Positions 1 to 64,000 of a stretch of 64,000 nt of DNA are shown one piece after another. Below the pieces are notes generated by a model. The model was not told the DNA's origin and searched no databases. It worked only from the letters and a program-made list of their open reading frames with translations. Source of the stretch: an uncultured Thermoplasmata archaeon (GTDB lineage Archaea > Thermoplasmatota > Thermoplasmata > RBG-16-68-12); contig CAVYJM010000012.1 in assembly GCA_963768855.1 (NCBI GenBank), positions 1-64,000 of the forward strand. The letters are read 5' to 3'. The position numbers and the translations under genes were made by a program. Every line of letters starts with the position of its first letter. Positions within the stretch are counted from its first letter, which is position 1.

Positions 1-1423
1 ATGGGCCAGGACGCTGACGAACGGGTTCTCCACCGCCGACACGACGCGCTCGGTCATCTCCTTCCGCGGCAGCGTGAACTTCGAGTGGATCGAGGCCAGG
101 ACGTAATCGAACTCCTTCAGGACCTCGTCCGGATAGTCCATCGCGCCTCCCTCGAGGATGTCGCACTCGGTACCGACCAGGACCGTGAAGCCCTTCAGCT
201 CCCGGTTGAGCTGGCGGATCCGGTCGCGTTGGGCGAGCGCCTGCTCGCTCGTCAGGCCGAACGCGACGACGGCGGACAGGGAGTGGTCCGAGATGCCGAC
301 GTACCGGTAGCCCGCCGCCCGCGCGGCTCCGACCATGGCCTCCAGGGACTCGGTCCCGTCCGTCGCATTCGTATGGACATGAAAGTCCCCCTGGATCTCC
401 GACCGCTCCACGAGCTTGGGCAGGGTGCCCTGCAGCGCGGCCTCGATTTCCCCGCGGTCCTCGCGGAGCTCCGGCGGGATGTACGGGAGACCCAGGGCGC
501 CGTAGACGTCTTCCTCGCTGGCGCCCGCGAGCTTCTCTTCCCCTCGGAAGAGGCCGTATTCGTTGAGCTTGAGCCCCTTGTCCACCGCCATCCCCCGCAG
601 GTGGACGTTGTGGTCCTTCGACCCGGTGAAGTACTGGAGGCCGGCCCCCCAGCTGCCGGCGTCCAGGATCTCCAGGTCCACCTGGAGCAGATGCCGGCCG
701 CCCGCGTAGGCCTCGTACTCCACGACGACGCTCGACTTGATCTCGCCCTCCGAGTAGACCTGCTGGACCGCGGGAAAGGAGGTGAAGGCTCGGAGCGTTG
801 CCTTGACCTCGGGGGTCGTGACAAGGATGTCGACGTCCCCGACCGTCTCCCGCATCCGGCGGAAGCTGCCCGCGGCCTCGAACCTCGCGACAGGGGCATG
901 GGCCTCGAGGTACGCCCGGATGGCATCGACGACCTGGGCGGCGTCCCAGAGGAGCGCGCGCGACTGCCCTTGCTTGTACGTCTCGATCGCCTTGAGCAGG
1001 TTCGCCTCGGTCTTCTCCCCGAACCCCTTGACCCGCCGGAGGCGGTGGTGCTTGACGGCCTGCTCGAGCGTCGCGAGGTCCGTGATGCCAAGCTGCTGCC
1101 AGAGAATTTGCACCTTCTTCGGACCGATCCCTCGGACCTGGAGCAGGTCGAGGACTCCAGGCGGGAAGCGGGCCTTCAGGTCCTCTCGATATCCGATCCG
1201 CCGGGTCGTGACGTACTCCGTGATCTTGTCCGCGATCGCCCCGCCCACGCCCGGGATGTCGCCGAGCTTCCCCTCCCGCGACGAGGTCCTCGATGTCCTC
1301 CGTCAGGCCTTCGATGGCCCGCGCGGCGCGGTGGTAGGAGACGACGCGGAAGCGGTCCTCGCCCAGGATGTCGAGCATGTCCCCGATCTCGTGGAGGAGC
1401 GAGGCCACCTCGTCGTTCTTCAC
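1..1423 (-). CDS. polX: DNA polymerase X family / PHP-domain fusion (3' end runs off the window)
   Basis: Manual minus-strand translation from GTG at 1423 (missing from the track because there is no stop in the window): MKNDEVASLLHEIGDMLDIL..., HhH motifs (IPGVG, VRGIGPKK, VKGFGEKT), AGSFRRMRETVGDVDIL with intact DxD, QVDL, LQYFTGSKDHN, LNEYGLF, YIPPELRE, and PHP motif GDFHVHT...ISDHS. Confidence 0.93.
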   Translation of the reverse strand, partial: MKNDEVASLLHEIGDMLDILGEDRFRVVSYHRAARAIEGLTEDIEDLVAGGEARRHPGRGRGDRGQDHGVRHDPADRISRGPEGPLPAWSPRPAPGPRDRSEEGANSLAAAWHHGPRDARAGRQAPPPPAGQGVRGEDRGEPAQGDRDVQARAVARAPLGRRPGRRCHPGVPRGPCPCREVRGRGQLPPDAGDGRGRRHPCHDPRGQGNAPSLHLLSRGPAGLLGGRDQVERRRGVRGLRGRPASAPGGPGDPGRRQLGGRPPVLHRVEGPQRPPAGDGGGQGAQAQRIRPLPRGREARGRQRGRRLRRPGSPVHPAGAPRGPRGNRGRAAGHPAQARGAVGDPGGLSCPYECDGRDRVPGGHGRSRAGGGLPVRRHLGPLPVRRRRVRPDERAGARPTRPDPPAQPGAEGLHGPGRYRVRHPRGRRDGLSGRGPEGVRLRPGLDPLEVHAAAEGDDRARRVGGGEPVRQRPGP

Positions 1424-1446
1424 GGTTCACGCACGGCGGAGACCGT

Positions 1447-1454
1447 CTTTATAG
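1447..1454. promoter_or_regulatory. TATA box probably shared by divergent polX and DUF72 genes
   Basis: CTTTATAG (reverse CTATAAAG) lies 24 nt from the polX GTG (1423) and 25 nt from the DUF72 GTG (1479), spacing typical of leaderless archaeal transcripts. Confidence 0.55.
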
Positions 1455-1478
1455 TTGCGCGGGCGCATGCGCGCACAC

Positions 1479-2210
1479 GTGATCTGGACAGGCACTTGCG
1501 GGTTCGGGCGGCGGCAGGCCGACGCCTTCCGGGACTTGGACGCGGTGGAGGTCCAGGAGACGTTCTACCGGCCGGTGACTGCGGGCCGAGCGCGGCGCTG
1601 GCGGGAGGCCGCGCCGGACGCTTTCGTCTTCTGTGTGAAGGCCTCCCAGTTCATCACGCATCCCGCGACGTCCCCCACGTACCGCCGCGCGGGCCGAGGG
1701 ATTCCCTCCTCCGAGGCCGCCTCGTACGGCGGATTTCAGGGCACATCCGTGGTCCGGGAGGCGTGGGACGCGACGCTCGAAGTCGCGGGCCTCCTGCGCG
1801 CCAGGGCAATCCTCTTCCAGTGCCCGGCCTCGTTCACGCCGACCGAGGCCAACGTGGCCGCCCTATACCGGTTCTTCGAGTCGATCGGGACGTCGGCGAT
1901 TCGGGCGTGGGAGCCGCGTGGGCCGTGGGCGAGCCATATCATCCAGAAGATCTGCGAGGATCTCGATCTCGTCCACGTCGTCGACCCGTTCGAACGGGAG
2001 CCCGCGACGTACGGGCTGGCCTACTTCCGTCTGCACGGGAACCCACCCGGACCAACGAGGTACCGCTACACGTACTCGGCCGCCGACCTCGAGAAGCTCC
2101 GGTCCGTGTCCGCCGAGTACGACGACGCGCTGGTCTTCTTTAACAACCTCTCGATGCACGCGGACGCGATGCGGTTCCGCGCCCAGATCGACCCGGGCCG
2201 AGACGGATAA
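1479..2210 (+). CDS. DUF72 (YecE-like) TIM-barrel protein
   Basis: MIWTGTCGF, VEVQETFY, FVFCVKASQFITH, LFQCPASF, WEPRG, HVVDPF, YFRLHG, VFFNN are DUF72 motifs; start chosen at GTG 1479 from family N-terminus and TATA spacing (track starts 1455). Confidence 0.88.
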   Translation: MIWTGTCGFGRRQADAFRDLDAVEVQETFYRPVTAGRARRWREAAPDAFVFCVKASQFITHPATSPTYRRAGRGIPSSEAASYGGFQGTSVVREAWDATLEVAGLLRARAILFQCPASFTPTEANVAALYRFFESIGTSAIRAWEPRGPWASHIIQKICEDLDLVHVVDPFEREPATYGLAYFRLHGNPPGPTRYRYTYSAADLEKLRSVSAEYDDALVFFNNLSMHADAMRFRAQIDPGRDG

Positions 2211-2290
2211 TCAAGAATGGCACTCAGGGTTGAGCAACCGCGAGGAAACCTTTCTATATCGGCCCCCGCTCTTGCGGCCGAGGTCTCGAG

Positions 2291-3796
2291 ATGTCGAAGG
2301 CGGTGCGCATCCCCCGAGAGGTCATCGAGTTCTTCAACGCACCCGGCGGCCACTCCCTGATCGTGAAGGGGCAGGCCGGCACCGGGAAGACCACCTTCGC
2401 CTTGCAGCTCACGGAGGAGCTCGGCGAGGTCGCCGCGTCCCATTACCTGAGCTCCCGCGTCTCGGACGAATCCCTCTTCAACCAGTTCCCCTGGCTGCGG
2501 GAACGCCTCAAGCCCGCGGTCCTCCAAACGGCGCCGAAGCCCGCGAACGTGACCACGAAGGTCACCCGCACGGCCCTGGACCAGCTCGAGGGCAAGATCC
2601 AGGCGGGCGAGGAGAGCGGCGACGAGGAGGCGGCCAAGTCCGTGGCGGGAGCCGAGGTCAAGGACGGCTTCCTCGAGATGTCGATCGGGTTCGACCTGCC
2701 GGAGATCGAGGCAGCCTACGACTTCGTGGACGCCCGCATCCCCAAGCGCTCCCTGGTCCTGATCGACTCGGTGGATGCTCTCGCCGAACACTACGGCATC
2801 GCCCACTCCAAGCTCATCAACGTCCTGCAGCGGGACCTCGTGGAGGCGAGCAAGCAGAACGTCCTCTACGTCCTCGAGGGGAGCGGGGAGACGCGCCTCG
2901 ACTACCTCGGCGACGGGGTGCTCAACCTCACGTCGACGGAGCACGAGGGCCGGCGGCTGCGCGTGATGACGATCGAGAAGCTCCGGGGGCAGCAGGTCCG
3001 CCAGCACAAGTACCTCTACACGCTGGACAGCGGCCGGCTCCAGGCCTTCGACATCGCGGGGGGCGTGGAGGCCGCGGCACCCCGCCCGTGGAAGGCCGTG
3101 CCTGATCCGTCCAAGGCGGCCGTGAGCACGGGCATGAAGCCGCTCGACGCGATCCTCGGCGGGCTGCCGAAGGGAAGGGTCGTGGCGTTCGAGATCTCGA
3201 CCAGGGTGCCGGCCGACTTCGTGGACTGGCTCCGGACCGCGCTCATCTGCAACTTCGTCGCCCAGGGCCGCGGCGTGGCCCATGTGCCGCCCCGGAAGGG
3301 GAGCGCCGAGTACGTCCACGAGATCGTGGGCCCGCACCTCCCGGCGAACGCGTTCGAGACTCACATCCAGGTATTCGAGTCCGTGACGCTTGGAGGCGGA
3401 GAGGTCTCTCGCAATGCCCTGCACATGGAGGGCAACAACGTCGACAACGACCTGAAGTGGTCCAACGTCGAGTACCACCTTCCCAAGTCCGCGCGCCCGT
3501 TCCTCGCGCTGATGGCCTTCGACACGCTCGAGAGCGTCTACGGGGACAAGGTCCTCGAGCAGATGTCCGGTGTCCTTGGGACCGTGCGCCGGGCCCACGA
3601 CGTCTTCGTGGGGTTTGTCACGCCGCAGAGCGCGTCCGCGGCGAAGCTGGCGAACCTGGCCAGTTCCGTCCTCCATCTCGAGAGCATCAACGGCTCCGTC
3701 GTCCTCTATGGGGAGAAGCCGTACACGGAACTGTTCAACCTCTCCTGGGATCTGAGCGGCGGAGTGCCCGAGGCCGTGCTCCGTCCGATCGTCTGA
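2291..3796 (+). CDS. GvpD-like / KaiC-RAD55 family double-domain P-loop ATPase
   Basis: GHSLIVKGQAGTGKTTFALQ Walker A, VLIDSVDAL Walker B, LDYLGDGVL, RVMTIEKLRG; second RecA-like domain (STGMKPLDAILGGLPKG) lacks Walker A. Confidence 0.8.
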   Translation: MSKAVRIPREVIEFFNAPGGHSLIVKGQAGTGKTTFALQLTEELGEVAASHYLSSRVSDESLFNQFPWLRERLKPAVLQTAPKPANVTTKVTRTALDQLEGKIQAGEESGDEEAAKSVAGAEVKDGFLEMSIGFDLPEIEAAYDFVDARIPKRSLVLIDSVDALAEHYGIAHSKLINVLQRDLVEASKQNVLYVLEGSGETRLDYLGDGVLNLTSTEHEGRRLRVMTIEKLRGQQVRQHKYLYTLDSGRLQAFDIAGGVEAAAPRPWKAVPDPSKAAVSTGMKPLDAILGGLPKGRVVAFEISTRVPADFVDWLRTALICNFVAQGRGVAHVPPRKGSAEYVHEIVGPHLPANAFETHIQVFESVTLGGGEVSRNALHMEGNNVDNDLKWSNVEYHLPKSARPFLALMAFDTLESVYGDKVLEQMSGVLGTVRRAHDVFVGFVTPQSASAAKLANLASSVLHLESINGSVVLYGEKPYTELFNLSWDLSGGVPEAVLRPIV

Positions 3797-3937
3797 GCGG
3801 CGCGTTGCCGCGCCTTCCGCATGGGTGCATCGGGCGTCGATTGCCCCCGAGGTGGACTGACTTCTCGTCCGGGGCGGAGTATCAAAAACGAGAACCGGAT
3901 AGAAATGGAGTTAATATGGACCCCGAATCGACACCCA

Positions 3938-4282
3938 ATGCGGGAAAAGGATGTTTCGCGGTTGCTCACGGATGAGTACGCGGAGCGCATCCTCGTGGCC
4001 ACGCAGGATGTGCCGAGGTCGGTCCAGGAAATCTCGGACCGGTACGACATCCCGATCGCCGCCTGCTACCGCAAGATCCACGAGCTCGAGTCCGCGGGGT
4101 TCCTGAAGGTCGCCGAGATCGTGACGACCCCGAAGGGCAAGACGATGAAGCTGTATCGTTCCCTCCTGAGGTCGGCGCATCTCGTCTACGAGGACGGCGT
4201 GTTCAAGGTCAAGTTCGAGTTCGACATCGAGAAGGACATCAACGGCAAGTGGATCGAGCTCAACTCGGCGAACGGGACGTGA
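3938..4282 (+). CDS. winged helix-turn-helix (ArsR-like) transcription regulator, paralog 1
   Basis: LLTDEYAERILVAT...SVQEISDRYDIPIAACYRKIHELESAGFL wHTH; start at ATG 3938 after TTAATA at 3911-3916. Confidence 0.8.
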   Translation: MREKDVSRLLTDEYAERILVATQDVPRSVQEISDRYDIPIAACYRKIHELESAGFLKVAEIVTTPKGKTMKLYRSLLRSAHLVYEDGVFKVKFEFDIEKDINGKWIELNSANGT

Positions 4283-4314
4283 GCGTCCTCGCGCCCGCGC
4301 GGACGCGTTTTCCG

Positions 4315-4337
4315 CGCGCGGTGATAATCACCGCGCG
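4315..4337. promoter_or_regulatory. perfect 11-bp inverted repeat (candidate operator), core TGATAATCA
   Basis: CGCGCGGTGAT-A-ATCACCGCGCG read directly; the 1-nt spacer argues for a protein-binding palindrome rather than a hairpin; the core recurs at 4354-4362 before TATA CTTAAATA (4373-4380). Confidence 0.6.
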
Positions 4338-4426
4338 AAACAGGTTCTCTGTCTGATAATCAAGGCCGATAGCTTAAATATCCCGCATCCGCATCGAACC
4401 TCTCACAAAGGATGCGGGGTTGAATC

Positions 4427-4825
4427 TTGGAGGACAACACCGGAAACATCGATGACATCCAGGGCGCGTCGAAGTTCCTTTCGCCCCTCGAGGCGTCGCA
4501 GCTTCTGACCGACGAATACAGCGCCAAGATCCTCTTGGCGACGTACAAGCGCAAGATCAGCGCCCAGGAAATCAGCCAGCGATACGGCATCCCGATTGCG
4601 GCGTGCTACCGCAAGATCCGGATCCTCGAAGAGGTCGGCCTCATCGAGTGCGTCGAGCGGATCCTGACGCAGAAGGGGAAGAGGAAGAACCTCTACACCT
4701 CCTGTCTGCGCAACGCGTACATCTTCTTCGAGAACGGGAAGCTCCGCGCGCGGTTCCAGCTGGCCACGGGCCAGGTCAAGGACTTCGGCGGCGACTGGAA
4801 CGGGCTCGACCTGCTCGGCCAGTGA
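4427..4825 (+). CDS. winged helix-turn-helix (ArsR-like) transcription regulator, paralog 2
   Basis: LLTDEYSAKILLAT...SAQEISQRYGIPIAACYRKIRILEEVGLI; clear paralog of 3938-4282; TTG start. Confidence 0.8.
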   Translation: MEDNTGNIDDIQGASKFLSPLEASQLLTDEYSAKILLATYKRKISAQEISQRYGIPIAACYRKIRILEEVGLIECVERILTQKGKRKNLYTSCLRNAYIFFENGKLRARFQLATGQVKDFGGDWNGLDLLGQ

Positions 4826-4826
4826 G

Positions 4827-4875
4827 CCTCCCACCCCTTTCCTCTTATCCCATCCCTTCCTTTTTCTGTTTCTGG
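4827..4875 (+). terminator. pyrimidine/T-rich tract, possible archaeal terminator
   Basis: Almost purine-free run ending CCTTTTTTCTGTTTCT immediately after the wHTH-2 stop. Confidence 0.35.
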
Positions 4876-4991
4876 TCCACGCGGAGCGCTGCTAAGGTCC
4901 TTCGGCTCGAACGCACATTATCACGTATCGTACCCGAGAACCGTGCCGAGATGTTTCATATTCCAAGGCCCACATCGGTCCTCGGGGGAAC

Positions 4992-5129
4992 ATGCGGATT
5001 CAGTATCACAAGATCCTCTCCGAGGGTCGGAGCGTGCGATACGACCGGATGGACAACGAGGTCATCCACCTGAGCGTCATCGTGACCGAGGACGAGATCC
5101 GGCGCCAGCGCTCCCGCCGCTCCGCGTAG
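4992..5129 (+). CDS. small hypothetical protein (45 aa)
   Basis: MRIQYHKILSEGRSVRYDRMDNEVIHLSVIVTEDEIRRQRSRRSA; purine-rich GGGGGAAC before ATG, AT-rich box TTTCATATT upstream, GC3-rich codons; below track cut-off. Confidence 0.45.
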   Translation: MRIQYHKILSEGRSVRYDRMDNEVIHLSVIVTEDEIRRQRSRRSA

Positions 5130-5229
5130 GCTCCGCGTAGTTCTGATCCAGTCCTCGGGGCACCAGGCCCGTCCGCCGGGCGCGGATTCCCCCTGATTCG
5201 TTTTATACTTTCAAGACGTTCCTCGGGCA

Positions 5230-6486
5230 ATGGCGCTCGGCCCAACCGCCATCTACGAGCAGCTGACCATTCTTCTCACTTTAGCAGTCGCGAGCCACCT
5301 TTTCAGCAAGCGGTTCCACCAGTCGACTCTGGTCGGGGAGATCCTTCTGGGGGTCATCCTTGGCCCGAGCCTCTTAGGCAATCTGGGCATCTTCCAGTTC
5401 GATCCCACGTTCATCGGCACCTTCGCGACCCTGGGTGCGATCTTCCTGCTGTTCCTCATCGGCCTGGAGGGCGACTTCCGGACCCTCTACACGCGGAAAA
5501 ATTTCCTTGTCGCGCTCGGTGGGGTCGTATTCCCGCTCGCCTTCGGCTTCCTGGTCGCATGGTACCTCGCGCCCGTCGGGCTGACCACGGTCGGCGCAAA
5601 CGGCAACAAGTTCCTGATGGCCCTCTTCATCGGCGCAACGCTCACCGCGACGAGCACGGCGATTGCTGCGTCCGTCCTCCTCGAGCTCAACTTGATGCGG
5701 GAGGAAATCGGGAAAACGATCATGGGGGCGGCTGTGGTCGACGACATCCTTGGCCTCCTCATCCTTTCCATCGTCGTGGGGGTGGCGCATGGCGGGATTG
5801 ACGCCGTTGGCTTGGCGGTCGTCATCGTCAAGGCCGTGGCCTTCATCGCTGTCGGGATTCTCGTCGGTGTCTACGGATTCAGCCCGATGGTCGTTCGGCT
5901 GCAGGTACTGGGGCTCCGTCTCGGAGTCAAACACGGCGGCTTCCTGATCGCCCTCGCCGTTGCGTTTCTCTATGCTCTGATCGCCGAGTCGATCGGCCTG
6001 TCTGCCATCATCGGCGCGTTCTTGGCGGGGACCATGTTCGCCCCCGCGCCCCTCAAGGAGGAGTTCGCGGAGGGCGGTCGCTACCTCGAAGCGATCTTCA
6101 CGCCCATTTTCTTCATCTCGTTGGGTATTGCGGTTGACATCTGGGCGGTGTGGAGGACGCCCGAGCTCTTCGTCTTCACGGTCGTCCTCCTCATCGTGGC
6201 CATGGTCACAAAGGTCGCCGGGTGCGCCTTGGCAGCCTGGCTTCAGCGGATGACCCCGATCGAGTCGATCGCGGTGGGATGGGGGATGACGCCCCGCGGG
6301 GAGGTGGGCCTCATCGTCGCCCTGACCGCCTTCACGGCCCTGATCATCCAGGATGCCATGTTCAGCGTCATCGTCCTCGTGATCATCCTCGTGAGTGTGG
6401 TGCCCGCCCCGCTGTTCAAACAGGCCCTGCGCGCGGTCGAGCAGGAACGCAAGACGAACGCCACGGCGGAGGCGAAGGCCGACTAG
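5230..6486 (+). CDS. cation:proton antiporter (CPA2, NapA/KefB-like)
   Basis: About 12 TM helices; VGEILLGVILGPS, LLFLIGLE, LTATSTAI, AAVVDD, GMTPRGEVGLI motifs. Confidence 0.9.
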   Translation: MALGPTAIYEQLTILLTLAVASHLFSKRFHQSTLVGEILLGVILGPSLLGNLGIFQFDPTFIGTFATLGAIFLLFLIGLEGDFRTLYTRKNFLVALGGVVFPLAFGFLVAWYLAPVGLTTVGANGNKFLMALFIGATLTATSTAIAASVLLELNLMREEIGKTIMGAAVVDDILGLLILSIVVGVAHGGIDAVGLAVVIVKAVAFIAVGILVGVYGFSPMVVRLQVLGLRLGVKHGGFLIALAVAFLYALIAESIGLSAIIGAFLAGTMFAPAPLKEEFAEGGRYLEAIFTPIFFISLGIAVDIWAVWRTPELFVFTVVLLIVAMVTKVAGCALAAWLQRMTPIESIAVGWGMTPRGEVGLIVALTAFTALIIQDAMFSVIVLVIILVSVVPAPLFKQALRAVEQERKTNATAEAKAD

Positions 6487-7046
6487 GTGCGCTCGACGAG
6501 CCTCTCCCCGACGACGTCGACGGCCATCAGCGTCTGGATCGGGAGGCCCAGATCCTTCTCCATCCGCGCCTTCTCGCGGGTCTTCTCAAACACGATCAGG
6601 ACGTCGGTGACCTCGGCCCCGATCTGGCGCAGGGCCTTGACGATCGCGGAGAGCGTCCCTCCCGTTGAGATCACATCGTCGACGAAGACGACCCGGTCGC
6701 CGCGGCGGATGTTGTTGATGAACATGTCCGTCTTCGAGTACCCGGTCAACTGCTTCAGCGAGACCTCGCCGGGGAGGCCGTACTGCCTCTTCCGGATGAA
6801 CACGTACGGTCGATGGACCCGCATGGAGAGGCCGGACGCGAGGGGGAATCCCATCGACTCGGCGGTCACGATCTTGTCGCACCGGGACCAGTCGCCTCGC
6901 TTCGCGAGCTCGCCGAGCACCTCGTCGAGGACCTCCGGCTTCCCGAGCGGAATGCCGTCCGTGATCGGGTGGACGAAGTAGTCGTAGTCGCCGAACCTGA
7001 CGACCGGGCACTCGGCCAGGCTTTCTCGAAGCCGTTCGAGGCTCAT
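6483..7046 (-). CDS. hpt: archaeal hypoxanthine/guanine phosphoribosyltransferase
   Basis: YDYFVHPITDGIP N-terminal signature, KIVTAESMG, PRPP-binding VVFVDDVISTGGT; last gene of an MTA-salvage operon. Confidence 0.8.
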   Translation of the reverse strand: MSLERLRESLAECPVVRFGDYDYFVHPITDGIPLGKPEVLDEVLGELAKRGDWSRCDKIVTAESMGFPLASGLSMRVHRPYVFIRKRQYGLPGEVSLKQLTGYSKTDMFINNIRRGDRVVFVDDVISTGGTLSAIVKALRQIGAEVTDVLIVFEKTREKARMEKDLGLPIQTLMAVDVVGERLVERT

Positions 7047-7050
7047 CCCC

Positions 7051-8307
7051 TCACTCCCGGGACAGGAGGTCGCGGGCCGCCTGGGAGGCCTTCTCGAGGA
7101 TCTCCGCCTCCCCTTTCACGCGCCGTCCCTTCATGATGACCTGCCCGTCGCAGATGACTGTGTCCACGCAGTTGCCGTGAGCCGAATAGACCCAGTTGCT
7201 GACGTCGTCGTGACGCGGCGTCAGCTCGGGGCGGCGCGGATCCAGGAGGACGAGGTCCGCGAGGCGCTCCGCCTGGACGAGCCCTGCGTCGATCCCGAGG
7301 GCGCGAGCGCCCCCGAGGGTGGCGAGCTGGAACGCTTCGTGGGCCGGGAGGACGGACGGGTCGCGATGGGCGAACTTCTGGAGCAGCGCGGCGAACTTCA
7401 TCGCCTCGAACATGTCCAGGTTGTTGTTGCTCGCGGCGCCGTCCGTGCCGAGGCCCATGACCACGCCCGCCTCCTTCATCGCGGCGTAGGGCATCGCCTG
7501 CCCTGCGGCAAGCTTCATGTTCGAGGTCGGGCAGTGCGCCACCTTGGCTCCCGTGCGAGCCAGGATCTCGATTTCCGCGGGGTCGAGCCAGCATCCGTGC
7601 GCGGCGACGACGTCCTTGGACAGGAACCCGATCTTGTCGAGATAGGCGGCAGGCCGGGCCCCGTGCTGGGACATGCAGTCGTCCACCTCCCGTTTCGTCT
7701 CGCTGAGATGGGTGTGGACGAGGTACCCCTTCTTGTCCGCGATCTCGCGGATCTTCAGAAGGGTGGGCTCGGAGACCGTGAAGATCGCGTGGGGTCCCAG
7801 GACCGGCGTGATCCGAGAGGAGCGGAGCGCCTCGATCTTCCGGTTCGCCTCGTCCGCGGCCTTCAGCTGCGCCTCCGCGCGGCTCGGGATGCCGAGGTCG
7901 ATGATGCCCTCCGCGAGGAAGGCCCGGAGGCCCATCTCCTTGACGGCCTTGCCGACCTGGTCCATGTGGAAGTACATGTCCAGGAAGGTCGTCGTCCCGC
8001 TCTTGATCATCTCGAGGCAGGCAAGCTTCGCCCCCCAGTAGATGTCCTCGGGCCGGAGCTTCGCTTCCTGGGGCCACACCCGCGTCTCGAGCCACTGCTG
8101 GAGGACCATGTCGTCCCCGAAGCCGCGGAGCAGGACCATCGGCGTGTGGGTGTGGAGGTTCACCAGGCCCGGGAGGGCGATCTTCCCCTTCCCCTCGACG
8201 ACGACGTCGGCCTCGCGCTTCTTCCCGATCTCGGCGATTCGGTTTTCCTCGATGTAGATCTGCGTGACCTGGCCGTCGAGCTCGACGTCGCGGATGAGGA
8301 CGCTCAT
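7051..8307 (-). CDS. mtaD: 5'-methylthioadenosine/S-adenosylhomocysteine deaminase (amidohydrolase)
   Basis: True start MSVLIRDVELDG at 8307 inside the 1383-aa track ORF; LPGLVNLHTHTPM, SGTTTFLDMY, GPHAIFT, HTHLSET, AHG, HCPTSNMKLA, LGTDGAASNN. Confidence 0.85.
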   Translation of the reverse strand: MSVLIRDVELDGQVTQIYIEENRIAEIGKKREADVVVEGKGKIALPGLVNLHTHTPMVLLRGFGDDMVLQQWLETRVWPQEAKLRPEDIYWGAKLACLEMIKSGTTTFLDMYFHMDQVGKAVKEMGLRAFLAEGIIDLGIPSRAEAQLKAADEANRKIEALRSSRITPVLGPHAIFTVSEPTLLKIREIADKKGYLVHTHLSETKREVDDCMSQHGARPAAYLDKIGFLSKDVVAAHGCWLDPAEIEILARTGAKVAHCPTSNMKLAAGQAMPYAAMKEAGVVMGLGTDGAASNNNLDMFEAMKFAALLQKFAHRDPSVLPAHEAFQLATLGGARALGIDAGLVQAERLADLVLLDPRRPELTPRHDDVSNWVYSAHGNCVDTVICDGQVIMKGRRVKGEAEILEKASQAARDLLSRE

Positions 8308-9029
8308 CGGATCCGCTCCACCGCGCCGGCGACGATGCGGGCCAGCGTACTCCGGTTCTTCTTCTGAGTGGCGTGGATCTGCTCGATCGTCAGCGCGCGC
8401 TCGACGATGCCGTTGCAGTAGTTGTCCACGGAGCACACGGCGGCGTACGGCACGCCCAGTTCGCTCGCGAGCGTGGCCTCCGACGCCATCGTCATGCCGA
8501 GGACGTCGCCGAGCGTGGCGAAGTGGGCGATCTCGGCCGGGGTCTCGAGACGCGGGCCGGTGGTCTGGACGTAGACGCCGCGGTTGCGGACCGACGCTCC
8601 CGCAGCCTTTCCGGACGAAACGAGGAGGTCCCGCAGGTCCGCGTCGAGTCCCGGGGTCGAATGGAGCACGTCCTCGTCGTGGAAGGTCGGGATGGACCAG
8701 AAGGAGACGAAGTCGTGCGGGATCACGAAACTGCCCGGGCGGATCGCCTTCTTCAGGGATCCGCTCGAGGCGGTGGCCAGAATCGCGGTGGCCCCGAGCT
8801 CTTGGAGGGCCCAGAGGTTCGCGCGGTGGTTCACCCGGTGAGGCGGGATTCGGTGCTGGGCGCCATGCCGGAGGAGGAAGACGACTCGGACGTCGCCGTG
8901 GTGCCCGCGGACGGGAGCGTTGCTCGGAGGGCCATAGGGGGTGTCCAGGGACTCCGGCTCCGGGTCCCGCAGGAACGTCGGATCCTGCAGGCCCGAGCCC
9001 CCGATGAGGCCCACGGTGGGGTGCGCCAT
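8304..9029 (-). CDS. mtnP: MTA/methylthioinosine phosphorylase (PNP/MTAP family)
   Basis: VGLIGGSG, DTPYGPPS, FLLRHG, VNHRANLWAL, GPRLETPAEI, DVLGMT, YAAVCSVDNY; overlaps mtaD start by 4 nt. Confidence 0.85.
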   Translation of the reverse strand: MAHPTVGLIGGSGLQDPTFLRDPEPESLDTPYGPPSNAPVRGHHGDVRVVFLLRHGAQHRIPPHRVNHRANLWALQELGATAILATASSGSLKKAIRPGSFVIPHDFVSFWSIPTFHDEDVLHSTPGLDADLRDLLVSSGKAAGASVRNRGVYVQTTGPRLETPAEIAHFATLGDVLGMTMASEATLASELGVPYAAVCSVDNYCNGIVERALTIEQIHATQKKNRSTLARIVAGAVERIR

Positions 9030-9186
9030 CCGTGGCGCCAAGCGGGGTTGGTTCAATAAAGCTTCCGACCGACGGGAGGCCGGCCCTCCCCGGCGTGAGT
9101 TTCACCCCCGATAGCGAAACGCATAGCGTTAAGTCGGGCGCCGCCGGATGGGACACTGTATGCGCGGGCTGGGCTGGGTCCTCCTC

Positions 9187-9693
9187 ATGGCGCACGAGGA
9201 GGACGACCTTCTCAAGTCCCTCCTCTTCGGCAAGCAGAGGGAGCTCGAGGAAGGGCGGACGTACCTCACGAAGGAGAAGAAGCCCGAGCGCGCGCTCGCC
9301 TACTTCCAGCGCGCCATCGAATCCGGGTTCCGGCCGTTGTACGTCACTCGACAGCATCCCAACCACGTGCCGCGCGCTCACGCCGGGAAGGAGATCCGCG
9401 TCGTCTGGCTGTCGACCACGCTCGGGAAGGACTACGTCGATCCGCACAACCTGAACAGCCTCACAAACCTCGTGAGCAACTTCGTATCCGATGGTCCGAG
9501 GGCCGTGATCCTCCTGGACGGCCTCGAGTATCTCATGATCAACAACGACTTCCCGCGCATCCTTCACTTCCTGGAGTACGTCAACGAGCAGGTCGCGATG
9601 AAGCGCGCGATCCTCCTCCTGAGCGTGGACGACCGCGCCTTCGAGCCGAAGGAGCTCGCCCTCATCGAGCGGAACACGGTCACCGTCGAGTGA
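9187..9693 (+). CDS. stand-alone DUF835 domain protein
   Basis: LYVTRQHP, VVWLS, VDPHNL, VILLDGLEYLMINNDF, ILLLSVD, ELALIER match DUF835. Confidence 0.85.
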   Translation: MAHEEDDLLKSLLFGKQRELEEGRTYLTKEKKPERALAYFQRAIESGFRPLYVTRQHPNHVPRAHAGKEIRVVWLSTTLGKDYVDPHNLNSLTNLVSNFVSDGPRAVILLDGLEYLMINNDFPRILHFLEYVNEQVAMKRAILLLSVDDRAFEPKELALIERNTVTVE

Positions 9694-9735
9694 GCCAGAG
9701 CCTTTATACCGCGGTCCTCCATCGGCGCCCCCTCC

Positions 9736-11532
9736 ATGTTCGAGATCCTCGACCGCGGGGGGCTCGGTCGGATCGGACGCTGGGTCTACGACGGGCGTGA
9801 GCTGCGCACGCCCATGGTCCTGTTCGTCCACCGGGCGAGGGCGCCCGCACCCGCCTTCGCGGAGGCCCTCCTCGTCTCCGATCGAGTCGAGGATCCGAGT
9901 CCCCAGATCGGGGTCCGCGGCAGCCTCTTCGCCCCTCGATTCCCGGAGTCGCCCTGGGACCTGCCGCCGGGGAAGGGACTGCCGCGCTCCGTCGCCGAGA
10001 TCGAGCGCGCGGGGTCCGGGGCGTCGGGGCCGTTGGCTCTCTTGACCGCAGACCAGGACCGCGCGGGAGCCGCGGCCGCGGAAGCGGTTTTCTTGGCCAA
10101 CGGTCCGGAGTTCGCCCGCGATCCGCGGGACTTCGCGGCGGTCCTCTCGGGAGTTCGGGAGGAGGTCGGACCGGCGAAGGTCGTCGGCGTCACGGGCCTC
10201 GCGAGCCCCGCGAACCTCGCCCTCCTCATCTACGCGGGCGTCGACCTCGTCGATTCCAGCCGGGTCCTCCTCGACAGCGCGCGCGGGTTCTTTCACACCT
10301 CGGATGGATCCATCCCCGCGGGGGAGGCCGACCGGGACGCGTGCGGCTGCGCCGCCTGCGCCGCGGGTGAGGATCTGCGGGCGCACAACGAGCGCGCCCT
10401 GCACCGGGAGATGCTCCTGGTCCGCAACCATCTGCTCCACGGCCGGTTGCGGGAGCTCGTCGAGCGGCGCGTCGCGAACGATCCGTGGAACACCGCGGTC
10501 CTGCGCCATCTCGACCTGCGGCACGCGGACCTCCTGGAGTCCTACACGCCCGTGTCGGGCGGAGAGGTCCTCGCGTACTCCCACGAGTCCCTGACCCGAC
10601 CCGAGGTCGTCCGGTTCCGCGCCCGGGTCCGCGAGCGCTACGCGAAGCCGCCGTCCGCACGGGTCCTCCTCCTGCTGCCTTGCTCGGCCCGGAAGCCGTA
10701 TTCCTCGAGCCGGAGCCACCGCCGGTTCCGGGAGGCGATCCTCGCGTCCGGGAATCCCTCGGTCGTCCACGAGGTCATCGTGACCTCGCCCCTCGGGCTC
10801 ATCCCGCGCGAGCTCGAGCGCTTCTATCCCGCCCGGGCCTACGACATCCCGGTCACGGGCGACTGGAGTCGCGACGAGGCCGCGATGGTCTCCGGGGACT
10901 TGGGCGCGTATCTCGCGGCGAACCCGTACGACGCGGTCGTCGCGCACCTCGGCGCCGAGGCCGGGATTGTGAAGCAGGCTCTCCCGCAAGCGACGTTCAC
11001 CTCGGCGGGTCGGCCGACCTCGGACGAGTCCCTCGCGATCCTGACGAAGGCCCTTTCGGAGGTCGCGGCCCCGTTTCCGTCCGTGGCACGGGGCCGTCGC
11101 TTCCAGGAGGAGATGGGGAACCTCGCGCGGTTCCAGTTTGGAGAGCCGGGGCGGGCTCTCGTGGAGGGCGCCGAGTTCCGGGGCCGTTTCCCGAACGTCC
11201 ACGTTCGCAAGGACGGGTCTCAGGTCGCCATGTTCACGGAACGCGGGATGCTGTCCCTGACGCTCGAGGGAGGCCGGATCCTGTCCGCCGCGAACGCCTA
11301 CTGCATCGAGATCGAGGACTTCGTGCCGAAAGGGAACGTCTTCGCCGTCGGGGTCACTTCGGCATCACCCGAGATTCGGGTCGGCGACGATGCGGTTGTG
11401 CGGCACGCGATGGAGGTGAGGGCCGTCGGCACGGCCCGCATGAATGCCCGGGAGATGACCGACGCGGACCGGGGCGAGGCGGTCCACGTGCGCCACGCGC
11501 CCGTCCCAGCCGCTTCGTCTCCCATACCGTGA
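9736..11532 (+). CDS. arcS: archaeosine synthase subunit alpha (TGT-like + DUF5591 + PUA)
   Basis: GRIGRW N-terminus, LIYAGVDLVD, LLLPCSARKPYSSSRSHRRF, VTSPLGLIPRELE, YDIPVTGDW, C-terminal PUA domain (FAVGVTSASPEIRVGDD). Confidence 0.88.
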   Translation: MFEILDRGGLGRIGRWVYDGRELRTPMVLFVHRARAPAPAFAEALLVSDRVEDPSPQIGVRGSLFAPRFPESPWDLPPGKGLPRSVAEIERAGSGASGPLALLTADQDRAGAAAAEAVFLANGPEFARDPRDFAAVLSGVREEVGPAKVVGVTGLASPANLALLIYAGVDLVDSSRVLLDSARGFFHTSDGSIPAGEADRDACGCAACAAGEDLRAHNERALHREMLLVRNHLLHGRLRELVERRVANDPWNTAVLRHLDLRHADLLESYTPVSGGEVLAYSHESLTRPEVVRFRARVRERYAKPPSARVLLLLPCSARKPYSSSRSHRRFREAILASGNPSVVHEVIVTSPLGLIPRELERFYPARAYDIPVTGDWSRDEAAMVSGDLGAYLAANPYDAVVAHLGAEAGIVKQALPQATFTSAGRPTSDESLAILTKALSEVAAPFPSVARGRRFQEEMGNLARFQFGEPGRALVEGAEFRGRFPNVHVRKDGSQVAMFTERGMLSLTLEGGRILSAANAYCIEIEDFVPKGNVFAVGVTSASPEIRVGDDAVVRHAMEVRAVGTARMNAREMTDADRGEAVHVRHAPVPAASSPIP

Positions 11533-11611
11533 GTCCCCGTCTCCCCTCGAACCGGGGATGCCCGGCAAGCCATTATGTGCGCACCCGCCACTGTCCTTCC
11601 GGAGGGATATC

Positions 11612-12127
11612 ATGCGTCGTACCGGCTCGGCCCTTGGAGCGCTCCTGGTGTGGTTTCTGGCGTCCGTGATTGGGATGCTCGGGGTCGGATTCGTCGTCTC
11701 CGTCCTGGGAGTCCCCAGCCTGGCCGATCCGACGGGGATCTGGAGCGCGGGATGCATCTTCCTCGGGTTGGCATGGCTCGTGCTCGGCTTCCTCCTCGCG
11801 CCAAGCGTGGAGACCTTCATGAGCCCTGGAACGGGGGGGCGGGCTCCCCCCATCCTGTGGCCTGGGTCAGCCCGGCCGGAGCCCAACCAGGAGGTGATCG
11901 AGGACCTCGGGGAGAAGCTCTCGAGCGGGACCGATCTCGGGATCGCGACCGCAGCCTTGGGGGCGGTTCTCTTTCTCGTGGGCGTGATCTTCTACCTCGC
12001 ACCCGTGATGGGCCTCGTCGCCCTCGTGATCGTCTGCGCAGGCGTCGTCGGTATGCGGACCATCCCCCCGCACGGACGGGGTTCGGCGCGGACGCCCTCC
12101 AAAGACCGCGTCCCTCCGAACCCTTAA
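11612..12127 (+). CDS. hypothetical membrane protein (about 4 TM)
   Basis: GGAGG RBS before ATG 11612; four hydrophobic segments. Confidence 0.55.
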   Translation: MRRTGSALGALLVWFLASVIGMLGVGFVVSVLGVPSLADPTGIWSAGCIFLGLAWLVLGFLLAPSVETFMSPGTGGRAPPILWPGSARPEPNQEVIEDLGEKLSSGTDLGIATAALGAVLFLVGVIFYLAPVMGLVALVIVCAGVVGMRTIPPHGRGSARTPSKDRVPPNP

Positions 12128-12155
12128 GGGAGAGGCGGCTCATCGCGACGGGACC

Positions 12156-12404
12156 ATGGCGCTCCTGCCGGACCCCGCCACGGCGGGCCTGTACGCGGCG
12201 ATCGTGTTCCTCCTCACCCTCGGGGTCCTCGTGGTGTTCGTCGAGACGGTCCGGTTCTCGCGGTTCGTCGCGGTCGTCCTGGTATGCTTCGTCTCCGCGC
12301 TCGCCTTGATCCTGATGGGCGAACTGGGCCTCTCCCTGTCGTTCCTCGCATTCGGCGGGGCGTTCATCGCGAACCACGTGTTCGAGTGGCTAACGACCCG
12401 GTGA
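12156..12404 (+). CDS. small hypothetical membrane protein (3 TM)
   Basis: 82 aa, almost entirely hydrophobic, genome-like codon bias. Confidence 0.6.
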   Translation: MALLPDPATAGLYAAIVFLLTLGVLVVFVETVRFSRFVAVVLVCFVSALALILMGELGLSLSFLAFGGAFIANHVFEWLTTR

Positions 12405-12471
12405 TTCGGCCTACCTGCGGCAGGCCCAAGCAAGGTAGATGTTCCCGCCAGAAACTGACGGATCGGGAGAG

Positions 12472-12927
12472 ATGCGGATGAAGGAGCTCCGGTTGTCGCG
12501 ATCGTTCCTCGCGCTGAGTTGTGGGGTCCTGGCCGCCTCGACCTTGGCGGCCGCGGCCATGGTTCTCCTCGCGCCCGGCATGCAGGTTGCGCTCGGCGCT
12601 GCGCTCTTCTTCGGAGCTGCGGTCTGGGCGGTGCTCGCCTTCTTGGCTGGGGGGTTCGTCGGGACCTGGGAGGCGCCCACGTTGATCAGCAGCCTCACGG
12701 GAGTCGATCCTGCACACGTCACGGGCCTCCGGAAGAAGATGTCCGGCCCGCGGTCCGATGTCATGCTCTTCGCGGGGGCGAACGCCCTCCTTCTGTTCAT
12801 GTCGGCTGTCGTGATCAACCTCGTCGCACTCGGGGCCCTGTTCATCCTCCTCGGCGCCACACTGGCCACGGCGGTGCTATTGGTTGGGCCCGGCTCTCGG
12901 CACTCTGCGTCACGCTTGGGCCGCTGA
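12472..12927 (+). CDS. hypothetical membrane protein (about 4 TM)
   Basis: Two pairs of hydrophobic helices; GGAGAG before ATG 12472. Confidence 0.55.
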   Translation: MRMKELRLSRSFLALSCGVLAASTLAAAAMVLLAPGMQVALGAALFFGAAVWAVLAFLAGGFVGTWEAPTLISSLTGVDPAHVTGLRKKMSGPRSDVMLFAGANALLLFMSAVVINLVALGALFILLGATLATAVLLVGPGSRHSASRLGR

Positions 12928-13045
12928 GTACTTTCGCTCCTCCAGGGGGTTACTTTCACCCACCTCCCCTCGGTTCCGCGCTATATACGTCCTCGGTCAT
13001 CGGAGCGTCGTGGCAAGCGCAGCAAACACGACGGTGGTGAATGAC

Positions 13046-13135
13046 ATGATGAACTTCGAGGACACCAGCTGGCAGGACGTTTACGCGTCGTACGGGTGCT
13101 CCCTGTCCATGGACGCATCCGACGACGATGGCTAA
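13046..13135 (+). CDS. small acidic peptide (29 aa)
   Basis: MMNFEDTSWQDVYASYGCSLSMDASDDDG; TATATAC at 12982-12988, RBS GGTGGTGA at 13033-13040, 3' hairpin at 13157-13194. Confidence 0.5.
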   Translation: MMNFEDTSWQDVYASYGCSLSMDASDDDG

Positions 13136-13156
13136 GGCTCGCATCCATCCCATCCC

Positions 13157-13194
13157 GATCGGCGGGACGGGTCGCCTCGACGCTCCCGCCGGTC
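13157..13194 (+). terminator. GC-rich stem-loop downstream of the small ORF
   Basis: GATCGGCGGGA...TCCCGCCGGTC (one G-U pair), followed by CCTTATTTTT. Confidence 0.4.
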
Positions 13195-13275
13195 ACCCTT
13201 ATTTTTCGACTTGGACGATCCACGCCAGGCTCGCGCGGAAAGGTTAAAACGAATCTGCTCGCTTGCGCCGAGCGC

Positions 13276-13346
13276 GCGCGGGTAGTCTAACGGTAGGACA
13301 TAGGCCTTCCAAGCCTATGACGCGGGTTCAACTCCCGCCCCGCGCA
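13276..13346 (+). tRNA. tRNA-Gly (TCC)
   Basis: Acceptor GCGCGGG/CCCGCGC+A, anticodon arm TAGGC-CTTCCAA-GCCTA, T-arm GCGGG-TTCAACT-CCCGC; no intron, no encoded CCA. Confidence 0.96.
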
Positions 13347-13353
13347 TGGGCCG

Positions 13354-13572
13354 TCAGGCTTCGGCCTTCTCGGTTCCGCTGCGGAGCCGATTCGTGCTCT
13401 CGTTCACGAGGGCGTCCAGCTCGTTGATCGCGTCGACGAGCTCGCTCACGTCCTCGCCTGCGTTCTCCAGGTCGCGCGCAATGCCTCGAACGTCTCGAAG
13501 CGTGTGCTCGGCCAGCCAGTCGCGCGTCTGCTTCCGCATCTTGATCGGGTCGATCGGTCCCTTCTTCGGCAC
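13354..13572 (-). CDS. small helical hypothetical protein (72 aa)
   Basis: GTG start, amphipathic helical pattern, GC3-rich codons, AT-rich box (CTAAATA on minus strand) near 13620-13627. Confidence 0.55.
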   Translation of the reverse strand: MPKKGPIDPIKMRKQTRDWLAEHTLRDVRGIARDLENAGEDVSELVDAINELDALVNESTNRLRSGTEKAEA

Positions 13573-13675
13573 GGAATCCCATCCCTGTCCGACGACTGTC
13601 CGCCGAATGGCCGAAGCCCCTATTTAGCCCCATCGCGCCCGCTCACGCGCGTTGACAAAGCCCGCCCGCGCGTCA

Positions 13676-14455
13676 TCACGGCCCGCGGCGACGCCGGCCC
13701 AGCGCGAGGAACAGTAGCAGGGCGATCACAACGGGCACGGCGATCCAGAGGAAGGCGACGAGGATCTGCGAGCCCAGGTCGGGCGCCGCGGGTGCGGGAG
13801 AGGGTGAAGACCACGCGAGGCCGAAGACTCCCGCCAAGTCCCCGGTCACGACCCGGGCGACGAGGTACGCCGAAGTGTCCCGGGACGCGGGCAAGTCCAC
13901 GCCCACGGGCCCGGAGGCGACGACGTTCGTGGAGGTCACCGGGAGCAGCCGGTCGTCGTACACCTCGAGGGCGATCTCCTGGGCGTTCCCCAGGGAGACG
14001 ACGATCTCCACGTGGGCGCTCGCGGGGCGGAGAAACGCCACGATTGTCTCGTTGTCCGGGAAATTCTGGACGGAGCCGTCCGTGAAGTCCCACCCGAGCG
14101 CCGCACGGCCGTGACCTTCCAGATCGATCGAGTAGTTGCCGGGTGCGAGGGAGACCAGGGTTGCCGCCGATCCCGACTTATTGATCTGGGCTTCGGGAGT
14201 CCCGCCATAGGTGAGGGTGGCGTTCACGTAGCTCGAGGCGTCGTCCGTCGCCACGCCAAGGTAGTAGGTCCCGCCTTCGGACAGGGAGAGGGTCGTATTC
14301 GTTGAACCGTCCACCGTGAAGATGCCCGCTCCGTAGCCGGACGTCGGCAGCCCGCGAACGGGGTTGGCAAGCCCGGAGACCGCAACCGCGAGAGCGAGGA
14401 GGCACGCGGCCGCGGACAGTACAGGGGCTCGCACGCGGTCGGGAGCGGTTCGCAT
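13676..14455 (-). CDS. secreted, C-terminally membrane-anchored beta-rich protein
   Basis: Signal-like AAACLLALAVAVSGLA, Thr/Ser/Gly-rich beta strands with NxT/S sequons, Pro-rich linker, TM plus RRRRG tail. Confidence 0.65.
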   Translation of the reverse strand: MRTAPDRVRAPVLSAAACLLALAVAVSGLANPVRGLPTSGYGAGIFTVDGSTNTTLSLSEGGTYYLGVATDDASSYVNATLTYGGTPEAQINKSGSAATLVSLAPGNYSIDLEGHGRAALGWDFTDGSVQNFPDNETIVAFLRPASAHVEIVVSLGNAQEIALEVYDDRLLPVTSTNVVASGPVGVDLPASRDTSAYLVARVVTGDLAGVFGLAWSSPSPAPAAPDLGSQILVAFLWIAVPVVIALLLFLALGRRRRGP

Positions 14456-14619
14456 GAGTCGGCTCAGCCTCGGGGAGGCGACCCGCTCCCGGGCCAAGAA
14501 GGTTTCCTGGGCGGGCGCCATCTCCGGGTTTGACGATAGATATAAAGCGGCCTTGCACCATGTCGGCCATTTGTCAGACACGTCCCCGTCGTGGGACGTT
14601 GCAGGATGGGATGATAGGG

Positions 14620-17600
14620 ATGGCACTCCTCCCTGACCTCCTCGATCGCGAGGGGCGGGTCCTCGACCGGGCGAAGAGACTGGCGGAATCGGGCGACGCG
14701 CTGTTCGAGCGCGGATCGACGCGCCGCGCGATCACGGCGTACGAGCGCGCGCTGGGCGTGCTTGAATCGCAGATCGACACGCCGAAGCGGAAGACGGGAG
14801 AATGGTGCGACGCCTACGCCCGCGTGGGGGGCGGCGCCCTGCGCGTTGGCGCCGTGGAGGCCGCCGAGGTGGCCGCGGCCCGGGCCCTCACCCTGGACGA
14901 TTCGAGCGTCCGCGCCCTGGCCTGCCAGGGGGACGTCCTGACGGCGAAGGGCCGGGCGGCGGAGGCCTTGCCCTACTACGACGCCGCCTTGCGAATCAAT
15001 CCGAAGGCAAAGGGTGTGTGGGAACGGAAGGGCGACGCGCATGTCGCCCTCCAGCAGTCACCCGAGGCGATCCGCGCCTTCGTCCAAGCGGTCAACCTCC
15101 AGCCGGACGACGTCGAGGGGTACGCGCGGCTTCTCTCCCTGATCCCCAACGACGTGGACATGTGGATCCGGAAGGGCGATGCGAACCGGCGGCTCGGCCA
15201 GCACGAGGACGCGAACGAGGCGTACGACCGCGCGCTTCGCCTCGCCTCGGACCGGAAGGAGGCGCTCGAGGGGAAAGCCCAGGTCTACCTCGCCCTCAAC
15301 CAGACCGAACGCGCGCTGCGGTGCCTGGACCGGATTCTGCAGGTCGACCCCTACGACCCGGACGCGTGGCGCACCCGCGGCGAGGTGCTCGCCGCCGGCG
15401 GCAAGTCCGAGGAGGCGCTCCGCTCCTACGACGAGGCTCTCCGCAACCGGGATGGGGACCCGCGAACTTGGACGGCGAAGGCGCTCCTGTTGAGGAAACT
15501 GGGCCGCCATCTCGACGCCGTGGCAGCGTACGACCGGGCGGTTGCCCTCACCCCGAAGGTCCTCGAGCTCCACGTGGGCCGTCTGGAGTCCGTGCGCGCG
15601 CTCGCAAAGTGGGACGAGGTGATCAAGGAGTGTGGACGCGTCCTCGCCCTGGACCCGCGACACTCCGGCGCTCTCTTCACCCGTGCGGAGGCGTTCCTCG
15701 CGGCGGGACGGAAGGATGAGGCCCTGACCGCCCTGGACGAGTTCCTCGCCGTCGAGCCCCAGTCTTATGACGGATACGACTTGAAGCGCCAGCTCCTCCT
15801 CGGAGCGGAGCGGTGGTCCGACCTCGTGACCACCTGCGACGCGATGCTCTCGCTCCAGCCCCACAACCTCCGCGCGTTGAAGGACCGGGGTCGCGCTCTC
15901 CTTGCGCTGGGAAAGCCCGAGGACGCGCACTCGACCTTCGACCAGGTGCTCGTGCTCCAGCCGGACGACCTGGACGCCCTGCGCGGGGAGCGGGACGCGC
16001 TGCGCAGCGCGAAATCGCCGAAGATTCTCCTGCGGACGTGCGACGCGATCCTATCCCGCGACCCGAAGGACGCGGGCACCTGGATCGTGAAGGGGGAGGC
16101 GCACGCGACCCTCGACCAGAGGGCGGAGGCCCTCGAGGCCTACGAGAATGTCCTGCGCCTCGACCCCCGCAACGGCGGCGCCTGGGCGCACAAGGCCGCC
16201 CTCCTGCTCGCGCTCGAGAAGCATGACGAGGCCGTCCGGGCGTACGAAGCCGCCCTGGACGGGAATCCCGCGGATGCAGGCCTCTGGTACGACAAGGCCC
16301 GCGCCCAGTTCAAGCTCAAGGCGTTCGGGGATGCCGCCGACTCCCTCGACCGCGCGACGCGGTATGCGCCGAACGACGCGAAGACCTGGTTCCTCCTGGG
16401 CCTCTCCCTCCAAGGCGCGAAGCGGTTCGAACAGGCCGTGAGCGCCTTCGACCGCACGCTCGCCCTCGACGCGAAGCACGGGCGGGCGTTCTACGGCAAA
16501 GGGGTGTGCCTCCATGCCCTCAAGCGGTACGAGGAGGCCATCGCGGCCTACGGCCAAGCGACCGCTCTGGAGCCGACCCTCACGGTCGCGGCCGTTAACT
16601 TGGGGACCTGTCTCCTGGTCCTCCACCGGTACGAGGAGGCGCTCGCCGCCTTCAACCGGGTCCTCGCGATGGACCCGAAAGACCACGCCGCGACCCTGGG
16701 AACCTGCGACGCCCTCGAGGCGCTCGGGAAGGCTCCCGAGGCGCTCGAAGCGTGCGTCCGGCTCACCGCCCTCGATCCCAAGGATCTCGAGGCCTGGTCA
16801 CGGCGTGCCCGCCTGGCCCATGCCGCCGGGAACGAGAAGGACGCGCTCACCTCGATCAACCGGGCGACGGGCCTCGCTCCCGACCGCGCCGACCTGCTGC
16901 GGTTCAAGCGGGACATCCTGATCGCCTCGGACGCGCACAAGGCCGTCGTCGATGTGTGCAATCGCCTTCTCGAACTCGACCCGCGCGACGCGGACGCGGT
17001 GCGGGAGAAGGCGCTCGCCTACGAGCGCCTGGGGAAGGTCGATCTGGCCCTCGAGTCGTTCGACGTCGCGGCGCGGATCGATCCGATGGATCGCCGCCTC
17101 TGGAACGCGCGGGGTGGCGTCCTCGCACGCCTCGGCCGCTGGGACGACGCCCTCCAGGCGTTCGACCACACCCTGACCCTGAACCCGGGCGACCGTCACG
17201 CGATCGCCTCCAAGGGGAAGGCGCTCCTCGAGCTCGGCCGCGCGGCAGACGCGCTGAAGGTCTTCGAGGACGGTCTCGTCCTCGAGCACGACAACCTGGA
17301 CTTCCTCAACGGGAAGGCGGCCTGCGCGGCGGAGCAGGGCCACTACGACGACGCACTCTCGCTGGTCACGACCGTCTTCCAGAAGGATCCGAACAACTAT
17401 GACGCGTACCGCACGAAGGGCCTGTGTCTCCTGAAGACGGACCATGCCACGGACGCGCTCGTCTGCTTCGACATGGTCCTCAAGGCTCGGCCGGACGATG
17501 TCCACGTGCTGACCTGGAAGGGCGAGGCCCTCCAGGCCGCGGAGCGCCATCCGGACGCCCTGAAGGTGTTCGACGCCGCGCTCGATGCGGACTCCGGCTC

Positions 17601-18822
17601 GGCGGACGCCTGGCGCGGGAAGGGGATGGTCCACCTGAAGCTCGAGCAGTTCGCGGAGGCGGCGGACGCCCTCGCGCACGCCACGGAGGTGCGTCCCGGG
17701 GACAAGGCGCTCTGGTACATGCGCGGCTTCTGCGACGAGCGTTCCGGGAACTGGGAATCCGCGGCGGATGCCTACGACCACGCGACTCGCCTCGACGCGC
17801 GGGACAAGGCGTACTGGAACAGCAAGGCGCTCGCCCTCCTCCATCTGAAGCGCTTCGACGAGTCGCTCAAGGCGTTCGACGCGGCGCTCGCGCTCGACCC
17901 GAACTACGAGCCCGCGGCCCAGGGCCGCCAGACCGCCGAGATGCGATTGCACCTCGCGCAGGTCGAGGCGCACGCGGAGCGCGTCGTCCGGTTCGAGCAG
18001 CAGATGAAGCGGCCCGCGACCCGCGAGGAGATCTTCAAGTACTGCTCCGTCCCGCTCGAGAACCTCGACGAGGTCATCTCCTACGTGAACACGCCGGCGC
18101 CCCTCGCGCCGGAGAACATCTCCCCCGAGGACCTCCGGAAATACGAGGCCGTGGGCGCGAGCCTGCTCGCGCACCGCCCGGACCTGGACGCGATCCGCCT
18201 CACGGACGTGAGCTCGGCCCTGCCTCGCGTGGATCTCGAGGAGGCCCGGGAGATCTGGGGCTACCTCGATTGGATCCGGGACGCCCCGCTCGAGCCCACG
18301 CCAGAGTGGCACAACGACGAGCTGATCCGTCAGGCGCTCGACCTGCCGAAGGACGAGTGGAACCTCGTCGACCTCGCCAAGGAGCTCCGGCTTGGACCCT
18401 ACGAGGCGAAGAAGCTCGAGGTCTCCCTGAAGATCTTCCAGGGAGGCGGCTACCGCATCTCCACGACGGACGTTTCCGAGGGGCCGCGGCACAAGAAGGC
18501 GAAGCCCGAGGTCCGCCCCTCGACGCCGATCAAGGAGGCGAAGGAGGCGGCGGATGAGGACGAAGACGATGAGGACGAAGCACCCGAGCCGTCCGCCTCG
18601 AAGAAGGCCGCGAAGCCGAAGACCGAGGACGAGGGCCCGACGCGCTGCGCGGCGCACAAGCTCCTCGGGACGCAGAAGCACTCCTGCGGCACCTGGCTCT
18701 GCAAGGCCTGCATCGAGGGCGGTGCAGAATGCCCCGGGTGCCATGAGCCGCTCGCGGGCGCGCCCCACAAGGCCGTCGAGAAGCGTGAGGTCGACCCGGG
18801 AAGGGACTTCAGCCGCCTCTGA
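14620..18822 (+). CDS. very large TPR-repeat protein with C-terminal helical domain and Cys/His zinc-finger-like tail
   Basis: About 30 consecutive 34-aa TPR units (W..KG..L..LG..EEAL..YD.AL.LDP), acidic/basic linker, then CAAH...HSCGTWLCKAC...CPGCH. Confidence 0.9.
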   Translation: MALLPDLLDREGRVLDRAKRLAESGDALFERGSTRRAITAYERALGVLESQIDTPKRKTGEWCDAYARVGGGALRVGAVEAAEVAAARALTLDDSSVRALACQGDVLTAKGRAAEALPYYDAALRINPKAKGVWERKGDAHVALQQSPEAIRAFVQAVNLQPDDVEGYARLLSLIPNDVDMWIRKGDANRRLGQHEDANEAYDRALRLASDRKEALEGKAQVYLALNQTERALRCLDRILQVDPYDPDAWRTRGEVLAAGGKSEEALRSYDEALRNRDGDPRTWTAKALLLRKLGRHLDAVAAYDRAVALTPKVLELHVGRLESVRALAKWDEVIKECGRVLALDPRHSGALFTRAEAFLAAGRKDEALTALDEFLAVEPQSYDGYDLKRQLLLGAERWSDLVTTCDAMLSLQPHNLRALKDRGRALLALGKPEDAHSTFDQVLVLQPDDLDALRGERDALRSAKSPKILLRTCDAILSRDPKDAGTWIVKGEAHATLDQRAEALEAYENVLRLDPRNGGAWAHKAALLLALEKHDEAVRAYEAALDGNPADAGLWYDKARAQFKLKAFGDAADSLDRATRYAPNDAKTWFLLGLSLQGAKRFEQAVSAFDRTLALDAKHGRAFYGKGVCLHALKRYEEAIAAYGQATALEPTLTVAAVNLGTCLLVLHRYEEALAAFNRVLAMDPKDHAATLGTCDALEALGKAPEALEACVRLTALDPKDLEAWSRRARLAHAAGNEKDALTSINRATGLAPDRADLLRFKRDILIASDAHKAVVDVCNRLLELDPRDADAVREKALAYERLGKVDLALESFDVAARIDPMDRRLWNARGGVLARLGRWDDALQAFDHTLTLNPGDRHAIASKGKALLELGRAADALKVFEDGLVLEHDNLDFLNGKAACAAEQGHYDDALSLVTTVFQKDPNNYDAYRTKGLCLLKTDHATDALVCFDMVLKARPDDVHVLTWKGEALQAAERHPDALKVFDAALDADSGSADAWRGKGMVHLKLEQFAEAADALAHATEVRPGDKALWYMRGFCDERSGNWESAADAYDHATRLDARDKAYWNSKALALLHLKRFDESLKAFDAALALDPNYEPAAQGRQTAEMRLHLAQVEAHAERVVRFEQQMKRPATREEIFKYCSVPLENLDEVISYVNTPAPLAPENISPEDLRKYEAVGASLLAHRPDLDAIRLTDVSSALPRVDLEEAREIWGYLDWIRDAPLEPTPEWHNDELIRQALDLPKDEWNLVDLAKELRLGPYEAKKLEVSLKIFQGGGYRISTTDVSEGPRHKKAKPEVRPSTPIKEAKEAADEDEDDEDEAPEPSASKKAAKPKTEDEGPTRCAAHKLLGTQKHSCGTWLCKACIEGGAECPGCHEPLAGAPHKAVEKREVDPGRDFSRL

Positions 18823-18876
18823 GCCCGGAAGCTCCTCGCTCCCCCGCTTGTCCTCCGTTGCGGATCGGAAGCCGGC

Positions 18877-19693
18877 TCAGCTCGCGTACGCGGCCAGCAC
18901 GCCGCTCAGGAACGCCAGGGACTCCGCCGTGTCGACCCGGTAGTTGTTGTTCGTCGACTTGCACTGGGCGTCGCCCCAGGACGTGACCGCGACGATGTAC
19001 TCGTGCCCGTGACCGTCCGCGTAGATCGTGGGTCCGCCCGAGTCACCATAGCAGGTCCCGGCGCTGCCGGCCTTCATGTTCTGGGACATGTAGAGCCAGG
19101 CGCTGTGGAGGTTCTTGAACAGGGAGAGGGAGTACTCGCGGACGTTCGTGTCCTGGAAGTTCTGGTCCGTCCCGTATCCGACGTTCAGGAACGTCGTGGT
19201 CATCGGCACGAGCTTGCCCTGCGCCGCAAGTCCGTCCAGGTATCCCGCGGTCGGCACGAGCGCGCCGAACCCGAGGTCCGTGACCGGGTCCTTCAGGATG
19301 ACGACCCCGACGTCATGCGGGTCGGACATCGGCCCCCACCAGTACGCAGGGTTCGTGATCCAAAGCTGCGACATCGTGCCACGTCGACGTGTCGAGGACG
19401 TTGGGTCCGAAACTGATGTGCACGTCCTGCGGCCCGTTCACGTAGGCCGCGATGTCGACCGTGCAGTGGCCCGCGGTCAGGAAGACCCGCGGCGCGATGA
19501 GCGTGCCCGAGCACCACTCCGAGGTCCATCCGTAGATCGATTGCACGACCATCGCACCGACGAACGGGTGCGCCGTGTCCGGCGCCCCATAGGTGATGGC
19601 CTGCGCCGGCATGACCGCCACCATCAAGCCCACGACGAACAGGAGCCCGGCGAGATGGCGGGCTACCCGACGAGAGGATCGCTTCGAGAACAT
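18877..19693 (-). CDS. secreted S1 (trypsin/chymotrypsin-fold) serine protease, frameshifted at ~19362-19364
   Basis: Signal peptide, WCSGTLIAPRVFLTAGHC (His), DPHDVGVV (Asp), TCYGDSGGP (Ser); removing one T from GCTTTGG joins track ORFs 19313-19693 and 18877-19374 into 271 aa. Confidence 0.85.
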
Positions 19694-19811
19694 GTCCCTC
19701 CTCCTCGGCTCACGAGCGGGAGCGGGCCGCTAAAGCGTTCCGTATCGACTGTAACGTCTTGCGCCGCGGCCCCGCGGGACGGTTACCATGTTAACCCGCC
19801 CGACGAACGTC

Positions 19812-20456
19812 TCATTCGAAGGTCCAGTGGTCCCGCTCCCGTAGCAGCTCCCGCAGCAGGCGGACGGCCCGGGCGCGGTCGATGCGGAAGAAAAAGGCGC
19901 CCAGATGCTTGCAGAAGAGCCGCGCCTTCGCGCGGTTCGTGCGGAAGTCCACGCAGTCGTGCTCGACCCGACGCTCCTGGGTGTCCACCCGGACCGAGTA
20001 CTCCTTGACCGTCCCGGAGAGGAGGGTGGCGGTCGCTTTGTCCACGGAGACAAGCTTGGGATCGATCCCCTTCGCGGACGCGAGGCGGTTCGTGCCGAGC
20101 ACCACGAGGAGGAGCTCGTCGAGGCTCATCGCGTCAATGTCCTTGTTCAGCGGGACGTCGGCCTGGATCGTCCCCGCCTCCTCCGTAATCTCCCCGCCCT
20201 TCACTTGGATCGCGACCCCGAATTTCTCGAGGGCCTCGTTGATGCGCTTGTCGATGAACGCCTGTTCCTCGGGGGAGTACTTCGCCCGGTTCGCCTCCTT
20301 GTTGAAGTACCGCCGCGCCGCGCGCGCGTGGAACGGCGTATGGACTGGATACTTCCAGTTCGCTGGATCCGCGTACTTCTCCGGGTCCTTCGGATAGCCT
20401 TCCGGCGGCCCCGCCCGACCGTCGCGCTTGCGGGTAGGCTTGACCGCGCGGACCAT
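19812..20456 (-). CDS. DUF6582-like domain fused to a SWIM-like zinc finger
   Basis: N-terminal YADPANWKYPVHTPFHARAARRYFNK...YSPEEQAFIDKRINEALEKFGV; C-terminal HDCVDF...FCKHL; start ATG 20456. Confidence 0.6.
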   Translation of the reverse strand: MVRAVKPTRKRDGRAGPPEGYPKDPEKYADPANWKYPVHTPFHARAARRYFNKEANRAKYSPEEQAFIDKRINEALEKFGVAIQVKGGEITEEAGTIQADVPLNKDIDAMSLDELLLVVLGTNRLASAKGIDPKLVSVDKATATLLSGTVKEYSVRVDTQERRVEHDCVDFRTNRAKARLFCKHLGAFFFRIDRARAVRLLRELLRERDHWTFE

Positions 20457-20568
20457 GAGAAAGGGAATGCGAGGTCGGGCGATAAAGGCCATGTGCGAGC
20501 GAAGGCCGTGCCGCGTGCGGCCCCAACACCGTGCCGACCCCGGCCCCCGCTCCCCCGGAATCGCGCGA

Positions 20569-21663
20569 CTAGGTCCGTCCGCGGACCCGGCCGAATCCAT
20601 ACGCGACGAGCGCGGCCAGGAGCGCGATGAACAGGAACGTCGCGACAACGACCACGTTGGCCTGGGATTCGGTGTAGGTCGGCGGGGGAGGCGCCGCGGG
20701 CGGGGGCACCGTGAGCGTGCGGAAGGAGATCCCGGGCGAGACCGTTTCCTGCCCGGAGGCGTCCACCGCGATGACCCACGCGGTGTAGTCGGTTGCGGGA
20801 CGGAGCGCGACGTTCAAGGCGTTCGCACCTGGGTCCTCGATCCGGTACGACACGTTCGTCGCCTGATCCACAATCCATAGCTCCAGATGGTCGACGTCGG
20901 AGTCGACGGTCCCGGTCCAGTTGAGCGAGGCGCCCCCATAGGTGATGGATGTGGCGGGGCCGAGGACGAGCGCGTGCGGGAGCAGATCGACGGAGACCGG
21001 CGTGACGAGGGACTGCGCCCCCGTGTATCGGCCGAAGTCCGCGAGATCCGTGTGGCCGGCTTGCACGCCGGCCACCCAGACCGTGAGGCCGAGGGCGAGG
21101 GAGTAGGTGAAGTTGGTCTCCAGATCGGTGGTCACCACGCCGCCGTAGCCATGCGCCGCCTGCACGACAAGACGCTGCGCGCCCCAGGATCCCCAGTAGA
21201 CGTCGGGCTGCTGCACGGCCGCGACCGCGCTGCTCCCTATCGTCGAGGTGGAGTTCAGCGCGGTCTGCAGGTCCAGGCTCACGTCGACAATTCCGAAGGA
21301 GAATGTGGTCAGGCCAGGGATGTAGAACGAGTCCCGCCCGACCGGCGTCGTCGTGATCGTCGGGATCCCCACCTCCACGCCGAACAAGATGAGGACCATC
21401 GAGCAGTTCCCCGGCGCGGCCGCAACGGTCGTGCGCACGGTCGCGTTGTCCTGGAGCGCCAACGGTTCGCCGGAGGCCACCACGTCGCAGGATGCACGGA
21501 AGGCGGCGACCCCGGGGATCAGGTTCTGGCCCGGGACCTCGAAGTGGATCGTCTGGTTGACGAGCGGCGGGAGGCCGGCCGAGGCCGGGGTCGGCAGGAT
21601 GAACAGGGCGGCAAGCAGCGCGACGAAGGCGAGGGCTTTCGTCGGAATCCCTCCGGGCGCCAT
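20569..21663 (-). CDS. secreted membrane-anchored protein with a fibronectin type III-like domain
   Basis: Signal peptide, beta-rich body, FN3-like LNW...LRPATDYTAWVIAVDASG, Pro linker, C-terminal TM. Confidence 0.7.
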   Translation of the reverse strand: MAPGGIPTKALAFVALLAALFILPTPASAGLPPLVNQTIHFEVPGQNLIPGVAAFRASCDVVASGEPLALQDNATVRTTVAAAPGNCSMVLILFGVEVGIPTITTTPVGRDSFYIPGLTTFSFGIVDVSLDLQTALNSTSTIGSSAVAAVQQPDVYWGSWGAQRLVVQAAHGYGGVVTTDLETNFTYSLALGLTVWVAGVQAGHTDLADFGRYTGAQSLVTPVSVDLLPHALVLGPATSITYGGASLNWTGTVDSDVDHLELWIVDQATNVSYRIEDPGANALNVALRPATDYTAWVIAVDASGQETVSPGISFRTLTVPPPAAPPPPTYTESQANVVVVATFLFIALLAALVAYGFGRVRGRT

Positions 21664-21704
21664 GAGCGTCCCGGGATGATATCAAACGTGCGTAGGGATT
21701 CCCA

Positions 21705-22526
21705 TTACCGCCCGACCTCGCGCACGGGGACAGAGGGCGCCACGGCCTCCCACATCTCCTTGCGCGTGTCGCGGAGCGTCGGCCGAAACGTCCTCGCCGT
21801 CTTCGTGTCCCGCAGGTCGACGTCGGCCACGACGGTCCCTTCCTTGAAATCCGCCGCCTTGCCGAGGTCCTCGCCCCGCGGTCCGATCGCCTGCGTCCCT
21901 CCCTGGAAGACGATGTTCAGCTCGGTGCCCACGAGGTTCGCGTACAGCACGTGGATCGCGTTCTCAATCGCCCGGGCGGGGAGGATGCGGTCGAAGAACG
22001 GCTTCGACGTCGCGGGGGACGCGGAGATGATTGCGAGGAGGTCGGCGCCCTGGAGGGCGTACGCCTTCGCGAGCTCGGGGAAGAAGGTGTCGTAGCAGAT
22101 CAGGAGACCGATCTTGCCAAGCTTCGTGTCGACCAGGGTCAGCGCGTCCCCACGGCCGAAGTACAGACCCTCCTCAAAGGGCCCGAAGTTCGCCGGGTAG
22201 ATCTTGCGGTACGCGACTGCGCGGCCGTCCGGGGTCACGAGCACGGAGGAGTTGAACAGGCGCCGCGTCCCGGCCTCCCGCTCCGGCATGCCGAAGACGA
22301 TATGCGCGTCGTGGTCATGGGCGATCTTGCACGCGGCCTTGACGGACGGTCCATCCAGGGGCTCGGCGAGCTGCGCGAACGCGTCGCGGGCCATGTATCC
22401 GCTGAGGAAGAGCTCTCCCGCGAGGACAAGGTCGGCCTCCGACTTCGCGACGACCCGTTCGAGCTTCCGGAGGTTCTTCTCTTTCTGCTGGAGGGCGGGA
22501 GAGAGCTGGGCCAAGGCAGCCTTCAT
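21705..22526 (-). CDS. carbon-nitrogen hydrolase (nitrilase superfamily)
   Basis: MKAALAQ, ADLVLAGELFLSGY (Glu), YRKIY (Lys), GLLICYDTFFPE (Cys): catalytic triad present. Confidence 0.9.
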   Translation of the reverse strand: MKAALAQLSPALQQKEKNLRKLERVVAKSEADLVLAGELFLSGYMARDAFAQLAEPLDGPSVKAACKIAHDHDAHIVFGMPEREAGTRRLFNSSVLVTPDGRAVAYRKIYPANFGPFEEGLYFGRGDALTLVDTKLGKIGLLICYDTFFPELAKAYALQGADLLAIISASPATSKPFFDRILPARAIENAIHVLYANLVGTELNIVFQGGTQAIGPRGEDLGKAADFKEGTVVADVDLRDTKTARTFRPTLRDTRKEMWEAVAPSVPVREVGR

Positions 22527-22855
22527 CCGTTCTCCTCCGCCGCCTTGCGCTTCGCGACCTCGGCGAGCACCCGCTTCCGGGTCTGCGCGAGCCCCCAGTT
22601 GCCGAGGGCCAGCGAGACGATGAGCACCACGAAGAAGATCGTGGCGCGAACGAGCGTGTCCGTGATCGGTCCCCAGATGAACACGATTGCGGCCGCGAAC
22701 AGGATGATCCCGCTGAGGTAACTCTGCCACGGACGGCGGTGCCGCATGCGTTCGGCTGGACTGCCGCAACTCGTGCAGATGTCCCGCTCCCCGAACACGT
22801 TCGTGGAGACCGCGCCGCACGTCGGGCAGTAGACGATTCGCACGACGCGGGCCAC
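22523..22855 (-). CDS. zinc-ribbon plus 2-TM small membrane protein
   Basis: YCPTCG...ICTSCG followed by two TM helices; overlaps nitrilase start by 4 nt; GTG start inferred. Confidence 0.7.
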   Translation of the reverse strand: MARVVRIVYCPTCGAVSTNVFGERDICTSCGSPAERMRHRRPWQSYLSGIILFAAAIVFIWGPITDTLVRATIFFVVLIVSLALGNWGLAQTRKRVLAEVAKRKAAEENG

Positions 22856-22947
22856 GGTCCGCGAGGATGAAAAACCTTCGCCCCGGACGCCTCCCGGTCC
22901 GAGCCCTCGCAACCTTTATGTCGCACGTGCCCTTAGCGCGGTTCCGC

Positions 22948-23020
22948 GCTCCGGTAGTCTAGTGGCCAAGGATAGAAGCCTCTCGAGCTTCTGACACGGG
23001 TTCAAATCCCGTCCGGAGCA
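22948..23020 (+). tRNA. tRNA-Glu (CTC)
   Basis: Acceptor GCTCCGG/CCGGAGC+A, anticodon arm AGAAG-CCTCTCGAG-CTTCT with CTC anticodon, T-arm ACGGG-TTCAAAT-CCCGT; CTTTATG box upstream; no CCA. Confidence 0.96.
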
Positions 23021-23092
23021 TCCCTCGCCCCAGTTCTGACGTTTCGGTGCACCGAAAGGCCAAATAAGACCGGATGTGTAGGCCTCGGGTCC

Positions 23093-23866
23093 ATGTCGAT
23101 GCGGACATGCCCGGAGTGCGGCTCGAGCGTCAAGCTCGAGAACATGAAGAAGCACTTCGCGAACGTCCATCCGGGTAAGGACGCATCGGCGGCGATTTCC
23201 GAGGAGGAACATCGCGAGATCCGCCGCACCACCCGTCCGAGCCGTCCGGCGTTCTACACCCGGCGTTACTTCCAAATCGGCGTGGTCCTCGTCGTCCTGG
23301 CCGCGGTCGGTTATGTGGGCCTGCCGTACATCCTCGGGTCGCACCCAGGCTCGAGCTTTGATATCGTCGGATACTGCGGCAGCGAGGGGTCCGTCGAGCA
23401 TTACCACCCGCTTCTCGTGATCAACGTCGCGGGTGTGCAGAAGCTGGTACCAGCGGACATCGGCCTTACGGCTTCGGAGACGAATCCGTCCTACGCGTGC
23501 GCCAGCGGCGGCCACGCGCTGCACACCCACGATGGCTCGGGCATCATCCACGTGGAGCTGCCCGTGGTGCCCTCGCCCTCTCCCACTCTCGGGAATTTCT
23601 TCACGATCTGGGGCCAGCCGTTGAGCTCATCCTCGGTGTGGTCCTACCCCGGACACGTGACGGCCACGGTGTACGACAGCGACACCCATTCCACGTCGGA
23701 TTTCTCCTCCAACCCGCCTGGGATTCCCCTCTACGAGCCCGCGGGCGGACCGACCGCGAACCTCTACCCGATTCCGCAGTACCTAATCTGGAACGGCGCG
23801 AATGGCGACGGTCAGTCAGGCGGCACGTTCTCCGGCGAGATCATCTGGCTGAACGTGACGGCCTGA
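23093..23866 (+). CDS. C2H2 zinc finger + TM + His-rich extracytoplasmic domain protein
   Basis: CPECG...KKHFANVH, one TM, then EHYHPLL...VPADIG...LHTHDGSGIIHVE...TLGNFFTIWG. Confidence 0.7.
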   Translation: MSMRTCPECGSSVKLENMKKHFANVHPGKDASAAISEEEHREIRRTTRPSRPAFYTRRYFQIGVVLVVLAAVGYVGLPYILGSHPGSSFDIVGYCGSEGSVEHYHPLLVINVAGVQKLVPADIGLTASETNPSYACASGGHALHTHDGSGIIHVELPVVPSPSPTLGNFFTIWGQPLSSSSVWSYPGHVTATVYDSDTHSTSDFSSNPPGIPLYEPAGGPTANLYPIPQYLIWNGANGDGQSGGTFSGEIIWLNVTA

Positions 23867-23899
23867 ACGCGCGCGGTCGGCGGGGCGTACCCTGACAGC

Positions 23900-26800
23900 G
23901 TGAAAAGGCTAAAGCGCGTCCCCCTCTTACCCGCGCCCGCAGGAGGGCGGAATCTGGAGGGACGGGACCGTTCGGGGCGGCGCCTCGCGATTCTCGCCCG
24001 GTGGCCCGCCGAAACGCTCGCGCCCCTCATCGTGGTCGCGCTGCTCCTGACCGTCGGGATCGCGAACCTGCTGTGGGATGCGGGGGTGCCCTCCGCCGCC
24101 AGCCCGGATCGATTGTCCCCGGGGACCGATCCCTTTCCGGTGATTCCCCCCTCGCCTACCTTGCACGTCCTCCCCGTTCCTTCGACGACGAACGCGTCGA
24201 CGCGACTCACCCTCCTCTCAATCCAAGGTCTCGCGAACCGCGAGGGCGCGCAGCTCTACCTCGACGTCGACAACGAGACGGGGAATGCATCCTCGATGCT
24301 CTCGTTCCTGGTCGCACACTACGGCGTCTCGATCGACCTCGTCACGCAAGACTGGGTATACGCCCACTATCTGCCTTCCCGGAGCGGGATCGTCATCGTC
24401 GATCCCGCCCGCCCGGAGTCCGTGAACATCGCGACGATGGTCGCGAGCCTCCAAGACGCGGTGATCGCGGCGCCGGACACCGCCGCCTCCCTCGAGGGTA
24501 CGTACGGCCTCCGCGTCGTGCTCGACTACGCGTCGAGCAACTGGACCGCGACGGATTCGGTCGGCGCATACGACCGCGCGCTCGGCGAGCTGTACCCGCG
24601 CATGGACCCGAACCTCCTAGCAATCCTGCCGCCGAACCATCTGCCCCTCCGGGACTACCTGATCGCCTCGCGCACCTTCGTGTTCTATGAACCGCAGGGC
24701 GTCCTCGCGGCCCCTGCACAGCTCGCGTCGACCCAGCGCATCCTCGCGGCCGCCCCGCGAGGGATCCCGATCCTCGGCTGGTTCGACAGCCCGACGCTCA
24801 CGGAGGAGAACGCGTTCGTGCAGCTCGCGTCCCATTATGGGAAGCCCATCTTCGGCTCCGAGGACGTCCCGAACCTGAGCGTCCTGACGGCGTTCGGCCG
24901 CAACCAAGTGCGCTCCCAGCCCGCGCCGCCAACGACCCCGCCCCTCGAGAACAAGACCTACGTGGTTGTCGCCGTGCCGGACGGCGACAACCTCGACTTC
25001 ATCGCGCGCCGCATGCCCCAGCTCTGGGCCGAACCTGAGCGCGGCACGTTCCCGATTGCCTGGAGTCTCAGCCCTCTCCTCGCTGACCTGGCGCCGCCCT
25101 ACCTGGACTATTACTACGGGACCGCGACGCCGGACGACCGCTTCGTGCTCGGGCCGAGCGGTGCGGGCTACCTGTACCCCGACTACCTGGGCCCGGGGGA
25201 CCTCGCGCCCTATCTCGAATCCACTGCCCGTTATGCGAACGAGACGGGGATGGACGTCGCGTGGCTGCTGAACGCGTTCGCGGCCTCCGAGATTCCGTAC
25301 GGCCCCGCGACCTTGTCCGCGTACGTCGACGCGCTGCATCCGCGAGGGATCGTCCTCGATTACGACGACCAGGCGAAGACCCAGGAGATGTGGATGCAGG
25401 CCGGGACCGCCGCCGCGGCCCCCGTGATCCGCTCGACGCAGCTGTGGACGACCTTCGACAACTTCTACGCGAAGGTGGGCGCGGCTATGGCGGCATGGGA
25501 CTCCGGGCCCCACTTCCTCTGGGTCACGGTCTACACGTTCCGGTTCGACCTCGCGGACGCGGGCTCGCTGATCCAGGGGCTGACGAACCGCGCCGGTGGC
25601 AACCTCGCGGTCGTCACGCCCGAGCAGATGTTCTCCCTGATGGAGGAGGACTTCCGGGCGCGCGCCGCGGGCCAGCTCGCCTCCCTGCGGGCCGACCCCT
25701 TCGCCGCCACGTTCCTGGCGCCCTCGTTGGCCTCGGCCCAGGCGTGGCTCGACGCTTCGAACCCGCCGGACACGATCGAGCTCCGCGCCTACCATGCGTA
25801 CCTCGCCTCCGTCGACCTTCGTGAAGCCGGGCTGCAGGAAGCGGTCGACGCCTGCGGCTTCGTCCTCGTCCTCGCCGCCTTCGTGTCGCTCGGGCGGCTG
25901 CGCCGTGCGGCTCGTCCTCTCCGCAGCGCGCTCTCGGAAGCGCGGGGGCTTCCCGTCCTCACCGCCGCGTTCGCTCTCTTCCTGTTTGCGGTCCGGGCCG
26001 GTCTCGCGGTGAACTTCTGGAGCTATCAGTGGATCATCGTCGGGGTGGTCCTCGCAGGGGTCGGGAGGCCGTTGCGGCGGTACCTCGATCGCGCCTACCC
26101 GAGGATCTCCACGTTCGCGGTCGTCGGGCTGGACCTCGTCTTCGTCGCGCTGTCCCTGGCCACGAACGTCGCCTTCGCCCTCGCCGCGATCGGCACCGTC
26201 GCAGTGCTCGATGCGGTCCTCTCCCGCGAGCGCGTCCGCCCTGCGGATCTTGTCCTCGCGATTGGCCTCGGGTCCGCGCTCGGCTTCCTGGTCGAGATGA
26301 ATCCGGTCTCGTTCGGTCTTCTGGCGTTGCTCCTGGGGCTCCCCCTCTTCGTGACGCCGATGCATCGGGCCGCGGATGAGGCTCCCCACGGGAAGGGTGC
26401 TTGGGTCGCGGGCCTCATCGCGACGTTGCCGGTGGGGGCGCTGGCGATCGCCTCGAACTTCTCGATCGGGCTCCGCCTGGCTCTGCAGGGGAGCGAACTG
26501 CCGGCCTTTGCGAGCGTCGTCGTGGCGCTCGCGCCTCTTGCGGGGCTCCTTGCTGCGCGGCGGTGGATCGGCCACCGGCCACGGTCCATCCAGGCACTCG
26601 CATTCGCCCTGGCCGCCGGCTTTGCCCTGGCCACGGCCGTCTCGAGCGGAACCCTGGGCACGGCACTGCTGCTCTTCGCAACTACGGCGTCGCTCGCCGT
26701 TGCCGCGGAAGCGAGCCTGCGACTCCGTGCGGAGGGCGGGAACCGCATGGGGGCGGTCGCCGCGACCGTCGTATCCTGGATCCCGCTGCTCCTGCTGTTC

Positions 26801-26956
26801 CTGCGCATGCCCCCTGTGGTGTACTCGCTCTCGGTCATCCGTCTCCCCGAGCCCTTGGAGGCCGTCCTGTATGCGCCGGAGCTCCTCCTCGCCCTCGCTG
26901 CGGCATTGTTGGCGTTGTATCTTGTGGGCACACGGCTCCGCCGTTCGCCCGCATGA
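23900..26956 (+). CDS. GxGYxYP-family putative glycoside hydrolase fused to a multi-pass membrane domain
   Basis: SIQGLANREGAQLY, LRDYLIA, ILGW, DGDNLDF, PIAWSLSP, GPSGAGYLYP; C-terminal third has about 11-13 hydrophobic helices. Confidence 0.78.
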   Translation: MKRLKRVPLLPAPAGGRNLEGRDRSGRRLAILARWPAETLAPLIVVALLLTVGIANLLWDAGVPSAASPDRLSPGTDPFPVIPPSPTLHVLPVPSTTNASTRLTLLSIQGLANREGAQLYLDVDNETGNASSMLSFLVAHYGVSIDLVTQDWVYAHYLPSRSGIVIVDPARPESVNIATMVASLQDAVIAAPDTAASLEGTYGLRVVLDYASSNWTATDSVGAYDRALGELYPRMDPNLLAILPPNHLPLRDYLIASRTFVFYEPQGVLAAPAQLASTQRILAAAPRGIPILGWFDSPTLTEENAFVQLASHYGKPIFGSEDVPNLSVLTAFGRNQVRSQPAPPTTPPLENKTYVVVAVPDGDNLDFIARRMPQLWAEPERGTFPIAWSLSPLLADLAPPYLDYYYGTATPDDRFVLGPSGAGYLYPDYLGPGDLAPYLESTARYANETGMDVAWLLNAFAASEIPYGPATLSAYVDALHPRGIVLDYDDQAKTQEMWMQAGTAAAAPVIRSTQLWTTFDNFYAKVGAAMAAWDSGPHFLWVTVYTFRFDLADAGSLIQGLTNRAGGNLAVVTPEQMFSLMEEDFRARAAGQLASLRADPFAATFLAPSLASAQAWLDASNPPDTIELRAYHAYLASVDLREAGLQEAVDACGFVLVLAAFVSLGRLRRAARPLRSALSEARGLPVLTAAFALFLFAVRAGLAVNFWSYQWIIVGVVLAGVGRPLRRYLDRAYPRISTFAVVGLDLVFVALSLATNVAFALAAIGTVAVLDAVLSRERVRPADLVLAIGLGSALGFLVEMNPVSFGLLALLLGLPLFVTPMHRAADEAPHGKGAWVAGLIATLPVGALAIASNFSIGLRLALQGSELPAFASVVVALAPLAGLLAARRWIGHRPRSIQALAFALAAGFALATAVSSGTLGTALLLFATTASLAVAAEASLRLRAEGGNRMGAVAATVVSWIPLLLLFLRMPPVVYSLSVIRLPEPLEAVLYAPELLLALAAALLALYLVGTRLRRSPA

Positions 26957-27054
26957 CTGCGGATCCCTACCGCTCAGATGCGTGGCGGGCGGCCCTCCTC
27001 GCACGGGACAAAGGTTATCTCGCGAACGCTCCTCTCAGGGGGTGGAAGGTCGCC

Positions 27055-28192
27055 ATGCGGAAGCTCCCCAAGAAGCGGTTCCTCGAGGTCGGCTCCTACA
27101 TCCTGCACAACAAGATGGCGGGCGAGGCGATCTATCCGTTCTACGCGTCCTTCAAGCTGACGCGCCGCTGCAACTTCACGTGCTCGTTCTGCAACTGCTG
27201 GCACGTGAAGAACCGCTGGGTCGACATGCCGACCGAGGACGTCAAGAAGATCCTCGACAACCTCGCTCGTTCCTCCGTGATCATGACGAGCTTCGAGGGC
27301 GGCGATCCGCTGGTGCGGGACGACATCCTCGAACTCCTGAAGTACCAGTGGGAGAAGCCCTACTACCTCCTGTTCACGACGAGCGAGCGCGACCTGCCGC
27401 ACCGCTATCCCATGGCGGAGTATGCGAAGTACATCGACTTCCTGCACATCTCGATCGACGAGGGCCACAAGAACCTCGACATGTTCGACGAGCTCGAGGA
27501 GTACACGAAGTGGGGCTCCGTCGTCACGATCCAGATCGTCGTCACGAAGAACGACGTCGGGGCCCTCGAGACGAAGATCAAGCGCTGCTACGACGCGGGC
27601 GTGAAGGCCGTCGTCATGTGCGCGGTCCACCTGAAGAACACGAAGGACCACCTGCCCGACCTGATGACGATGTCGAGCAAGGGCCTCGAGCTCCGCAAGA
27701 AGTACCCGGGGGTCATCATCTCCCCGAAGGGCTACTTCAAGGGGATCCTCAAGGACCACGGCTGCGACACGTCCTCGATCATCGTCGACGCGGACGGCTT
27801 CCTCTGGTATCCCTGCCGGGTCCTCGAGGAGAAGACGATCAACCTGATCGACTCCGACCTGCTGACCTATATCGAGTCGCCCGACGCGGAGGAGCGTCGT
27901 GCCCGCATGGCCGCGTGCGATCTGCAGTGCGCGTGGTACCAGTACTACGCCACGCAGAGCTTCGTGAACCCGCGGGAGCTTCTCTCCGCCTGGGCGCCAT
28001 ACTACCGCGACCTGATCAACGGCGGGAGGCAGCCGATCGCCCTGGTCCCCTCCATGCCCACCCTGGGCCCGACGGAACCGGAGCCACCAGGCGATCCTCC
28101 AGGAGTCCGCGATGAAGGGAACGCTGGACGACTCGGATCCGACGGGGCAGTTCGTGCCGGTCGACTCCCTGGAGCCTTCGGCGAAGCGCTGA
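27055..28192 (+). CDS. radical SAM protein with C-terminal Cys cluster (twitch/SPASM-like); probable frameshift at ~28065-28080
   Basis: LTRRCNFTCSFC (CxxxCxxC), SFEGGDPL, ISID, WYPC and CDLQC; the +1 frame after ~28070 has genome-like codons (HQAILQESAMKG...) and stops at 28192, freeing the next gene's TATA. Confidence 0.8.
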
Positions 28193-28265
28193 AGAACGCC
28201 GGCACTTTCACGCATCCTCCCCGCGCTGTTAAGGGACCGCCCCCGATGCCCCACCCGGTGGCTCC

Positions 28266-29254
28266 ATGCGCATTGGGATGCTCGGCGCCGGGGGCATGGC
28301 TCAGGCCCATGCTGGTGTGTTTGGCCGGATGAAAGGAGTTGAGGTCGCGGTATTCTTCGGGCGGCACGCGGCCAGGGTTGCTGCCACGGCCAAACGGTTC
28401 GGGGCTTCCGCGACCACGGACCTGGACCGCATCCTCGATGACGAGACGATCGATGCCATCGATCTAGTGGTTCCGAGCGGATCACATCGCGGGCTCGCCA
28501 TCGCGGCCCTGGAGCGGGGCAAGCATGTGTTTTGCGAGACGCCACTCGCTCTGACCCTCGAGGATGCCGATGCGATGATCCGGACGGCGCGCCGATCCCG
28601 CAGGCTCCTCCTGTGCGCGCAACTCATGCGCTTCGTACCCCAGTACGCGCATGCGCGCGGCGTGGCCGCCTCGGGCCGGCTCGGCCGGCCGGTTGTCGGA
28701 GTCGCCTCACGCCTCTCCCGCCCATACTGGACGAGGAAGGATCCTCGCCCTTTCGCCACCTACGGCGAGCCCGTCGTCGAGCTCAGCATCTTCGATTTCA
28801 ACTTCCTGAACTGGGTGTTCGGCCGACCGATTTCCGTGAGCGCGAGCGGCTTGCGGGGCGATCGGGGCGCGGCGGACTACGTCCTGGCGACGGTCCAGTA
28901 CACCAGGGCGATTGGCTTGGTGGAGGGGAGCGCCCGGATGCCCCAAAACTACCCGCTCGAACACGCGCATGCGCTCTCCTCTTCGAGCAAGGCCTGCTCG
29001 AGGCCGACTTCCGGCTCCGGCCGAAGGGTTTCACATTCTCGTACGTGGAGTTCTCCAGACGAGGAAAGGGGAAAACGGTGCCCGTCTCGAGGAAGGACCC
29101 GTACCAAGCGGAATGCGAGTACTTCGTCGCGGCGGTCCGCGGCAAGGCGGACCCGTCCCTGATTGACGCGGTGCACGATCGCGATGCGCTTCGCGTGGCG
29201 CTCGCCGCGCGTGAGTCTCTTCGATCGGGAGGCCCGGTGCCGCTGCGCTGGTGA
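28266..29254 (+). CDS. Gfo/Idh/MocA family oxidoreductase, frameshifted at ~28950-28980
   Basis: MRIGMLGAGGMAQAH, IDAIDLVVPSGSH, GKHVFCETPLA, VELSIFDFNFLNW; C-terminus (LLFEQG...DPYQAECEYF...) continues in the +2 frame; corrected length about 328 aa. Confidence 0.82.
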
Positions 29255-29477
29255 GGCATCACCGCTTGTCCGCGAGGACGAAGAGACCTCGTTCCACCCG
29301 AGACGGGAGCCGGGTGGGCCGCGGGGAGCCGAGGCCCGACATTCCCAGGACGGAACTTTGACATCCGTCGAAGTCGGGTCGCGTCGGGTCTGGTACAGAG
29401 GCTTGCGGCCGACCATGGAAGAATAGACCGACAGGGTAATTAGGAGGGGTTCCCCCTAGACGGACTCGGGATGCGAT

Positions 29478-29990
29478 ATGCAGGAGCGCACCGTCCTGAT
29501 CCTCGTCGTGGTCCTCGTCGTGGCCACCGCGGGTGCGGGTGTGGCGGTGAACGCGCTCCGCGACAGCGGCTCGGGGACCTGGCACGCGTTCCTCCTGACC
29601 CTTGACTGGCACGGCACGCCGGCGGTCGGATCGGACCTCTCGATCACGGTCAAGGTGCAGAAGGGCCAGCTCGACTCGCGTTCCCTCCCTGCGCTCTTCC
29701 TCTCGCTGGACGTCGGCGGCCTGGCCGTGGTCTCCGCGACTCCGGGCACGAACCCCTGGGGATCGCCGACGGTCTGGAACCTCACGGGCCTCGACTTCTC
29801 CACGCCCCGCATGTACAACGTCACCGGTACGCTGACCGAGGCGGGATCCACGACGCTCTACGCGATGATCTGGGTCCCGCTCGGAGACTTGCGGTCCGTC
29901 GCCGTGGATGCCGTGGGCCACGTGAACCCCGCGGACGTCTCCCTCATGGCGGCGGATTTCTCGACCTTCACGGTGACCGCGGCCGCCTGA
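29478..29990 (+). CDS. secreted or N-anchored beta-sandwich hypothetical protein
   Basis: N-terminal hydrophobic segment, then alternating beta-strand pattern. Confidence 0.6.
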   Translation: MQERTVLILVVVLVVATAGAGVAVNALRDSGSGTWHAFLLTLDWHGTPAVGSDLSITVKVQKGQLDSRSLPALFLSLDVGGLAVVSATPGTNPWGSPTVWNLTGLDFSTPRMYNVTGTLTEAGSTTLYAMIWVPLGDLRSVAVDAVGHVNPADVSLMAADFSTFTVTAAA

Positions 29991-29997
29991 TCGGTGC

Positions 29998-30543
29998 TCA
30001 GGACTCCAGGAGGTCCGAGTACGACGACGCCATCAGGTCGTCCGGGTCGATCTGGAAGTAGGCGACGAGGGACTCGAGCTGGGCCCGGCCCGCCGCCCGC
30101 TCGGTCTCTCCCGAGACGACCTTTTCGAACTCGATGAACTTCCCGAGGCCGCGCACCGTGTCCAGGTGGACCTGCACCCCTTCCAGGCGGTAGATCTCCC
30201 GTGTCTTCCGCACCTCCGCCTTCACCGGGAACGTGCGGCGCAGGATGTCCAGGACGCTGGCGGCGTCCGGGAGGTCCGCGAGAAGCACGAGGCTCTCCTT
30301 CACGCCGCCCTCGTCCGGCCGTTCGTAGTAGACCAGCTGTCCTTGCCGCTGGCCGTCGACCGATCGGAGCTTGAGACGTCGCTCTCCCAGGGAGAAGTAG
30401 GTGTCCACCTGACGGAATCGTCCGATTCGCTCCGCACCCGACAGGAGGGCGCGGGCCTTCCCCAGGTCCTCGTAGCGGGCCTTGAGCTCGACGAGGTGCT
30501 TGCGTCCCGCCGTCACAGGAGGCGGGATGCGGCGAGGCCGCAA
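29998..30543 (-). CDS. cyaB: class IV adenylate cyclase / CYTH-domain protein
   Basis: VELKAR (ExExK), QVDTYF, LKLR, VRKTREIY, VHLDTVRGLGKFIEFE, SYSDLL. Confidence 0.85.
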   Translation of the reverse strand: MRPRRIPPPVTAGRKHLVELKARYEDLGKARALLSGAERIGRFRQVDTYFSLGERRLKLRSVDGQRQGQLVYYERPDEGGVKESLVLLADLPDAASVLDILRRTFPVKAEVRKTREIYRLEGVQVHLDTVRGLGKFIEFEKVVSGETERAAGRAQLESLVAYFQIDPDDLMASSYSDLLES

Positions 30544-30558
30544 GAAGGTTCGGGTGGC

Positions 30559-30861
30559 CTAGAGCCGCTGCTCGGGAAGGAAGTCTTCGACCATCGCGTC
30601 GAGGCCCGTGGGGGGCGTCCGTGCGCGGACGGACGGGAGGCGCGAGAGCCCCTTCGCCGCGGCGAGGTGCGCCTTCGGGCTCGCGACCGCATCCTGGAGG
30701 AGTTCGCGGTGCACGCGCAGGGCCTGCTTCGCGTCGCGGAGGGCCTGGAGGTCCGCCTTGCCAGGTTCCTTCGCGGCTTGTTTCAGCCTGCGGGCGATCA
30801 GGAGCGTCCGGAGGATGAAGATCCCCAGGGCCGCCAGGAGCGCGAGCCACACGATGTCCAC
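30559..30861 (-). CDS. single-TM coiled-coil protein, paralog A
   Basis: N-terminal TM, then ARRLKQAAKEPGKADLQALRDAKQALRVHRELL; aligns by eye with 31410-31841. Confidence 0.6.
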   Translation of the reverse strand: MDIVWLALLAALGIFILRTLLIARRLKQAAKEPGKADLQALRDAKQALRVHRELLQDAVASPKAHLAAAKGLSRLPSVRARTPPTGLDAMVEDFLPEQRL

Positions 30862-31014
30862 GGTATCACTTCGCTCCGGATTCTCCCGGAGCAAGTCGGC
30901 CTAAGGAGCGGGTCCTATTAAAGGTTCCTGTACACACGGCTGGAGGGGCCATCCAGACCGGCCTGGAGCCGCATCCACCGGGAGACGCGTACCTACCAGT
31001 CGCCGCCCGTCCGC

Positions 31015-31398
31015 CTATCCGAGCCCCATCAGGACGACCGCGCCCGCGCCGGCTGCGCCGAGCGCGGCGCCCCCGAACAGGAGCGTCCGGGAGAGCTTCT
31101 CGAGACGGGCTTCGGTGCGGGGGAGGTCCGCCGATGGGAGCGCAAGTTGGGACTGGATCCCCTGCAGGGTCAGGAGGACCATCCCGTCCAGACATCCGAA
31201 CGCGACGAGCATGGCCAGCAGGACGCCGAAGGCGAGGGTGAGCGTGAGGTGGGTCTCGTACAGCCCGGCGCCCACGAAGATCACGTACAGGGGTGCGGTC
31301 CACAGGATGAACGAACGCACTTCGTCGAGGCGATGGCGTATGTCCGTCACGGCCTGGTCAACCGACGCGTCGCTCCCCTCGTCCGGACGGACCTGCAA
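31015..31398 (-). CDS. hypothetical membrane protein (3 TM)
   Basis: Three hydrophobic segments; co-oriented between the two paralogs. Confidence 0.55.
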   Translation of the reverse strand: MQVRPDEGSDASVDQAVTDIRHRLDEVRSFILWTAPLYVIFVGAGLYETHLTLTLAFGVLLAMLVAFGCLDGMVLLTLQGIQSQLALPSADLPRTEARLEKLSRTLLFGGAALGAAGAGAVVLMGLG

Positions 31399-31409
31399 TC
31401 CGCCCGTGC

Positions 31410-31841
31410 CTAGATATCTTTTGGGGCGCGGTGGGGCTTGTGGGTCGAGCCGCCCCGGAGGAGCGTCTTCGCGTCCTTGAAGGCCTTCTGCGAGCGCAGC
31501 GCCTCGAACTCCTTACGGCTCCGTTCGCGGGACTTCATGCCGTACTCGAGCTCCCGCCGGCGGGTCTCAATGGACTGGTCCAAGGGGTGTTTGTAGTGGC
31601 GGAGCGTATCCCGGGCGTCGCCCAGGTTCCCGGACAGGGTCTCCGTCGCCTGGGCCAGCGAATCGTGATGCGCGTTCAGGGCCCTCTGCGCTTCCTCGAG
31701 CGCCCGCGTGTCCGCGAGAAGCGGCGCATGCGAAGCGGACTTCAATCGCTTAGCCAAGTAGACCACCCGACCGACGAACACGGCGACGGCGATGAGGATG
31801 ACCATCCATGGCTGTGTGAGGAAGACTAGGATCGGGTCCAT
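31410..31841 (-). CDS. single-TM coiled-coil protein, paralog B
   Basis: AAGGAGG RBS; TM, then AKRLKSASHAPLLADTRALEEAQRALNAHHDSL and a long heptad-like helix. Confidence 0.65.
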   Translation of the reverse strand: MDPILVFLTQPWMVILIAVAVFVGRVVYLAKRLKSASHAPLLADTRALEEAQRALNAHHDSLAQATETLSGNLGDARDTLRHYKHPLDQSIETRRRELEYGMKSRERSRKEFEALRSQKAFKDAKTLLRGGSTHKPHRAPKDI

Positions 31842-32147
31842 CGCAGTTACGCCTCCTTGTGCACGTCTGTTTCGTGTACCGGCCTATCTTTACCTTGGCC
31901 ATAGTCAGCATATACCGACCATAATGCCAGGCTGTAACACGGATGGTACGGATTTCGGGCGCGCCGTAGGGACGTGGCATGTACACGAGGCGGGTCTCGG
32001 GCGCCTCCGATTTTCGGTCATCCGAAAGGAGCCCGAGCACCTCCCTGGGTAGGCTCGCTCGAGGGCATAAGGCATTGCCTCCTGACTTGCTCCATGGGGC
32101 GCAAAGACGGAATAGCGCCGCGATTCTCCGGGACACGAGGCGACAGC

Positions 32148-32771
32148 GTGATCACGGTGTACGACGAGGTCTACAGCCCGTACTGCGGCAAAGTGAGGAA
32201 GATTCTCGAGTTCAAGGGACTCGCGTACCGCACGATTCCCGTCCCGTACCACGACAAGTCTCGCCTCCTGAAGGAGACCCGCCAGGACTACGTGCCCTTC
32301 CTCCGGGACGGGCGCCGCGGCGTCCCGTGGACCGAGGCCGTTGATCACCTCGAGCGGGTCCGACCCGAGCCCACGGTCTATCCGCTCGGGTTGCGCGCGG
32401 CGACCAAGCTCCTCGAGGCCTGGGAATACGACTGGTTCGAGGACCGCTTCTGGGGCCTCGTCGCGCCGTTCCTGGAACGGAAGCTCACGGATCCGGTGGA
32501 GAGGTGGAACTTCACGGAAACCTGGGAGCGCGCGTACGGCCCGTTCGATGCGATCCGGAAGGACCCGCGTCCGGTGTGGGAGAGCCTCGCGCCCTCCCTG
32601 CGGACCCTTGAACGAGGTCTCTCGGACCACCCGTTCCTGATCGCGGCGGAGCCCACCGCGTTCGACTTCGCCATGTACGGCAACTTCGCGGCAGGAGCCT
32701 ACGCGGACGTGAAGTGGCCGGCGTCGTATCCGAAGTTGCAGGCTTGGTACCGCCGGATCGCTCGGCTGTGA
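32148..32771 (+). CDS. glutathione S-transferase family protein
   Basis: YSPYCGKVRKILEFKGL thioredoxin-like N-domain, VPFL cis-Pro, C-domain FLIAAEPTAFDFAMYG...YPKLQAWY; GTG 32148 after GAGGCG. Confidence 0.82.
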   Translation: MITVYDEVYSPYCGKVRKILEFKGLAYRTIPVPYHDKSRLLKETRQDYVPFLRDGRRGVPWTEAVDHLERVRPEPTVYPLGLRAATKLLEAWEYDWFEDRFWGLVAPFLERKLTDPVERWNFTETWERAYGPFDAIRKDPRPVWESLAPSLRTLERGLSDHPFLIAAEPTAFDFAMYGNFAAGAYADVKWPASYPKLQAWYRRIARL

Positions 32772-32882
32772 ACCCCGTAGGTCCTCCCGGAGGGGTGCGG
32801 GCTCGTATACCTCTACATAGAGGTACGCCGGTCAGCCCGGTGCGAGACCACCGGGACGGCGTTTGCGCGGAAAGGGTCACGG

Positions 32883-34145
32883 TCATCCCACTCGGCCATA
32901 ATCCGTGATGCGTCGCTGGCTGCGCAGGTACGCGCGGAGCACGCTGGCCCGCCACCAGTTCGCCAGGGGCAGCCTCAGCCGCCGGCCGAGCTCCTCCTCC
33001 GCCTCGTTGAGCGTGCGGCAAACGGCCGGAGGCTTGGCAAGCGCGGCCCGCGCGAGTTCGCGGTAGCGGAAGACGCCGAGCGGGATCCAGTCGTCGTAGA
33101 CCTCCATGAGGACGATCGCCCCGGCCTGGCGCCGGCGGCGGGCGAGATGTTCCAGGACCGGGTTCTTCGTCGCGTGGTATGCGCCGCCGATCTCGTCGGG
33201 ATAGGTCTTCCGGCCCCGCGTGAACTCGTGGTCGTGGATTGGCGTCGGACCCGAGGACAGGTTCCACGCCTCGAGGCCCTCGAACATGAACGCCTGCGGG
33301 AAGAGCAGGATCGCGACCGTGTTCGCGAGACCCGTGGCGCTGTACACCTCGTACTCGGAGATCCAGGGATGGTCCCGCACCTCGTCGATCAGGCGCCGTC
33401 CCAGGATGTCGTCCACGGCAGTGATCGACCACTCCGTCGGCACGAGCCGGCGGCGCTCCTTCCCGCCCAGGAGGCCCACGGAGAAGATCCGCGTGATGTG
33501 GCTCTGCGTCACCCCGTGGGCATACAGGTCCGCGACGGCCTCGCCCGCCCCGACGTCCGTGTCGGAGACCAGGTCGTCCACGCGGCGCGGAACGGAAGGG
33601 TTCGACGCGAGCTCGACCTTCCGGATGTCCGCGCTCGGGCCGCTCGGCGGGGCGCGGGCGGAGAACGGGCTCACGAGGGTGGGCGTCTTCTCGAGCCACA
33701 TCTCCGTGTCGACGGGCTTGGACGCCATCGCGCCCTCCTGGACGACGGAGAGGATGGTGTCCGGCTCCCGCGCCTCGATCACGCGCCGCGGTGCCTTCCC
33801 CCGCACGAGGCTCAGGCGGAACCGGAGGATTTCCGCCAGGTCGTACTGGAGCCACGTCTCCGAGGCGTCCAGGATGGACGTGTCCTGGTCCCGCAGCGGG
33901 GGCACGAGCGGCCCGACCAAGACCCGGGGGTAACCCCAGGAGCCGACGAACGCGCTCGGTGGCGAGGCTCCGAAAAGGTCCGTGGACCGCAGGTCAGTCC
34001 GCTCCGTGAACCACTTGCGCACCTTGCCCAGGTACGGACAGACCGCGAGGCGACACCGCTTGATGTCGCCGCCGCACACGCGGCAGCCGATCTCGCGCTT
34101 GACCTCGGCGAGCGTCGCGCGGATTCCGTCCTCGGGGGAGGTCAT
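32883..34145 (-). CDS. nreA: Nre family DNA repair protein
   Basis: N-terminal Cys cluster, SPPSAFVGSWGYPRVLVGPL, RRLVPTEWSITAVDD, GGAYHA, W.PLGV, C-terminal PIP-like QRRITDY. Confidence 0.9.
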   Translation of the reverse strand: MTSPEDGIRATLAEVKREIGCRVCGGDIKRCRLAVCPYLGKVRKWFTERTDLRSTDLFGASPPSAFVGSWGYPRVLVGPLVPPLRDQDTSILDASETWLQYDLAEILRFRLSLVRGKAPRRVIEAREPDTILSVVQEGAMASKPVDTEMWLEKTPTLVSPFSARAPPSGPSADIRKVELASNPSVPRRVDDLVSDTDVGAGEAVADLYAHGVTQSHITRIFSVGLLGGKERRRLVPTEWSITAVDDILGRRLIDEVRDHPWISEYEVYSATGLANTVAILLFPQAFMFEGLEAWNLSSGPTPIHDHEFTRGRKTYPDEIGGAYHATKNPVLEHLARRRRQAGAIVLMEVYDDWIPLGVFRYRELARAALAKPPAVCRTLNEAEEELGRRLRLPLANWWRASVLRAYLRSQRRITDYGRVG

Positions 34146-34172
34146 GGCCCTCCGGGACGGCCGGGCGCCTCC

Positions 34173-34805
34173 TCAGGTCGCCGGGCTCGCGCGGGCCGCG
34201 GGCTGGGCGGGCGCGGGTGCCGCGGCGGGGATCAGCTCGCCCGTATCGGCGTACCACCTGTGGGCGCGGTATGTCTGGGAGTCGACGAGGACGAGCCGTC
34301 CCTGCACGATCTGGAAGTCGCTGGGCTCCGCCACGCCGTCGGACTGGCAGCTCGGGCAGCGCTTGACCTTCGCCCCCTGGAGGGCGTCCGCAAGGGTCTT
34401 CGCCGCGGCTGGCGTCGCAGCTGAGGTCGGTTTGGGAGTCGAGGTCGGGATCGGCGGGGTCGCTGCAGACGGAGAAACCGGAGTCGGCGGAGGCCGGGGG
34501 GCGGCCGGCGTGGGAGTCGCCCCAACCCCGGTCGGCGCGGAAGGCGGGGATGGCGCGGCGGGCTTCGCCGCGGGTGCCGGGCTCGGCGCCGGTGTGGGCG
34601 TTGCAGCGGCTGCCGGTTTCGGGGACGCCACCGCGGGCGGGGCCGGTTTCGGAACGCCCGGTGCGGCGGGCGGGGCGGGAACCGGGACGGGGACGGAGAG
34701 ATCCTCCTCCCAGATCGCCGCGCACACGCCGCACGTGTGGATCTTGCTCGTGGAGGCGTTGCAGGTCTGAGGCCCGCAATTCGGGCAGTGGTGTTCCCTC
34801 GCCAT
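34173..34805 (-). CDS. double zinc-ribbon protein with long Pro/Ala linker
   Basis: CPNC...CGVC at the N-terminus, about 90-aa P/A/T/S-rich spacer, then RCPSC...H domain. Confidence 0.6.
   Translation of the reverse strand: MAREHHCPNCGPQTCNASTSKIHTCGVCAAIWEEDLSVPVPVPAPPAAPGVPKPAPPAVASPKPAAAATPTPAPSPAPAAKPAAPSPPSAPTGVGATPTPAAPRPPPTPVSPSAATPPIPTSTPKPTSAATPAAAKTLADALQGAKVKRCPSCQSDGVAEPSDFQIVQGRLVLVDSQTYRAHRWYADTGELIPAAAPAPAQPAARASPAT
34400..34695 (-). repeat. Pro/Ala/Thr low-complexity coding tract
   Basis: PVPVPAPPAAPGVPKPAPPAVASPKPAAAATPTPAPSPAPAAKPAAPSPP... Confidence 0.7.
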
Positions 34806-34999
34806 GGCAGAACTCCGGAACCCCGAGGGCCACTTATCTCTTTCGGGATTCGGTCCTCCGGCATCCCGAGAGAGGCACGCTCCTCGAGGACCAGGGCGCG
34901 GCCATATGGAGTTCCCCCGCGACCTTTAAGGCCGAATCGGGCGTTCCTGCCGCGAGGAGGGATCGGACGACCGCTGCATTCCCCGACCAAACCCCGCCA

Positions 35000-36613
35000 A
35001 TGCGAACCGCCCTGGTGGGCTGCCTCGTCCTCGGACTGTCGCTCGCCCTGGTGCTCCTGGCCGCCGCTCCGGCGGTCGCGGGAGTGCCGCAGGTCGCGGA
35101 CTTCTTCACCTTCGACTCGACCACGACCGTCGACCAGGGTCAGGGAGAGTACTACGGCTACTCCGAGACCACCACGTCCCACTACCGCTACTCCGTGGAA
35201 TCCGTCTCCGGCGCGGACGCGACCTTGTCGGGAGTCGGCTCGTGGACCTACTCGAACACGAGCGGCGGTTTCGAGTCCGGGAGCAACCCGTACCACCCGA
35301 CCTTCTCCCTCAACTCGCGAATGTACCTGTCCGGATACGACGGCCCCGCTCTCCGGGACACGCCCAACGCGACGGTCTGGTTCTGGATCCTCACCCCGGT
35401 CGTCGCGGGCCAGGTCATCCAGGTCCTCGACGAGCCTCTCAAGGTCGCTTCGACGAGCGCCACGTACTGGATCGGTGCCCTGCCACACCGCGCGATCCTC
35501 CTGGAGGGCTCCGGAGCATATACCCGGAACGATGTCTATGGCGTCTTCAGCGCGACCTACACGGACCGATACTACTTCGATGCGGACTCCGGGTTCATCG
35601 TCGCCGAGCAGTACACGGAGACCGATCAGAGCTCGACCGCATCCTTCGTGAACTCAACGATGCTGAGCGTGACCGCGAGCAGCTACGCGATCCCGCTCGA
35701 CCTGGTGACCTTCTCCCTGCTCTACCTCGGGATCCCCGCCGCGGTCGTCCTCGTGATCGTCGGCGTGATCCTCGTCCGCCGCGGTCCGAGCCGCCTGCGC
35801 ATCGGCTCGGGCAACCAGGCCACGTACGTGCGGATCCGCAAGGCGAAGCAACCGGCCGACGCGACGGGGCTCATCCCGGACGGGTCGCCTTTCTTCGGCC
35901 CCTTCCTCCCGATCTTCGCGGAGCGGTCCATCGCCGAAGGCGATCCCGTCGTCCTCGCCCTGGACGAACGCAAGATTGTCGGCATGGCCCTCCTGGACCG
36001 GGAGTCGGGGATGGGCAGCCTCTTCGCCGCCGAGGAGACCGTGGCCCGGGCCCTCCTCAAGCGCGTGCGGATGACCGACTTCTTCGCGGACGCGAACATC
36101 CCCGGTCGCGTCCTCCGCGCAAACGAGATGGACCGCTTCACGATCCTCCAGCTCCGCAACCCGCAGCCCGTTGACTACGACTCGACGGTCGTGCGCCCGA
36201 TGACCGCGGACGACCTGCCTATGGTCGCGGGGATCGCCCAGGAGACGTACCGGAGCCGCGCGGCCCGGTTCATCGAATCGAGCTTCAAGGCAGGCGACCT
36301 CGGCTTCGTCGCGACCTCGGGCGGGCGCGTCGTGGGCTTCGGCTTCGCGATGGTCGTCGGCAGCGTCGCCCGCCTCCACACGCTCACCGTGGCGGCGACC
36401 GAGCGCGCACGGGGCCTCGGCACGGAAATCACGAACGCGCGGCTCTCCACCCTCGCGGCCCTCGGCGTGGACCGGGTCATCGTCGAGATCTCCCGCCAGA
36501 ACGCTGCCTCCCTACGAATCGCCACGAAGGCAGGATTCACCCCGGTAGGGGAGACGATCTACTATTCGCGGAACCCGCCTTCCGCCCCCTCCGTCATCCA
36601 GAGGCAGACGTGA
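35000..36613 (+). CDS. secreted beta-domain + single TM + cytoplasmic tandem GNAT acetyltransferase
   Basis: Signal peptide, about 200-aa Tyr/Thr/Ser-rich domain, TM LLYLGIPAAVVLVIVGVILV, degenerate GNAT, then GNAT with LHTLTV...ERARGLGT and NAASLRIATKAGF. Confidence 0.78.
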   Translation: MRTALVGCLVLGLSLALVLLAAAPAVAGVPQVADFFTFDSTTTVDQGQGEYYGYSETTTSHYRYSVESVSGADATLSGVGSWTYSNTSGGFESGSNPYHPTFSLNSRMYLSGYDGPALRDTPNATVWFWILTPVVAGQVIQVLDEPLKVASTSATYWIGALPHRAILLEGSGAYTRNDVYGVFSATYTDRYYFDADSGFIVAEQYTETDQSSTASFVNSTMLSVTASSYAIPLDLVTFSLLYLGIPAAVVLVIVGVILVRRGPSRLRIGSGNQATYVRIRKAKQPADATGLIPDGSPFFGPFLPIFAERSIAEGDPVVLALDERKIVGMALLDRESGMGSLFAAEETVARALLKRVRMTDFFADANIPGRVLRANEMDRFTILQLRNPQPVDYDSTVVRPMTADDLPMVAGIAQETYRSRAARFIESSFKAGDLGFVATSGGRVVGFGFAMVVGSVARLHTLTVAATERARGLGTEITNARLSTLAALGVDRVIVEISRQNAASLRIATKAGFTPVGETIYYSRNPPSAPSVIQRQT

Positions 36614-37824
36614 TGGTGCGCGAGGCCGTCTGGGTGCCGAACGATCCGGTGCACCTCGTTCGCCTCGAAGGGGGGGTGCAGACCGTGGGCGACCCGCGGT
36701 ACCGGTCGTACTGGGAGAAGGAGCCGCCTGCAGGGTACGTCCCGGACCTCCTCTGGAAGCTCGCTGGGAAGCCGGAAGGCGTGCCCGTCTCCGGAATCCG
36801 CGACGACAACCGCTCCGCGCTCCTCCCTGAACGGCGCTTGGCGATCGGCGGCCAGGAATTCCTGGCTGCGGTCAAGGGCTGCGGCGCCGGCGTGGACGCC
36901 TTCGAGAACGCGCCGCTGACCGCGGAGCGCGTGCGGGCGATCGGCCGCGATGGGGCCGCCCTCGAGAGGATCGCCTCGGAGAATGGCGCGAGCGAGGGCT
37001 TCATCACGGGCGAGCGGTGGTTCGGCAACACCCCTTACGGCGGCCAAGCACCCGACAACGCGGCGATTGGTTTCCTGACGAGTCTGCGGGCGACAGACGC
37101 GCAGATCGCGGGGTTCCACGTGTGCCCGATCATCGGCCTGGTCCGGCTCCCGGACGCGCTGGCGGGGATCGCCTCCCGCTTCTTCTGGTACCGCCGGTAC
37201 GAGGGAGAATTCTGGCAGGAGATCCGGCTCATGCCCTCGAACGTCCGCCTGTACTTCCACAGCCCGGTCACCTTCGGGATCGACACGTCGCGGGCCCTCT
37301 CCCTCTTCGGGGTCGCGTCGTTCGACGAGGCGGAACGGTTCCTCGAGAACCTCGCCCGGTCCGCCCTCGCCGCGCTCACGCTCTACGCCCGCACCCTGCG
37401 GCACGACTCCGTGCGCGGGGGGTACCGGGGCCTCGGATACCACGACGTGTGGCTCGACAAGGACGCGGTGATCGCGCCGGACGGCACGATGCACTTCGCG
37501 GATCTCGAGGGGATCGAAGAGATCCCCGCACCAAACGAGGAGGCGGTCCGGGAGGAGATCGGGAAGCAGTTCCACCGCAACGTGTACGAGGCCACGTACG
37601 CCCTCGAGGCTCTCGCATGGGACGTGGATCGCCGGTGGCGTGCGTTCCGCTCCGCGCCGGAGCGCCGGCGCTGGATCCTCGAGGTCCTCGAACGCGCCTG
37701 CGTCGCGGACCCCTTCCTCTCCCTCGACCGTCGCGGCGCGAACCTGGTCCTCGGAGTGGAGCCCGCGGTCGAGCCGGAGACCTGTCGTGTGGAGATTGAC
37801 CTCGCATCGGAGGTGGGGCGGTAG
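36613..37824 (+). CDS. hypothetical protein with SelO/protein-kinase-like motifs
   Basis: AVKGCG, NTPYGG, RLMPSNVRL, GYHDVWLDKD...HFADLEG; ATG overlaps upstream TGA. Confidence 0.5.
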   Translation: MVREAVWVPNDPVHLVRLEGGVQTVGDPRYRSYWEKEPPAGYVPDLLWKLAGKPEGVPVSGIRDDNRSALLPERRLAIGGQEFLAAVKGCGAGVDAFENAPLTAERVRAIGRDGAALERIASENGASEGFITGERWFGNTPYGGQAPDNAAIGFLTSLRATDAQIAGFHVCPIIGLVRLPDALAGIASRFFWYRRYEGEFWQEIRLMPSNVRLYFHSPVTFGIDTSRALSLFGVASFDEAERFLENLARSALAALTLYARTLRHDSVRGGYRGLGYHDVWLDKDAVIAPDGTMHFADLEGIEEIPAPNEEAVREEIGKQFHRNVYEATYALEALAWDVDRRWRAFRSAPERRRWILEVLERACVADPFLSLDRRGANLVLGVEPAVEPETCRVEIDLASEVGR

Positions 37825-39280
37825 ATGGACAGCGGTCGAGTGCGCGCAATCCTCGAAGGGATCGAAGGCCACCAGGAGGCGTCCATGTCCTCGGAGGAAC
37901 GGGGTGTCCTCGTGACGCAAGGCCTGGTGAAGAGCGTGGACGCTCCCACGCGGGACCGGTGGACCGCGGGCGTCGCCAACCTCGTCGCCTTGCGGGACCG
38001 GGTCCGCGATCTGTCGCGGCAGGCGCTCGCGACTCCGGGACCGGACGCGCCGCCCGAGCTGCGGCAGATGATCGCCAGCCTCGAGGAACTCACCCGGGAG
38101 AAGTCGTCCCTCGGCGCCCTCGTCTGGAACGGGCCCACGCAGGAGTACGTCCAGGTGACGCTCGCGGGCCGGGGCGTCCTGGAGGACCTCAAGACCTGGG
38201 AGAAACGGCTCTCGGGTCGGGACTTCGCCCAGTTTCAGCAGGAGCTGGGGACGTACCGCGCCGGGCTCGTCGACCTCGTGAACCGCGCCTCGCTCTTGAA
38301 CCGCAGCCTGACCCTGGACGAGCAGAGCCGCCTGGACGACGAGTGGGCCGCCGCGCCCATGACGAACGTGGACGTCCGCTTTGCCTCGATGATCCTCGCG
38401 AAGCGTCCCGTGAACCCGGGGATGCTCGTCTCGGAGTTCCAGTGGTTCAATCATGACACGAACTGGGGGACCTTCAGTCCCGAGGACCGCCTCGTCGCCT
38501 CCGCGATCCTGACCTCCCTTCCGTGGGACCCGGCGATCGTCCGGAGCACGTTCGAGCGGATCCGCATCGCGCTCCAGTACCACGGGATCTCTCCGGAGGA
38601 CCGGGTCATCGTCGCCGCGTCCCTCGCGGACCTCCAGGAGGGCTGGTGGGAGCAGGTCTTCTCCCGGATTGACGAGGTCAAGAAGCAGCGTCCCGCTCTG
38701 AACTCCCTCCTCGATCTCCGCGCTCGCCCGCTCGCCCTACCCCGTCGCGGAAGCGCTCGGCCGCTTCGACGGCGCGTTGTCGGGCATGGCTGCGAAGGGC
38801 TTCAAGGATGGAATCCAGTTGGACATCGCGGCCTCCCTCCTTGCGTCATCCCAAGTCCCTCAGGAAGCCCTGGTCGACCGTTTCGCCTACACGTTGTCGA
38901 ACGTGCAGGGCGCGTTCGATCCCCCGTTCGCGCCCGCCGCGATGCTCGCCACGAACCCGCTCGAGCCGAACGAGGCGATCGACGTCTTCCGGGACTGCAT
39001 CGGGGCCGTGACCCGGATGAGCTTCTTCGACCTCACCCTCGAGATCGAGGAGCTCGCCCTGATCATGAGCTACGGCGTCGCTCCCCTCGGGACGGGCTAC
39101 CTGGGCGGGAACCTGCCCCCCGGGGCCGCGCTGCAACCGCCCGCCGCCGCAATGGCCGCAGCCGTGACGGGCCTCGGGACGTCGTGGTACGTCTGGCACA
39201 ACTACTTCGTGTACCGCCCGATCGGCCGATACATCGCGACCCATCCGGTCCACGTGCACACCGTGGCGGCGTTCGGCTAG
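37825..39280 (+). CDS. helical-repeat hypothetical protein (about 484 aa), frameshifted at ~38710
   Basis: Repeated EDR(L/V)(V/I)ASAILT / DIAASLLAS helices; removing one base near 38712 joins the 37825 frame to track ORF 38777-39280 (ISALARSPYPVAEALGRFDGALSGMAAKG). Confidence 0.65.
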
Positions 39281-40143
39281 GCTTTCGGCTCGAACCCGTA
39301 CAGGCGGTCGCGGTTCGCCTCGAGCTGGTCGACCGCGCGGCCTGCGTACTCGGCCGCAGTCTGGAGGCGGACGTCGTGTTCCTCGGCCGTGGCCCGGAGG
39401 GGCTCGAGCCGAGTCCGCCACTCACGGTCCCGGAGCAGGTGGTGATCGAGGAGGAGGGTGCGGACGTCCGTGCTCCGCAGGGTCCTCGCCAGGTTCGCGA
39501 GGGAATGCTTCGTGTGCTCCTCGGGATAGTTCTCCGGCATGTGGGTCATCGGACCGTCCACGTAGAGGATCGTCGGGTTCGCGTCCACGAGGAACCCGAG
39601 CTGCTCCTTGAGGGGCGGACCCTCCACGTCGCCCGTGTGGACGAAGACCTCGTCGCCCTCGGCGATGCGCGCCATGACGACATAGCCCAGGGCGTCGTCG
39701 TAGCCGTGGGGCACCGCCGGCGAGAACGTGAGCTCCGTCCCACCGAACTCGACATCGTTCCCGTCCGCGACCTGGATCTCCTTTGGGTACTTCTTGAGCG
39801 CCCGGACGAACGCGCTCGCGCGCTCCCGCTGGCTGCGGTTGATATGGAACTTGCCGTCCTTGAGGAAGGCCACCTTGCCCTTGTAGATCGACGGGGCGTC
39901 CGGATTGTGGTGGTCGTAGTGGTAATGACTCACCGTCAGGACGTCCGCCCTCTTGGCTGCTTCCTTCACGCCCCGCCAGAGTTCCTTCTGCCGCTCGTCC
40001 TCCGTCGGGTGCGGCGGGAGGTCGTATCGCCAGGGAGCGAGCCGGACGCCCGGGTCCAGGAGGATCGTCACGTCCCGCGTCTCGACGAGGGTGGCCATGG
40101 ACCGCGCGCCGAGGCTGTCCGCGGCGAGGGGCGTGACCTTCAT
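39277..40143 (-). CDS. UPF0282 family metallo-beta-lactamase-fold protein
   Basis: PLAADSLGARSMATLVET, ILLDPGV.LAPWRYDLPPHP, VSHYHYDHH, SPAVPHG, HTGDVEGP, LLDHHLLRD. Confidence 0.85.
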   Translation of the reverse strand: MKVTPLAADSLGARSMATLVETRDVTILLDPGVRLAPWRYDLPPHPTEDERQKELWRGVKEAAKRADVLTVSHYHYDHHNPDAPSIYKGKVAFLKDGKFHINRSQRERASAFVRALKKYPKEIQVADGNDVEFGGTELTFSPAVPHGYDDALGYVVMARIAEGDEVFVHTGDVEGPPLKEQLGFLVDANPTILYVDGPMTHMPENYPEEHTKHSLANLARTLRSTDVRTLLLDHHLLRDREWRTRLEPLRATAEEHDVRLQTAAEYAGRAVDQLEANRDRLYGFEPKA

Positions 40144-40922
40144 CGGATCACCGCTTCGCCCCACACTTGCTTCCGCACGCGGTGGAAGCCGAGCGACGCG
40201 GTGAGCTCGAGCGACGGCAGGTTGTCCGTCTTCACATGGAGCGCGGGGATCTTGCCGCGGTCAAGAATATCCTTCGTGAGGGCCGAGGACACGGACCTCG
40301 CGTACCCCTTGCCCCGGTGGCCCTCGAGCACGTGCAGGAATCCCATCATGGACACCCGCGGCGTCTCGAGGTGGGTGAACGCCCACGCGACGGGCTTGCC
40401 CTCCTCGTAGACCGCATAGGCGTGGCCTGCCTGGATCCGCTCTCGGACGTACTCCGCGGCCCGGTCCCAATCGGGGTCCCAGACCTTGCCGACGAGCTCG
40501 GCCCACTCCGGTCCCAGGGGCCGGACGTCATGCCGCACTGCGTCACGGAAGTCCTTCGGATCGAGTTCGAAGAGCCAGAAGACGCCGCCGTCCAATTCGG
40601 AGGCGCGGGGCTCCACCAGGGAGAGCATCCACTCCTCGCCCAGATGGAAGAAGCACGGCCCGGACGGCCAGGCGGGCAGGACCTCCTGGGCCGCCCTCGG
40701 GTCGGAGGCGTACAGGGCAATCCCCGCGGCGCCGGTGGCCCACTCCGGCCGGACCACACCGAGGACGGCCTGCGGCGGCTCTCCGTCGACGTAGACCTCC
40801 TTCTCGCCCTCCATCTCGAAGCTGCGATACCGGGCGACCGCCGACGACACGGGGTCTTGGTCGAGGAACGCCTCGACCGCGGCGCGGTCCTTCGTCCGGT
40901 GTGGCGGCGTAGGGGGTGGCAT
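40140..40922 (-). CDS. GNAT N-acetyltransferase (FR47-like)
   Basis: MGFLHVLEGHRGKGYA motif A, ALHVKTDNLPSLEL...LGF. Confidence 0.85.
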   Translation of the reverse strand: MPPPTPPHRTKDRAAVEAFLDQDPVSSAVARYRSFEMEGEKEVYVDGEPPQAVLGVVRPEWATGAAGIALYASDPRAAQEVLPAWPSGPCFFHLGEEWMLSLVEPRASELDGGVFWLFELDPKDFRDAVRHDVRPLGPEWAELVGKVWDPDWDRAAEYVRERIQAGHAYAVYEEGKPVAWAFTHLETPRVSMMGFLHVLEGHRGKGYARSVSSALTKDILDRGKIPALHVKTDNLPSLELTASLGFHRVRKQVWGEAVIR

Positions 40923-40970
40923 GCCGACGCCCCTCAAAAACCTTCGACCTGCATCCCGTCCGGACGTCGC

Positions 40971-41612
40971 TCAGCGATTCCGGATCTCCGCCTCGATCTC
41001 GGCGGCCGCCTTCGCGGGATCCGCGGCTTCGTAGAGCGCGCGGCCCACGATGACCGCGTCCGCTCCGGCCCGGATCGCATCCGCGGGCTTCCCGCCCTGC
41101 GCCCCGACCCCCGGGGACAGGATGACGCGGTTGCCCACGATGCCCCGGAGGACGCGCACGCGCTCCGGTCGCGTGGCCGGCGCGATGATGCCTGCGGCCC
41201 CCGCGCGGACCGCGAGCCGCGCGAACTCCTCGGCATGCTTCGCGGTGAACTCCTGGCCGCCGGGGTGGCTCATCTCGGTCAGGACGAACACCTCGGCTTC
41301 CTTCGCCGCTTCGACGCAGGCCCGCACGGAATCCTCGCCCGCGAAGGCGTGGCAGATGACCCCGGACGCGCCGAGGGCGACGGCCTGCTCGACGATGAGC
41401 CGGTTCGTGTTGGGGATGTCCGCGATCTTGAAGTCGCACAGAACGTAGGCGGACGCTGCGAACTCTTTCACGATGCTCGGACCCGCGGCGAGCACGAGGG
41501 GCCAGTTCACCTTGAGGGCGTCCACGCGATCCGCCAAGGCCCTCCCGACGGAACGGGCGCGGGCCACGTCGGTTGCGTCGATCGCGGCGACGATCCGATG
41601 CTTCAGCCGCAT
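40971..41612 (-). CDS. pyrF: orotidine-5'-phosphate decarboxylase
   Basis: IVAAID, LKVNWP, LCDFKIADIPNT (DxKxxDIxNT), MSHPG, IAPATRP, SPGVGAQGG, IVGRALY; start ATG 41612. Confidence 0.93.
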   Translation of the reverse strand: MRLKHRIVAAIDATDVARARSVGRALADRVDALKVNWPLVLAAGPSIVKEFAASAYVLCDFKIADIPNTNRLIVEQAVALGASGVICHAFAGEDSVRACVEAAKEAEVFVLTEMSHPGGQEFTAKHAEEFARLAVRAGAAGIIAPATRPERVRVLRGIVGNRVILSPGVGAQGGKPADAIRAGADAVIVGRALYEAADPAKAAAEIEAEIRNR

Positions 41613-41686
41613 CGTCCCCCGACGGAGGGTCCTTTGACATAAACGTTCCCTCCTCCTCTGCGAAATCTGAATCGGGCTCCGCACGC

Positions 41687-41693
41687 TTAAGTA
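41687..41693 (+). promoter_or_regulatory. TATA box of Rab-like GTPase 1 (TTAAGTA); matching boxes at 42319-42325 and 42993-42999
   Basis: TTAAGT(A/G) precedes each of the three co-oriented genes at 41724, 42367 and 43105. Confidence 0.55.
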
Positions 41694-41723
41694 GCGTCGC
41701 GCGCATCTCCGCGGGGCCCTTGC

Positions 41724-42287
41724 ATGACCCAAGTCCAGCGCATTAAGACGAAGGTCTGCCTCGTCGGGGAGGCCGCGGTCGGCAAGACGTCCCTCATCCG
41801 CCGCTATGTGCAGGACGAGTTCGACGACCGCTACATCACGACCCTCGGCGCGAAGGTCTCGAAGAAGGAGCTGGAGTTCGATCTCCCGGACAAGGACACG
41901 AAGGTCCAGATGGACATGACGATCTGGGACATCATGGGCGAGAAGGGCTTCCGGGACCTCCTGAAGGAGGCGTTCTTCCACGGCGCGAAGGGCACGATCG
42001 CGGTCTGCGACCTCACGCGCTACTCCACGCTCAAGGAGCTCGACGACTGGGTGCAGAGCGTCTTCAACGTGGTCGGGGAGATCCCGGTCGTCTTCGCGAT
42101 CAACAAGATCGACCTGAAGGACGAGGTCATGATCCTCTACGGGGAGAAGGAGATCGGGCAGGCCGTGCGCGCGTTCGAGGCGCCGTATTTCTATACCTCG
42201 GCCAAGACCGGCGAGAACGTGGAGACGCTGTTCAAGCGACTGGGGTCGATGGTCCTCGCGAAGGAGGGCATCGCGACCCCTTCGTGA
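41724..42287 (+). CDS. Rab-like small GTPase (Ras superfamily), paralog 1
   Basis: G1 GEAAVGKTS, G2 YITTLG, G3 IWDIMGE, G4 NKID, G5 TSAK; RabF-like segments DMTIW, GFRDLL, FFHGA, AVCDLT; no C-terminal Cys. Confidence 0.92.
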   Translation: MTQVQRIKTKVCLVGEAAVGKTSLIRRYVQDEFDDRYITTLGAKVSKKELEFDLPDKDTKVQMDMTIWDIMGEKGFRDLLKEAFFHGAKGTIAVCDLTRYSTLKELDDWVQSVFNVVGEIPVVFAINKIDLKDEVMILYGEKEIGQAVRAFEAPYFYTSAKTGENVETLFKRLGSMVLAKEGIATPS

Positions 42288-42366
42288 TTCTCGCGGGCGG
42301 CAAACCGGGCCACAAGCGTTAAGTGCCCCACGGCCTCCCGTCGGGCGGTCGCAGCGGAGAGGTCGG

Positions 42367-42918
42367 ATGACGGAAACGAAGCACCTCAAGTCCAAGATCT
42401 GTCTCGTCGGGGAGAAGGCCGTCGGGAAGACGAGCCTGATCCGCCGCTACGTCCTCGACATGTTTGACGATCAGTACATCACGACGATCGGGACGCGGGT
42501 CTCGAAGAAGGAGGCGCGGGTCTTCCTCCCCGAGCGCGACCTGCTCGTCGACGTCGACATGCAGATCTGGGACATCATGGGCGAGAAGGGCTTCCGCGAG
42601 CTGCTCAAGGAGGCCTACTTCTACGGCGCCAACGGCATCCTGGCGGTCGCCGACCTGACACGCCGCAAGACGCTCGACGACCTCGACGACTGGATCGACG
42701 GGGTCGAGCAGATCGTGGGCAAGGTCCCGGTCCTGATCGCGGTCAACAAGAGCGACCTCGTGTCGAGCTCGCAGTACGGGGAGCGGGACATCGAACAGGT
42801 GGCCCGCGCGTTTGATTGCCCCTTCCTCCTGACGTCGGCGAAGTCCGGTTCGAACGTCGAAGAAGTGTTCCGGCGCATCGGCCAGCTGGTCACGGAATCC
42901 CAGCTCGCTCCGAAGTGA
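42367..42918 (+). CDS. Rab-like small GTPase (Ras superfamily), paralog 2
   Basis: G1 GEKAVGKTS, G2 YITTIG, G3 IWDIMGE, G4 NKSD, G5 TSAK; DMQIW, GFRELL, YFYGA, AVADLT; about 55% identical to paralog 1 by manual alignment. Confidence 0.92.
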   Translation: MTETKHLKSKICLVGEKAVGKTSLIRRYVLDMFDDQYITTIGTRVSKKEARVFLPERDLLVDVDMQIWDIMGEKGFRELLKEAYFYGANGILAVADLTRRKTLDDLDDWIDGVEQIVGKVPVLIAVNKSDLVSSSQYGERDIEQVARAFDCPFLLTSAKSGSNVEEVFRRIGQLVTESQLAPK

Positions 42919-43104
42919 GACCCGGGCGGCGCCGAGCAGTCGGTTCGAACGACGTTCACTTGCGCCCCTCCTGACCCGGGTCCGCGAAATCATTAAGTAC
43001 GCTCCGCTCGATGGACGCGCCCCCGAAGCCGGTGCCTGTGGGTTGCAGGCAATGGGGGAGGGGTCTCGGGCCGGGAGCGGGGACCAACCGGATTGGAAAC
43101 ACCC

Positions 43105-45768
43105 ATGCTCGCGCGAAGTCAGACTCGGACCGCAACGAGCCCGATACGGTGGCTCTTGTTGCTCTTCATCGTGTTCGTCCTGGCGCTCAGCGTAACACCT
43201 CCCTCTCGCGGGGAGATCCCAACCATGCAGCCGAATCCGGACGCATCGCGGACGGTCACATGGGTCATGAACGACTCGGCGGGGCTGAAGACCGCCCAGA
43301 ACATCTCCTTCGTAGGCGGGAACGCCACGCTGGCCTGGACGCCGGTCCTACTGAACTGGTCGCAGGGTTCGGATTTCGAGGCGAACGTGTCCGGGTCGCT
43401 CGATCCGAACGTGACCGCGGACGCGAGCGGGTTGGCCCTTGGGGCGAACCTCAGCAACCGCCTCATGGACGGGGACTTCGGGTCCTCCGGAGTCTGGGCC
43501 TACGCGAACGGAACCGCGAACAACACCACGGCTGAGTGGATCCCGTATCTTGGGATGGCGCGGCTCAACCACTCCTCGCCGACGACGCAGACTCTCTGGG
43601 ACTCCTTTGCGAACATCGCCGCGAACTGGACACCGACTTCGTCGCTCCAGTCGACCAGCCACGTCTACCAGGCCGCGGGTGCGATGGGCGACTTCGTGAA
43701 CGTAACGGCGGGGGTGGATCAGTTTGCCGGCGCCCTGAATGCGGGAATCATAAACTGGTCTGGATACGATCAGCTGAGGATCATGATTCATCTCAACGCC
43801 TCCGCGCCGGCAGCGTTCAACATGTCGGCCCTGGACAGCGGCTTTCACACCCAAACGACCCAGCCGGTTGCGTTGGCGGCCGATTGGAACACCGTCACGG
43901 TGGATCTCGACCAGCTCGGACCGAACCGGTCGGCGCTCGCCTTCCTGAGATTCCGAATCGTCGGGCTTGGCGGCCAAGCGTTGCCGCCTCTCAACGTGCT
44001 CTTCCTAGATGCCGAGATCGGTCGGGCGAAGGTGGCTGACACGACGGCCAGCGTAAGCCAGATGTTCACCAAGACGTTCACGGCGCCTTCCGCGGGGAGT
44101 GCCTACTTGTCCTTCGACTGGACGATCGAGAACCAGACCGGCGTGGCCAGTTCCATCATGAGCGCGACTCTGGACGGCCCGTCGGGGCAGTTCAGTACGA
44201 GCCTCTTGTGGAGGTTCCCATCCGAGTGGCACCACCTCGTCGCGGACGTCTCGCCCCAGGTGGCCGAGGCCGGGCCCGTACAGCCTGAGCTTCAGCCTGC
44301 GGGTCGAGCTCGACAACATCACCCCTTCGAATGTGACGGCCTACGTCGACAACGCGGCCTTCGTATACCCCGACCGCCACAACGGCACATACCTTTCCCA
44401 GCCCCTCAGCTTCGGCGCCGATTCGCGATATTTGCGTCTCACCTGGTTGGATGTGCTGCCCTCGTCCGAGACGACGGCTCGCCTCGCGTTCCAGACAGGC
44501 AACACCACGTCCGCTTGGGGGAGCTGGCACGAGTTCGCGACCCCCGGGACCTACGGCCTTGCGGAGGGAGCGGTCTGGTTCCGCGTTCGTGCGGATCTCA
44601 ACACCACGAACGCCAGTGTCTCACCAATCCTGTCCGCGCTCTCCGTTTCAGCGGAGCACCGGATCGCACACGGGGTCATCGTATCGGAGACGTACTCCGC
44701 CGATCCGGACTTCCTCCGGTGGCGGAGCTTCAACGCCTCTTGGGAGGCCGGCCAGTTGAATTCGGTCAACTTTTGGGTCGGCAACGGGAGCTACTGGACC
44801 GCCGTCACGCCGGGCGCCGATCTGGGCTTCGTCACGGGCCCCCGGCTCGCATGGAAGGCCGTCCTGACCACGTTCGACACCCTGCAGACTCCCGCGTTGG
44901 CGGACTTCGCGGTCACGTACGAATTCCTCGGCGCTCCGGTGTCGATCTCGATTGTCGCCGGGTGGCCCGCTCAATGTCACGCAGGGCCAGAGCGTTGCGT
45001 TCTCCGCTCGAGTTCTCGATGCGGGGGCCCACGCGGTCCCCACCGCTTCCATCGTTTGGTCGACGACAGATCCGATGGGTCACGTCTACAACAACGGTAC
45101 GTACGTCGCCGGATCGATCGGTGACTTCTACGTGAACGCCACGGTCTCTGGACTCACGTCGGTGACCCAGTCGGTCGTCGTCCATGTCTCGGCAGGCAAC
45201 ATCCCCGTGGCGGGCTGGTTGGTGGGGAGTCTGGCCGTATGTCCTCCTGGTGGCCGCAGCCGCGATGGTCGGGTTCGCCCTGTACCAGCTCGCGATCGTT
45301 CGGGTCTACCCCATCGACGATGTCTTCCTGATCGCAAAGGACGGACGGCTGATCGTGCACAACACGCGACGCATGCGCGCCGACCGGGACGAGGACATCC
45401 TGTCCGGCATGCTCACCGCGATCATGTCGTTCCTTCGGGACCAGGATCCCGAGGAGAACGGGGAGCTGAAACGGTTCGAAGTCGGAGGCAAAACGACCTT
45501 GCTCGAGCGGGGTCCCCACGTCTACCTTACCGCCATCTACTCCGGGCGCGTCCCGCGCTGGGCCGGGAAGGACCTGCATCGCTTCATGGGGGACTTGGAG
45601 GATCATTTCGGCGACGCGTTCGCGAACTGGTCGGGCTCCCCGGAAGACCTCCATGGCCTCAAGGAGTTCATGGGCAGGTTCGTCTCCCACGTGAGGTATC
45701 GCGGCGACCCCCCGCTCGAGCCGACGCGCAAGCTGAACGCGGCTCAGCGCGGGACGAACAACAGGTAG
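43105..45768 (+). CDS. single-pass surface protein (about 886 aa) with cytoplasmic longin-like domain; three +1 frameshifts (~44276, ~44952, ~45205)
   Basis: Track ORFs 43093, 44333, 44952 and 45184 join seamlessly if one base is removed at each site (GPYSLSFSLRVEL; SISLSPGGPLNV; NIPWRAGWWGVWPY). Signal peptide, NxT/S-rich beta domains, Ig-like unit, TM 45232-45300, then IDDVFLIAKDGRLIVH...DEDILSGMLTAIMSFLRD...DLEDHFGDAFANWSG. Confidence 0.72.
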
Positions 45769-45878
45769 AACATGACCGCGAATCCGAGGAGCATGAACCC
45801 CGTCGAGATGATCCACATCCACTTGAGGAGCCGCGACCGCTGCTCGGGGTTCTCCCACGCCCGCTCCAGGCGCTCCAT
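45744..45878 (-). CDS. 44-aa single-TM protein translationally coupled to atpD
   Basis: MERLERAWENPEQRSRLLKWMWIISTGFMLLGFAVMFYLLFVPR; ATG overlaps the atpD stop (TGATG); below track cut-off. Confidence 0.65.
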   Translation of the reverse strand: MERLERAWENPEQRSRLLKWMWIISTGFMLLGFAVMFYLLFVPR

Positions 45879-46498
45879 CACATGGCCTTGAACCGCTTGA
45901 GGCGCATGAAGTTGTCCCGCTCCATCTCCTCGAGCCGCTGGCGGATGAAGGCCTCCGTCGACTTCAGCTCCGGGATGACGCGGTACTCCAGCGCGTTCAC
46001 GCGACGCTTCACCTTCTCGATCTCCTCGATCAGGCGGCGCATCGTCGTCTCGATCTCCGCGGCGACGACGATGTCCTCGACGAGGGCCTCGTAGGCCTCC
46101 GCGGCCTCGTCGATCCGCGCCGACGTGGTGATCACGCCGTACCCGCGGTCCTCGAGCTTCTTCCGGACGCTCTTCGCGTCAATCTTGGGGACGATGATTC
46201 CCATCACGTTCTTCGTTTTCAGGTCCAAGGTGGGCACCTCGCGGGACGCCAGTGCGGCCGAGCGCACGCCGAGGGATCCCTCGATGGCCCGGGCGATCAC
46301 GATCCGCTGCTCCGCGGTCCGGTACTTCTCCGCGAGGTTGGATCGCAGGGTCTTCGCGCGGTCCAGGACGCGGAAGAACTCGACGATGAGCGCGTCTCGC
46401 TTCAGCTTCAGGAGGCGGTGGCCCCGCTCGGCCATCCGACGAGTCCGCCGCAGCTGGAGCAGCGCCGACCTCGTGGGCTTGTAGTTCTGGAGGACCAT
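45878..46498 (-). CDS. atpD: A/V-type ATP synthase subunit D
   Basis: KPTRSALL, RGHRLLKLKRDAL, IEKVKRRVNALEYRVIP, LEEMERDNFMRLK. Confidence 0.96.
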   Translation of the reverse strand: MVLQNYKPTRSALLQLRRTRRMAERGHRLLKLKRDALIVEFFRVLDRAKTLRSNLAEKYRTAEQRIVIARAIEGSLGVRSAALASREVPTLDLKTKNVMGIIVPKIDAKSVRKKLEDRGYGVITTSARIDEAAEAYEALVEDIVVAAEIETTMRRLIEEIEKVKRRVNALEYRVIPELKSTEAFIRQRLEEMERDNFMRLKRFKAM

Positions 46499-46499
46499 C

Positions 46500-47900
46500 T
46501 TACGCCTTCACCTGGACTGTCTGGGCACCGCGGTACTTCGGGTGGTATCTCTCGAGCGTCTTCCGGTCGATCTTCGTGAGCCATGCCTCATCCACCGTCG
46601 CGAGGAGCTTCCAACCGATGTCGATCGTCTCCTGAATCGTCCGGTCCTCCTCCGAGCCCTGCTGGATGAATTCCTGCTCGAAGCGGTCCGCGAACTCGAG
46701 CATCTTCCGGTCGCGGTCCGAGAGGGCCTCCTTCCCGACGATGGCCACGAGCCCGCGGACGTCCTTCCCTTCCGCGTACGCGGCGTAGAGCTGGTCGGAG
46801 ACCTGCTTGTGGTCCTCGCGCGTGCGGTCCTTCCCGATTCCCGCGTCCATGAGCCGCGACAGGGAGGGGAGCGGGTCGATCGGCGGGTAGATGCCCTTTC
46901 GGTGGAGGTCGCGGGCGATCGCGATCTGGCCCTCCGTGATGTAGCCGGTCAGGTCGGCGATCGGGTGCGTCCAGTCGTCGTCGGGGATCGAGGCGATCGG
47001 GATCTGCGTGATGCTCCCGGGCCTCCCGTGGATGCGGCCCGCGCGCTCGTAGATCGTCGCGAGGTCCGTGTACATGTACCCGGGATAGCCGCGCCGGCCG
47101 GGCACTTCCTCCCGAGCGGCCCCGATCTGACGCAGGGCCTCCGCATAGTTCGTCATGTCCGTCAGGATGACGAGGATGTGCATGCCGACCTCGTACGCTA
47201 GGTACTCGGCGGCGGTCAGGGCCATGCGTGGCGTGATGAGGCGCTCGACCGCGGGATCGTCTGCGAGGTTGAGGAACAGGACCGCGCGCTTCAGGGCGCC
47301 CGTGCGCTCGAAGTCGTTCATGAAGACGCGGGCCTCCTCGTGGGTGATGCCCATCGCCGCGAACACGACGCCGAACGGCTCCTTCGAACCGAGGACCTTC
47401 GCCTGCCGCGCAATCTGGAGTGCGACTTCGTTGTGCGGCAGGCCGGCGCCGGAGAAGAGCGGAAGCTTCTGGCCCCGCACAAGCGTGTTCAGCCCGTCGA
47501 TCGTCGAGATGCCCGTCTGGATGAACTCGGCCGGGTGCTCGCGGGAGTACGGGTTGATCGCGGAGCCGCTGATGTCCACTCGCTTCTCGGGGAGGATCGG
47601 TGGCCCTCCGTCCGCGGGCTCCCCGGACCCGGTGAGGACGCGGCCGAGCATCTCCTTCGACACGGAGAGCTTGATCGTCTCCCCGAGGAACTTGACGCTG
47701 GCGGAGCGGTCGATCCCCGCGGTTCCCTCGAAGATCTGCACGACGACGACGTCCGTCGAGGAGTCGAGGACTTGCCCCCGCTTCCGCGTGCCGTCCGTGA
47801 GCTGGACCTCGACGAGCTCGTTGTAGCCCACGGGCTCCGTCTTCTCGACGAAGATGAGCGGTCCGGCGATCTCCGTGATCGTGCGGTATTCCTTGGCCAT
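46500..47900 (-). CDS. atpB: A/V-type ATP synthase subunit B
   Basis: [70 protein letters not shown]. Confidence 0.97.
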
Positions 47901-47901
47901 G

Positions 47902-49666
47902 TCAGCGCGCCTCCAGCTTCTTGAAGTCCTCGTCCATCATCGTCAGCGTTTTCTCGAGCTCCTGGTCGAACTTCTCCTCGTACTTCACCCGGGTCAGGAG
48001 CTCCCGCGACTTGACGGAGGCGATGTCCTTGACCGGCACGTCCAGGGAGGCGGCTTTGCGGCCGAGGTCCGCGAACTTCTTGATCGAGGAGATCAGCTTG
48101 AACTGCCGCTCGGGAGGGCAGAACGTGTCCACGGGGTGGTACGCGTTCTGCTGCAGGAAGATCTCCCGGACCATCCGCGCCACCTCGAGGGTGAGTTGCT
48201 GCTCGGGGGGGAGCGCGTCCGCACCGACCAGCCGCACGATCTCCTCGAGCTCGGCCTCTTCTTGCAGGGTGCGCTGCGCCCACGAGCGCAGCTTGGGCCA
48301 CTCCTCGTTGACCTTCGTCCGGAACCACTCCTCGAGCTGCGGACCGTACAGGCTGTAGGAGGTGAGCCAGTTGATCGCAGGGAAGTGCCTCCGCGCGCGA
48401 AGGGCCGTGTCGAGGGCCCAGAACACCTTGACGATGCGGAGCGTCCCCTGGGTCACCGGCTCGGAGAAGTCGCCTCCGCTCGGGGACACGGCCCCGACGA
48501 CGCTGACGCTCCCTTCCCGGCCATTCAAGGTGGTCACGCGACCGGCTCGCTCGTAGAACTCGCTCAACCTGGCAGACAGATACGCCGGGAACCCTTCCTC
48601 GCCCGGCATCTCCTCGAGTCGGCTCGAGATCTCACGCATCGCCTCGGCCCACCGCGAGGTGGAGTCGGCCATGAGTGCGACGTTGTAGCCCATATCGCGG
48701 TAGTATTCCGCCAGGGTCATGCCGGTGTACACGGACGCTTCCCGTGCGGCGACGGGCATGTTACTCGTGTTCGCGATGAGGGCCATGCGATCCATGAGCG
48801 GAGCCCCCGTATACGGGTCCTCGAGCTTGGGGAACGTGGTCAGGACCTCCGTCATCTCGTTGCCGCGCTCGCCGCAGCCGATGTAGATGACCACCTGGGC
48901 GTCGCACCACTTGCTCAGTTGCTGCTCGCTCACCGTCTTCCCCGTCCCGAAGCCGCCGGGGATTGCGGCCGTGCCGCCCTTCGCGAGCGGGAACAGGAAG
49001 TCCATGACCCGCTGTCCCGTGATGAGCGGCACGGTAGGCATGAGCCGCTCCTTCGAGGGCCGGGGCCGGCGCACGGGCCACTCCTGCATCATCATGATCT
49101 TGCGGCCGTCGCTCAGCTCGACGACCGTCTCGTCGACCTTCATCTTCCCGGAGCGCACCCGGATGACCTTGCCGGACACATCCGGAGGGACCATGATCCG
49201 GTGCTCGACGTTCTTGGCCTCCTGCACGGTCCCGAGGACCTGGCCGCCCCGCACCGCGTCGCCTTCCTTGGCGAGGGGCTTGAAGTCCCAGAGTTTCTCG
49301 CGGCTCAGGCCCGGGGCGCGCACGCCGCGCAAGATGAAGTCGCCCATGACCTTCTGCAGGACGGGCAGCGGTCTCTGGACGCCGTCGTAGATGTTGCCGA
49401 GGAGCCCGGGTCCGAGCTCCACGGTCAGGGGCTTCCCGGAGTCCACCACGGGCTCGCCCGGGGCGGATGCCCGCGGTTTCCTCGTAGACCTGGATGACCG
49501 TCTTCTCGCCGCGGAGCTGGATGACCTCGCCCATCAGCTTCTCGGTGCCGACGTACATCACGTCGTACATCCGGGGCCGCAGGCCCGTCGCGGTCACGAC
49601 CGGACCCGCGACCCGCTGAATCTCCCCCGTCGCTTTCCCATGCTCCACCGTCGCGCTCAGCGCCAC
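47902..49666 (-). CDS. atpA: A/V-type ATP synthase subunit A (frameshift at 49457-49459)
   Basis: N-terminus (RVAGPVV...[12 protein letters not shown]) in track ORF 48761-49666, remainder ([38 protein letters not shown]) in 47902-49449; removing one G gives 587 aa. Confidence 0.95.
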
Positions 49667-49675
49667 TTCCTCACC

Positions 49676-49972
49676 TCACTTGAACAGATCAACGCCAATG
49701 GCCCGTTTCACCTTCGTGCGGAGGTCCTCGTCCTCCGCCGCGCCGACCCCGATCACGACGGGCCTCGCGGCGGACTCGAGCCGCCGGCGCATCGTGTTGC
49801 TCAGGGTCTTCATGTCGGCCGTGTCGAGCACGAGGATGCCGACGTCCGCGTCGTCGAGGACCTGCCCGATCTTCTTCTCGAGGTCCTCCCTCGTGGCGGA
49901 GATGGCTTTCCGCACGCCGACGAGCTTGAACCCCTGGACGAAGTCGTCCCGGCCCACGGCGGCGATCTCCAT
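49676..49972 (-). CDS. atpF: A/V-type ATP synthase subunit F
   Basis: MEIAAVGRDDFVQGFKLVGV...LRTKVKRAIGVDL; operon position. Confidence 0.93.
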   Translation of the reverse strand: MEIAAVGRDDFVQGFKLVGVRKAISATREDLEKKIGQVLDDADVGILVLDTADMKTLSNTMRRRLESAARPVVIGVGAAEDEDLRTKVKRAIGVDLFK

Positions 49973-49974
49973 CG

Positions 49975-51096
49975 TCACACCACCAGGAGTTCGCGGATCG
50001 TCTCGGTTGGAAGCCCGCTTTCCTTGCCGCGGGCGATGAGCCGGATGTTCGTTGCCTCTCGGTCCTTGAGGACGATGTAGTCCAGGATCGGGAGGATGGA
50101 GAGGGGATGGAGGTGCGCGTACCGCGCGGCCTCGAGCAGGTGGACCTTCTCCACCCGCCGCACGAGGACGCCGATCCCGGTCTCCTCGACTTTCTCGAGG
50201 GCGCCTGCGATGTCCTCGTAGTACGAGTAATCCTGGAGCCGGCGGACGAGGTTCACCTTGTCGAGGGTGACGAGCTCATGCAGCTCGTCCACGGTCATCT
50301 CGTCGCCTCCGTCCAGGAAGATCTCCCGGCCGAACTGGGCCTTCGCGGCCCAGGCGCGCAGGAGCGTCTTCAGGTTGATGATGTCGATCTCCCGCTGCAC
50401 GAACAGCCTCATCAGGCGGTTCGCGTCCGAGGACGGCGGGATCGACGCGAGGAGCTCGGCGTAATAGAGGCGCGACACGAGGTCCTCCCACTCGGACCAG
50501 TTCGCGACCTCGGATGGCTTCTTGCGCAGGATGGAGAGGGCCGCCGCGTAGATCGTCCCGTCGAGCGCCTTGAAGACGGCGTCGAGGCTCGGGGCCGCGA
50601 CGAGTTCGTCGAGGAACTCCGAACTGAAGCTCCCGGCGGGGACGAGGTCCTCCTCGACGTCCTCGGCGGACGCGCCGTACGTCCGTGCGCGCACGATCGT
50701 CTTGACGTTCTCCAGGTCGAAGCGGTCCAGGTAGCGGCCCACCATGGCCCGGAGGCTCCCCTCGGAGAAGTCGAAGATCCGGTTGTAGGTCTCGGCGAGG
50801 TTCTGCGAGACGGCCTTCTCAATCAGGTCCACACCGGAGTACTTCGCTCCGAGTGCGAGCATCTCCGCCTTGTACTCCCGCTCCCCGAGGAACCGTGCGA
50901 TCTCCGGCACTTCCATGAGCAGCAGCCGGTCGTACGTCTCCTTCGGCAGGAGATGGGCGCGTTTCGCCTTCACCCGTGCGGTCACGTACGGGTAGTTGCC
51001 CGATTCGATCGGAAGCCGGTCCCGGATCCAGCGGTACCGCCGGATCGCGCGGTCCCGGACGTCCTCCGTCACGCCTTGGAGACCCTCGAAGGCCAT
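49975..51096 (-). CDS. atpC: A/V-type ATP synthase subunit C
   Basis: YPYVTARVKAK, DLENVKTIVR, EIDIINLKTLLR, EATNIRLIARGK. Confidence 0.93.
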   Translation of the reverse strand: MAFEGLQGVTEDVRDRAIRRYRWIRDRLPIESGNYPYVTARVKAKRAHLLPKETYDRLLLMEVPEIARFLGEREYKAEMLALGAKYSGVDLIEKAVSQNLAETYNRIFDFSEGSLRAMVGRYLDRFDLENVKTIVRARTYGASAEDVEEDLVPAGSFSSEFLDELVAAPSLDAVFKALDGTIYAAALSILRKKPSEVANWSEWEDLVSRLYYAELLASIPPSSDANRLMRLFVQREIDIINLKTLLRAWAAKAQFGREIFLDGGDEMTVDELHELVTLDKVNLVRRLQDYSYYEDIAGALEKVEETGIGVLVRRVEKVHLLEAARYAHLHPLSILPILDYIVLKDREATNIRLIARGKESGLPTETIRELLVV

Positions 51097-51641
51097 AGGA
51101 TCTCGGCCACCTCACGCACGGAGTCGTTCCAAACATCTCGCAGGATCGATTCGTACCGCAGGTCGACGCGGCGCGTCCCGTCCGCGTTCTCGATAAGGAT
51201 GCCGCCTGCACACTCGATCGTCCCGGCGAAGGACCGCCCGGCCAGCTGCTTGACGAGCGCCTGGTCGTTCGCGTTGCAGTAGACCCGGCCGCCTGCTTTC
51301 CAGTCCTCCTCGTTCGCCTTCAGGAGGACGCGGAGGAAGTCCGCGTTCTCCCTCAGGGAGGAGAGGCGGGCCAGGGCGCGCTGGTACACCTCGTCGAGGG
51401 CTTCCTTCTGGGCCGTGAGCACGCTCTTCCGGGCCTCCAGCTCGGCGCGGGCGAGGTCCTGCACCTTCTTGCGCTGGGCCGCTTCCTCCCCCCTCTGGGA
51501 GGCCTCGCGGAGCATCTGGTCGCCTTCGGTGCGAATCTCCGAGAGCATGCGCTCTGCCTCGGCCCTTGCCTGGGCGAGAATCTCGCCCGCTTCGGTCTTC
51601 CCTTTGTCCAGGATGACCTGGACGAAGGTGTCCAGGGACAT
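51069..51641 (-). CDS. atpE: A/V-type ATP synthase subunit E
   Basis: Coiled-coil N-terminus, CAGGILIENADGTRRVDLRYES; operon position. Confidence 0.9.
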   Translation of the reverse strand: MSLDTFVQVILDKGKTEAGEILAQARAEAERMLSEIRTEGDQMLREASQRGEEAAQRKKVQDLARAELEARKSVLTAQKEALDEVYQRALARLSSLRENADFLRVLLKANEEDWKAGGRVYCNANDQALVKQLAGRSFAGTIECAGGILIENADGTRRVDLRYESILRDVWNDSVREVAEILWPSRVSKA

Positions 51642-51656
51642 CGCTCACCTAGCCGC

Positions 51657-51890
51657 TCAGCCCAATTGTCCGAGAAGCAGGAAGGCGATGACGAGGCCGA
51701 AGACGACAATGGTCTCAGGGATGACGACGAGCGGGAGAACCCGACCGAAGAGTTCGGGCTTCTCAGCGATCGCACCCACCGATGCCGCTCCAATCACTTT
51801 CTCGGCCCACGCTGTCGCCAATCCCGTCCCAAAGACGGTCAGGGCGGCAGCCATGGCCACCAGTCCTTGCGCTTCCGCTGCTACTGTCAT
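51657..51890 (-). CDS. atpK: A/V-type ATP synthase proteolipid subunit K/c (single hairpin)
   Basis: ATAWAEKVIGAASVGAIAEKPE...VIPETIVVFGLVIAFLL, with ion-binding Glu in PET. Confidence 0.95.
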   Translation of the reverse strand: MTVAAEAQGLVAMAAALTVFGTGLATAWAEKVIGAASVGAIAEKPELFGRVLPLVVIPETIVVFGLVIAFLLLGQLG

Positions 51891-51896
51891 GTGGTT

Positions 51897-53927
51897 TCAC
51901 ACCTCCGATTTCATTCTCTCGCCAAAGGGTCGGAACAACGTCCCGGTGCCCTTGTAAAACTTCAGGAAGAACTCCACGTAGTTGAGACGGATGGATTGGA
52001 TCGTCCCGGAGATCGTGCTGAGGAGGAAGATGAGCAGGTTCGACAGGGCCATGAGCACGATTCCGATGATGATGCCCACGATCGATCCCGGGATGATGAA
52101 GTAGTCCAGGGCGATCACATTGAGCGCGAAGATGACCGCCTCCTCCGCGACCCCGATGCCGGCGAGACGCGCATACGAGATCACGTTGGCCAGGAGGCCG
52201 AAGACCTCCATGAGATGCAGGCCGCCCTCCGTAACGAGGACGAGCCCAATTCCCGCGACGAGGAGGCCGATCGCCACATTCGGGATCTCGTTCGCGGCGG
52301 TGAATCCCATGCCGGACTCCAGGATCCCTCCCCGCGGAAACCACCCAAGGGGCCCGTTCCAGATCAGGTATCCCCACGTCCCCGGCCAGCGCGCGGCGCG
52401 GACGATGAGGACGACGTACAGGCCGAACAGGACGAGGAACCAGCCGAACTTGCCCACCGCGTGCTTGATGCTGTGGCGGATGTCGTCGAAGACGCCGATG
52501 ATGAAACCCGTGCCCAGGTGAAGGAAGGCCACGGACACGGACATGATGATGAAGTCGGGGACCTGGTGCAGCTTCTCGATGATGGGCGTGATCGGGAGGT
52601 TGAGGTGGAGGACGTTGTCGGACCAGTTGAAGAACTCCGCGGACCCGGCGACCGATCCGATGGGTGCGTGGAACGGGATGCCGAAGGCCTCCGCGAACAC
52701 GAAGGTCCCGAAGACCGTTGCCCAGAATCCGCCCCAGATGAACGCGACGAGAAGGTTCTTCCAGAAGTCCCACGGCCGGTTCTTCCAACGGCGGAGGAGC
52801 CAGATTCCGTAGGCCATCCAGATGATTCCATACCCGGCGTCGCCGACCATGATCCCGAACATCATCGGGAACGCGAGGGAGAACACGAGAGTCGGATCGA
52901 TCTCGCGGTAGCTAGGCGTGCCGAACATGTTCACGAGCATCTCGAACGGCTTCATCGGCTTCGGGTTCTTCAGCAGGACCGGGGGCTCCTGCGCCGCCTC
53001 TTCATGCTTGGCGGCCTTGTGGCCTTCTGCCTCGTCGAGTTCGGATACGAACGTGTCCGGGATCTTGCCGATCTCTTCCTTCAGCCGGGGGAAGGTCTCC
53101 TCGGGGACCCAGCCCTCCACGATGAAGGTGTGTTCCGTGACCGCGAACCGGAGGGGAGCCTCCGCCTTCTCGACCTCAATCTCGAGGTGTGCCTTCGCCG
53201 CAGCCAGGAACGCCGAGTACCGCTCGCGCAACGTGCCGAGGCTCTCGTCGATCTCGCTGAGGCGCTTCTCCCACCGCGCCCGCTCCGCGAGGGTTTCCGC
53301 GAGCGCGTCCCGGGGATGACCGCGGCCCTCCGGGATCGGCACGCTCGTGAAGCCCTGCTGGCCGAGGAAGTCGCGCACGGCGGCTGCGCCGGCCTTCGGT
53401 ACGAACAGGGCGATGAACCCGGGCACGGAGAACAGCTCGAACTCGGGCGTCACCTTGTCCAGCCCTGCAATCTCGCGCGGGGCCTTCCCAACGAGCACTT
53501 CGATGCTGTCATAGCCGGCATAGTCCTCGAAGGCGAGGGGGAGCTGCGCGAACGGGGTCAGCTCCTCGACCTTGTGACTCAATTCCTGCAGGAGGGCCTG
53601 GACCTTCTTCCGCGTCGCGTCCTGCTCGGAGATATTCAGCTCCAGGGAGAGGATCTTCTCGCGGATGTCGCCCGTGACCGGCTCGAGCGGCGCGGTCGTC
53701 TTCGGTTCCTGGACCTGGAGAACGTTCGCGATCGACCGGAGCTTCACGAGGACTTCGGAGGCCTCCGCGGCACGGGCGAGCGGCTTGCCGATCTCGAGGT
53801 CTTCGTGTCCGGCCGTGTGGTCGACGATGTGGAGAAGCTTGAGATCGTACAGGATCGTCACGGTCTTGTCAAGCGCGTCGCGCGGGCCCACGATCAGAGT
53901 CCGGGCCATCGGGGCGGGTCTAAGCAT
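51897..53927 (-). CDS. atpI: A/V-type ATP synthase subunit I/a
   Basis: VEGWVP, PPVLLKNP, PSYREIDPT, FGIMVGDAGYG, NVISYARLAGIG, QSIRLNYVEFF. Confidence 0.96.
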   Translation of the reverse strand: MLRPAPMARTLIVGPRDALDKTVTILYDLKLLHIVDHTAGHEDLEIGKPLARAAEASEVLVKLRSIANVLQVQEPKTTAPLEPVTGDIREKILSLELNISEQDATRKKVQALLQELSHKVEELTPFAQLPLAFEDYAGYDSIEVLVGKAPREIAGLDKVTPEFELFSVPGFIALFVPKAGAAAVRDFLGQQGFTSVPIPEGRGHPRDALAETLAERARWEKRLSEIDESLGTLRERYSAFLAAAKAHLEIEVEKAEAPLRFAVTEHTFIVEGWVPEETFPRLKEEIGKIPDTFVSELDEAEGHKAAKHEEAAQEPPVLLKNPKPMKPFEMLVNMFGTPSYREIDPTLVFSLAFPMMFGIMVGDAGYGIIWMAYGIWLLRRWKNRPWDFWKNLLVAFIWGGFWATVFGTFVFAEAFGIPFHAPIGSVAGSAEFFNWSDNVLHLNLPITPIIEKLHQVPDFIIMSVSVAFLHLGTGFIIGVFDDIRHSIKHAVGKFGWFLVLFGLYVVLIVRAARWPGTWGYLIWNGPLGWFPRGGILESGMGFTAANEIPNVAIGLLVAGIGLVLVTEGGLHLMEVFGLLANVISYARLAGIGVAEEAVIFALNVIALDYFIIPGSIVGIIIGIVLMALSNLLIFLLSTISGTIQSIRLNYVEFFLKFYKGTGTLFRPFGERMKSEV

Positions 53928-54246
53928 TCACCGCACCCTTGAACTTCTCGATCAACCGGTCGACGGCGCGCTCGACGTTGGCCTCGGCCTCCTTCCGGAG
54001 CACCTCCGCCTCCTTCCGGCCTCCCGCCAGGACGCGCTCGCGCTCGCTCGCCGTGGATGCGTCGACCTTGCGGACGATCTCGTCCTGCTTCTGCTCCGCG
54101 GTCTTGCGGAGTGATTCCCGGAGTTCGAACCCCTGCCGACGGGCCTCGCGGAGGATTCGTTCCCTCTTCTCGACGGCTGCCGCTTTCTCGCGGCGGACCT
54201 GCTCCTCCGTCTCCTTGATTTTATGGAGAGTTTCCTCTTTCTGCAT
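53920..54246 (-). CDS. atpH: A/V-type ATP synthase peripheral-stalk subunit H/G
   Basis: First gene of operon; charged coiled coil ETLHKIKETEEQ...AVDRLIEKF; TATA CTTATAAAG (minus strand) near 54275-54283. Confidence 0.85.
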   Translation of the reverse strand: MQKEETLHKIKETEEQVRREKAAAVEKRERILREARRQGFELRESLRKTAEQKQDEIVRKVDASTASERERVLAGGRKEAEVLRKEAEANVERAVDRLIEKFKGAVNA

Positions 54247-54638
54247 GGAGTCCAAGCCGCCGTAAACCCGGGCACTTTATAAGCGTTTGGTAGGTGTCCC
54301 GGAGTGCGTCGTCGCGGGCCCGTTGAGGCGGGCCGAACCGCCTCCCGCGAGCTATTTTTATCCAGCTTGGATTATGGAAATCCTGCCGCATCGATGCCTC
54401 GGTCGCAAGCCGCGCCGGACTCAACTCCGGGACGAATCCATGGCACGGAGAGGACGGCGGATGACGGCTCCATGAGCGCTCGCCGAATCGTGTTTGAGGA
54501 ACGCCGAAATCCGGAGACGCGGCGCGGTCGTAGCGCCGCGCCTTCGCGCTCGCCCAGCACAAGGTTTAAGTCTAATCCTTCTTTGTCGCAAACACCCGGA
54601 GACGCTCCATGGCGGCCCGGGCCCAAGAGGGTCGTGGG

Positions 54639-55262
54639 ATGAGGACCTTTGTACTGCTCGTAGCGGCAGTGATATTGAGCGTTTCCGCTCTTCCGATGAC
54701 TGCGACCCCGGCCACGGCAGCCTCAACGATCCCCGAACTCAAACTGACTATCCTCGGGGAGCAGAACGGGACCACGTACCAGTTCAGCCCGAGTCGGATC
54801 CTCCTGCCGCAGGTCCCGATCCTCATGAACATCACCTTCATCAACAACCAAACCGCCGGGAGCACGGTCCGGCACACCTTCTCGATCGACAGCTCGGGCG
54901 GGAAGACCATCCTCGACTACGACCTCGTCGCCCAGCAGAACGTGACGTTCGACATTCTGGTCAACTCGATGACGAACATCACGTGGAACGGGACTTCCTT
55001 CACGCCGGCCGTCGGGCCGACGGGCGGCATCAAGTTCTACTGCGTCTACCACCTCCCGGGCATGGTCGGTGAGCTGACCCTGGCGGGCGCCCCGTCCACG
55101 ACCGGCACGGAACAGAACGGCGTCTTCCTGCGGGCGTACTGGATCGGGATGATCGGGATCGCCGCGATGCTCGTGTGGATCGGCATCAGCTACTACATCA
55201 TCAAGGCCTCGACTCCCCGCTTCAAGGACAACCGCGAACACCTGAGGAAGGGTCTTCCGTGA
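54639..55262 (+). CDS. membrane-anchored type-1 blue copper (cupredoxin) protein
   Basis: Signal peptide, FSPSRI, RHTFSI (His), FYCVYHLPGMVGEL (C-x2-H-x3-M), C-terminal TM. Confidence 0.82.
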   Translation: MRTFVLLVAAVILSVSALPMTATPATAASTIPELKLTILGEQNGTTYQFSPSRILLPQVPILMNITFINNQTAGSTVRHTFSIDSSGGKTILDYDLVAQQNVTFDILVNSMTNITWNGTSFTPAVGPTGGIKFYCVYHLPGMVGELTLAGAPSTTGTEQNGVFLRAYWIGMIGIAAMLVWIGISYYIIKASTPRFKDNREHLRKGLP

Positions 55263-55552
55263 CCACGCTGATCCGGAGCGACGCGCCGCGACGGAGCGCC
55301 ATGGCGGCCGTCGCCATCGCGGGCCTCGTGATCGGCAGCCTCTGGTTCAGCGCCCTCAGCATCTTCCTCGCCCTCCAGGCCGCCAGCGGGGTCTACCCGA
55401 ACGACGTGAACGTCTACATGTCCCTCTTCCTCGGCATGGTCTTCGTCTGCGCGACGGTGGCCGTGGACATCTATCGCAGAGAGTTCATGCCCGACGAGCT
55501 CATCCATAAGATCCGGCGGCCCAAGCTGGTCCCGCCGAGGATGTTCCGCTGA
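55259..55552 (+). CDS. small 2-TM membrane protein in the Rieske/cytb operon
   Basis: GTG overlaps upstream TGA; two TM helices and a basic tail. Confidence 0.7.
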   Translation: MTTLIRSDAPRRSAMAAVAIAGLVIGSLWFSALSIFLALQAASGVYPNDVNVYMSLFLGMVFVCATVAVDIYRREFMPDELIHKIRRPKLVPPRMFR

Positions 55553-55560
55553 GGTGGTCC

Positions 55561-56343
55561 ATGAGCTGGGAGCAGGAGGAGAAGCAGAAGCGGTTCACCC
55601 GGCGCGAGTGGGTGAAGCTCAGCATGACCCTGGGCACGGTCGGTGCCCTGGGCGGCCTCGGCGGGCTCCTGAACGGGCAGCTCCTGCCGCCCCCGATCCA
55701 GCTCAGCGGCGAGGTCCGCGAGGGCCTGTACTACACGAAGTTCCCGACCCCGCAGTGGTGGAACGACAAGGACGGCACCCCGGTCAAGGCCGCGGACTTC
55801 AAGATCTGGGATGGGTCCACGGCGGTCTGGCGCGGGCTCTACCAGAACAACCAGCTCCTGCCGGGGACGGGCTTTCCATGCATCGTGATCCGGATTCCCA
55901 TCGACGCCCCGGAGTTCACCTTCCCGGATGCAGCGACCCTCACCGCCAACAGCATCGCGCCGCCGCCCGCGGGATTCGAGTACTATTACGAGGACAAGAC
56001 GACGGACACCCGCATCGTCGTGTGCTACGACCGTTGCGTCCACCTGTGCTGCTACCCGGGATGGCACGTCGTGACGAACCCGCCTCCTGGCCGGGACTAT
56101 GCGGTGCCCCCGCCGACCTACGATGTCTATCACGAGGACCCGATCTACTGCATCTGCCACGGATCGCAGTACGACCCGCTCCTCCTCACCGTGAACTTCA
56201 ATCCGCACAGCAACGTGAACTACATCGGGGCCGAGCGGGTCCACGGACCCGCCCCGCGGGCCCTCGTGGTGATCCCGGTGAAGAACGTGGGCGGCGCCCT
56301 GGTCGGGGGCATGCCGAACCCGAACTGGTACGTCTACTGTTGA
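55561..56343 (+). CDS. petC: Rieske [2Fe-2S] protein of a Rieske/cytochrome b complex
   Basis: Tat-like TRREWVK plus TM, box I CVHLCC, box II CICHGSQYD, GPAPRAL. Confidence 0.92.
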   Translation: MSWEQEEKQKRFTRREWVKLSMTLGTVGALGGLGGLLNGQLLPPPIQLSGEVREGLYYTKFPTPQWWNDKDGTPVKAADFKIWDGSTAVWRGLYQNNQLLPGTGFPCIVIRIPIDAPEFTFPDAATLTANSIAPPPAGFEYYYEDKTTDTRIVVCYDRCVHLCCYPGWHVVTNPPPGRDYAVPPPTYDVYHEDPIYCICHGSQYDPLLLTVNFNPHSNVNYIGAERVHGPAPRALVVIPVKNVGGALVGGMPNPNWYVYC

Positions 56344-56352
56344 GGTGGTGCG

Positions 56353-57129
56353 ATGGCGTCAGGAGCGTCCGGATCGTTGCGGGAGGACGGCCAGCGCACG
56401 GTCTTCGGCTGGTTCAAGACCCGCTTCCCGACCGTGCCGTGGGCCGACCTGACCCGGAAGGCGCTCGAGACGGACCAGCGGCAGATGCCGCGCAGCCACG
56501 CGGAGAAGTACGAGCTCAAGACGATCTGGTACTGGTACCCCCTCTACTGCCTCGGGGGCATCTCGTTCGTCGCGTTCATCATCCTCACCCTGACGGGGAT
56601 TATCCTGGGCTTCTTCTACGTCCCGAACGGCGCTTACGTGTACTCGGCGACGGGCGGGCTCACGAACGCCGCCTACGACTCGATGACGCGGATCATGACC
56701 CAGGTGCCCTTCGGCTACATCGTCCGGGGAATGCACCACTGGGCCGCGCACGTGATGATCGCGGCCGTCTTCCTGCACATGTGCCGCGTCTACTTCACGG
56801 GCGCGTACAAGAAGCCGAGGGAGCTGAACTGGCTCATCGGCGTCGTCCTTCTCCTGCTCACAATCCTGTTCGGGTACTCCGGCTACCTGCTCCCGGCCAA
56901 TGACCTGAGCGAGGGCGCCGCGAACATCGGGATCGAGATGACGCGGGCCTCCCCGCTCATCGGGGACCAGCTCGCGACGCTCCTCTGGGGCAGCACGAGC
57001 ACGCTCTCCGGCTACTACATCCTGCGGTGGTACTGGATCCACGTGTTCATCTTGCCGTTCGTCGGCGTGGGCCTGATGGTCGTCCACATGGCCCTCGTCT
57101 GGATCCAGGGCGTCGCGGAGCCGCACTGA
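56353..57129 (+). CDS. petB: cytochrome b6-like N-terminal subunit (split cytochrome b)
   Basis: YCLGGI, LTGIILGFFYVP, GYIVRGMHHWAAH...FLHMCRVYFTGAYKKPRELNW, FGYSGYLLP, WIH...VH: four heme His ligands. Confidence 0.93.
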   Translation: MASGASGSLREDGQRTVFGWFKTRFPTVPWADLTRKALETDQRQMPRSHAEKYELKTIWYWYPLYCLGGISFVAFIILTLTGIILGFFYVPNGAYVYSATGGLTNAAYDSMTRIMTQVPFGYIVRGMHHWAAHVMIAAVFLHMCRVYFTGAYKKPRELNWLIGVVLLLLTILFGYSGYLLPANDLSEGAANIGIEMTRASPLIGDQLATLLWGSTSTLSGYYILRWYWIHVFILPFVGVGLMVVHMALVWIQGVAEPH

Positions 57130-57137
57130 GGTGGGTC

Positions 57138-58448
57138 ATGGAAATCGAGAAGGTCAAGGAGAAGGTGATGGAGGGCCGGCCGGGCTTCACCCGGCAGTAC
57201 GGGCCGTCCCGCTCGGACCACCAGCCGGGAATCCCCTTCTTCCCCCAGGAGATCACCCGCGACGTGGTCGTCTCCTTCCTGCTCATCGCGATCCTCTTCT
57301 TCCTGACGGCCGCCGTCGTGCCCGCCCTGGGGCCGCCGCGGGCGGAGAACCTCTCCGAGCTCATCGTGCCGGACTGGTACCTCCTGTTCTCCTGGGGCCT
57401 CCTGAAGATCGGCGACATCTTCCCGAGCTTCATCCTCGGAGCGGGGACGCCCCTCGAGACCCAGTTCAACGCGGCGTTCTGGGGGGACATCCTCAGCGGC
57501 ATCCCGGTCATCTTCCTCCTGGTCCTGCCGTTCCTGGATCGCGGCCGCGAGGCGCGTCCCGCGAAGGCACCGTTCCGGTCCGCCCTCGGGATCTCCTTCC
57601 TGCTCGTCTGGACGTTCTCCGCCTCCCTGTACGCAATCCGCGAGGTCATCGAGCAGCGGTGGCAGAGCCCGAACGGGGCGACCCTGTTCCCGGACGACGC
57701 CCTGAAATGGCTCTTCGTCCTGCCCGCCGTCCTGGCCTTCTTCGCGACCTACATCGCGCTGCGGCGCCTCGGGTTCCAGCCGATGCGCAAGTGGCTTGTG
57801 CCTGCGACGGTCCTGCCTTTCCTGGTCGTGGCGGCGCAGTCCCTCCTCATCCTGTTCGTGCCCGGCTGGCTCGGCCCGGAGGTCATGCCGTACTGGCTTC
57901 AGCTCGCGATCGGCCTGCTCATCCTGTGCGCCGCGACCGGGGCGACCGCCCTTGCGGTCCTCGTCCTCCCCGAATCGACCGCGCGGCGCGTCGTGCATTG
58001 GGTCGGCGGGCTGACCCTGCTGGCCTTCGTCGGCTATCTGGTCGGCCTCTACTACACGAGCTACCTCGGATACATGTGGGTCGCCACGGTCCTCGACCCG
58101 AACTTCAACACGCTCATCCTGCTCCCCGGGTTCGCGGTCGTCACGGCGTGGTTCGGCCTGCGGCGGCCGTACAGCTCCTACGAGTACCTGCTCAATGAGT
58201 GCTACCAGTGCGGCAAGTGCCACACGGTCTGCCCCGTCACGAAGGTGGAGGACGACGCACTCGGCGGCCTGAACCTCGTCTACAACAGCTTCAAGAAGCA
58301 GCACGACGGCGTCCCACTCTGGACGTGCCTCGCGTGCGACGCGTGTAGCGCGGTGTGCCCGCTCGACATCAAGTACAGCGACTACATCCTCGAGGAACGT
58401 TCGAAGGTCCACGCCCGGGCGGCGGCGGACGGAGGTGAACCGAAATGA
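57138..58448 (+). CDS. petD: cytochrome b subunit IV (PetD-like) fused to about 5 extra TM helices and an HdrC-like 2x[4Fe-4S] domain
   Basis: PFFP, PDWYLL (PEWY variant), LVLPFLDR; about 8 TM in total; C-terminal CYQCGKCHTVCP and CLACDACSAVCP. Confidence 0.85.
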   Translation: MEIEKVKEKVMEGRPGFTRQYGPSRSDHQPGIPFFPQEITRDVVVSFLLIAILFFLTAAVVPALGPPRAENLSELIVPDWYLLFSWGLLKIGDIFPSFILGAGTPLETQFNAAFWGDILSGIPVIFLLVLPFLDRGREARPAKAPFRSALGISFLLVWTFSASLYAIREVIEQRWQSPNGATLFPDDALKWLFVLPAVLAFFATYIALRRLGFQPMRKWLVPATVLPFLVVAAQSLLILFVPGWLGPEVMPYWLQLAIGLLILCAATGATALAVLVLPESTARRVVHWVGGLTLLAFVGYLVGLYYTSYLGYMWVATVLDPNFNTLILLPGFAVVTAWFGLRRPYSSYEYLLNECYQCGKCHTVCPVTKVEDDALGGLNLVYNSFKKQHDGVPLWTCLACDACSAVCPLDIKYSDYILEERSKVHARAAADGGEPK

Positions 58449-59419
58449 TGACCACCGACGAGACGGAGTACGGGCCGGGGCGGACGATCCCCCACCCGAT
58501 GCTCTTCCGCGTGCTGGACAGCGAGGCGGAGGACACGACGGTCCCGGAGATCAAGGTCGAGCACAAGTCCGAGTTCGCGTACTACCCGGGCTGCGTCGAC
58601 TACTACGACATGGAGATGCAGTTCTCCCACGCAAACTACGGGGACACGAACCACGGGATCATCTTCGACTCCTCGATCAAGCTCCTGCGCGCGGTCGGGA
58701 TCGAGCCGATGATCCTGGACCGGTCCTTCATGAAGTGCTGCGGCCACGACCAGCTGTGGCAGGGCAAGGTCGACGTCTTCGAGCGGATGCGGGACTACAA
58801 CACGAAGATCATCCAGATGCTCGGCGTGAAGACCTTCATCACCTCCTGCGCGGAGGGCTACCGGACGTTCAAGCTCGACTACAAGCTGCCCGGCGTCCGG
58901 GTGGTGCACATCACCCAGATCCTCTACGAGCGCGGCCTGCGCGTGCCGCCCCAGGGGGACAACGCCAAGAAGATCCGTGTGGCCTACCAGGACCCGTGCC
59001 GATCCTGCCGCCAGATGCCCGTGGACCCCGTCTACGAGGAGCCGCGGGAACTCATCAAACGCGTCGACAACGCGGAGCTCGTCGAGCTCAAGACGTTCCG
59101 CGCGGACGCCCAGTGCTGCGGCGTCGCGCAGATGATGTACTGCAACGACAAGACGAAGGGCCTGACCCGCAAGCGGATGGACGAGGCCGACGAGGTCGGG
59201 GCGGACTACCTGCTGACGGCCTGTCCGAAATGCCTCACGCACTTCGGCTGCCTCCACCACGAGAACAAGTGGAAGCCCGGCGAGGAGCGCCAGAACTACC
59301 GGGTGATGGACATCACCCAGTTCCTCGCGGAGCGCCTCCCCGGCGACTACCCGTCCGGCAGCAACGTCGACGCGAAGCGCAAGGAGCCGCCGCTTCCGGG
59401 CCGGAAGGGAGGCTGGTGA
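58445..59419 (+). CDS. CCG-domain iron-sulfur protein (HdrB/HdrD/GlcF-like)
   Basis: YYPGC...KCCG...TSCAEG and YQDPC...QCCG...TACPKC: two CCG domains; overlaps upstream gene by 4 nt. Confidence 0.88.
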   Translation: MMTTDETEYGPGRTIPHPMLFRVLDSEAEDTTVPEIKVEHKSEFAYYPGCVDYYDMEMQFSHANYGDTNHGIIFDSSIKLLRAVGIEPMILDRSFMKCCGHDQLWQGKVDVFERMRDYNTKIIQMLGVKTFITSCAEGYRTFKLDYKLPGVRVVHITQILYERGLRVPPQGDNAKKIRVAYQDPCRSCRQMPVDPVYEEPRELIKRVDNAELVELKTFRADAQCCGVAQMMYCNDKTKGLTRKRMDEADEVGADYLLTACPKCLTHFGCLHHENKWKPGEERQNYRVMDITQFLAERLPGDYPSGSNVDAKRKEPPLPGRKGGW

Positions 59420-60030
59420 TGGCCGCTCCGGCCGCAACCGCCAACCCACCCCCCGCGACGCCTCCGCAGCCGGCGCCTCCGTCCAAGCCGGCGACACCCG
59501 CCCCCGCGGCGCCCCCGGCTCCTTCCGATCCGCTCGTGGCCTACTACCGTTCCGTGCGGCAGATGAACTGGGATCTCGCCAAGCAGCGTTTCAAGGACCT
59601 CGGCGTCAAGGCGCGGACCCAGGAGTACATCCGCGGCCGCGGCACGACCGCGATCGTGGACGACGAGGTCTGCATGGGCTGCATGCACTGCTTCGACAAC
59701 TGCGCCTTCGAGGCGATCAGCGCGCTCGACCGGAAGTTCTCCCTGCCCGACTACACGTACACGTCGCGCAAGGCGACGATCATCGTGGAGAACTGCGTCG
59801 GGTGCGAGAAATGCGCGATCGTCTGCCCCGTCGACGCGATCAACATGATCACGAAGTTCGGCTTCGAGAGCCGCGAGGGCAAGGTCGTCGAGATCGAGAA
59901 GCCCGCTCCGCCGAAGCCCCTCGCGCCCCCCGCGCCGCCCGCCGCGCCCCCGGCGAAGCCCGCGGGCCCCCCGCAGGCCCCGCCCAAGCCCGCCCCGCCG
60001 CCGACCCCCGCCCCGAAGGGAGGCGCCTAG
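59419..60030 (+). CDS. 2x[4Fe-4S] ferredoxin with Pro/Ala-rich termini
   Basis: CMGCMHCFDNC and CVGCEKCAIVCP; PAPP-rich N- and C-tails; TGATG coupling. Confidence 0.88.
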   Translation: MAAPAATANPPPATPPQPAPPSKPATPAPAAPPAPSDPLVAYYRSVRQMNWDLAKQRFKDLGVKARTQEYIRGRGTTAIVDDEVCMGCMHCFDNCAFEAISALDRKFSLPDYTYTSRKATIIVENCVGCEKCAIVCPVDAINMITKFGFESREGKVVEIEKPAPPKPLAPPAPPAAPPAKPAGPPQAPPKPAPPPTPAPKGGA

Positions 60031-60366
60031 GTGGCCTCCGCGGCCGAGGGATCCGGGACGAGCCCGGTCGTCAAGGCCCGGAAGGCGCCCCGCCTCACGT
60101 ACAAGCAGGAGATCCAGACGATCCAGAACATGCCGCGGGTCCAGCGCTTCATCGTCGTCATGAAGATCGCGGGCGTCTTCCTCGTCGCGATCGGCATTGA
60201 GGGGATCGTGACGGCCACGTGGTGGATGGCGGTCCTCTTCATCCCGCTCGGGGTGGTCGTGTCCATGATGCCCATCAAGATCCGCACGGACCGCTGCATC
60301 GCCTGCCGGACGCCTCTGGCGCCGGGGGCGTCGATTTGTCCCGCTTGCGGAGCTCCTCAGATGTAG
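60031..60366 (+). CDS. small 2-TM protein with C-terminal zinc ribbon
   Basis: Two TM helices, then RCIACRTPLAPGASICPACG. Confidence 0.7.
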   Translation: MASAAEGSGTSPVVKARKAPRLTYKQEIQTIQNMPRVQRFIVVMKIAGVFLVAIGIEGIVTATWWMAVLFIPLGVVVSMMPIKIRTDRCIACRTPLAPGASICPACGAPQM

Positions 60367-60478
60367 GCGGGGTTCCGCAAACCTTGAAGTACCCGACGGC
60401 GATGACCGTCCGCTTCCCGGCGGATATCGCCATCGCCACGACTCGGCCCTACGCCCGTCGGGAGGAGGGCCGGCCCCC

Positions 60479-60991
60479 TTGACCACTGATACGTCGGACG
60501 CCATTCATCTCGCCGAACGGTGGAAGGGACTCGACCTCCGGTTGCTGCCGATCGACGAGGTGGACGTCCGGATCCTCAGCCGCCTCCGCGAGAACGCACG
60601 CCTCTCGAATGTGGAAATCGCCCGCGAGCTGGCGATTTCCGAAGCCACGATTCGCCGGCGGATCAAGGCCCTCGAGGAGAAGGGGATCATCCAGGGCTAC
60701 TCCTGCTACCTGAACTACCAGCTCATCGAGAATCCGGTCAAGGCGTACGTGAACCTGGCCCTGGAGCCTGGGCAGCGCGAGAGCGTCGTCGCGAAGGTGA
60801 CCGCCCACCCGCGTGCGGTCGCGGTCTACCGCGTCACGGGGGAGCACGACGTGCTGTGCGTCATGTTCTTCATCGACATGTCCGAGCTCCACGAGTTCCT
60901 GGACCGGTACCTGCAGATGCCGGGCATCCGCCACGTGGAGACCCAGATCGTCCTGAGCCCGTACAAGGGCGTCCCCTGGACCGGCGTTTGA
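60479..60991 (+). CDS. Lrp/AsnC family transcription regulator
   Basis: IDEVDVRILSRLRENARLSNVEIARELAISEATIRRRIKALEEKGII HTH; VTGEHDVL RAM domain. Confidence 0.92.
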   Translation: MTTDTSDAIHLAERWKGLDLRLLPIDEVDVRILSRLRENARLSNVEIARELAISEATIRRRIKALEEKGIIQGYSCYLNYQLIENPVKAYVNLALEPGQRESVVAKVTAHPRAVAVYRVTGEHDVLCVMFFIDMSELHEFLDRYLQMPGIRHVETQIVLSPYKGVPWTGV

Positions 60992-60994
60992 ACC

Positions 60995-62425
60995 TCACGG
61001 CCGGACGAGCGGTTCGAGGACGTGCGCGGAGTCGAACCGCAGCTTGATCTCCCGCAGGAACCGCATCCGTTCGAGGTAGGCGGGATCCTCATTCCAGAGG
61101 TGCGCCAGGCGAGAGACGAGGACCGCTCCGGGGATCTTCTCGACGACCCGCACCACGCCCTTCGAGAGGTCGTACATGTGCGACCGGTCCTTGGGATGGT
61201 CGAAGAAGGGGAACGCGGAGAAGGTGCCGGACGCACGGAGGGTGCCGTAGAATCCGACCTTCGAGGCGACCTGCTGGCCGAGCGCCTTCAGGCGCGTCGC
61301 GAGGTCTCCCGCCGAGGCGGTCGGGAGTCGGACCTCCCCGACGAACAGGCTCCGCTCCGCGCGCTTCGCTGCCTTGTCGTACTCCGTCGCGGGGACGTCG
61401 AACGGGTTCGGGACCTCCGCGGACTTGACCTTGAAGCCGGCCAGCGCCGCGTCGAGCGCCTTCTCCCGGCCGGGGAGGCCCGAGGCGGTGCCCGCCAGGG
61501 CCACTTGGACCGTGAACGGGTCCGGGACGATTCCGGGCCGCAGAACGCCCGCCGCCACGGCGTCCGTGACGTGGACCCACGGGACGCGCTGTCCCGTCCG
61601 GGAGAGCTTGTCGAGTGCCGCGGAGAGCTTCGCCGGGTCATCGAAGGTGTAGGTGAGCGTCTTGCGGGCGGGAGGCTTCGGCGCCAGCCGCAGGGCCACC
61701 TCCACGGGCACGTAGAACTCCGCGGCGAGCGGGAGGGTCGCGTGGAGGACGTCGTATCCGGTCCCGTTGTTCGAGGCTGCCTCGAACCCGACCCGCGTCC
61801 GGTGGCCGTAGGCGGAGATCGTCCGCAGGGCGTTCACGTAGGCGCCGAACTCCCCGTCGAAGGCGGCGAGGGGCGCGTCCCCCCAGACCGCGTCGCCGAT
61901 TGCGAAGCCGAGCGGGACGGTCGGCACCACCGGAAGGAGGTGCCCCTTCGCGAGGGCTTCGTCGTACAGGCGCTTCCAAGGGAGGCCGACCTGCGCGATC
62001 GCCGCGTGTCCCTTCTCGGTGAGCTCGAGCCCGGTGTACGCAGAGAAGTCGACCTGCACGCCGCGTTGCTCGGGGACGAGCCAGTCGAACGTCAGGAGGG
62101 TGTGCGGCTTCACCGTGAGTCCGATCTCGCGGTCCTTCCCGACGCCGAGCTGCGTGCGGAAGTAGTTGTAGTCCGCGGCGTCGAGCCCGAGGTTCAGCGT
62201 GCTCTCGGAGCCGTTCAGGACCTGGATCAGCTTCCGCAGGTCCGCGTCGTCCTTGACCTTGACCGTAACCGCGGGCGTGCGCGTCAGGTCGGCGATGATC
62301 TCCCGCGGCAGGACCCGGTCGTTCCGAACGAACAGGGCGTGGATGAGCGCCTCGCGGATCATCTCCGAAAGGGCGGGGATCTCCGTGGCGGCCTCGATGT
62401 AGTTCCAGTCGCGCAGGAGTCCCAT
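60995..62425 (-). CDS. divergent FAD-binding PCMH-type (GlcD/GlcE-like) oxidoreductase subunit
   Basis: AQVGLPWKRL, GYDV, C-terminal IKLRFDSAHVLEP; the glycine-rich FAD loop is not recognisable. Confidence 0.6.
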   Translation of the reverse strand: MGLLRDWNYIEAATEIPALSEMIREALIHALFVRNDRVLPREIIADLTRTPAVTVKVKDDADLRKLIQVLNGSESTLNLGLDAADYNYFRTQLGVGKDREIGLTVKPHTLLTFDWLVPEQRGVQVDFSAYTGLELTEKGHAAIAQVGLPWKRLYDEALAKGHLLPVVPTVPLGFAIGDAVWGDAPLAAFDGEFGAYVNALRTISAYGHRTRVGFEAASNNGTGYDVLHATLPLAAEFYVPVEVALRLAPKPPARKTLTYTFDDPAKLSAALDKLSRTGQRVPWVHVTDAVAAGVLRPGIVPDPFTVQVALAGTASGLPGREKALDAALAGFKVKSAEVPNPFDVPATEYDKAAKRAERSLFVGEVRLPTASAGDLATRLKALGQQVASKVGFYGTLRASGTFSAFPFFDHPKDRSHMYDLSKGVVRVVEKIPGAVLVSRLAHLWNEDPAYLERMRFLREIKLRFDSAHVLEPLVRP

Positions 62426-62426
62426 C

Positions 62427-63917
62427 CTAATCCGCCTCCTTGCCCCGCTCGTACGATCGCACGAACTTGTCCTGGGTCGGCTTGATCCTCCGCAAGAACG
62501 CGGCGAGGTCGAGACCGATTCGCATCGCCGGCGGCGGGATGGCCCGGATCCCCGGGAACTGGTACTTCGTCCACACCTCGATCGTCTTCCCCGGGTTCAC
62601 CTTCCGCTTCGGGTCGAAGACATCCTTGACGTACGCGGTGTAAAGGGCCGCGCGGCCGTGCATCGTCCGGAGGTTGAAGACCATGAAGAGGCCGAGCCCC
62701 ATCGGGTGGCCGCCGAGCTCGAAGGCGGCGTCCCCCATCTTCTTCACGTATCCGAGGGCCGTGCCGCCGCTGGGCACCGTGTCGTCCATCAGGACGTAGG
62801 GCGCGAGGATCACGGAGGTCGCGTCGATGGGGTGCGCCTGGACCGCGCCGTTGAGCTTCATCTTGCGGATCAGCTCCCGCGCTGTGTCGCAGGCCTCCGG
62901 GAGCTTCGCGAGCGGGACCACGTTGTTCGCGACGATCAGGCCGCGGCTCATCCGCCGCGCGCTGTACATCCGGAACCGGTGCTCCCAGAGCGCGTCGGGC
63001 TCCGCCTGGGGGCGCTTCGTCCCCTGGTTCTTCGGCGCGAGAGCGTCGAGGGTCTTCTCCTGGTCCGCGACGTCGTCCTTCGGCCCGGCGAGGCACACGA
63101 GGACCAGGTCGGCCGGCTCGGGCGTGTCCGTGCGCAGCGCCCTCTCGAACACGAAGTGATCCTTGTCGAGCAGGGAGATGTGGTACGCCTGGATCCCTGA
63201 GTCGACGACCGCCTGGAGGAAGGTCGCGGCCGCCTTCAGGGTCGGGAAGGCGTACGCGACGGGTTTCATCAGATCGGGTTTCGGGTCCAGCCGGAGGGTC
63301 GCGGCGGTCAGGACGCCGAGCGTCCCCTCCGCCCCGAAGAAGAGCGGCGTCAGGTCCGCGAACTGGCCCCCCGCGTCGCGCGCGAGCGCGGTGCGGAGGA
63401 CCCGGTTGTCCGGCAGGACGACCTCGAGGTCGCGGACGACCTGGCGGAGCGCTCCGTTGCGGAAGGCGCCGAAGCCGACCACGTCGCTGTTGATCGCGCC
63501 TCCCACCGTGCTCGCCATCGCGTTCGTCGGCATGGAGGGGAGGGTGAGTCCGCGCGCCTCGACGTACTCGGCGACGTCCTGCCAGGTCGCACCCGCCTCG
63601 ACGGTCACCGTGCGCGCCTGCGGGTCGAAGGCGCGGATCTTGTTCATCTTGCGGAGGTCGATCAGGACGCCGCCCCGGTTCGGGACCGATCCGCCGTACC
63701 AGCCCGTCCCGCCGCCCCGCGGGACGATCGGGAGGCCCGACTCGTCGCTGAGCTTCACGATCGCCGCGACCTCTTCCGTGGTCTGCGGCAGGACGACGAA
63801 GTCCGGGTAGAGGCGCCACTGCAGGAGCGCAATCTTGGGGAGGGAGGCGAAGTCGTGGCTGTAGACCATCCGGTCAAACTCGGTCCGGGAGACGCGCTCG
63901 GGACCGAGGGTGTTCAC
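62427..63917 (-). CDS. FAD-linked oxidoreductase (GlcD / D-lactate dehydrogenase family)
   Basis: PDFVVLPQTTEEV, VPRGGGTGWYGG, VTVEAG, TVGGAIN, FFGAEGTLGV, VFDPKRKVNPGK; frame stays open upstream (LANTDYAYRRL), so the true start may be near 63950-63958. Confidence 0.88.
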   Translation of the reverse strand: MNTLGPERVSRTEFDRMVYSHDFASLPKIALLQWRLYPDFVVLPQTTEEVAAIVKLSDESGLPIVPRGGGTGWYGGSVPNRGGVLIDLRKMNKIRAFDPQARTVTVEAGATWQDVAEYVEARGLTLPSMPTNAMASTVGGAINSDVVGFGAFRNGALRQVVRDLEVVLPDNRVLRTALARDAGGQFADLTPLFFGAEGTLGVLTAATLRLDPKPDLMKPVAYAFPTLKAAATFLQAVVDSGIQAYHISLLDKDHFVFERALRTDTPEPADLVLVCLAGPKDDVADQEKTLDALAPKNQGTKRPQAEPDALWEHRFRMYSARRMSRGLIVANNVVPLAKLPEACDTARELIRKMKLNGAVQAHPIDATSVILAPYVLMDDTVPSGGTALGYVKKMGDAAFELGGHPMGLGLFMVFNLRTMHGRAALYTAYVKDVFDPKRKVNPGKTIEVWTKYQFPGIRAIPPPAMRIGLDLAAFLRRIKPTQDKFVRSYERGKEAD

Positions 63918-64000
63918 GAGGCGGCGGTATGCGTAATCGGTGTTCGCCAGACTCCCATCTCCAAGCCGCGGGCGTCCGTAACCCCATGGCCCTGATAAAG

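Follow-up and report, generated by a model that had tools for sequence, protein, structure and literature searches.

A conservon consists of a histidine-kinase-like protein (CvnA), a Roadblock protein (CvnB), a DUF742 protein (CvnC) and a GTPase (CvnD), all encoded in one operon. Receptor-Roadblock-GTPase systems of this kind are known or predicted in bacteria, the conservon and Rup1 being the two examples (PMC4316618). The predicted Rup1 system combines a GTPase that has no Gln in switch II (G3) with a coiled-coil protein, an output enzyme and an adjoining membrane protein, in which an unnamed cytoplasmic domain is followed by a transmembrane (TM) helix and OmpA (PMC4316618). No Rup-type GTPase has been characterised experimentally yet, and Wuichet and Sogaard-Andersen found none paired with MglB (PMC4316618). 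In archaea, longin domains and expanded Rab-like GTPases are usually counted as eukaryote-like features of the Asgard lineages (PMC4917890, PMC10933270). Asgard GTPases rarely adjoin their presumed regulators, so their partners are not assignable by gene order (PMC10933270). The original prediction for the locus described here, a transmembrane longin/Rab-like GTPase system, came with the remark that no functional description of such a system was known in Thermoplasmatota. Our literature search, which had incomplete coverage, found no description of TM-tethered longin/Roadblock receptors with Rab-like GTPases in this phylum.

The locus lies in a 64-kb stretch of DNA (the window) from a soil Thermoplasmata archaeon and comprises two Rab-like GTPase genes followed by a gene for a single-pass surface protein, all on the + strand. 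This arrangement, first read from the DNA letters, is confirmed by open reading frames, Pfam and solved-structure matches (Table 1). The module holds only these three genes, which are flanked by pyrF and atpD with no further genes inside, in the window and in 16 relatives. On balance we favour, by a modest degree, a putative receptor-longin/Rab-like GTPase module made up of two soluble GTPases and a glycoprotein receptor with a longin tail.

Table 1. Features of the three-gene locus, in window coordinates. AF2, AlphaFold2 model; CBM, carbohydrate-binding module; aa, amino acids.
Feature	Position	Strand	Details
TATA-like box TTAAGT	41687..41692	+	37 nt upstream of GTPase 1
GTPase 1	41724..42287	+	187 aa; Ras superfamily, Rab-like; Pfam Ras E 3e-30
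TATA-like box TTAAGT	42319..42324	+	48 nt upstream of GTPase 2
GTPase 2	42367..42918	+	183 aa; Pfam Ras E 2.7e-32
TATA-like box TTAAGT	42993..42998	+	112 nt upstream of receptor start; kept in two relatives
Receptor-like single-pass glycoprotein gene	43105..45768	+	~882-890 aa; four frame segments
Predicted ectodomain beta-sandwich, CBM-like fold	43576..44037	+	AF2 pLDDT 72.5
Frame break 1 (+1)	44268..44280	+	at GCCGGGCCCG
Frame break 2 (+1)	44950..44962	+	at GCCGGGTGGCCC
Possible membrane-proximal Ig-like domain (weak evidence)	44958..45206	+	Pfam Big_1 E 0.034, under cut-off
Frame break 3 (+1)	45207..45225	+	at GGTTGGTGGGGAG
Transmembrane helix	45232..45300	+	WPYVLLVAAAAMVGFALYQLAIV; from sequence
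Predicted cytoplasmic longin-fold domain (tail)	45313..45690	+	~130 aa; AF2 pLDDT 85.4, pTM 0.81

Judged by their sequences, both GTPases belong to the Ras superfamily (Pfam Ras, PF00071; about 105-112 bits versus about 36-37 bits for Arf) and have Rabs as their nearest solved relatives, which supports the predicted Rab-like character on a best-match basis, not by phylogeny. The best solved matches of GTPase 1 are a Thorarchaeota Rab (5e-27) and Rab21, and the Rab-family matches of the pair also include Ypt6, Rab6, Sec4 and Rab7. GTPase 2 is a paralogue of GTPase 1 (59% identity). The G1-G5 motifs are all present in both proteins, including the P-loop (GEAAVGKTS in GTPase 1, GEKAVGKTS in GTPase 2), switch II (WDIMGEKG), NKID or NKSD, respectively, and SAK. 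Two Rab hallmarks, the Gln of DTAGQE and a C-terminal Cys prenylation motif, are absent from both. Switch II has Glu at the position of the catalytic Gln of Ras/Rab, and the C-termini (...IATPS and ...QLAPK) contain no Cys and so no lipid-anchor motif. WDIMGEKG does not vary among the orthologues of the two GTPases (14 and 17), and orthologues of GTPase 1 are 69-86% identical to it. The G3 trait of the MglA family, loss of a conserved Asp, was not found, both proteins showing the canonical WDxxG. A separate MglA-like gene and two Roadblock genes occur elsewhere in the genome (C6:941711-942856).

The receptor begins with a signal peptide and has its single TM helix later in the chain. The ectodomain is predicted to be N-glycosylated and to contain a CBM-like sandwich and an Ig-like domain. 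The modelled sandwich matches the CBM of an alkaline mannanase (Z 15.3), CBM11 (Z 13.8) and many further CBMs, and for the Ig-like region Big_2-bearing clusters turn up as Atlas leads. The ectodomain carries 29 N-x-S/T sequons, where its composition predicts 7.5 +/- 2.4, and apart from one in the tail all lie on the N-terminal side of the TM helix. Across the tail family a constant TM-plus-tail unit is found under variable ectodomains (DUF11, CARDB, CBM-like), as in families of receptors.

The tail has about 16 paralogues in the genome and is marked by the conserved motifs VFL..DG.L, D.D.LSGMLTA..F, ERG and W.G. Its AF2 model, a prediction built from 14 paralogues, has a beta-beta-alpha-beta-beta-beta-alpha-alpha topology by DSSP (E7-14, E19-24, H33-49, E59-63, E66-72, E76-82, H90-110, H122-132) and so agrees with the longin topology originally proposed. 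The top solved matches are without exception longins or GTPase platforms of the longin type: Sec22b (Z 12.9), VAMP7 (12.5), synbindin (12.0) and sedlin (11.4), followed by a Lokiarchaeal longin (11.2), Mon1-Ccz1 (10.8) and SRX (9-10). Longins align with the model over 113-134 residues (Z 11-12.9), whereas Roadblock, MglB and MglC proteins align over about 100 residues (Z 7.9-8.5). As in the longin fold class, the model has no N-terminal helix and its C-terminal helices pack on the sheet; the helix that precedes strand 1 in Roadblock proteins is missing, strand 1 beginning some 6 residues beyond the TM helix. In the model, then, the tail adopts a longin fold and is closer in structure to longins than to Roadblock domains.

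Sequence profiles link the tail instead to the prokaryotic Roadblock/LC7/MglB superfamily. Alignment with the genome's own Roadblock/LC7 proteins by hhalign gave 84% (E 7e-6, 83 columns), and some tail homologues carry the JGI name 'regulator of Ras-like GTPase activity'. PF03259 scored under its cut-off on tail paralogues (20.1 bits), had no match on this tail and is present on the homologues P0174 and P0189. The longin families PF13774 (Longin) and PF19036 (Fuz_longin_1) had no match in the tail, and a search of the whole genome found none at E <= 10. A profile search of the tail family against the PDB returned only insignificant hits to PprA, MotA and MON1 (E 0.13-0.5), the one to MON1 longin 1 at E 0.49. 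The longin assignment first suggested is supported by the modelled fold, with no match of the sequence to longin Pfam models. The nearest named language-model neighbours of the tail are Asgard proteins of 140 aa (scores 0.87-0.90), which serve as a lead only. Pfam, NCBIfam and PADLOC assign no family to the tail or to the intact orthologue, and a defence-system reading finds no support.

In structural terms the locus reads as a variant of the Roadblock/longin-GTPase partnership fused to a receptor. It resembles MglA-MglB and other Roadblock/LC7-small GTPase pairs (COG2018) in that a probable Roadblock-superfamily domain adjoins a small GTPase, but the GTPases are Rab-like with a canonical DxxG rather than MglA-type, and the tail lacks the N-terminal helix, has longin-type C-terminal helices and forms one chain with a TM helix and a large ectodomain. 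With Mon1-Ccz1, TRAPP Bet5/Trs23, FLCN-FNIP, SRX-SRbeta and the Lokiarchaeal Roadblock-Longin 8yqg the modelled tail shares fold and topology (Z 9-13), and the class of the putative partner, a Rab-like or Arf-like GTPase, is also the same. It differs from these eukaryotic and Asgard platforms in having no longin Pfam match, in being tethered by its own TM helix, in its location at the end of a receptor and in its Thermoplasmata host. The conceptual likeness to the conservon and Rup1 lies in the combination of a membrane sensor, a Roadblock-type protein and a Ras-like GTPase. Switch II is without its Gln here as in Rup1, and a domain of bacterial OmpA proteins matches the tail in shape (TM-score 0.74-0.81). 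Unlike these systems, the locus contains neither a histidine kinase nor a DUF742, coiled-coil or cyclase partner or output gene, the position between pyrF and atpD being the same in all 16 relatives, and the sensor and the Roadblock/longin domain form one polypeptide. P0034, named 'OmpA-family porin' by JGI, lies on a contig without a GTPase or OmpA neighbour, which suggests that it was mis-annotated.

The order GTPase 1-GTPase 2-receptor is kept in 16/16 relatives fetched, a second family included, and the predicted adjacency is therefore conserved. Identity to orthologues is 41-83% for the tail and 27-49% for the first ectodomain segment. A single-protein scan for related loci returned only close orthologues. 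Among 301 Thermoplasmatota genomes the tail was found in 42 and a Ras-like GTPase in 45; 41 have both, 1 the tail only, 4 the GTPase only and 255 neither, these counts not being phylogenetically independent. In one family of 21 genomes both occur in the same single genome, and in some genomes each is present once and the two are not linked. Two more adjacent tail-GTPase pairs are present in this genome, and others, in varied orientation, occur elsewhere (G113:C2, G173:C159, G118:C180, G075:C2, G145:C42, G165:C184). The survey of neighbourhoods across the phylum thus bears out co-occurrence, but adjacency is far from universal: 3 of about 16 tail genes adjoin GTPases in this genome, and in five distant genomes none of 62 tail matches do. 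Up to about 28 tail-family matches occur per genome.

The three genes each have the predicted TTAAGT box. This hexamer occurs 5 times in the window (1.9 expected), 3 of these preceding the starts of the trio. Elsewhere in the genome, GTPase genes have TTATAA, TTAAAT or TTAAGA in the corresponding position, which rules out TTAAGT as a regulatory element specific to the module and marks it as one variant of the organism's general TATA-like box. Because of these variants the boxes of the trio are taken as three separate promoters, and co-transcription is therefore not required.

Separate promoters would also fit a tail that served archaeal surface proteins in general as a cytoplasmic module for dimerisation or scaffolding, which might anchor or cluster envelope glycoproteins, with no direct link to GTPases and with a neighbourhood that is simply gene order inherited within one lineage. 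Longin and Roadblock folds also serve GTPase-free roles in SNAREs, coat subunits and dynein light chains, and SNARE and coat subunits are among the structural matches of the tail. Most members of the tail family have no adjoining GTPase, and some giant proteins contain internal copies of the domain with no TM helix preceding. We nevertheless regard this explanation as unlikely, at perhaps one chance in a few, given that tail and GTPase co-occur almost perfectly in the 301 genomes even where single copies are unlinked, that adjacency recurs independently in differing orientations, and that the trio persists in two families.

In the favoured receptor-GTPase module, the membrane-tethered tail, probably dimeric like other Roadblock/longin platforms, would recruit either or both of the GTPases to the membrane. 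It could then control their nucleotide state, either as a platform with GEF-like or GAP-like action or as an anchor that depends on GTP, as with SRX-SRbeta. When the ectodomain binds a ligand, probably a glycan, or clusters, the GTPases would in this way be switched inside the cell. A co-fold of GTPase 1, GTPase 2 and the tail, each with its orthologue alignment and run without controls, gave a median score of 0.30 against a mark of 0.32, which weighs neither way on binding. More tentatively, and with somewhat less confidence than for the single locus, we suggest that several Thermoplasmatota lineages have expanded single-pass receptors which couple diverse ectodomains to Rab-like GTPases via a tethered longin.

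The GTPases and the TM-longin protein might instead serve membrane remodelling or the traffic of surface proteins, which we consider improbable. Such a role would suit the SRX domains of the SRP receptor found among the structural matches and a receptor predicted to be a heavily glycosylated envelope protein, and vesicle formation in archaea can be driven by a small GTPase, ArvA (PMC10927574). The euryarchaeal ArvA resembles the small GTPases here in its non-Asgard host, its conserved gene neighbourhood and its link to membranes; it adjoins ArvB (DUF2073) and ArvC (DUF2072), and no longin/Roadblock partner is mentioned for it (PMC10927574). Both Arv neighbours are missing at this locus, which lies between pyrF and atpD, and the GTPases are Ras/Rab-like rather than Arf/Sar-like by their Pfam scores; an ArvA-type system is thereby ruled out. 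Paralogues with differing ectodomains also fit sensors better than one housekeeping machine.

A conserved, compact trio allows the GTPase-tail partnership to be assigned in a directly testable form. If the tail regulates the GTPases, it would show how signals from outside a prokaryotic cell can reach a small GTPase that has no lipid anchor, and would give prokaryotic Rab-like (Rup-type) GTPases a first concrete role. TM receptor-longin-small GTPase signalling would then exist outside Asgard archaea and eukaryotes, and the longin-Rab-like partnership would be older or wider than is implied by treating it as an Asgard 'eukaryotic signature', which bears on whether longin-GTPase platforms predate eukaryogenesis.

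The three indels predicted in the surface-protein gene were located, by aligning the pieces with P0153, an intact orthologue of 917 aa, as +1 shifts near 44274, 44958 and 45215, all at G/C runs, which divide the gene into segments 43105-~44274, ~44276-~44959, ~44958-45206 and 45223-45768. They are most likely assembly indels and not gene decay, because atpA in the same window is frameshifted too, as is another conserved gene. A true pseudogene with three fixed frameshifts, in a module decaying in this organism, would accord with three +1 shifts in 2.7 kb versus two in the flanking 9 kb, but has little probability given the shifts in essential atpA and the further gene, the G/C run at every break, four pieces that remain open and align end to end with the orthologue (tail 78% identical), and orthologues that read as single open frames of 810-932 aa (917 aa in L042) with frame-consistent tblastn coordinates. 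A fourth break before the ATG at 43105 was considered and dropped; this stretch is taken as a 5' leader because the ATG is conserved and the DNA is conserved in close relatives with one difference in G-run length. The frameshifts had been expected to conceal the gene from annotation, which they do only in part: an ORF, P0154, was called for the tail piece.

The third gene of the locus encodes a receptor-like, single-pass surface protein (the receptor), as originally predicted. Its N-terminus is signal-peptide-like, and its ectodomain carries 29 N-x-S/T sequons (7.5 +/- 2.4 expected from composition) compared with one in the tail, a contrast that places the N-terminal part outside the cell and the tail inside. 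When the first 347 residues of the ectodomain are modelled with AF2 (pLDDT 72.5), they include a beta-sandwich that most closely matches carbohydrate-binding modules (Z 15.3 to 10). There is weak evidence for an Ig-like domain next to the membrane, and this region is followed by one transmembrane (TM) helix and a cytoplasmic domain of ~130 aa, the tail. Immediately downstream of atpD is a small ORF that shares 25 nt with the 3' end of the receptor gene.

Features of the window (nucleotide positions) and related loci elsewhere in the source genome (G000, with contig and positions)
Feature	Position	Strand	Description
GTPase 1 (G1)	41724-42287	+	187 aa; Pfam Ras E 3e-30
GTPase 2 (G2)	42367-42918	+	183 aa; Pfam Ras E 2.7e-32
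Receptor gene	43105-45768		three frame switches, all +1, near 44274, 44958 and 45215
Receptor tail	45313-45690		predicted longin-fold domain
Small ORF	45744-45881	-	45 aa; one hydrophobic helix
A-type ATP synthase subunit A gene (atpA)	47902-49666	-	two frames, break near 49459; orthologues single ORFs of ~592-601 aa
Conserved gene	37816-39277	+	two frames, break near 38705; one 494-aa open frame in relative L068
GTPase tandem	G000:C7:106429-108242	+	three Rab-like GTPase genes, own TATA-like box each; no tail-domain genes within 6 kb
MglA-like locus	G000:C6:941711-942856	-	classical MglA-like GTPase (PF00071, 38.8 bits) adjoining two Roadblock/LC7 genes
Roadblock-longin match	G000:C6:391679-392606	+	Roadblock/LC7 domain (PF03259, 24.5 bits), then weak tail-type longin domain; one TGA inside
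Giant open frame	G000:C18:136471-143799	+	2443 aa; internal tail-type domains at aa 1424-1590 (no TM helix before it) and 1961-2113

About 16 paralogues of the tail domain are encoded in the genome, most at the C-terminus of large proteins, directly behind a TM helix. The AF2 model of the tail, built on an alignment of 14 paralogues (pLDDT 85.4, pTM 0.81), reproduces the beta-beta-alpha-beta-beta-beta-alpha-alpha topology read earlier from the sequence. The proposed longin fold is borne out by an exhaustive structural comparison of this predicted model, with which the Foldseek ranking agrees and in which longins rank first: Sec22b (Z 12.9), VAMP7 (12.5), synbindin (12.0), sedlin (11.4), the longin domain of a Lokiarchaeal Roadblock-Longin protein (11.2), CPLANE (11.1) and Mon1-Ccz1 (10.8). 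Adaptor sigma and mu subunits, GATOR1, FLCN and SRX score Z 9-10.5, and Roadblock, MglB and MglC about Z 8 over ~100 residues. The tail sequence matches no Pfam family, longin models included. Profile-profile comparison with the genome's seven Roadblock/LC7 proteins gives an alignment spanning the beta-beta-alpha-beta-beta-beta core (84% probability, E 7e-6), PF03259 scores just under the cut-off on some tail paralogues, and some homologues carry the JGI label 'regulator of Ras-like GTPase activity (Roadblock/LC7/MglB)'. Together, the longin structural ranking and the Roadblock profile relation place the tail in the Roadblock/longin superfamily, as a divergent member whose helices are arranged as in longins.

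The tail family comprises 6066 cluster representatives at E <= 1e-3, with varied ectodomains (DUF11, CARDB and CBM-like types among them). Conservation is highest in three motifs: D-x-D-x-LSGMLTA, where helix 1 begins; ERG, a turn whose Arg is almost invariant; and W-x-G. Giant proteins with two or three tail-type copies head the global search (P0001-P0018), and a giant frame with two is present in the source genome, as is a Roadblock-longin match whose domain order resembles that of the Lokiarchaeal protein 8yqg.

The order G1, G2, receptor and convergent atpD was found in all 16 relatives whose locus was fetched, three of them genomes from another family, so the expected GTPase-longin adjacency is conserved at this locus across two families. 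Identity to orthologues is 27-49% for the first ectodomain segment, 41-83% for the tail and 64-94% for the GTPases. One relative (G003) has the entire locus in two copies (L035 and L036); in each, a further receptor paralogue, more divergent and with a tail 44-45% identical, separates the first receptor from atpD. Among 301 evenly sampled Thermoplasmatota genomes, 42 encode the tail domain, 45 encode Ras-like GTPases (PF00071, E <= 1e-15) and 41 encode both, counts that are not phylogenetically independent; the five discordant genomes mostly have weak matches. Tallied over 30 families, both are present in 11, neither was found in 17 and two are discordant; in one family of 21 genomes, the tail domain and the GTPases are confined to one genome, which has both. 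Where a small genome has a single tail gene and a single GTPase gene, the two lie far apart. Two more TM-longin paralogues in the source genome adjoin GTPase genes, and adjacent pairs occur in several orientations in distant genomes (G113:C2, G118:C180, G075:C2, G145:C42 and G165:C184, as genome:contig), with a tail gene next to two GTPases in G173:C159. However, in five distant genomes checked completely, none of the 62 tail matches adjoins a GTPase, and only 3 of about 16 tail genes in the source genome do; these counts weigh against a tight tail-GTPase link.

G1 and G2 are 59% identical. Their top solved-structure match is a Thorarchaeota Rab (5e-27), followed by Rab21, Ypt6, Rab6, Sec4, Rab23 and Rab7. 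In orthologue alignments the G1-G5 motifs are invariant and both proteins lack a C-terminal cysteine; switch II reads WDIMGEKG, with Glu at the position of the catalytic Gln of Ras/Rab. 'Rab-like', as first proposed, therefore stands as a statement of similarity (Pfam Ras, Rab best matches) but not of Rab family membership. A tandem of three further Rab-like genes and a separate MglA-like locus, distinct from the Rab-like set, are listed in the table.

Window GC is about 67%, as part of an archaeal contig, and TTAAGT occurs five times (1.9 expected), with 135 copies in the whole 2.87-Mb genome. The box does precede all three genes, 37 nt before the start of G1, 48 nt before that of G2 and 112 nt before that of the receptor gene, but is not specific to the module: because other GTPase genes bear TTATAA, TTAAAT or TTAAGA at the equivalent position, TTAAGT is read as a general TATA-like element of the organism. 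Judging from sequence, each of the three genes probably has its own promoter.

The receptor-longin/GTPase interpretation is partly supported, in that fold, conservation and co-occurrence hold. Given these parts, their topology, predicted fold and genomic association, the tail would serve as a platform, tethered to the membrane, on which G1 and G2 dock and are regulated. It may act as a dimer; Roadblock and longin domains are usually dimeric. With neither lipid anchor nor catalytic Gln, G1 and G2 would depend on another factor to bring them to the membrane, and perhaps on a partner to contribute a residue in trans. The conserved tail motifs are, speculatively, candidate contact or catalytic elements.

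By analogy, the module may be likened to the Roadblock/longin-GTPase platforms MglB-MglA, Ragulator-Rag, Mon1-Ccz1-Rab7, TRAPP-Rab1 and SRX-SRbeta, and it resembles two bacterial membrane-sensor-plus-GTPase systems, the conservon and the predicted Rup1 system. The Gln is missing from Rup1 GTPases too, and the membrane protein beside them has an unnamed domain on its cytoplasmic side (PMC4316618). A domain of tail-like shape in bacterial OmpA proteins, found by structure comparison, is a possible lead for kinship with Rup1. Unlike these known systems, the module joins its sensor to a longin-type domain through a TM helix within a single polypeptide, has Rab-like rather than MglA-type partners, and belongs to a different host phylum. 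The ArvA vesiculation system is ruled out, as neighbours and GTPase class differ. A literature search of incomplete coverage found no published description of such a module.

The receptor gene is colinear, start to stop, with the intact 917-aa orthologue P0153, and its three frame switches each lie at a G/C run. The simplest reading of the sequence is that the breaks are assembly indel errors; less probably, the gene is a true pseudogene. The orthologous genes of relatives are each open throughout (810-932 aa), with all segments in one frame, and within the window the essential atpA is likewise split across frames, which points to assembly indels. The break in a further conserved gene is probably another. 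AtpA of relatives L069 (residues 250-429 of a 774-aa frame) and L059 (257-410 of 755 aa) has an insertion absent from the window AtpA; at ~155-180 aa, it may be an intein. The source assembly has only 24 contigs, with bin contamination estimated at 7.7%. Nearly identical copies of a GTPase locus (C20:7276 and C24:12956) and of a TM-longin gene (C16:1549-3993 and C6:1074525-1076678) lie on separate G000 contigs and may reflect strain duplication or bin redundancy.

Follow-up and report, generated by a model that had tools for sequence, protein, structure and literature searches.

A type I membrane glycoprotein with a predicted longin-fold tail encoded beside two Ras/Rab-like GTPases in a Thermoplasmata archaeon

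Introduction

What is encoded by four open reading frames that lie in a row, on one strand, directly behind two small GTPase genes, and does their product have anything to do with those GTPases? The locus belongs to a soil Thermoplasmata archaeon and lies in the 64,000-nucleotide stretch of DNA that was analysed (the window). Expanded sets of small GTPases with longin or Roadblock partners are usually seen as a hallmark of the Asgard archaea and as a step toward eukaryotic membrane traffic. In the literature that could be searched, the number of Rab-like genes given for non-Asgard archaea is about one in each genome (PMC4915359). Taken as a whole, the locus is best explained, with reasonable probability, by a single receptor gene whose frame breaks are assembly errors and whose cytoplasmic tail serves as a platform for GTPases.

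Results and discussion

Four frame pieces form one receptor gene

The four pieces are one gene, which encodes a type I membrane glycoprotein of ~885 amino acids (Table 1). The earlier note had obtained such a gene by removing three single bases, and the relatives bear this out. Pieces A and B lie in one common frame in every relative compared, the orthologue L017 is colinear over the four pieces (residues 19-421, 415-654, 659-745 and 754-914), and a single frame of 899-932 aa spans all four in six relatives of the same genus. We found ~35 further full-length homologues, with more than 35 relatives having one uninterrupted frame. In translation, no stop occurs inside any of the four pieces when each is read in its own frame, and the frame switches assigned by an HMM of codon position, for which this genome supplied the training set, are 44279/80, 44968/69 and 45228/29. 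The extra bases would lie near 44275, 44960 and 45215. Since all three shifts are +1, with one extra base each, the last piece is back in the first frame.

Table 1. Features of the receptor gene and its two upstream neighbors (window positions)
Feature	Position	Strand	Basis
G1, Ras/Rab-like small GTPase, 187 aa	41724..42287	+	Pfam Ras 3e-30, Roc 5e-27
G2, Ras/Rab-like small GTPase, 183 aa, WDIMGE	42367..42918	+	Pfam Ras 2.7e-32
Merged receptor gene	43105-45768	+	four frame pieces joined by three +1 shifts
Coding piece, frame 1	43105 to ~44275	+	three-frame translation, ORF list
Putative signal peptide: basic N-region, hydrophobic stretch WLLLLFIVFVLALSV, then ...SRG/E	43105..43212	+	translation
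Ectodomain piece A, frame 1: N-terminal beta domains, including a CBM-like jelly-roll	43213..44275	+	33-47% identity to orthologues
Frame break 1, +1, one extra base, within GGCCGGGCCCGTAC	44270..44279	+	orthologue matches pass from frame 1 to frame 2; HMM switch
Ectodomain piece B, frame 2: further beta-sandwich domains	44276..44956	+	34-46% identity to orthologues
Frame break 2, +1, boundary of last jelly-roll and Ig-like domain	44952..44968	+	orthologue matches, HMM
Ectodomain piece C, frame 3: Ig-like (Big_2-type) domain	44952..45215	+	fold match of orthologue model
Frame break 3, +1, between Ig-like domain and TM helix	45206..45228	+	orthologue matches, HMM
Last piece, frame 1 again	~45223 to 45768	+	three-frame translation, ORF list
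Single transmembrane (TM) helix (WGVWPYVLLVAAAAMVGFALYQLAIV)	45223..45300	+	translation
Predicted cytoplasmic longin-fold domain, 125 aa, E-E-H-E-E-E-H plus C-terminal helix	45313..45687	+	AF2 model
Predicted disordered C-terminus	after tail domain, to stop at 45768	+	AF2 model

The frame breaks are most likely assembly errors

We consider it highly probable that the three +1 breaks are single-base insertion errors of the assembly, and the organism probably makes the full-length receptor. The frame HMM yields 138 candidate frame breaks genome-wide, and ordinary genes elsewhere are broken as well (PLDc_2/PLDc_2 and Peptidase_M20/M20_dimer in Pfam). In the essential atpA, 4 kb from the receptor, a break at ~49460 splits ATP-synt_ab_N, and the remaining domains are read in a different frame. 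Breaks in atpA and in ordinary enzyme genes indicate a general assembly problem that is locally concentrated, with four verified breaks (the three receptor sites and atpA) within 5.2 kb. A homology-based frameshift census built from relatives' loci, noisy from antisense ORFs and gene junctions, confirmed only these three sites and atpA. With so many single-base frame breaks in this assembly, split ORFs should be merged before annotation.

The receptor sites carry only short G/C runs (GGGCCC, GCCGGG and GGGG) and no long homopolymers. Neither homopolymers nor k-mers are enriched at the candidate breaks, so that no specific sequencing-error signature can be named. The raw ratio of +1 to -1 events, 78:7, overstates the bias because the filter of the detector itself prefers +1 events (off-frame stop density ~0.011 vs 0.033 per codon), and it was dropped as proof of a technical bias; after correction the ratio is roughly 2-4:1, which is a weak point only. 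Exact-protein look-up gave no match to an intact copy from the same species, and no match came from scanning metagenomes for a pattern that spans site 1. The closest tail relative (P0172) shares 92% of the tail residues, but its DNA is only 79-82% identical.

The absence of long homopolymers would also suit genuine frameshifts in a recently inactivated pseudogene, with the receptor intact in relatives, a reading we regard as quite improbable. Three breaks in 2.7 kb are more than the genome average predicts for such a stretch (0.15, with 138 candidates over 2.39 Mb of coding sequence), genes for surface proteins turn over rapidly, and some relatives carry two tandem receptor copies, so that one could be dispensable. 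However, the pieces show no stops or other damage, the HMM finds the coding signature preserved in every one of them, each in its shifted frame, and identity of the tail with its nearest relatives has stayed at 83-87%, while breaks of the same type occur in atpA and in ordinary enzyme genes. Programmed +1 ribosomal frameshifting or transcript slippage, tuning the level of full-length receptor, would account for three shifts in one direction that regain the original frame. We hold this to be extremely unlikely, given that the relatives examined read through in one frame and conserve neither the split frames nor a shift site, that no motif is common to the three sites and none of them has a stop in the old frame (frame 1 remains open over 860 nt beyond site 1), and that unrelated genes are broken likewise. 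Assembly error remains the preferred origin of the breaks.

A sequon-rich, all-beta ectodomain precedes a single TM helix

The architecture that the earlier note had proposed for the merged product, namely a signal peptide, a sequon-rich beta ectodomain closing with an Ig-like unit, one TM helix and a cytoplasmic domain, is recovered from translation, sequon count and models. The product has the traits of a type I surface glycoprotein, with a putative signal peptide at the N terminus (the same N-terminal pattern recurs in ~35 orthologues), one TM helix near the C terminus and nearly all of its sequons ahead of that helix. The 701-aa ectodomain holds 29 N-X-S/T sequons vs 7.5 expected, and no Cys, compared with 1 sequon in the 182 aa that follow. 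Paralogues carry a hydrophobic segment in the same position, directly ahead of the tail domain.

In the model of an orthologue (pLDDT 92.4), the ectodomain is all-beta with the Ig-like unit last. Residues 120-280 of this model match carbohydrate-binding modules (CBMs) at Z 14-16, and jelly-roll matches overall are to the CBM structures 1wky, 2c4x, 1v0a and 2zew (Z 12-16). Residues 583-683 resemble LigA Big_2, Big_2-CBM56 and SbsC S-layer Ig domains (Z 11-12.5, rmsd 1.5-2.2 A). At the sequence level, a Pfam search of the ectodomain pieces gave no CBM family match and no usable match, with piece C showing a weak match to Big_1 (E 0.046). Together, the models suggest that the ectodomain consists of three or four CBM-like beta jelly-rolls and a Big_2-like Ig domain. 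A defense-system reading was also tried, and PADLOC, Pfam and NCBIfam gave no usable match on the tail and the ectodomain pieces.

The tail is predicted to adopt a longin fold

The tail model, which is of moderate confidence (pLDDT 77, pTM 0.72), supports a longin fold. Its elements (E7-14, E19-24, H33-49, E59-63, E66-72, E76-82, H90-110, H116-119 and H122-131) follow the longin topology beta1-beta2-alpha1-beta3-beta4-beta5-alpha2(-alpha3), with beta1 starting six residues past the TM helix. In VIA-align, the closest solved longins are AP2 sigma (Z 12.0), VAMP7 and Sec22 (both 11.7), synbindin (11.2) and sedlin (10.8), and the Lokiarchaeal Roadblock-Longin domain scores Z 10.6. AP mu is also among the best structural matches, and Foldseek ranks AP sigma (E 2.6e-5) and zeta-COP highest. 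One look-alike cluster in the Atlas, with Fuz_longin_1 on 22% of its members (score 0.87), is a lead only.

The longin-like assignment of the earlier note is supported, with a qualification: predicted fold and structural neighbors are longin, but the sequence level provides no longin match. Searches of Pfam and NCBIfam at E up to 5 returned nothing for the tail in the window, neither a longin family nor Robl_LC7. The sole sequence-level trace of the tail family is a set of weak Robl_LC7 matches in 4 of 18 paralogues (best E 8.7e-4). Since this trace is to Roadblock/LC7, it is the predicted fold that justifies the term longin-like, inside a broader Roadblock/longin superfamily.

Would the tail be better named a Roadblock/LC7 domain of the MglB type, acting as a GAP or GEF for an MglA-like GTPase? 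Besides the Robl_LC7 matches, a PDB sequence search with the tail profile (best E ~0.3) has the Roadblock protein CvnB5 among its best matches (E 0.32), MglB and other Roadblock structures do match the model (Z 7.8-8.4), and the tail gene adjoins Ras-like GTPases, as mglB does. Against this, longin domains score higher (Z 10-12) over more aligned residues (116-133 vs 92-105), and the model lacks the packed N-terminal helix of Roadblock (PF03259) while showing the extra C-terminal helix of the longin type. The neighboring GTPases, moreover, have retained the Asp of G3 (WDIMGE), and their scores place them with Ras/Rab rather than with MglA. We judge the Roadblock name unlikely to be the better one; the two folds form one superfamily, so that the question is mostly one of naming, and we continue to refer to the tail as longin-like.

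The tail ends many different membrane proteins

The earlier note had further raised the question of whether surface proteins of many kinds end in this tail in Thermoplasmatota, and they do. The archaeal family to which the tail belongs is large and unnamed (5778 cluster representatives) and ends many different membrane proteins, with 18 copies in this genome. Its carriers include CARDB, Big_9, cadherin-like, DUF835 and multi-TM proteins, as well as one frame of 2443 aa that has no predicted TM helix. Across orthologues of the receptor, tail identity is 63-87%, vs 33-47% for the ectodomain. Arg72 and Asp32/Asp34 of the tail hardly vary and are candidates for contact or finger residues.

Tails and Ras-like GTPases occur together

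The paralogues G1 and G2 (about 57% identity) reach Pfam Ras scores of 105 and 112 bits, where the cut-off is 21.6. The motifs GxxxxGKT, WDIMGE, NKxD and SAK are conserved in both alignments (26 orthologues for G2), and W68-D69-I70-M71-G72-E73 of G1 is invariant in 23 orthologues. Within this G3 motif, Glu occupies the usual site of the catalytic Gln; G1 has no C-terminal Cys.

At least 26 species preserve the order G1-G2-receptor, even where tail identity has fallen to 41%. In other paralogue groups a GTPase immediately follows the tail gene, and GTPases adjoin tail genes in several unrelated groups and in differing orientations. Among 151 genomes of the phylum, 26 have both tails and Ras-like GTPases, 122 have neither and 3 have one only (1 + 2), although these genomes are related and not independent, so that a Fisher P value overstates the co-occurrence. 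Copy numbers of the two families also correlate (rho 0.64), indicating that they rise and fall together across the phylum, and this lineage itself has 19 Ras-like GTPases.

We also observe weak support in a complex prediction of two tails with G2, with a median score of 0.49 (runs 0.80, 0.49 and 0.36) against 0.00 for the best control; the output names no interface. In this score range a pass is more likely to be false than true, unless the pairing was probable beforehand. Of 80 solved complexes, 58 reached the mark, as did 2 of 110 mismatches; only 7 of the 80, and both mismatches, did so at scores up to 0.60. The tail-G2 runs agree in at least 67% of contacts, with a partner pLDDT of at least 75. 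Structures of complexes between longin or Roadblock domains and GTPases have been solved, so that the score may reflect likeness only.

These observations bear on whether the tail is instead a general cytoplasmic module for pairing, anchoring or sorting, for example in clustering or quality control, with the adjacent GTPases being inherited synteny. In this genome just 3 tail genes out of 15 adjoin a GTPase and the other 12 have none nearby, the range of carriers extends to multi-TM and DUF835 proteins and to the 2443-aa frame, and gaps of 80 and 187 nt separate the three genes, whose spacing is no proof of an operon. The near-perfect co-occurrence across the phylum, the GTPases beside tail genes of unrelated groups in varied orientations, and the weakly passed complex prediction all argue against such a module, as does the established role of solved longin and Roadblock domains as platforms for GTPases (PMC10933270). 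We rate a general module as unlikely, and slightly favor the view that the tail platform binds and regulates the two upstream GTPases.

Proposed mechanism and implications

In the mechanism we propose, the receptor tail, probably as a dimer, would form a membrane-tethered platform that binds and regulates G1 and G2, and it could serve as a recruitment site, an exchange factor or a GAP. With Glu in place of the catalytic Gln, the GTPases may depend on a partner to hydrolyze GTP. A ligand from outside the cell, perhaps a glycan, might bind the ectodomain and alter tail pairing and with it GTPase switching, the outcome being outside-in signaling or local positioning of surface proteins; this ligand-driven step is speculative and, in our judgment, doubtful. 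If the tail does handle the GTPases, the receptor would represent a simple, bench-testable receptor-to-GTPase switch in a prokaryote, and a second, independent view of how longin-GTPase pairs came to act at membranes.

A broader and tentative reading, to which we give somewhat more credence than to the ligand step, is that soil Thermoplasmata, which are not Asgard archaea, deploy ~18 diverse TM receptors per genome whose longin platforms recruit or switch ~19 Rab/Ras-like GTPases in a eukaryote-style manner. Such a network would couple the cell surface to GTPases, and longin-GTPase pairs would then work at membranes in organisms far removed from the lineage that led to eukaryotes. A literature search, of incomplete coverage and hence leaving novelty unproven, found no description of a longin tail on a surface receptor.

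Comparison with known systems

With respect to known systems, we lean toward regarding the receptor as a membrane-tethered longin platform for the neighboring GTPases, a variation on known longin-GTPase partnerships. Its tail shares predicted fold and topology with the eukaryotic and Asgard longin platforms for GTPases (TRAPP Bet5/Trs23, Mon1-Ccz1, the FLCN/NPRL2 GAP, SRalpha SRX-SRbeta and Loki 8yqg) and is likewise coupled to Ras-superfamily GTPases, genomically and phyletically, yet it has no significant match to their Pfam families. The tail forms the C terminus of a type I protein, behind a large glycosylated ectodomain, whereas those longins are soluble subunits, GTPase fusions or the N-terminal part of tail-anchored SNAREs, and its host is a Thermoplasmata archaeon rather than an Asgard archaeon as for the Loki Roadblock-Longin protein.

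In MglB/MglA and the actinobacterial conservon (CvnA sensor kinase, CvnB Roadblock, CvnD GTPase), a GTPase gene likewise lies beside a Roadblock-superfamily regulator, and the weak matches of the tail family to Robl_LC7 and CvnB5 point the same way. The conservon module includes a membrane sensor (PMC4316618). In contrast to these systems, the receptor joins sensor and platform in one polypeptide, its predicted topology is longin-like, and G1 and G2 are Ras/Rab-like with an intact G3 Asp, not of the MglA type.

Bacterial Group 1 Rup GTPases lack the catalytic Gln, and their gene lies beside one for a membrane protein with an unnamed cytoplasmic domain (PMC4316618; Wuichet and Sogaard-Andersen 2014). 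G1 and G2 resemble them in both respects, lacking this Gln and neighboring a membrane protein with a cytoplasmic domain. By shape, the tail model matched a bacterial OmpA-family cluster (TM 0.67), which may be the Rup-associated membrane protein and is a lead only. The Rup-associated protein differs in its order, which is domain-TM-OmpA from inside to outside, and a coiled-coil protein as well as a c-di-GMP or kinase output belong to the Rup neighborhood (PMC4316618).

In the longin SNAREs VAMP7, Sec22 and Ykt6, the longin domain is likewise membrane-tethered and faces the cytoplasm, and VAMP7 and Sec22 are among the closest structural matches of the tail. Unlike these SNAREs, the receptor has no SNARE coiled coil and carries a large extracellular part, and the order is reversed, with ectodomain-TM-longin in the receptor and longin-SNARE-TM in the SNAREs.

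Receptor gene structure and origin of the frame breaks

The receptor is encoded as four consecutive coding stretches in frames 1, 2, 3 and 1 (three-frame translation and ORF list), with frame switches placed at 44279/80, 44968/69 and 45228/29 by a codon-position HMM trained on the long ORFs of its own genome. Every break is a +1 shift, that is, one extra base, so that the last piece is back in frame 1. The earlier note had merged these pieces into a single gene with three breaks, and the frame HMM and colinear relatives confirm this, with break positions agreeing within 20 bases. The protein of a relative (L017) is colinear with the four pieces over residues 19-421, 415-654, 659-745 and 754-914, one open frame of 899-932 aa covers all of them in six same-genus genomes, and around 35 more full-length homologues were recovered. 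It is thus strongly supported that the pieces form one gene, which encodes about 885 residues when read through.

The breaks do not stand alone, since a +1 break also splits atpA, a minus-strand gene 4 kb downstream that encodes the A-type ATP synthase catalytic subunit A. This break falls in the N-terminal barrel, with positions 1-59 of the 69 of ATP-synt_ab_N in 49466-49675 and the Xtn, nucleotide-binding and C-terminal domains in a different frame (47908-49458). There is little doubt that the atpA break is an assembly error, and the halves should be merged in annotation. Because four verified +1 breaks (three receptor, one atpA) lie within 5.2 kb, one of them hits an essential gene, and all pieces keep the look of live coding sequence, we infer that a locally poorly polished stretch fits the receptor breaks far better than a pseudogene does. 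Programmed frameshifting at these breaks is very unlikely, since relatives keep an uninterrupted frame and the three sites share no feature. A same-species copy of the receptor was looked for as a comparison and none was found.

The assembly comprises 24 contigs and 2.87 Mb, with a completeness of 93.6% and a contamination of 7.7%. Genome-wide, 138 of 1047 direct frame switches called by the frame HMM are on the same strand without a stop within 60 nt; these candidate breaks amount to roughly 5 per 100 kb and occur on every large contig. Pfam was run on the first five of ten drawn at random. In two of the five a standard single-gene architecture is cut (PLDc_2 + PLDc_2; Peptidase_M20 + M20_dimer), a third is probably a normal junction between genes, and the other two show no Pfam domain. 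The ratio of +1 to -1 shifts in a strict set of candidates, 78:7, is inflated by the filter, as stops are about three times rarer in the frame that follows an insertion, and the true ratio is nearer 2-4:1. No homopolymer or motif/k-mer signature was found at the candidate breaks genome-wide. A possible further +1 switch, at about 38714, lies between two coding stretches (window 38400-39270, plus strand) in the gene downstream of a SelO-like kinase gene, and may be a break or a gene junction.

Coordinates of the receptor and of other features in the window and on further contigs (C) of the same genome
Feature	Position	Strand	Remark
Receptor gene	window 43105-45768	+	four frame pieces
Single TM helix	window 45223-45300	+	between Ig domain and tail
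atpA, split gene	window 47908-49675	-	+1 break at about 49460, inside ATP-synt_ab_N
PLD-like gene	C11:297157		candidate frame break
M20 peptidase gene	C6:721386		candidate frame break
Three tandem Ras/Rab-like GTPases	C7:106429-108242
Further Ras/Rab-like GTPase loci	C3:7229; C6:448472, 467780

Ectodomain and longin-fold tail

There is strong support for a type I topology and for a glycoprotein-like ectodomain built from jelly-rolls and an Ig domain. In translation, the N-terminus is a signal peptide (a basic start, then a hydrophobic stretch, then SRG/E), and the ectodomain of ~700 residues has 29 N-X-S/T sequons versus 7.5 expected, and no cysteine. As a stand-in for the broken window copy, the ectodomain of L025, an intact ortholog with 42-49% identity to the window pieces, was folded with 31 aligned sequences, window pieces among them, giving an all-beta model with a pLDDT of 92.4. 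In structure searches, residues 120-280 resemble carbohydrate-binding modules and similar jelly-rolls (Z 12-16), and residues 583-683, the counterpart of the window frame-3 piece, match Big_2-type Ig domains (LigA, SbsC; Z 11-12.5, rmsd 1.5-2.2 Å). Matches reaching residues 374-393 point to additional predicted beta-sandwich units past the jelly-rolls. Identity among orthologues is 63-87% in the tail (the ~125-residue cytoplasmic domain) versus 33-47% in the ectodomain, in keeping with an inner partner that is conserved and an outer face that changes fast.

The tail was modeled from an alignment of 18 tails from the window, its orthologues and own-genome paralogues (pLDDT 77, pTM 0.72). The predicted order is strand-strand-helix-strand-strand-strand-helix, with a short turn leading to a final helix; the Roadblock N-terminal helix is missing, the TM helix running directly into strand 1, and the C-terminal helix is present, an arrangement that in the model is that of longin. 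In an all-against-representatives structure search, the top matches are AP2 sigma (Z 12.0), VAMP7 (11.7), Sec22 (11.7), synbindin (11.2) and sedlin (10.8), followed by Lokiarchaeal Roadblock-Longin (10.6) and Mon1-Ccz1 (10.3), with aligned lengths of 116-133 residues for solved longin domains, versus Z 7.8-8.4 over 92-105 residues for Roadblock and MglB proteins; Foldseek is concordant with this ranking. The window tail matched no curated sequence model, and four of the 18 family members show weak Roadblock/LC7 matches (best 8.7e-4). The initial recognition of a longin-like tail is therefore upheld by model order and structure search, with curated models silent, and on these grounds we call the modeled domain a longin-fold member of the Roadblock/longin superfamily, so far without a family model. 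The longin fold and the large size of the family are both strongly supported.

Distribution of the tail family

The tail profile matched 5778 cluster representatives among 1.84 billion, with E at most 1e-10 for 4065 of them. The domain almost always sits at the C-terminal end, or close to it, of host proteins of 130 to 2400 residues. Whether it caps many surface proteins, as the earlier note had asked, can be answered positively, given varied partners (CARDB, Big_9, cadherin-like and DUF835, besides DUF5915) in the proteins sampled, whose source annotations read 'hypothetical protein' or name DUF5915 only, and in no sampled entry the tail. The own genome has 18 matches, in type I proteins of 359-1642 aa, in multi-TM proteins and twice within one 2443-aa frame. 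This open frame (L005, C18:~136500-143800) has two internal longin-like domains and no predicted TM helix; the top profile matches are homologues of this frame with 2100-2400 aa, some carrying CARDB, TPR or DUF5915.

Across an even sample of the phylum, the domain occurs in 27 of 151 genomes (20 of 95 genera) with 1-28 copies each, and was not found in the 15 genomes of one family (f8) or in many others. Named relatives are Thermoplasmata MAGs from soil, sediment and groundwater, e.g., 'Euryarchaeota archaeon RBG_16_67_27'. Atlas look-alikes include Promethearchaeota (Asgard) clusters, a lead only. The Atlas shape search also returned a Thermoplasmatota cluster with a response-regulator receiver domain joined to a tail-like fold, and a bacterial OmpA-family cluster (6862 members, Pseudomonadota; TM 0.67), which might correspond to the unnamed domain-TM-OmpA protein described next to Group 1 Rup GTPases, a group of bacterial small GTPases (PMC4316618).

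Coupling to Ras-like GTPases

Genomic and phyletic coupling of the tail to Ras-like GTPases is tight. Two such GTPases, G1 and G2, lie directly upstream of the receptor (Pfam Ras, 3e-30 and 3e-32). Switch II reads WDIMGE in the two of them, without variation across their orthologues, which places a Glu at the catalytic Gln position. They lack this Gln as do the bacterial Group 1 Rup proteins, for which it was proposed that a partner supplies a residue (PMC4316618). In at least 26 species representatives the genes run G1-G2-receptor, with atpD convergent, and this order persists down to 41% tail identity, also where the ectodomain has reached 1400-1700 aa. Unrelated tail paralogues also adjoin a GTPase in several orientations, in the own genome (C6:703 kb, C6:749 kb) and in relatives (including L084 and L086-88), and many pairs also show on comparing tail and GTPase positions.

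In more distant Thermoplasmata (L044, L047, L048, L051, L052, L058, L064), the syntenic receptor has 1400-1700 aa, with the ectodomain roughly doubled and the GTPase pair and tail retained. Two tandem receptor copies occupy the interval from the GTPases to atpD in some same-genus genomes (L028, L031, L036, L045), with just 47-48% tail identity for the second copy. The own genome encodes 19 Ras/Rab-like small GTPases, unusually many for a non-Asgard archaeon.

Among the 151 genomes, 26 have both tail and GTPase, one the tail only (weak match), two the GTPase only (weak matches) and 122 neither (P = 9e-26, overstated as related genomes are not independent; the pattern recurs over many families). 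Copy numbers correlate in genomes having both (rho = 0.64). Complex prediction for two tails and G2 gave 'weak support', with a median of 0.49 (0.80, 0.49, 0.36) versus 0.00 for three controls; the tool cautions that most passes in this band are wrong where the guess had not been likely beforehand, and that likeness to solved complexes can yield passes.

We propose that the tail is tethered at the membrane inner face, probably forming pairs as other longin and Roadblock domains do, where the pair would bind G1 and/or G2 and could then control GTPase location or bound nucleotide. The direction might be outside-in, with ligand sensing, or the GTPases might position or sort surface proteins.

Comparison with known systems

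GTPase platforms of the longin and Roadblock types are familiar from eukaryotes, from Asgard archaea and from bacteria (PMC10933270, PMC4316618, bioRxiv 10.1101/2020.10.19.343400). A previous survey assigned one Rab-like gene to Thermoplasmatales (PMC4915359). In the literature searched, a longin-fold cytoplasmic end on large surface receptors, multiplied together with Ras-like GTPases in a non-Asgard archaeal genome, is undescribed.

Follow-up and report, generated by a model that had tools for sequence, protein, structure and literature searches.

What a Rieske/cytochrome b complex could do with a cytoplasmic arm resembling heterodisulfide reductase is the question raised by an operon of the window analysed here, a stretch of 64,000 nucleotides from an uncultured Thermoplasmata archaeon. 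The run comprises eight + strand genes (54609-60366), called g1 to g8, encoding from 5' to 3' a cupredoxin, a two-TM DUF7318 protein, a Tat-exported Rieske protein, a cytochrome b6, a PetD-Fe-S fusion, a CCG protein, a ferredoxin and a Zn-ribbon protein. The eight open reading frames and identities of the original prediction are all recovered on this strand and where it had placed them, except that the start of g2 is now most likely at 55259 (97 aa). Neighbouring genes are translationally coupled, with no overlap or gap exceeding 9 nt: GTGA is common to the end of g1 and the start of g2, and ATGA to the end of g5 and the start of g6, g6 and g7 overlap by 1 nt, g7 and g8 abut with zero gap, and the stop codon is merged with a Shine-Dalgarno-like TGAGGTGG at g2/g3, g3/g4 and g4/g5. 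A synteny check found the same order in all of about 40 related MAG loci, as far as each contig extends, and the metal ligands of the operon proteins are kept across these loci. Judged on gene order, such eight-gene synteny is far beyond chance, in line with the single, tightly coupled operon that had been proposed. An A-type ATPase operon adjoins the cluster.

The high-potential side is formed by g1 and g3, neither of which is matched in a Pfam search, and both of which are identified by their ligand motifs. g1 (54609..55262, +; alternative start at 54639) is a membrane-anchored type-1 copper protein, whose N-terminus is a signal/anchor and whose C-terminus forms a TM helix (hydrophobic segments 9-35 and 171-200). 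Its copper ligands are H89 and C145-x2-H148-x3-M, with H89, C145 and H148 kept in 31/32 homologues, and its C-terminal copper loop FYCVYHLPGMVGELTLAG aligns to that of plastocyanin, the PDB match being weak. g3 (55561..56343, +) is a Rieske [2Fe-2S] protein carrying a twin-arginine signal, in which R14-R15 are invariant. Its two motifs are C159-x-H161-x-C-C164 and C197-x-C199-H200-GSQY, the residues C159, H161, C164, C197, C199 and H200 are kept in 35/35 homologues, and the CICHGSQY box is that of bc1/b6f proteins; TIGR01416 and PDB Rieske chains are matched only weakly.

g4 (56353..57129, +) is a cytochrome b6-type subunit of four helices that has sites for two b haems (PF00033, 1e-34); its best PDB matches are cytochrome b6 chains (1.5e-36), with YCLGG aligned to FYCLGG. 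The helix-D histidines are separated by 14 residues, H128, H142, H230 and H245 are kept in 37-38 of 38 homologues, and C66 in 37/38. In b6f, the Cys of the CxGG motif binds haem ci/cn, and a covalent haem ci is probably carried by this cytochrome b6 as well. CxGG is found in 9/10 arm-bearing lineages, Ser replacing the Cys in the arm-bearing family f53, versus 1/7 PetD-only families of the same phylum, and it is missing from the second, unsplit cytochrome b of the same genome. Across families, the CxGG Cys thus appears to track the Fe-S/CCG arm, from which we infer a link between this arm and haem ci.

g5 (57138..58448, +) matches Cytochrom_B_C/PetD (PF00032) weakly, and also 4Fe-4S dicluster families (Fer4_8/9/10), through a C-terminal HdrC-like 2x[4Fe-4S] domain. 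Its PDWY Qo motif is invariant, as are eight Cys (355, 358, 361, 365, 397, 400, 403 and 407). It has eight TM helices, corresponding to PetD E-G plus five extra ones, and the fusion of subunit IV to an HdrC-like domain holds as predicted. The AF2 model, of moderate quality (pLDDT 67), puts the Fe-S domain after eight helices. This domain is placed in the cytoplasm because the helix count is even and the N-terminus is homologous to PetD; the basic loops also lie on the predicted cytoplasmic side.

The core thus shares with b6f and with the b6c complexes of Firmicutes/heliobacteria a four-helix cytochrome b6 with its four His, 14-residue helix-D spacing and CxGG Cys, a distinct subunit IV carrying a PEWY-type motif (PDWY), and a Tat-exported Rieske protein marked by the CxCHGSxY box; with b6f, it also shares a plastocyanin-like acceptor. 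It differs from them in having no cytochrome f or c subunit, in the eight helices and cytoplasmic 2x[4Fe-4S] end of subunit IV, and in the additional CCG protein, ferredoxin, DUF7318 and Zn-ribbon subunits. That canonical complexes contain only a Rieske protein, cytochrome b and a cytochrome c/f was overstated, as anammox and other complexes carry extra redox subunits. The Rieske/cytochrome b complexes of the anammox bacterium Kuenenia, in the part of their description considered here, are a precedent for added cytoplasmic/periplasmic redox modules and, as a proposal, for a low-potential branch leaving the Q cycle (PMC12954380). Their extra components, as given in that part, are a flavoprotein and multihaem c, with no HdrD-like Fe-S/CCG wire on subunit IV.

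The arm is continued by g6 (58445..59419, +), an HdrB/HdrD-like protein with two CCG domains (PF02754, 1.3e-22, two stretches). No other protein of the operon is as conserved, identity across the order being 77-96% versus 67-97% for cytochrome b, and C50, C98, C99, C135, C185, C224, C225, C260 and C263 are kept in 37/37 homologues. Its first CCG motif retains four of five Cys, the last one being Gly, and its C-terminal motif is complete (five Cys). In HdrB, Cys81 and Cys234 are the catalytic bridging ligands (PMC13083937). The equivalent of Cys81 is Gly in this clade and Cys in relatives from anaerobes, and that of Cys234 is present; given the complete C-terminal motif, some thiol chemistry may take place at g6. 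The fold is matched best by EtfD of M. smegmatis (9ojn, 2.8e-12), then by a LutA model and then by HdrB, and, once the clade itself is set aside, the nearest homologues are HdrD-like proteins from Methanosarcinales and Asgard archaea (35-43% identity). g7 (59419..60030, +) is a 2x[4Fe-4S], 'RnfB-like' ferredoxin subunit (Fer4_21 and Fer4_7), with eight Cys kept in 32/32 homologues, a conserved core at residues 35-160, an N-terminal helix that is likewise conserved, and tails that are rich in Pro/Ala and vary.

Is this arm physically part of the complex? PetD, Fer4 and 2xCCG occur as a single chain in six proteins (P0149, P0150, P0157, P0158, P0160 and P0153), and PetD-Fer4-CCG frames of about 940 aa are found in two Poseidoniales-like families (f56 and f38), the cytochrome b relatives of which are Poseidoniales by public-record names. 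In an anaerobe (loci L054/L055), a 543 aa PetD-Fer4-CCG fusion that keeps both bridging Cys is followed by HdrC-HdrB-HdrA-MvhD. When g7 is modelled together with g6 and the C-terminal domain of g5, the predicted complex reaches an ipSAE of 0.85, as against 0.00 for the best of three controls, a mark attained by 58/80 solved complexes and 2/110 mismatched pairs; the three runs share at least 60% of contacts and partner pLDDT is at least 73, although part of the score may come from likeness to solved HdrABC/EtfD assemblies. The modelled interface sets C85-C95 and C136 of g7 against C50, C233 and C269 of g6. As natural fusions, cytoplasmic topology and the controlled g7/g6 model agree, association of the Fe-S/CCG arm with the complex is well supported, which bears out the predicted wiring of the core to this arm and, for the ferredoxin part, answers the complex modelling that had been suggested. 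A b6f-like core with an Hdr-like arm is a real design, widespread in the phylum, and the arm is probably an extra electrical socket on the inner face of "complex III".

It is improbable that the Fe-S/CCG proteins are merely co-encoded, or perhaps attached, and serve assembly, regulation or redox sensing with no through-wire. Such a role would fit the poor conservation of g5 helices 5-8 and the incomplete first CCG motif; however, conservation within the operon is highest in the g5 Fe-S domain and along all of g6, every cluster ligand is invariant, and the repeated, independent fusion states and CxGG co-variation indicate a redox role coupled to the haems of the n-side.

The reading that we favour, with a probability of about one half, is that the operon encodes one membrane complex in which donors at the level of ferredoxin deliver electrons, through the Fe-S arm, to haem ci/bH and the Qi quinone. 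The core would be a b6f-type quinol oxidase, made of the exported Rieske protein, cytochrome b6 (bL, bH and probably covalent ci) and the PDWY subunit IV, and the high-potential electron would be handed to the membrane-anchored cupredoxin, which takes the place of a c-type cytochrome. Through its five extra helices, subunit IV would lead to the HdrC-like domain, which would bind g6, the HdrB equivalent, which in turn would bind g7. If the ligands are occupied as their motifs suggest and if the first cluster contacts haem ci/bH, about six Fe-S clusters would form a wire linking the cytoplasm with the region of haem bH/ci and Qi, and electrons from reduced ferredoxin, or from some other cytoplasmic donor of low potential, would pass from g7 to g6, to the g5 clusters, and then to haem ci/bH and the Qi quinone. 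Complex III would then combine two activities, donor:quinone reductase and quinol:cupredoxin oxidoreductase. The same arrangement has long been proposed for b6f, where ferredoxin would drive cyclic flow by way of haem cn. Ferredoxin entry at this complex III is also suggested in the passages on this complex of Diamond et al., 2022 (PMC9038741).

The same modules can nevertheless be arranged for the opposite purpose. As in this complex, the membrane part of HdrDE and DsrMK carries two b haems and leads to 2x[4Fe-4S] and then to two CCG domains, and these enzymes run the opposite way, which counts against input; sequence alone does not give the direction. In these systems the partner is a NarI-type HdrE or DsrM, whereas here it is the cytochrome b6/PetD of a Rieske complex; moreover, HdrD is here in two pieces, the ferredoxin half being joined to PetD, and, in contrast to HdrDE, the bridging Cys is gone from the first CCG motif and no McrA was found. 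An HdrDE/DsrMK-like output grafted on the Q cycle, the first option of the original prediction, is unlikely. At Qo, quinol would give one electron to Rieske/cupredoxin and the other, through bL, bH (ci) and the wire, to a disulfide, persulfide or ferredoxin at or past the CCG clusters. Besides the shared module order (b haems, 2x[4Fe-4S], CCG), the HdrD-like out-group homologues of g6 and its complete C-terminal CCG motif are consistent with output, as is the anaerobe fusion with both bridging Cys and its downstream Hdr genes, a sign that chemistry of the Hdr type may really operate in that lineage. Bifurcated electrons are likewise proposed to reach NAD(P) in anammox Rieske/cytochrome b complexes, in the part of that account considered here (PMC12954380).

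In this clade, however, the bridging ligand equivalent to Cys81 is Gly, and no McrA was found in the genome (93.6% complete), hence no sign of CoM/CoB metabolism. The hosts, as the relevant passages of Diamond et al., 2022 and Tully et al., 2019 present them, live as aerobic heterotrophs, for which reducing disulfides or ferredoxin with quinol would meet no evident need. An electron moved to the negative side also works against the membrane potential, and the docked ferredoxin would, in the model, cover the N-CCG side, the expected substrate site. Since the Cys81 equivalent is Gly, the host (a soil Thermoplasmata archaeon) is an aerobe-type heterotroph, no McrA was found, the best fold is that of EtfD, an enzyme by which electrons enter, and the CxGG Cys tracks the arm, the evidence leans to electron input, away from true heterodisulfide chemistry in this clade. 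An EMO preprint indeed describes non-cubane clusters as able to act purely as electron relays. One point against input is that such genomes also encode a complex I without NuoEFG, itself a proposed ferredoxin oxidiser in the text of Diamond et al., 2022 (PMC9038741), and a second ferredoxin entry besides it does not obviously appear to be needed.

If electrons enter by the arm, they could come from a flavoprotein rather than from ferredoxin. Two GlcD-like FAD oxidase genes (PF01565/PF02913) lie directly downstream and convergent on the minus strand, FADa (62427-63917), which matches TIGR00387 glcD at 6e-52, and its degenerate paralogue FADb (60995-62425). The Fer4+CCG module could be the GlcF-type partner of this pair (60995-63917), in which case a 2-hydroxyacid dehydrogenase of the D-lactate or glycolate type would feed complex III. 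GlcF is itself Fer4+2xCCG, GlcE is often degenerate as FADb is, and the convergent pair adjoins the cluster in 28/30 Thermoplasmata loci that reach about 1 kb past g8, as well as in the more distant L049, the other neighbours of which differ. We nonetheless consider this partnership quite doubtful: the FAD pair is transcribed convergently as a unit of its own, it is missing beside the cluster in two of the 30 loci (L039, L040), in the marine relative L050 or in marine/Poseidoniales-like loci, where the arm is kept, and another GlcF/TfrB-like protein (388 aa) is encoded in the genome, 6 kb from another FAD_binding_4 gene.

The ETF:menaquinone oxidoreductases EtfD of M. smegmatis and EMO of Syntrophus follow the same logic, from a cytoplasmic donor through CCG relays and cubane clusters to haem b and quinone, and also have a variable distal cluster site. 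The arm could accordingly be an ETF:quinone oxidoreductase module receiving electrons of amino-acid/fatty-acid oxidation from EtfAB; g6 is structurally closest to an EtfD (9ojn, E 2.8e-12), EtfAB genes are present in this and in Poseidoniales-like genomes, and no ETF-QO (PF05187) was found above cut-off. This origin of the electrons is very improbable, because etfB/etfA (contig C10, 48.6-50.4 kb) already have a dedicated acceptor 2.5 kb away, an EtfD/EMO-like TM+Fer4+2xCCG protein of 698 aa; the same pairing exists in genome G489, and a second CCG protein of about 680 aa in G333 and G445. The membrane domain also differs from that of EtfD/EMO, the CC-to-CT change of cluster D1 typical of EtfD (PMC13083937) is absent, the first CCG motif keeping CC and losing its last Cys, and the additional ferredoxin g7 is modelled on a face near both CCG clusters, where ETF would approach.

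Parts of this architecture have been noticed before, and the caution about novelty expressed in the original prediction was justified. In its passages on Angelarchaeales complex III, Diamond et al., 2022 (PMC9038741) mention in passing adjacent "hdrD-like and rnfB-like" genes, and report the same blue copper protein upstream of Rieske in 23/30 loci. The relevant passages of Tully et al., 2019 describe MGII cytochrome b and Rieske without canonical bc1, plus an orphan RnfB, and these 'MGII-specific' and Angelarchaeales complexes III are the same gene cluster or family as that studied here. Relative to these passages, the PetD-Fer4 fusion, the single-chain PetD-HdrD, the haem-ci motif and the ligand pattern are additions.

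The two remaining subunits are small membrane proteins. g8 (60031..60366, +) has two helices and a C-terminal four-Cys zinc ribbon, recognised by its conserved C89, C92, C103 and C106 (kept in 30/31 homologues), matches to zinc-ribbon Pfam families being weak and below cut-off; its position is kept in all related loci and in L049. g2 (55259..55552, +), whose start overlaps the g1 stop via the shared GTGA, has two hydrophobic segments and matches DUF7318 (PF24002) at 6.6e-10, above cut-off. The position of the DUF7318 protein is kept in all related loci and in one Poseidoniales-like locus, and among 14 control genomes it is matched in Haloferax volcanii only.

Eight open reading frames lie on the + strand (54609-60366) and encode, in this order, a cupredoxin (g1), a small two-TM DUF7318 protein (g2), a Rieske protein (g3), a cytochrome b6 (g4), a PetD-Fer4 fusion (g5), a CCG protein (g6), a ferredoxin (g7) and a zinc-ribbon protein (g8). 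Their junctions are either overlaps or gaps of at most 9 nt: GTGA is common to g1 and g2, ATGA is common to g5 and g6, g6 and g7 overlap by one base, and g7 and g8 are abutting. TGAGGTGG, a stop codon with a Shine-Dalgarno-like string, is identical at 55549-55560, 56340-56352 and 57126-57137, and its recurrence at three consecutive junctions suggests translational coupling. As the G+C content of the window is 62-70%, numerous spurious open reading frames overlap g1-g8 in other frames, and the true frames were picked by family matches and conservation. In Pfam and NCBIfam searches, g2 (55259-55552, + strand) matches DUF7318 (PF24002), g4 cytochrome b/b6 (PF00033, 1e-34, Pfam), g7 a 4Fe-4S dicluster domain and g8, weakly, a zinc-ribbon; g5 combines a weak PetD match (PF00032, residues 74-154) with a 4Fe-4S dicluster domain (residues 352-411), and g6 contains two CCG domains (Pfam), its best NCBIfam match being the C-terminal half of TfrB. 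Neither g1 nor g3 has a match in the Pfam search, the Pfam Rieske model being silent on g3. Upstream of g1, only one TATA-like hexamer is present, at 54276, about 330 nt away.

The g5 protein is found in 40 loci of Thermoplasmata MAGs, mainly from soil, wetland and sediment, in a scan using one genome per species, and the eight genes keep an identical order in all of them as far as the contigs extend. The synteny comparison proposed with the original prediction has been run and, together with the short junctions, it bears out a single, coupled eight-gene operon. The most conserved protein is g6 (77-96% identity, versus 67-97% for cytochrome b, 50-93% for g5 and 31-91% for the Rieske protein), and the predicted metal ligands are all conserved among 30-38 homologues. 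The PetD part of g5, its PDWY Qo motif and its Fe-S domain are nearly invariant; the intervening helices 5-8 show little conservation and resemble a linker. The Pro/Ala-rich tails of g7 (59419-59520 and 59900-60030) vary in length and sequence among relatives, with up to about 150 extra residues around a conserved core, reminiscent of the large disordered C-terminal region in the structure of mycobacterial EtfD.

From sequence and models, the core is of the b6f type, with a cupredoxin as acceptor. The Rieske protein contains the boxes CVHLCC and CICHGSQY, with ligands C159, H161, C164, C197, C199 and H200 kept in 35/35 homologues, and an invariant twin arginine (RR14-15) for Tat export. Alignment to PDB b6 chains places four haem histidines in g4, with a helix-D spacing of 14 residues and conservation in 37-38 of 38 sequences, as expected for the two His pairs that bind haems bL and bH in a cytochrome b of four helices. 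Subunit IV is separate and carries a PEWY-type motif, PDWY, which does not vary among 21 sequences and recurs in every fused form. The Rieske boxes, the split cytochrome b and the Qo motif of subunit IV are therefore shared with b6f-type complexes. These, however, have a c-type cytochrome (f, c1 or fused c), whereas the operon has a cupredoxin: none of the eight proteins matches a cytochrome c family in Pfam or NCBIfam, and the sole CxxCH string of the operon (C358-GK-C361-H362) lies inside a cytoplasmic [4Fe-4S] motif of g5. The type-1 copper ligands of g1 (H89 and C145-x2-H148-x3-M) are present in a loop that aligns with that of plastocyanin. The cupredoxin replaces the c-type cytochrome as the high-potential subunit.

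Three independent lines, namely gene fusions, topology and a complex model, support a physical link between this core and the cytoplasmic arm formed by the g5 Fe-S domain, g6 and g7. A profile-free, exhaustive search of 1.84 billion representative proteins yields 187 relatives of g5, among which PetD, Fer4 and two CCG domains occur as a single chain of 543-626 aa or 932 aa. In our phylum-wide genome sample, the PetD and Fe-S parts are likewise encoded together, in a single frame of about 940 aa, in two coded families, f56 and f38. The gene order was confirmed at one such locus, where a protein of 282 aa comes first, followed by DUF7318, one of 283 aa, cytochrome b6 and a 942-aa PetD-Fer4-CCG protein. 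The cytochrome b relatives at 55-59% identity carry the names Poseidoniales and Thalassarchaeum in public records. Family f53 and marine contigs have the split form (PetD-Fer4, CCG protein and polyferredoxin). In f38, f53, f55 and f61 the fusion is followed by a g7-like ferredoxin, which is 14 kb away in one f56 genome. As for topology, the AF2 model of the g5 monomer, which is of moderate quality (pLDDT 67, PetD part poor) and was used for helix counting alone, agrees with a hydropathy scan on eight helices before the Fe-S domain; shorter forms have four, also an even number. Homology places the N-terminus of PetD on the n-side, and the alternation of basic loops agrees with this, so that the Fe-S domain lies in the cytoplasm. 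Finally, g6 and g7 were modelled together with the C-terminal domain of g5, g7 being the scored partner, and g7 scores 0.85, whereas the best of three controls scores 0.00; the docking mark is reached by 58/80 solved complexes and by 2/110 mismatched pairs. The runs share at least 60% of their contacts, with a partner pLDDT of at least 73. In the model, g7 contacts g6 only, its conserved N-terminal helix (37-67) and first-cluster cysteines facing the N-terminal CCG domain and C233/C269. The model supports a binding of g7 to g6, although likeness to solved Hdr/EtfD assemblies may contribute to the score. The attachment of an Fe-S/CCG arm to the Rieske/cytochrome b complex, as originally predicted, thus gains support from fusions, topology and docking, and its contact with the haems is a part that we infer.

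The CCG module resembles HdrD and EtfD. As in HdrD and HdrBC, a Fer4 dicluster (g5, residues 352-411) is followed by two CCG stretches (g6); the split g5/g6 form aligns lengthwise with one-chain HdrD-like proteins, and g6 is, beyond its own clade, 35-43% identical along its length to those of Methanosarcinales and Asgard archaea. When the g6 model (pLDDT 80) is searched with Foldseek, the top PDB match is EtfD of M. smegmatis (9ojn; E 2.8e-12, TM 0.64 by query), followed by a LutA model and HdrB chains. The C-terminal CCG motif of g6 is complete (C185, C224, C225, C260 and C263), and the N-terminal one, reading C50...C98C99...C135-A-E-G, is incomplete. At cluster D1, mycobacterial EtfD retains CxxC but has a replacement of the second Cys in CC (PMC13083937), whereas g6 keeps CC (C98, C99) and loses the last Cys of CxxC. 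Catalysis by HdrB depends on two bridging cysteines that end the CxxC motifs, Cys81 and Cys234, and the clusters of EtfD are fully ligated relays (PMC13083937). An EMO preprint describes ETF as reducing non-cubane clusters that serve only as relays, the distal cluster being variable. The equivalent of HdrB Cys81 is a Gly throughout the order of our archaeon and in the more distant lineage of locus L049; it is a Cys in L054/P0150, P0160, f53 and the Methanosarcinales proteins. Because of this Gly, the CCG module looks like a wire in the aerobic clade of our archaeon, rather than a disulfide-cleaving site. McrA (PF02249), a marker of methanogenesis or methanotrophy and hence of CoM-S-S-CoB as a substrate, was not found in its genome, which is 93.6% complete, the controls being detected. 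Furthermore, the membrane partner of HdrD is HdrE, a NarI-type dihaem cytochrome b, whereas the g6 module has cytochrome b6 plus PetD as its partner, as the PetD fusion shows; a third kind of membrane partner is thereby added for the HdrD/EtfD non-cubane cluster module.

These observations bear on the direction of electron flow, for which the original prediction left two options, a reduction of disulfides or persulfides and an input from cytoplasmic donors. An outward, HdrDE-like flow through the arm would fit its HdrD-like domain order, but we regard it as unlikely, given the Gly at the Cys81 position and the absence of McrA. It may well apply to the anaerobe of the L054 type. In L054 (4729-13487), and in the same order in L055, genes for a multihaem cytochrome c, a 77-aa protein, a Rieske protein, cytochrome b and a 543-aa PetD-Fer4-CCG fusion are followed by those for HdrC, HdrB, HdrA and MvhD. 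This Rieske/cytochrome b complex is apparently linked with an Hdr of the flavin-based bifurcating type. The genome holding L054, a 2.1-Mb archaeal MAG, has 24 CCG-domain matches, and McrA was not found in it. For our archaeon, we favour donor input, with electrons flowing inward from ferredoxin-level donors to the Qi quinone, an option that we place at about even.

On the evidence of sequence and models, the cytoplasmic chain consists of the two [4Fe-4S] clusters of g7, the two CCG domains of g6 and the two [4Fe-4S] clusters of g5, and it presumably reaches haem bH/ci. The YCLGG motif of g4 aligns to FYCLGG, which holds the haem cn (ci) cysteine of solved b6f cytochromes b6, and this Cys (C66) is conserved in 37/38 sequences. 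The CxGG cysteine is present in nine of the ten arm-bearing lineages (our own order, L049, f38, f56, f52, f55, f61, marine L051 and L054), the exception, f53, having YSLGG instead of YCLGG. It is missing from six of the seven families with PetD only (f40, f48, f57, f62, f63 and f73; the exception is f60). It is also absent from the second Rieske/cytochrome b cluster of the same genome (G000:C21:77378-80553, minus strand; L057:7381-10553), which encodes an unsplit 430-aa cytochrome b with N and C parts, a 220-aa Rieske protein and a 383-aa EB_dh protein (ethylbenzene-dehydrogenase gamma-like, haem b). The co-variation of the arm with this cysteine is suggestive, as an association between lineages that are not independent and not as a statistical test. 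The role of haem ci/cn in b6f has been open since its discovery, and this co-variation would provide a natural test of it. We tentatively propose, with a probability of roughly 0.35, that the complex is a natural ferredoxin:quinone reductase of the b6f type, in which a six-cluster Fe-S wire brings low-potential electrons from the cytoplasm to a covalent haem ci at Qi.

Two other electron donors were considered. EtfAB and ETF-QO were looked for in the genome of our archaeon and in three arm-bearing genomes. On contig C10 of the former, etfB/etfA (48636-50406, + strand) lie 2.5 kb from a gene (52946-55042, minus strand) for a 698-aa protein that combines a membrane part of the QmoC/NarI kind with 2x[4Fe-4S] and two CCG domains and thereby resembles an ETF:quinone oxidoreductase of the EtfD/EMO type, here archaeal; its counterpart in another genome (G489:C9) has 674 aa and is directly beside etfBA, and two Poseidoniales-like genomes have a second CCG protein of about 680 aa. 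The etfBA genes thus pair with this other TM, Fer4 and CCG protein rather than with g6, and ETF is an unlikely donor to the arm because it already has a dedicated EtfD-like partner. Alternatively, the arm could be the GlcDEF-type Fer4 and CCG partner of the FAD-oxidase pair located directly downstream (60995-63917, minus strand), which consists of a GlcD-like protein (62427-63917) and a degenerate paralogue without Pfam match (60995-62425). This is a minor possibility: the pair is a conserved neighbour of the operon in our order and in the L049 lineage, but it is convergent, and other lineages with the arm lack it next to the cluster.

The caveat of the original prediction that related clusters are already reported is well founded, as the gene cluster is touched in two studies, the only ones found. 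Diamond et al. (2022) mention hdrD-like and rnfB-like genes next to the complex III of Angelarchaeales and suggest a ferredoxin entry (PMC9038741), and Tully et al. (2019) describe a complex III specific to MGII, together with an orphan RnfB. Published work reports that MGII have cytochrome b and Rieske genes without a canonical bc1 complex. The match of g7 to the rnfB models covers only the ferredoxin part of these models and is far below the cut-off. RnfB works with the membrane subunits RnfACDEG, which Tully et al. (2019) report as missing in MGII. The gene cluster is not described in the accessible parts of Arshad 2015, Ou 2022, Dibrova 2017 and a 2026 Methanoperedens paper, and no paper was found that describes the fusion of PetD, the forms in which PetD and HdrD are fused, the link to haem ci or the pattern of ligands. 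The operon is a new combination of two known kinds.

Rieske/cytochrome b complexes are regarded as closed Q-cycle machines, and the g1-g8 complex would have a conserved cytoplasmic Fe-S socket on its low-potential side. A ferredoxin-to-haem-cn route of cyclic electron flow has long been debated; if our proposal is true, the complex would be a hard-wired archaeal version of it, and would serve both soil Thermoplasmata and the globally abundant Poseidoniales as their main complex III. PetD matches occur in 144 of the 401 Thermoplasmatota genomes sampled, about half of which, within the families examined, have the arm. Among the Poseidoniales-like families sampled the design is widespread (36/36 in f38), and it bears on how much of the archaeal population of ocean and soil respires. 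Among 14 control genomes, PF24002 is detected only in Haloferax volcanii, and a cytochrome b of a 'Halobacteria archaeon' carrying YCLGG is 53% identical to g4, a hint of kinship between the operon and the pet cluster of haloarchaea.

One soil metatranscriptome run contains contigs 90-95% identical to g4-g8, which come from relatives and may reflect DNA carry-over; none of the pieces listed spans two genes by at least 31 nt, and as such contigs cannot show transcripts, they are not counted as evidence of expression. Between the operon and the FAD-oxidase pair, an Lrp/AsnC regulator gene (60479-60991, + strand) is present in only about eight related loci and is therefore rejected as an operon member. 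Upstream and divergent, an A-type ATP synthase operon (46500-53927, minus strand) encodes the A, B, C/AC39 and I subunits, of which the I subunit keeps its position upstream of the operon in most related loci.
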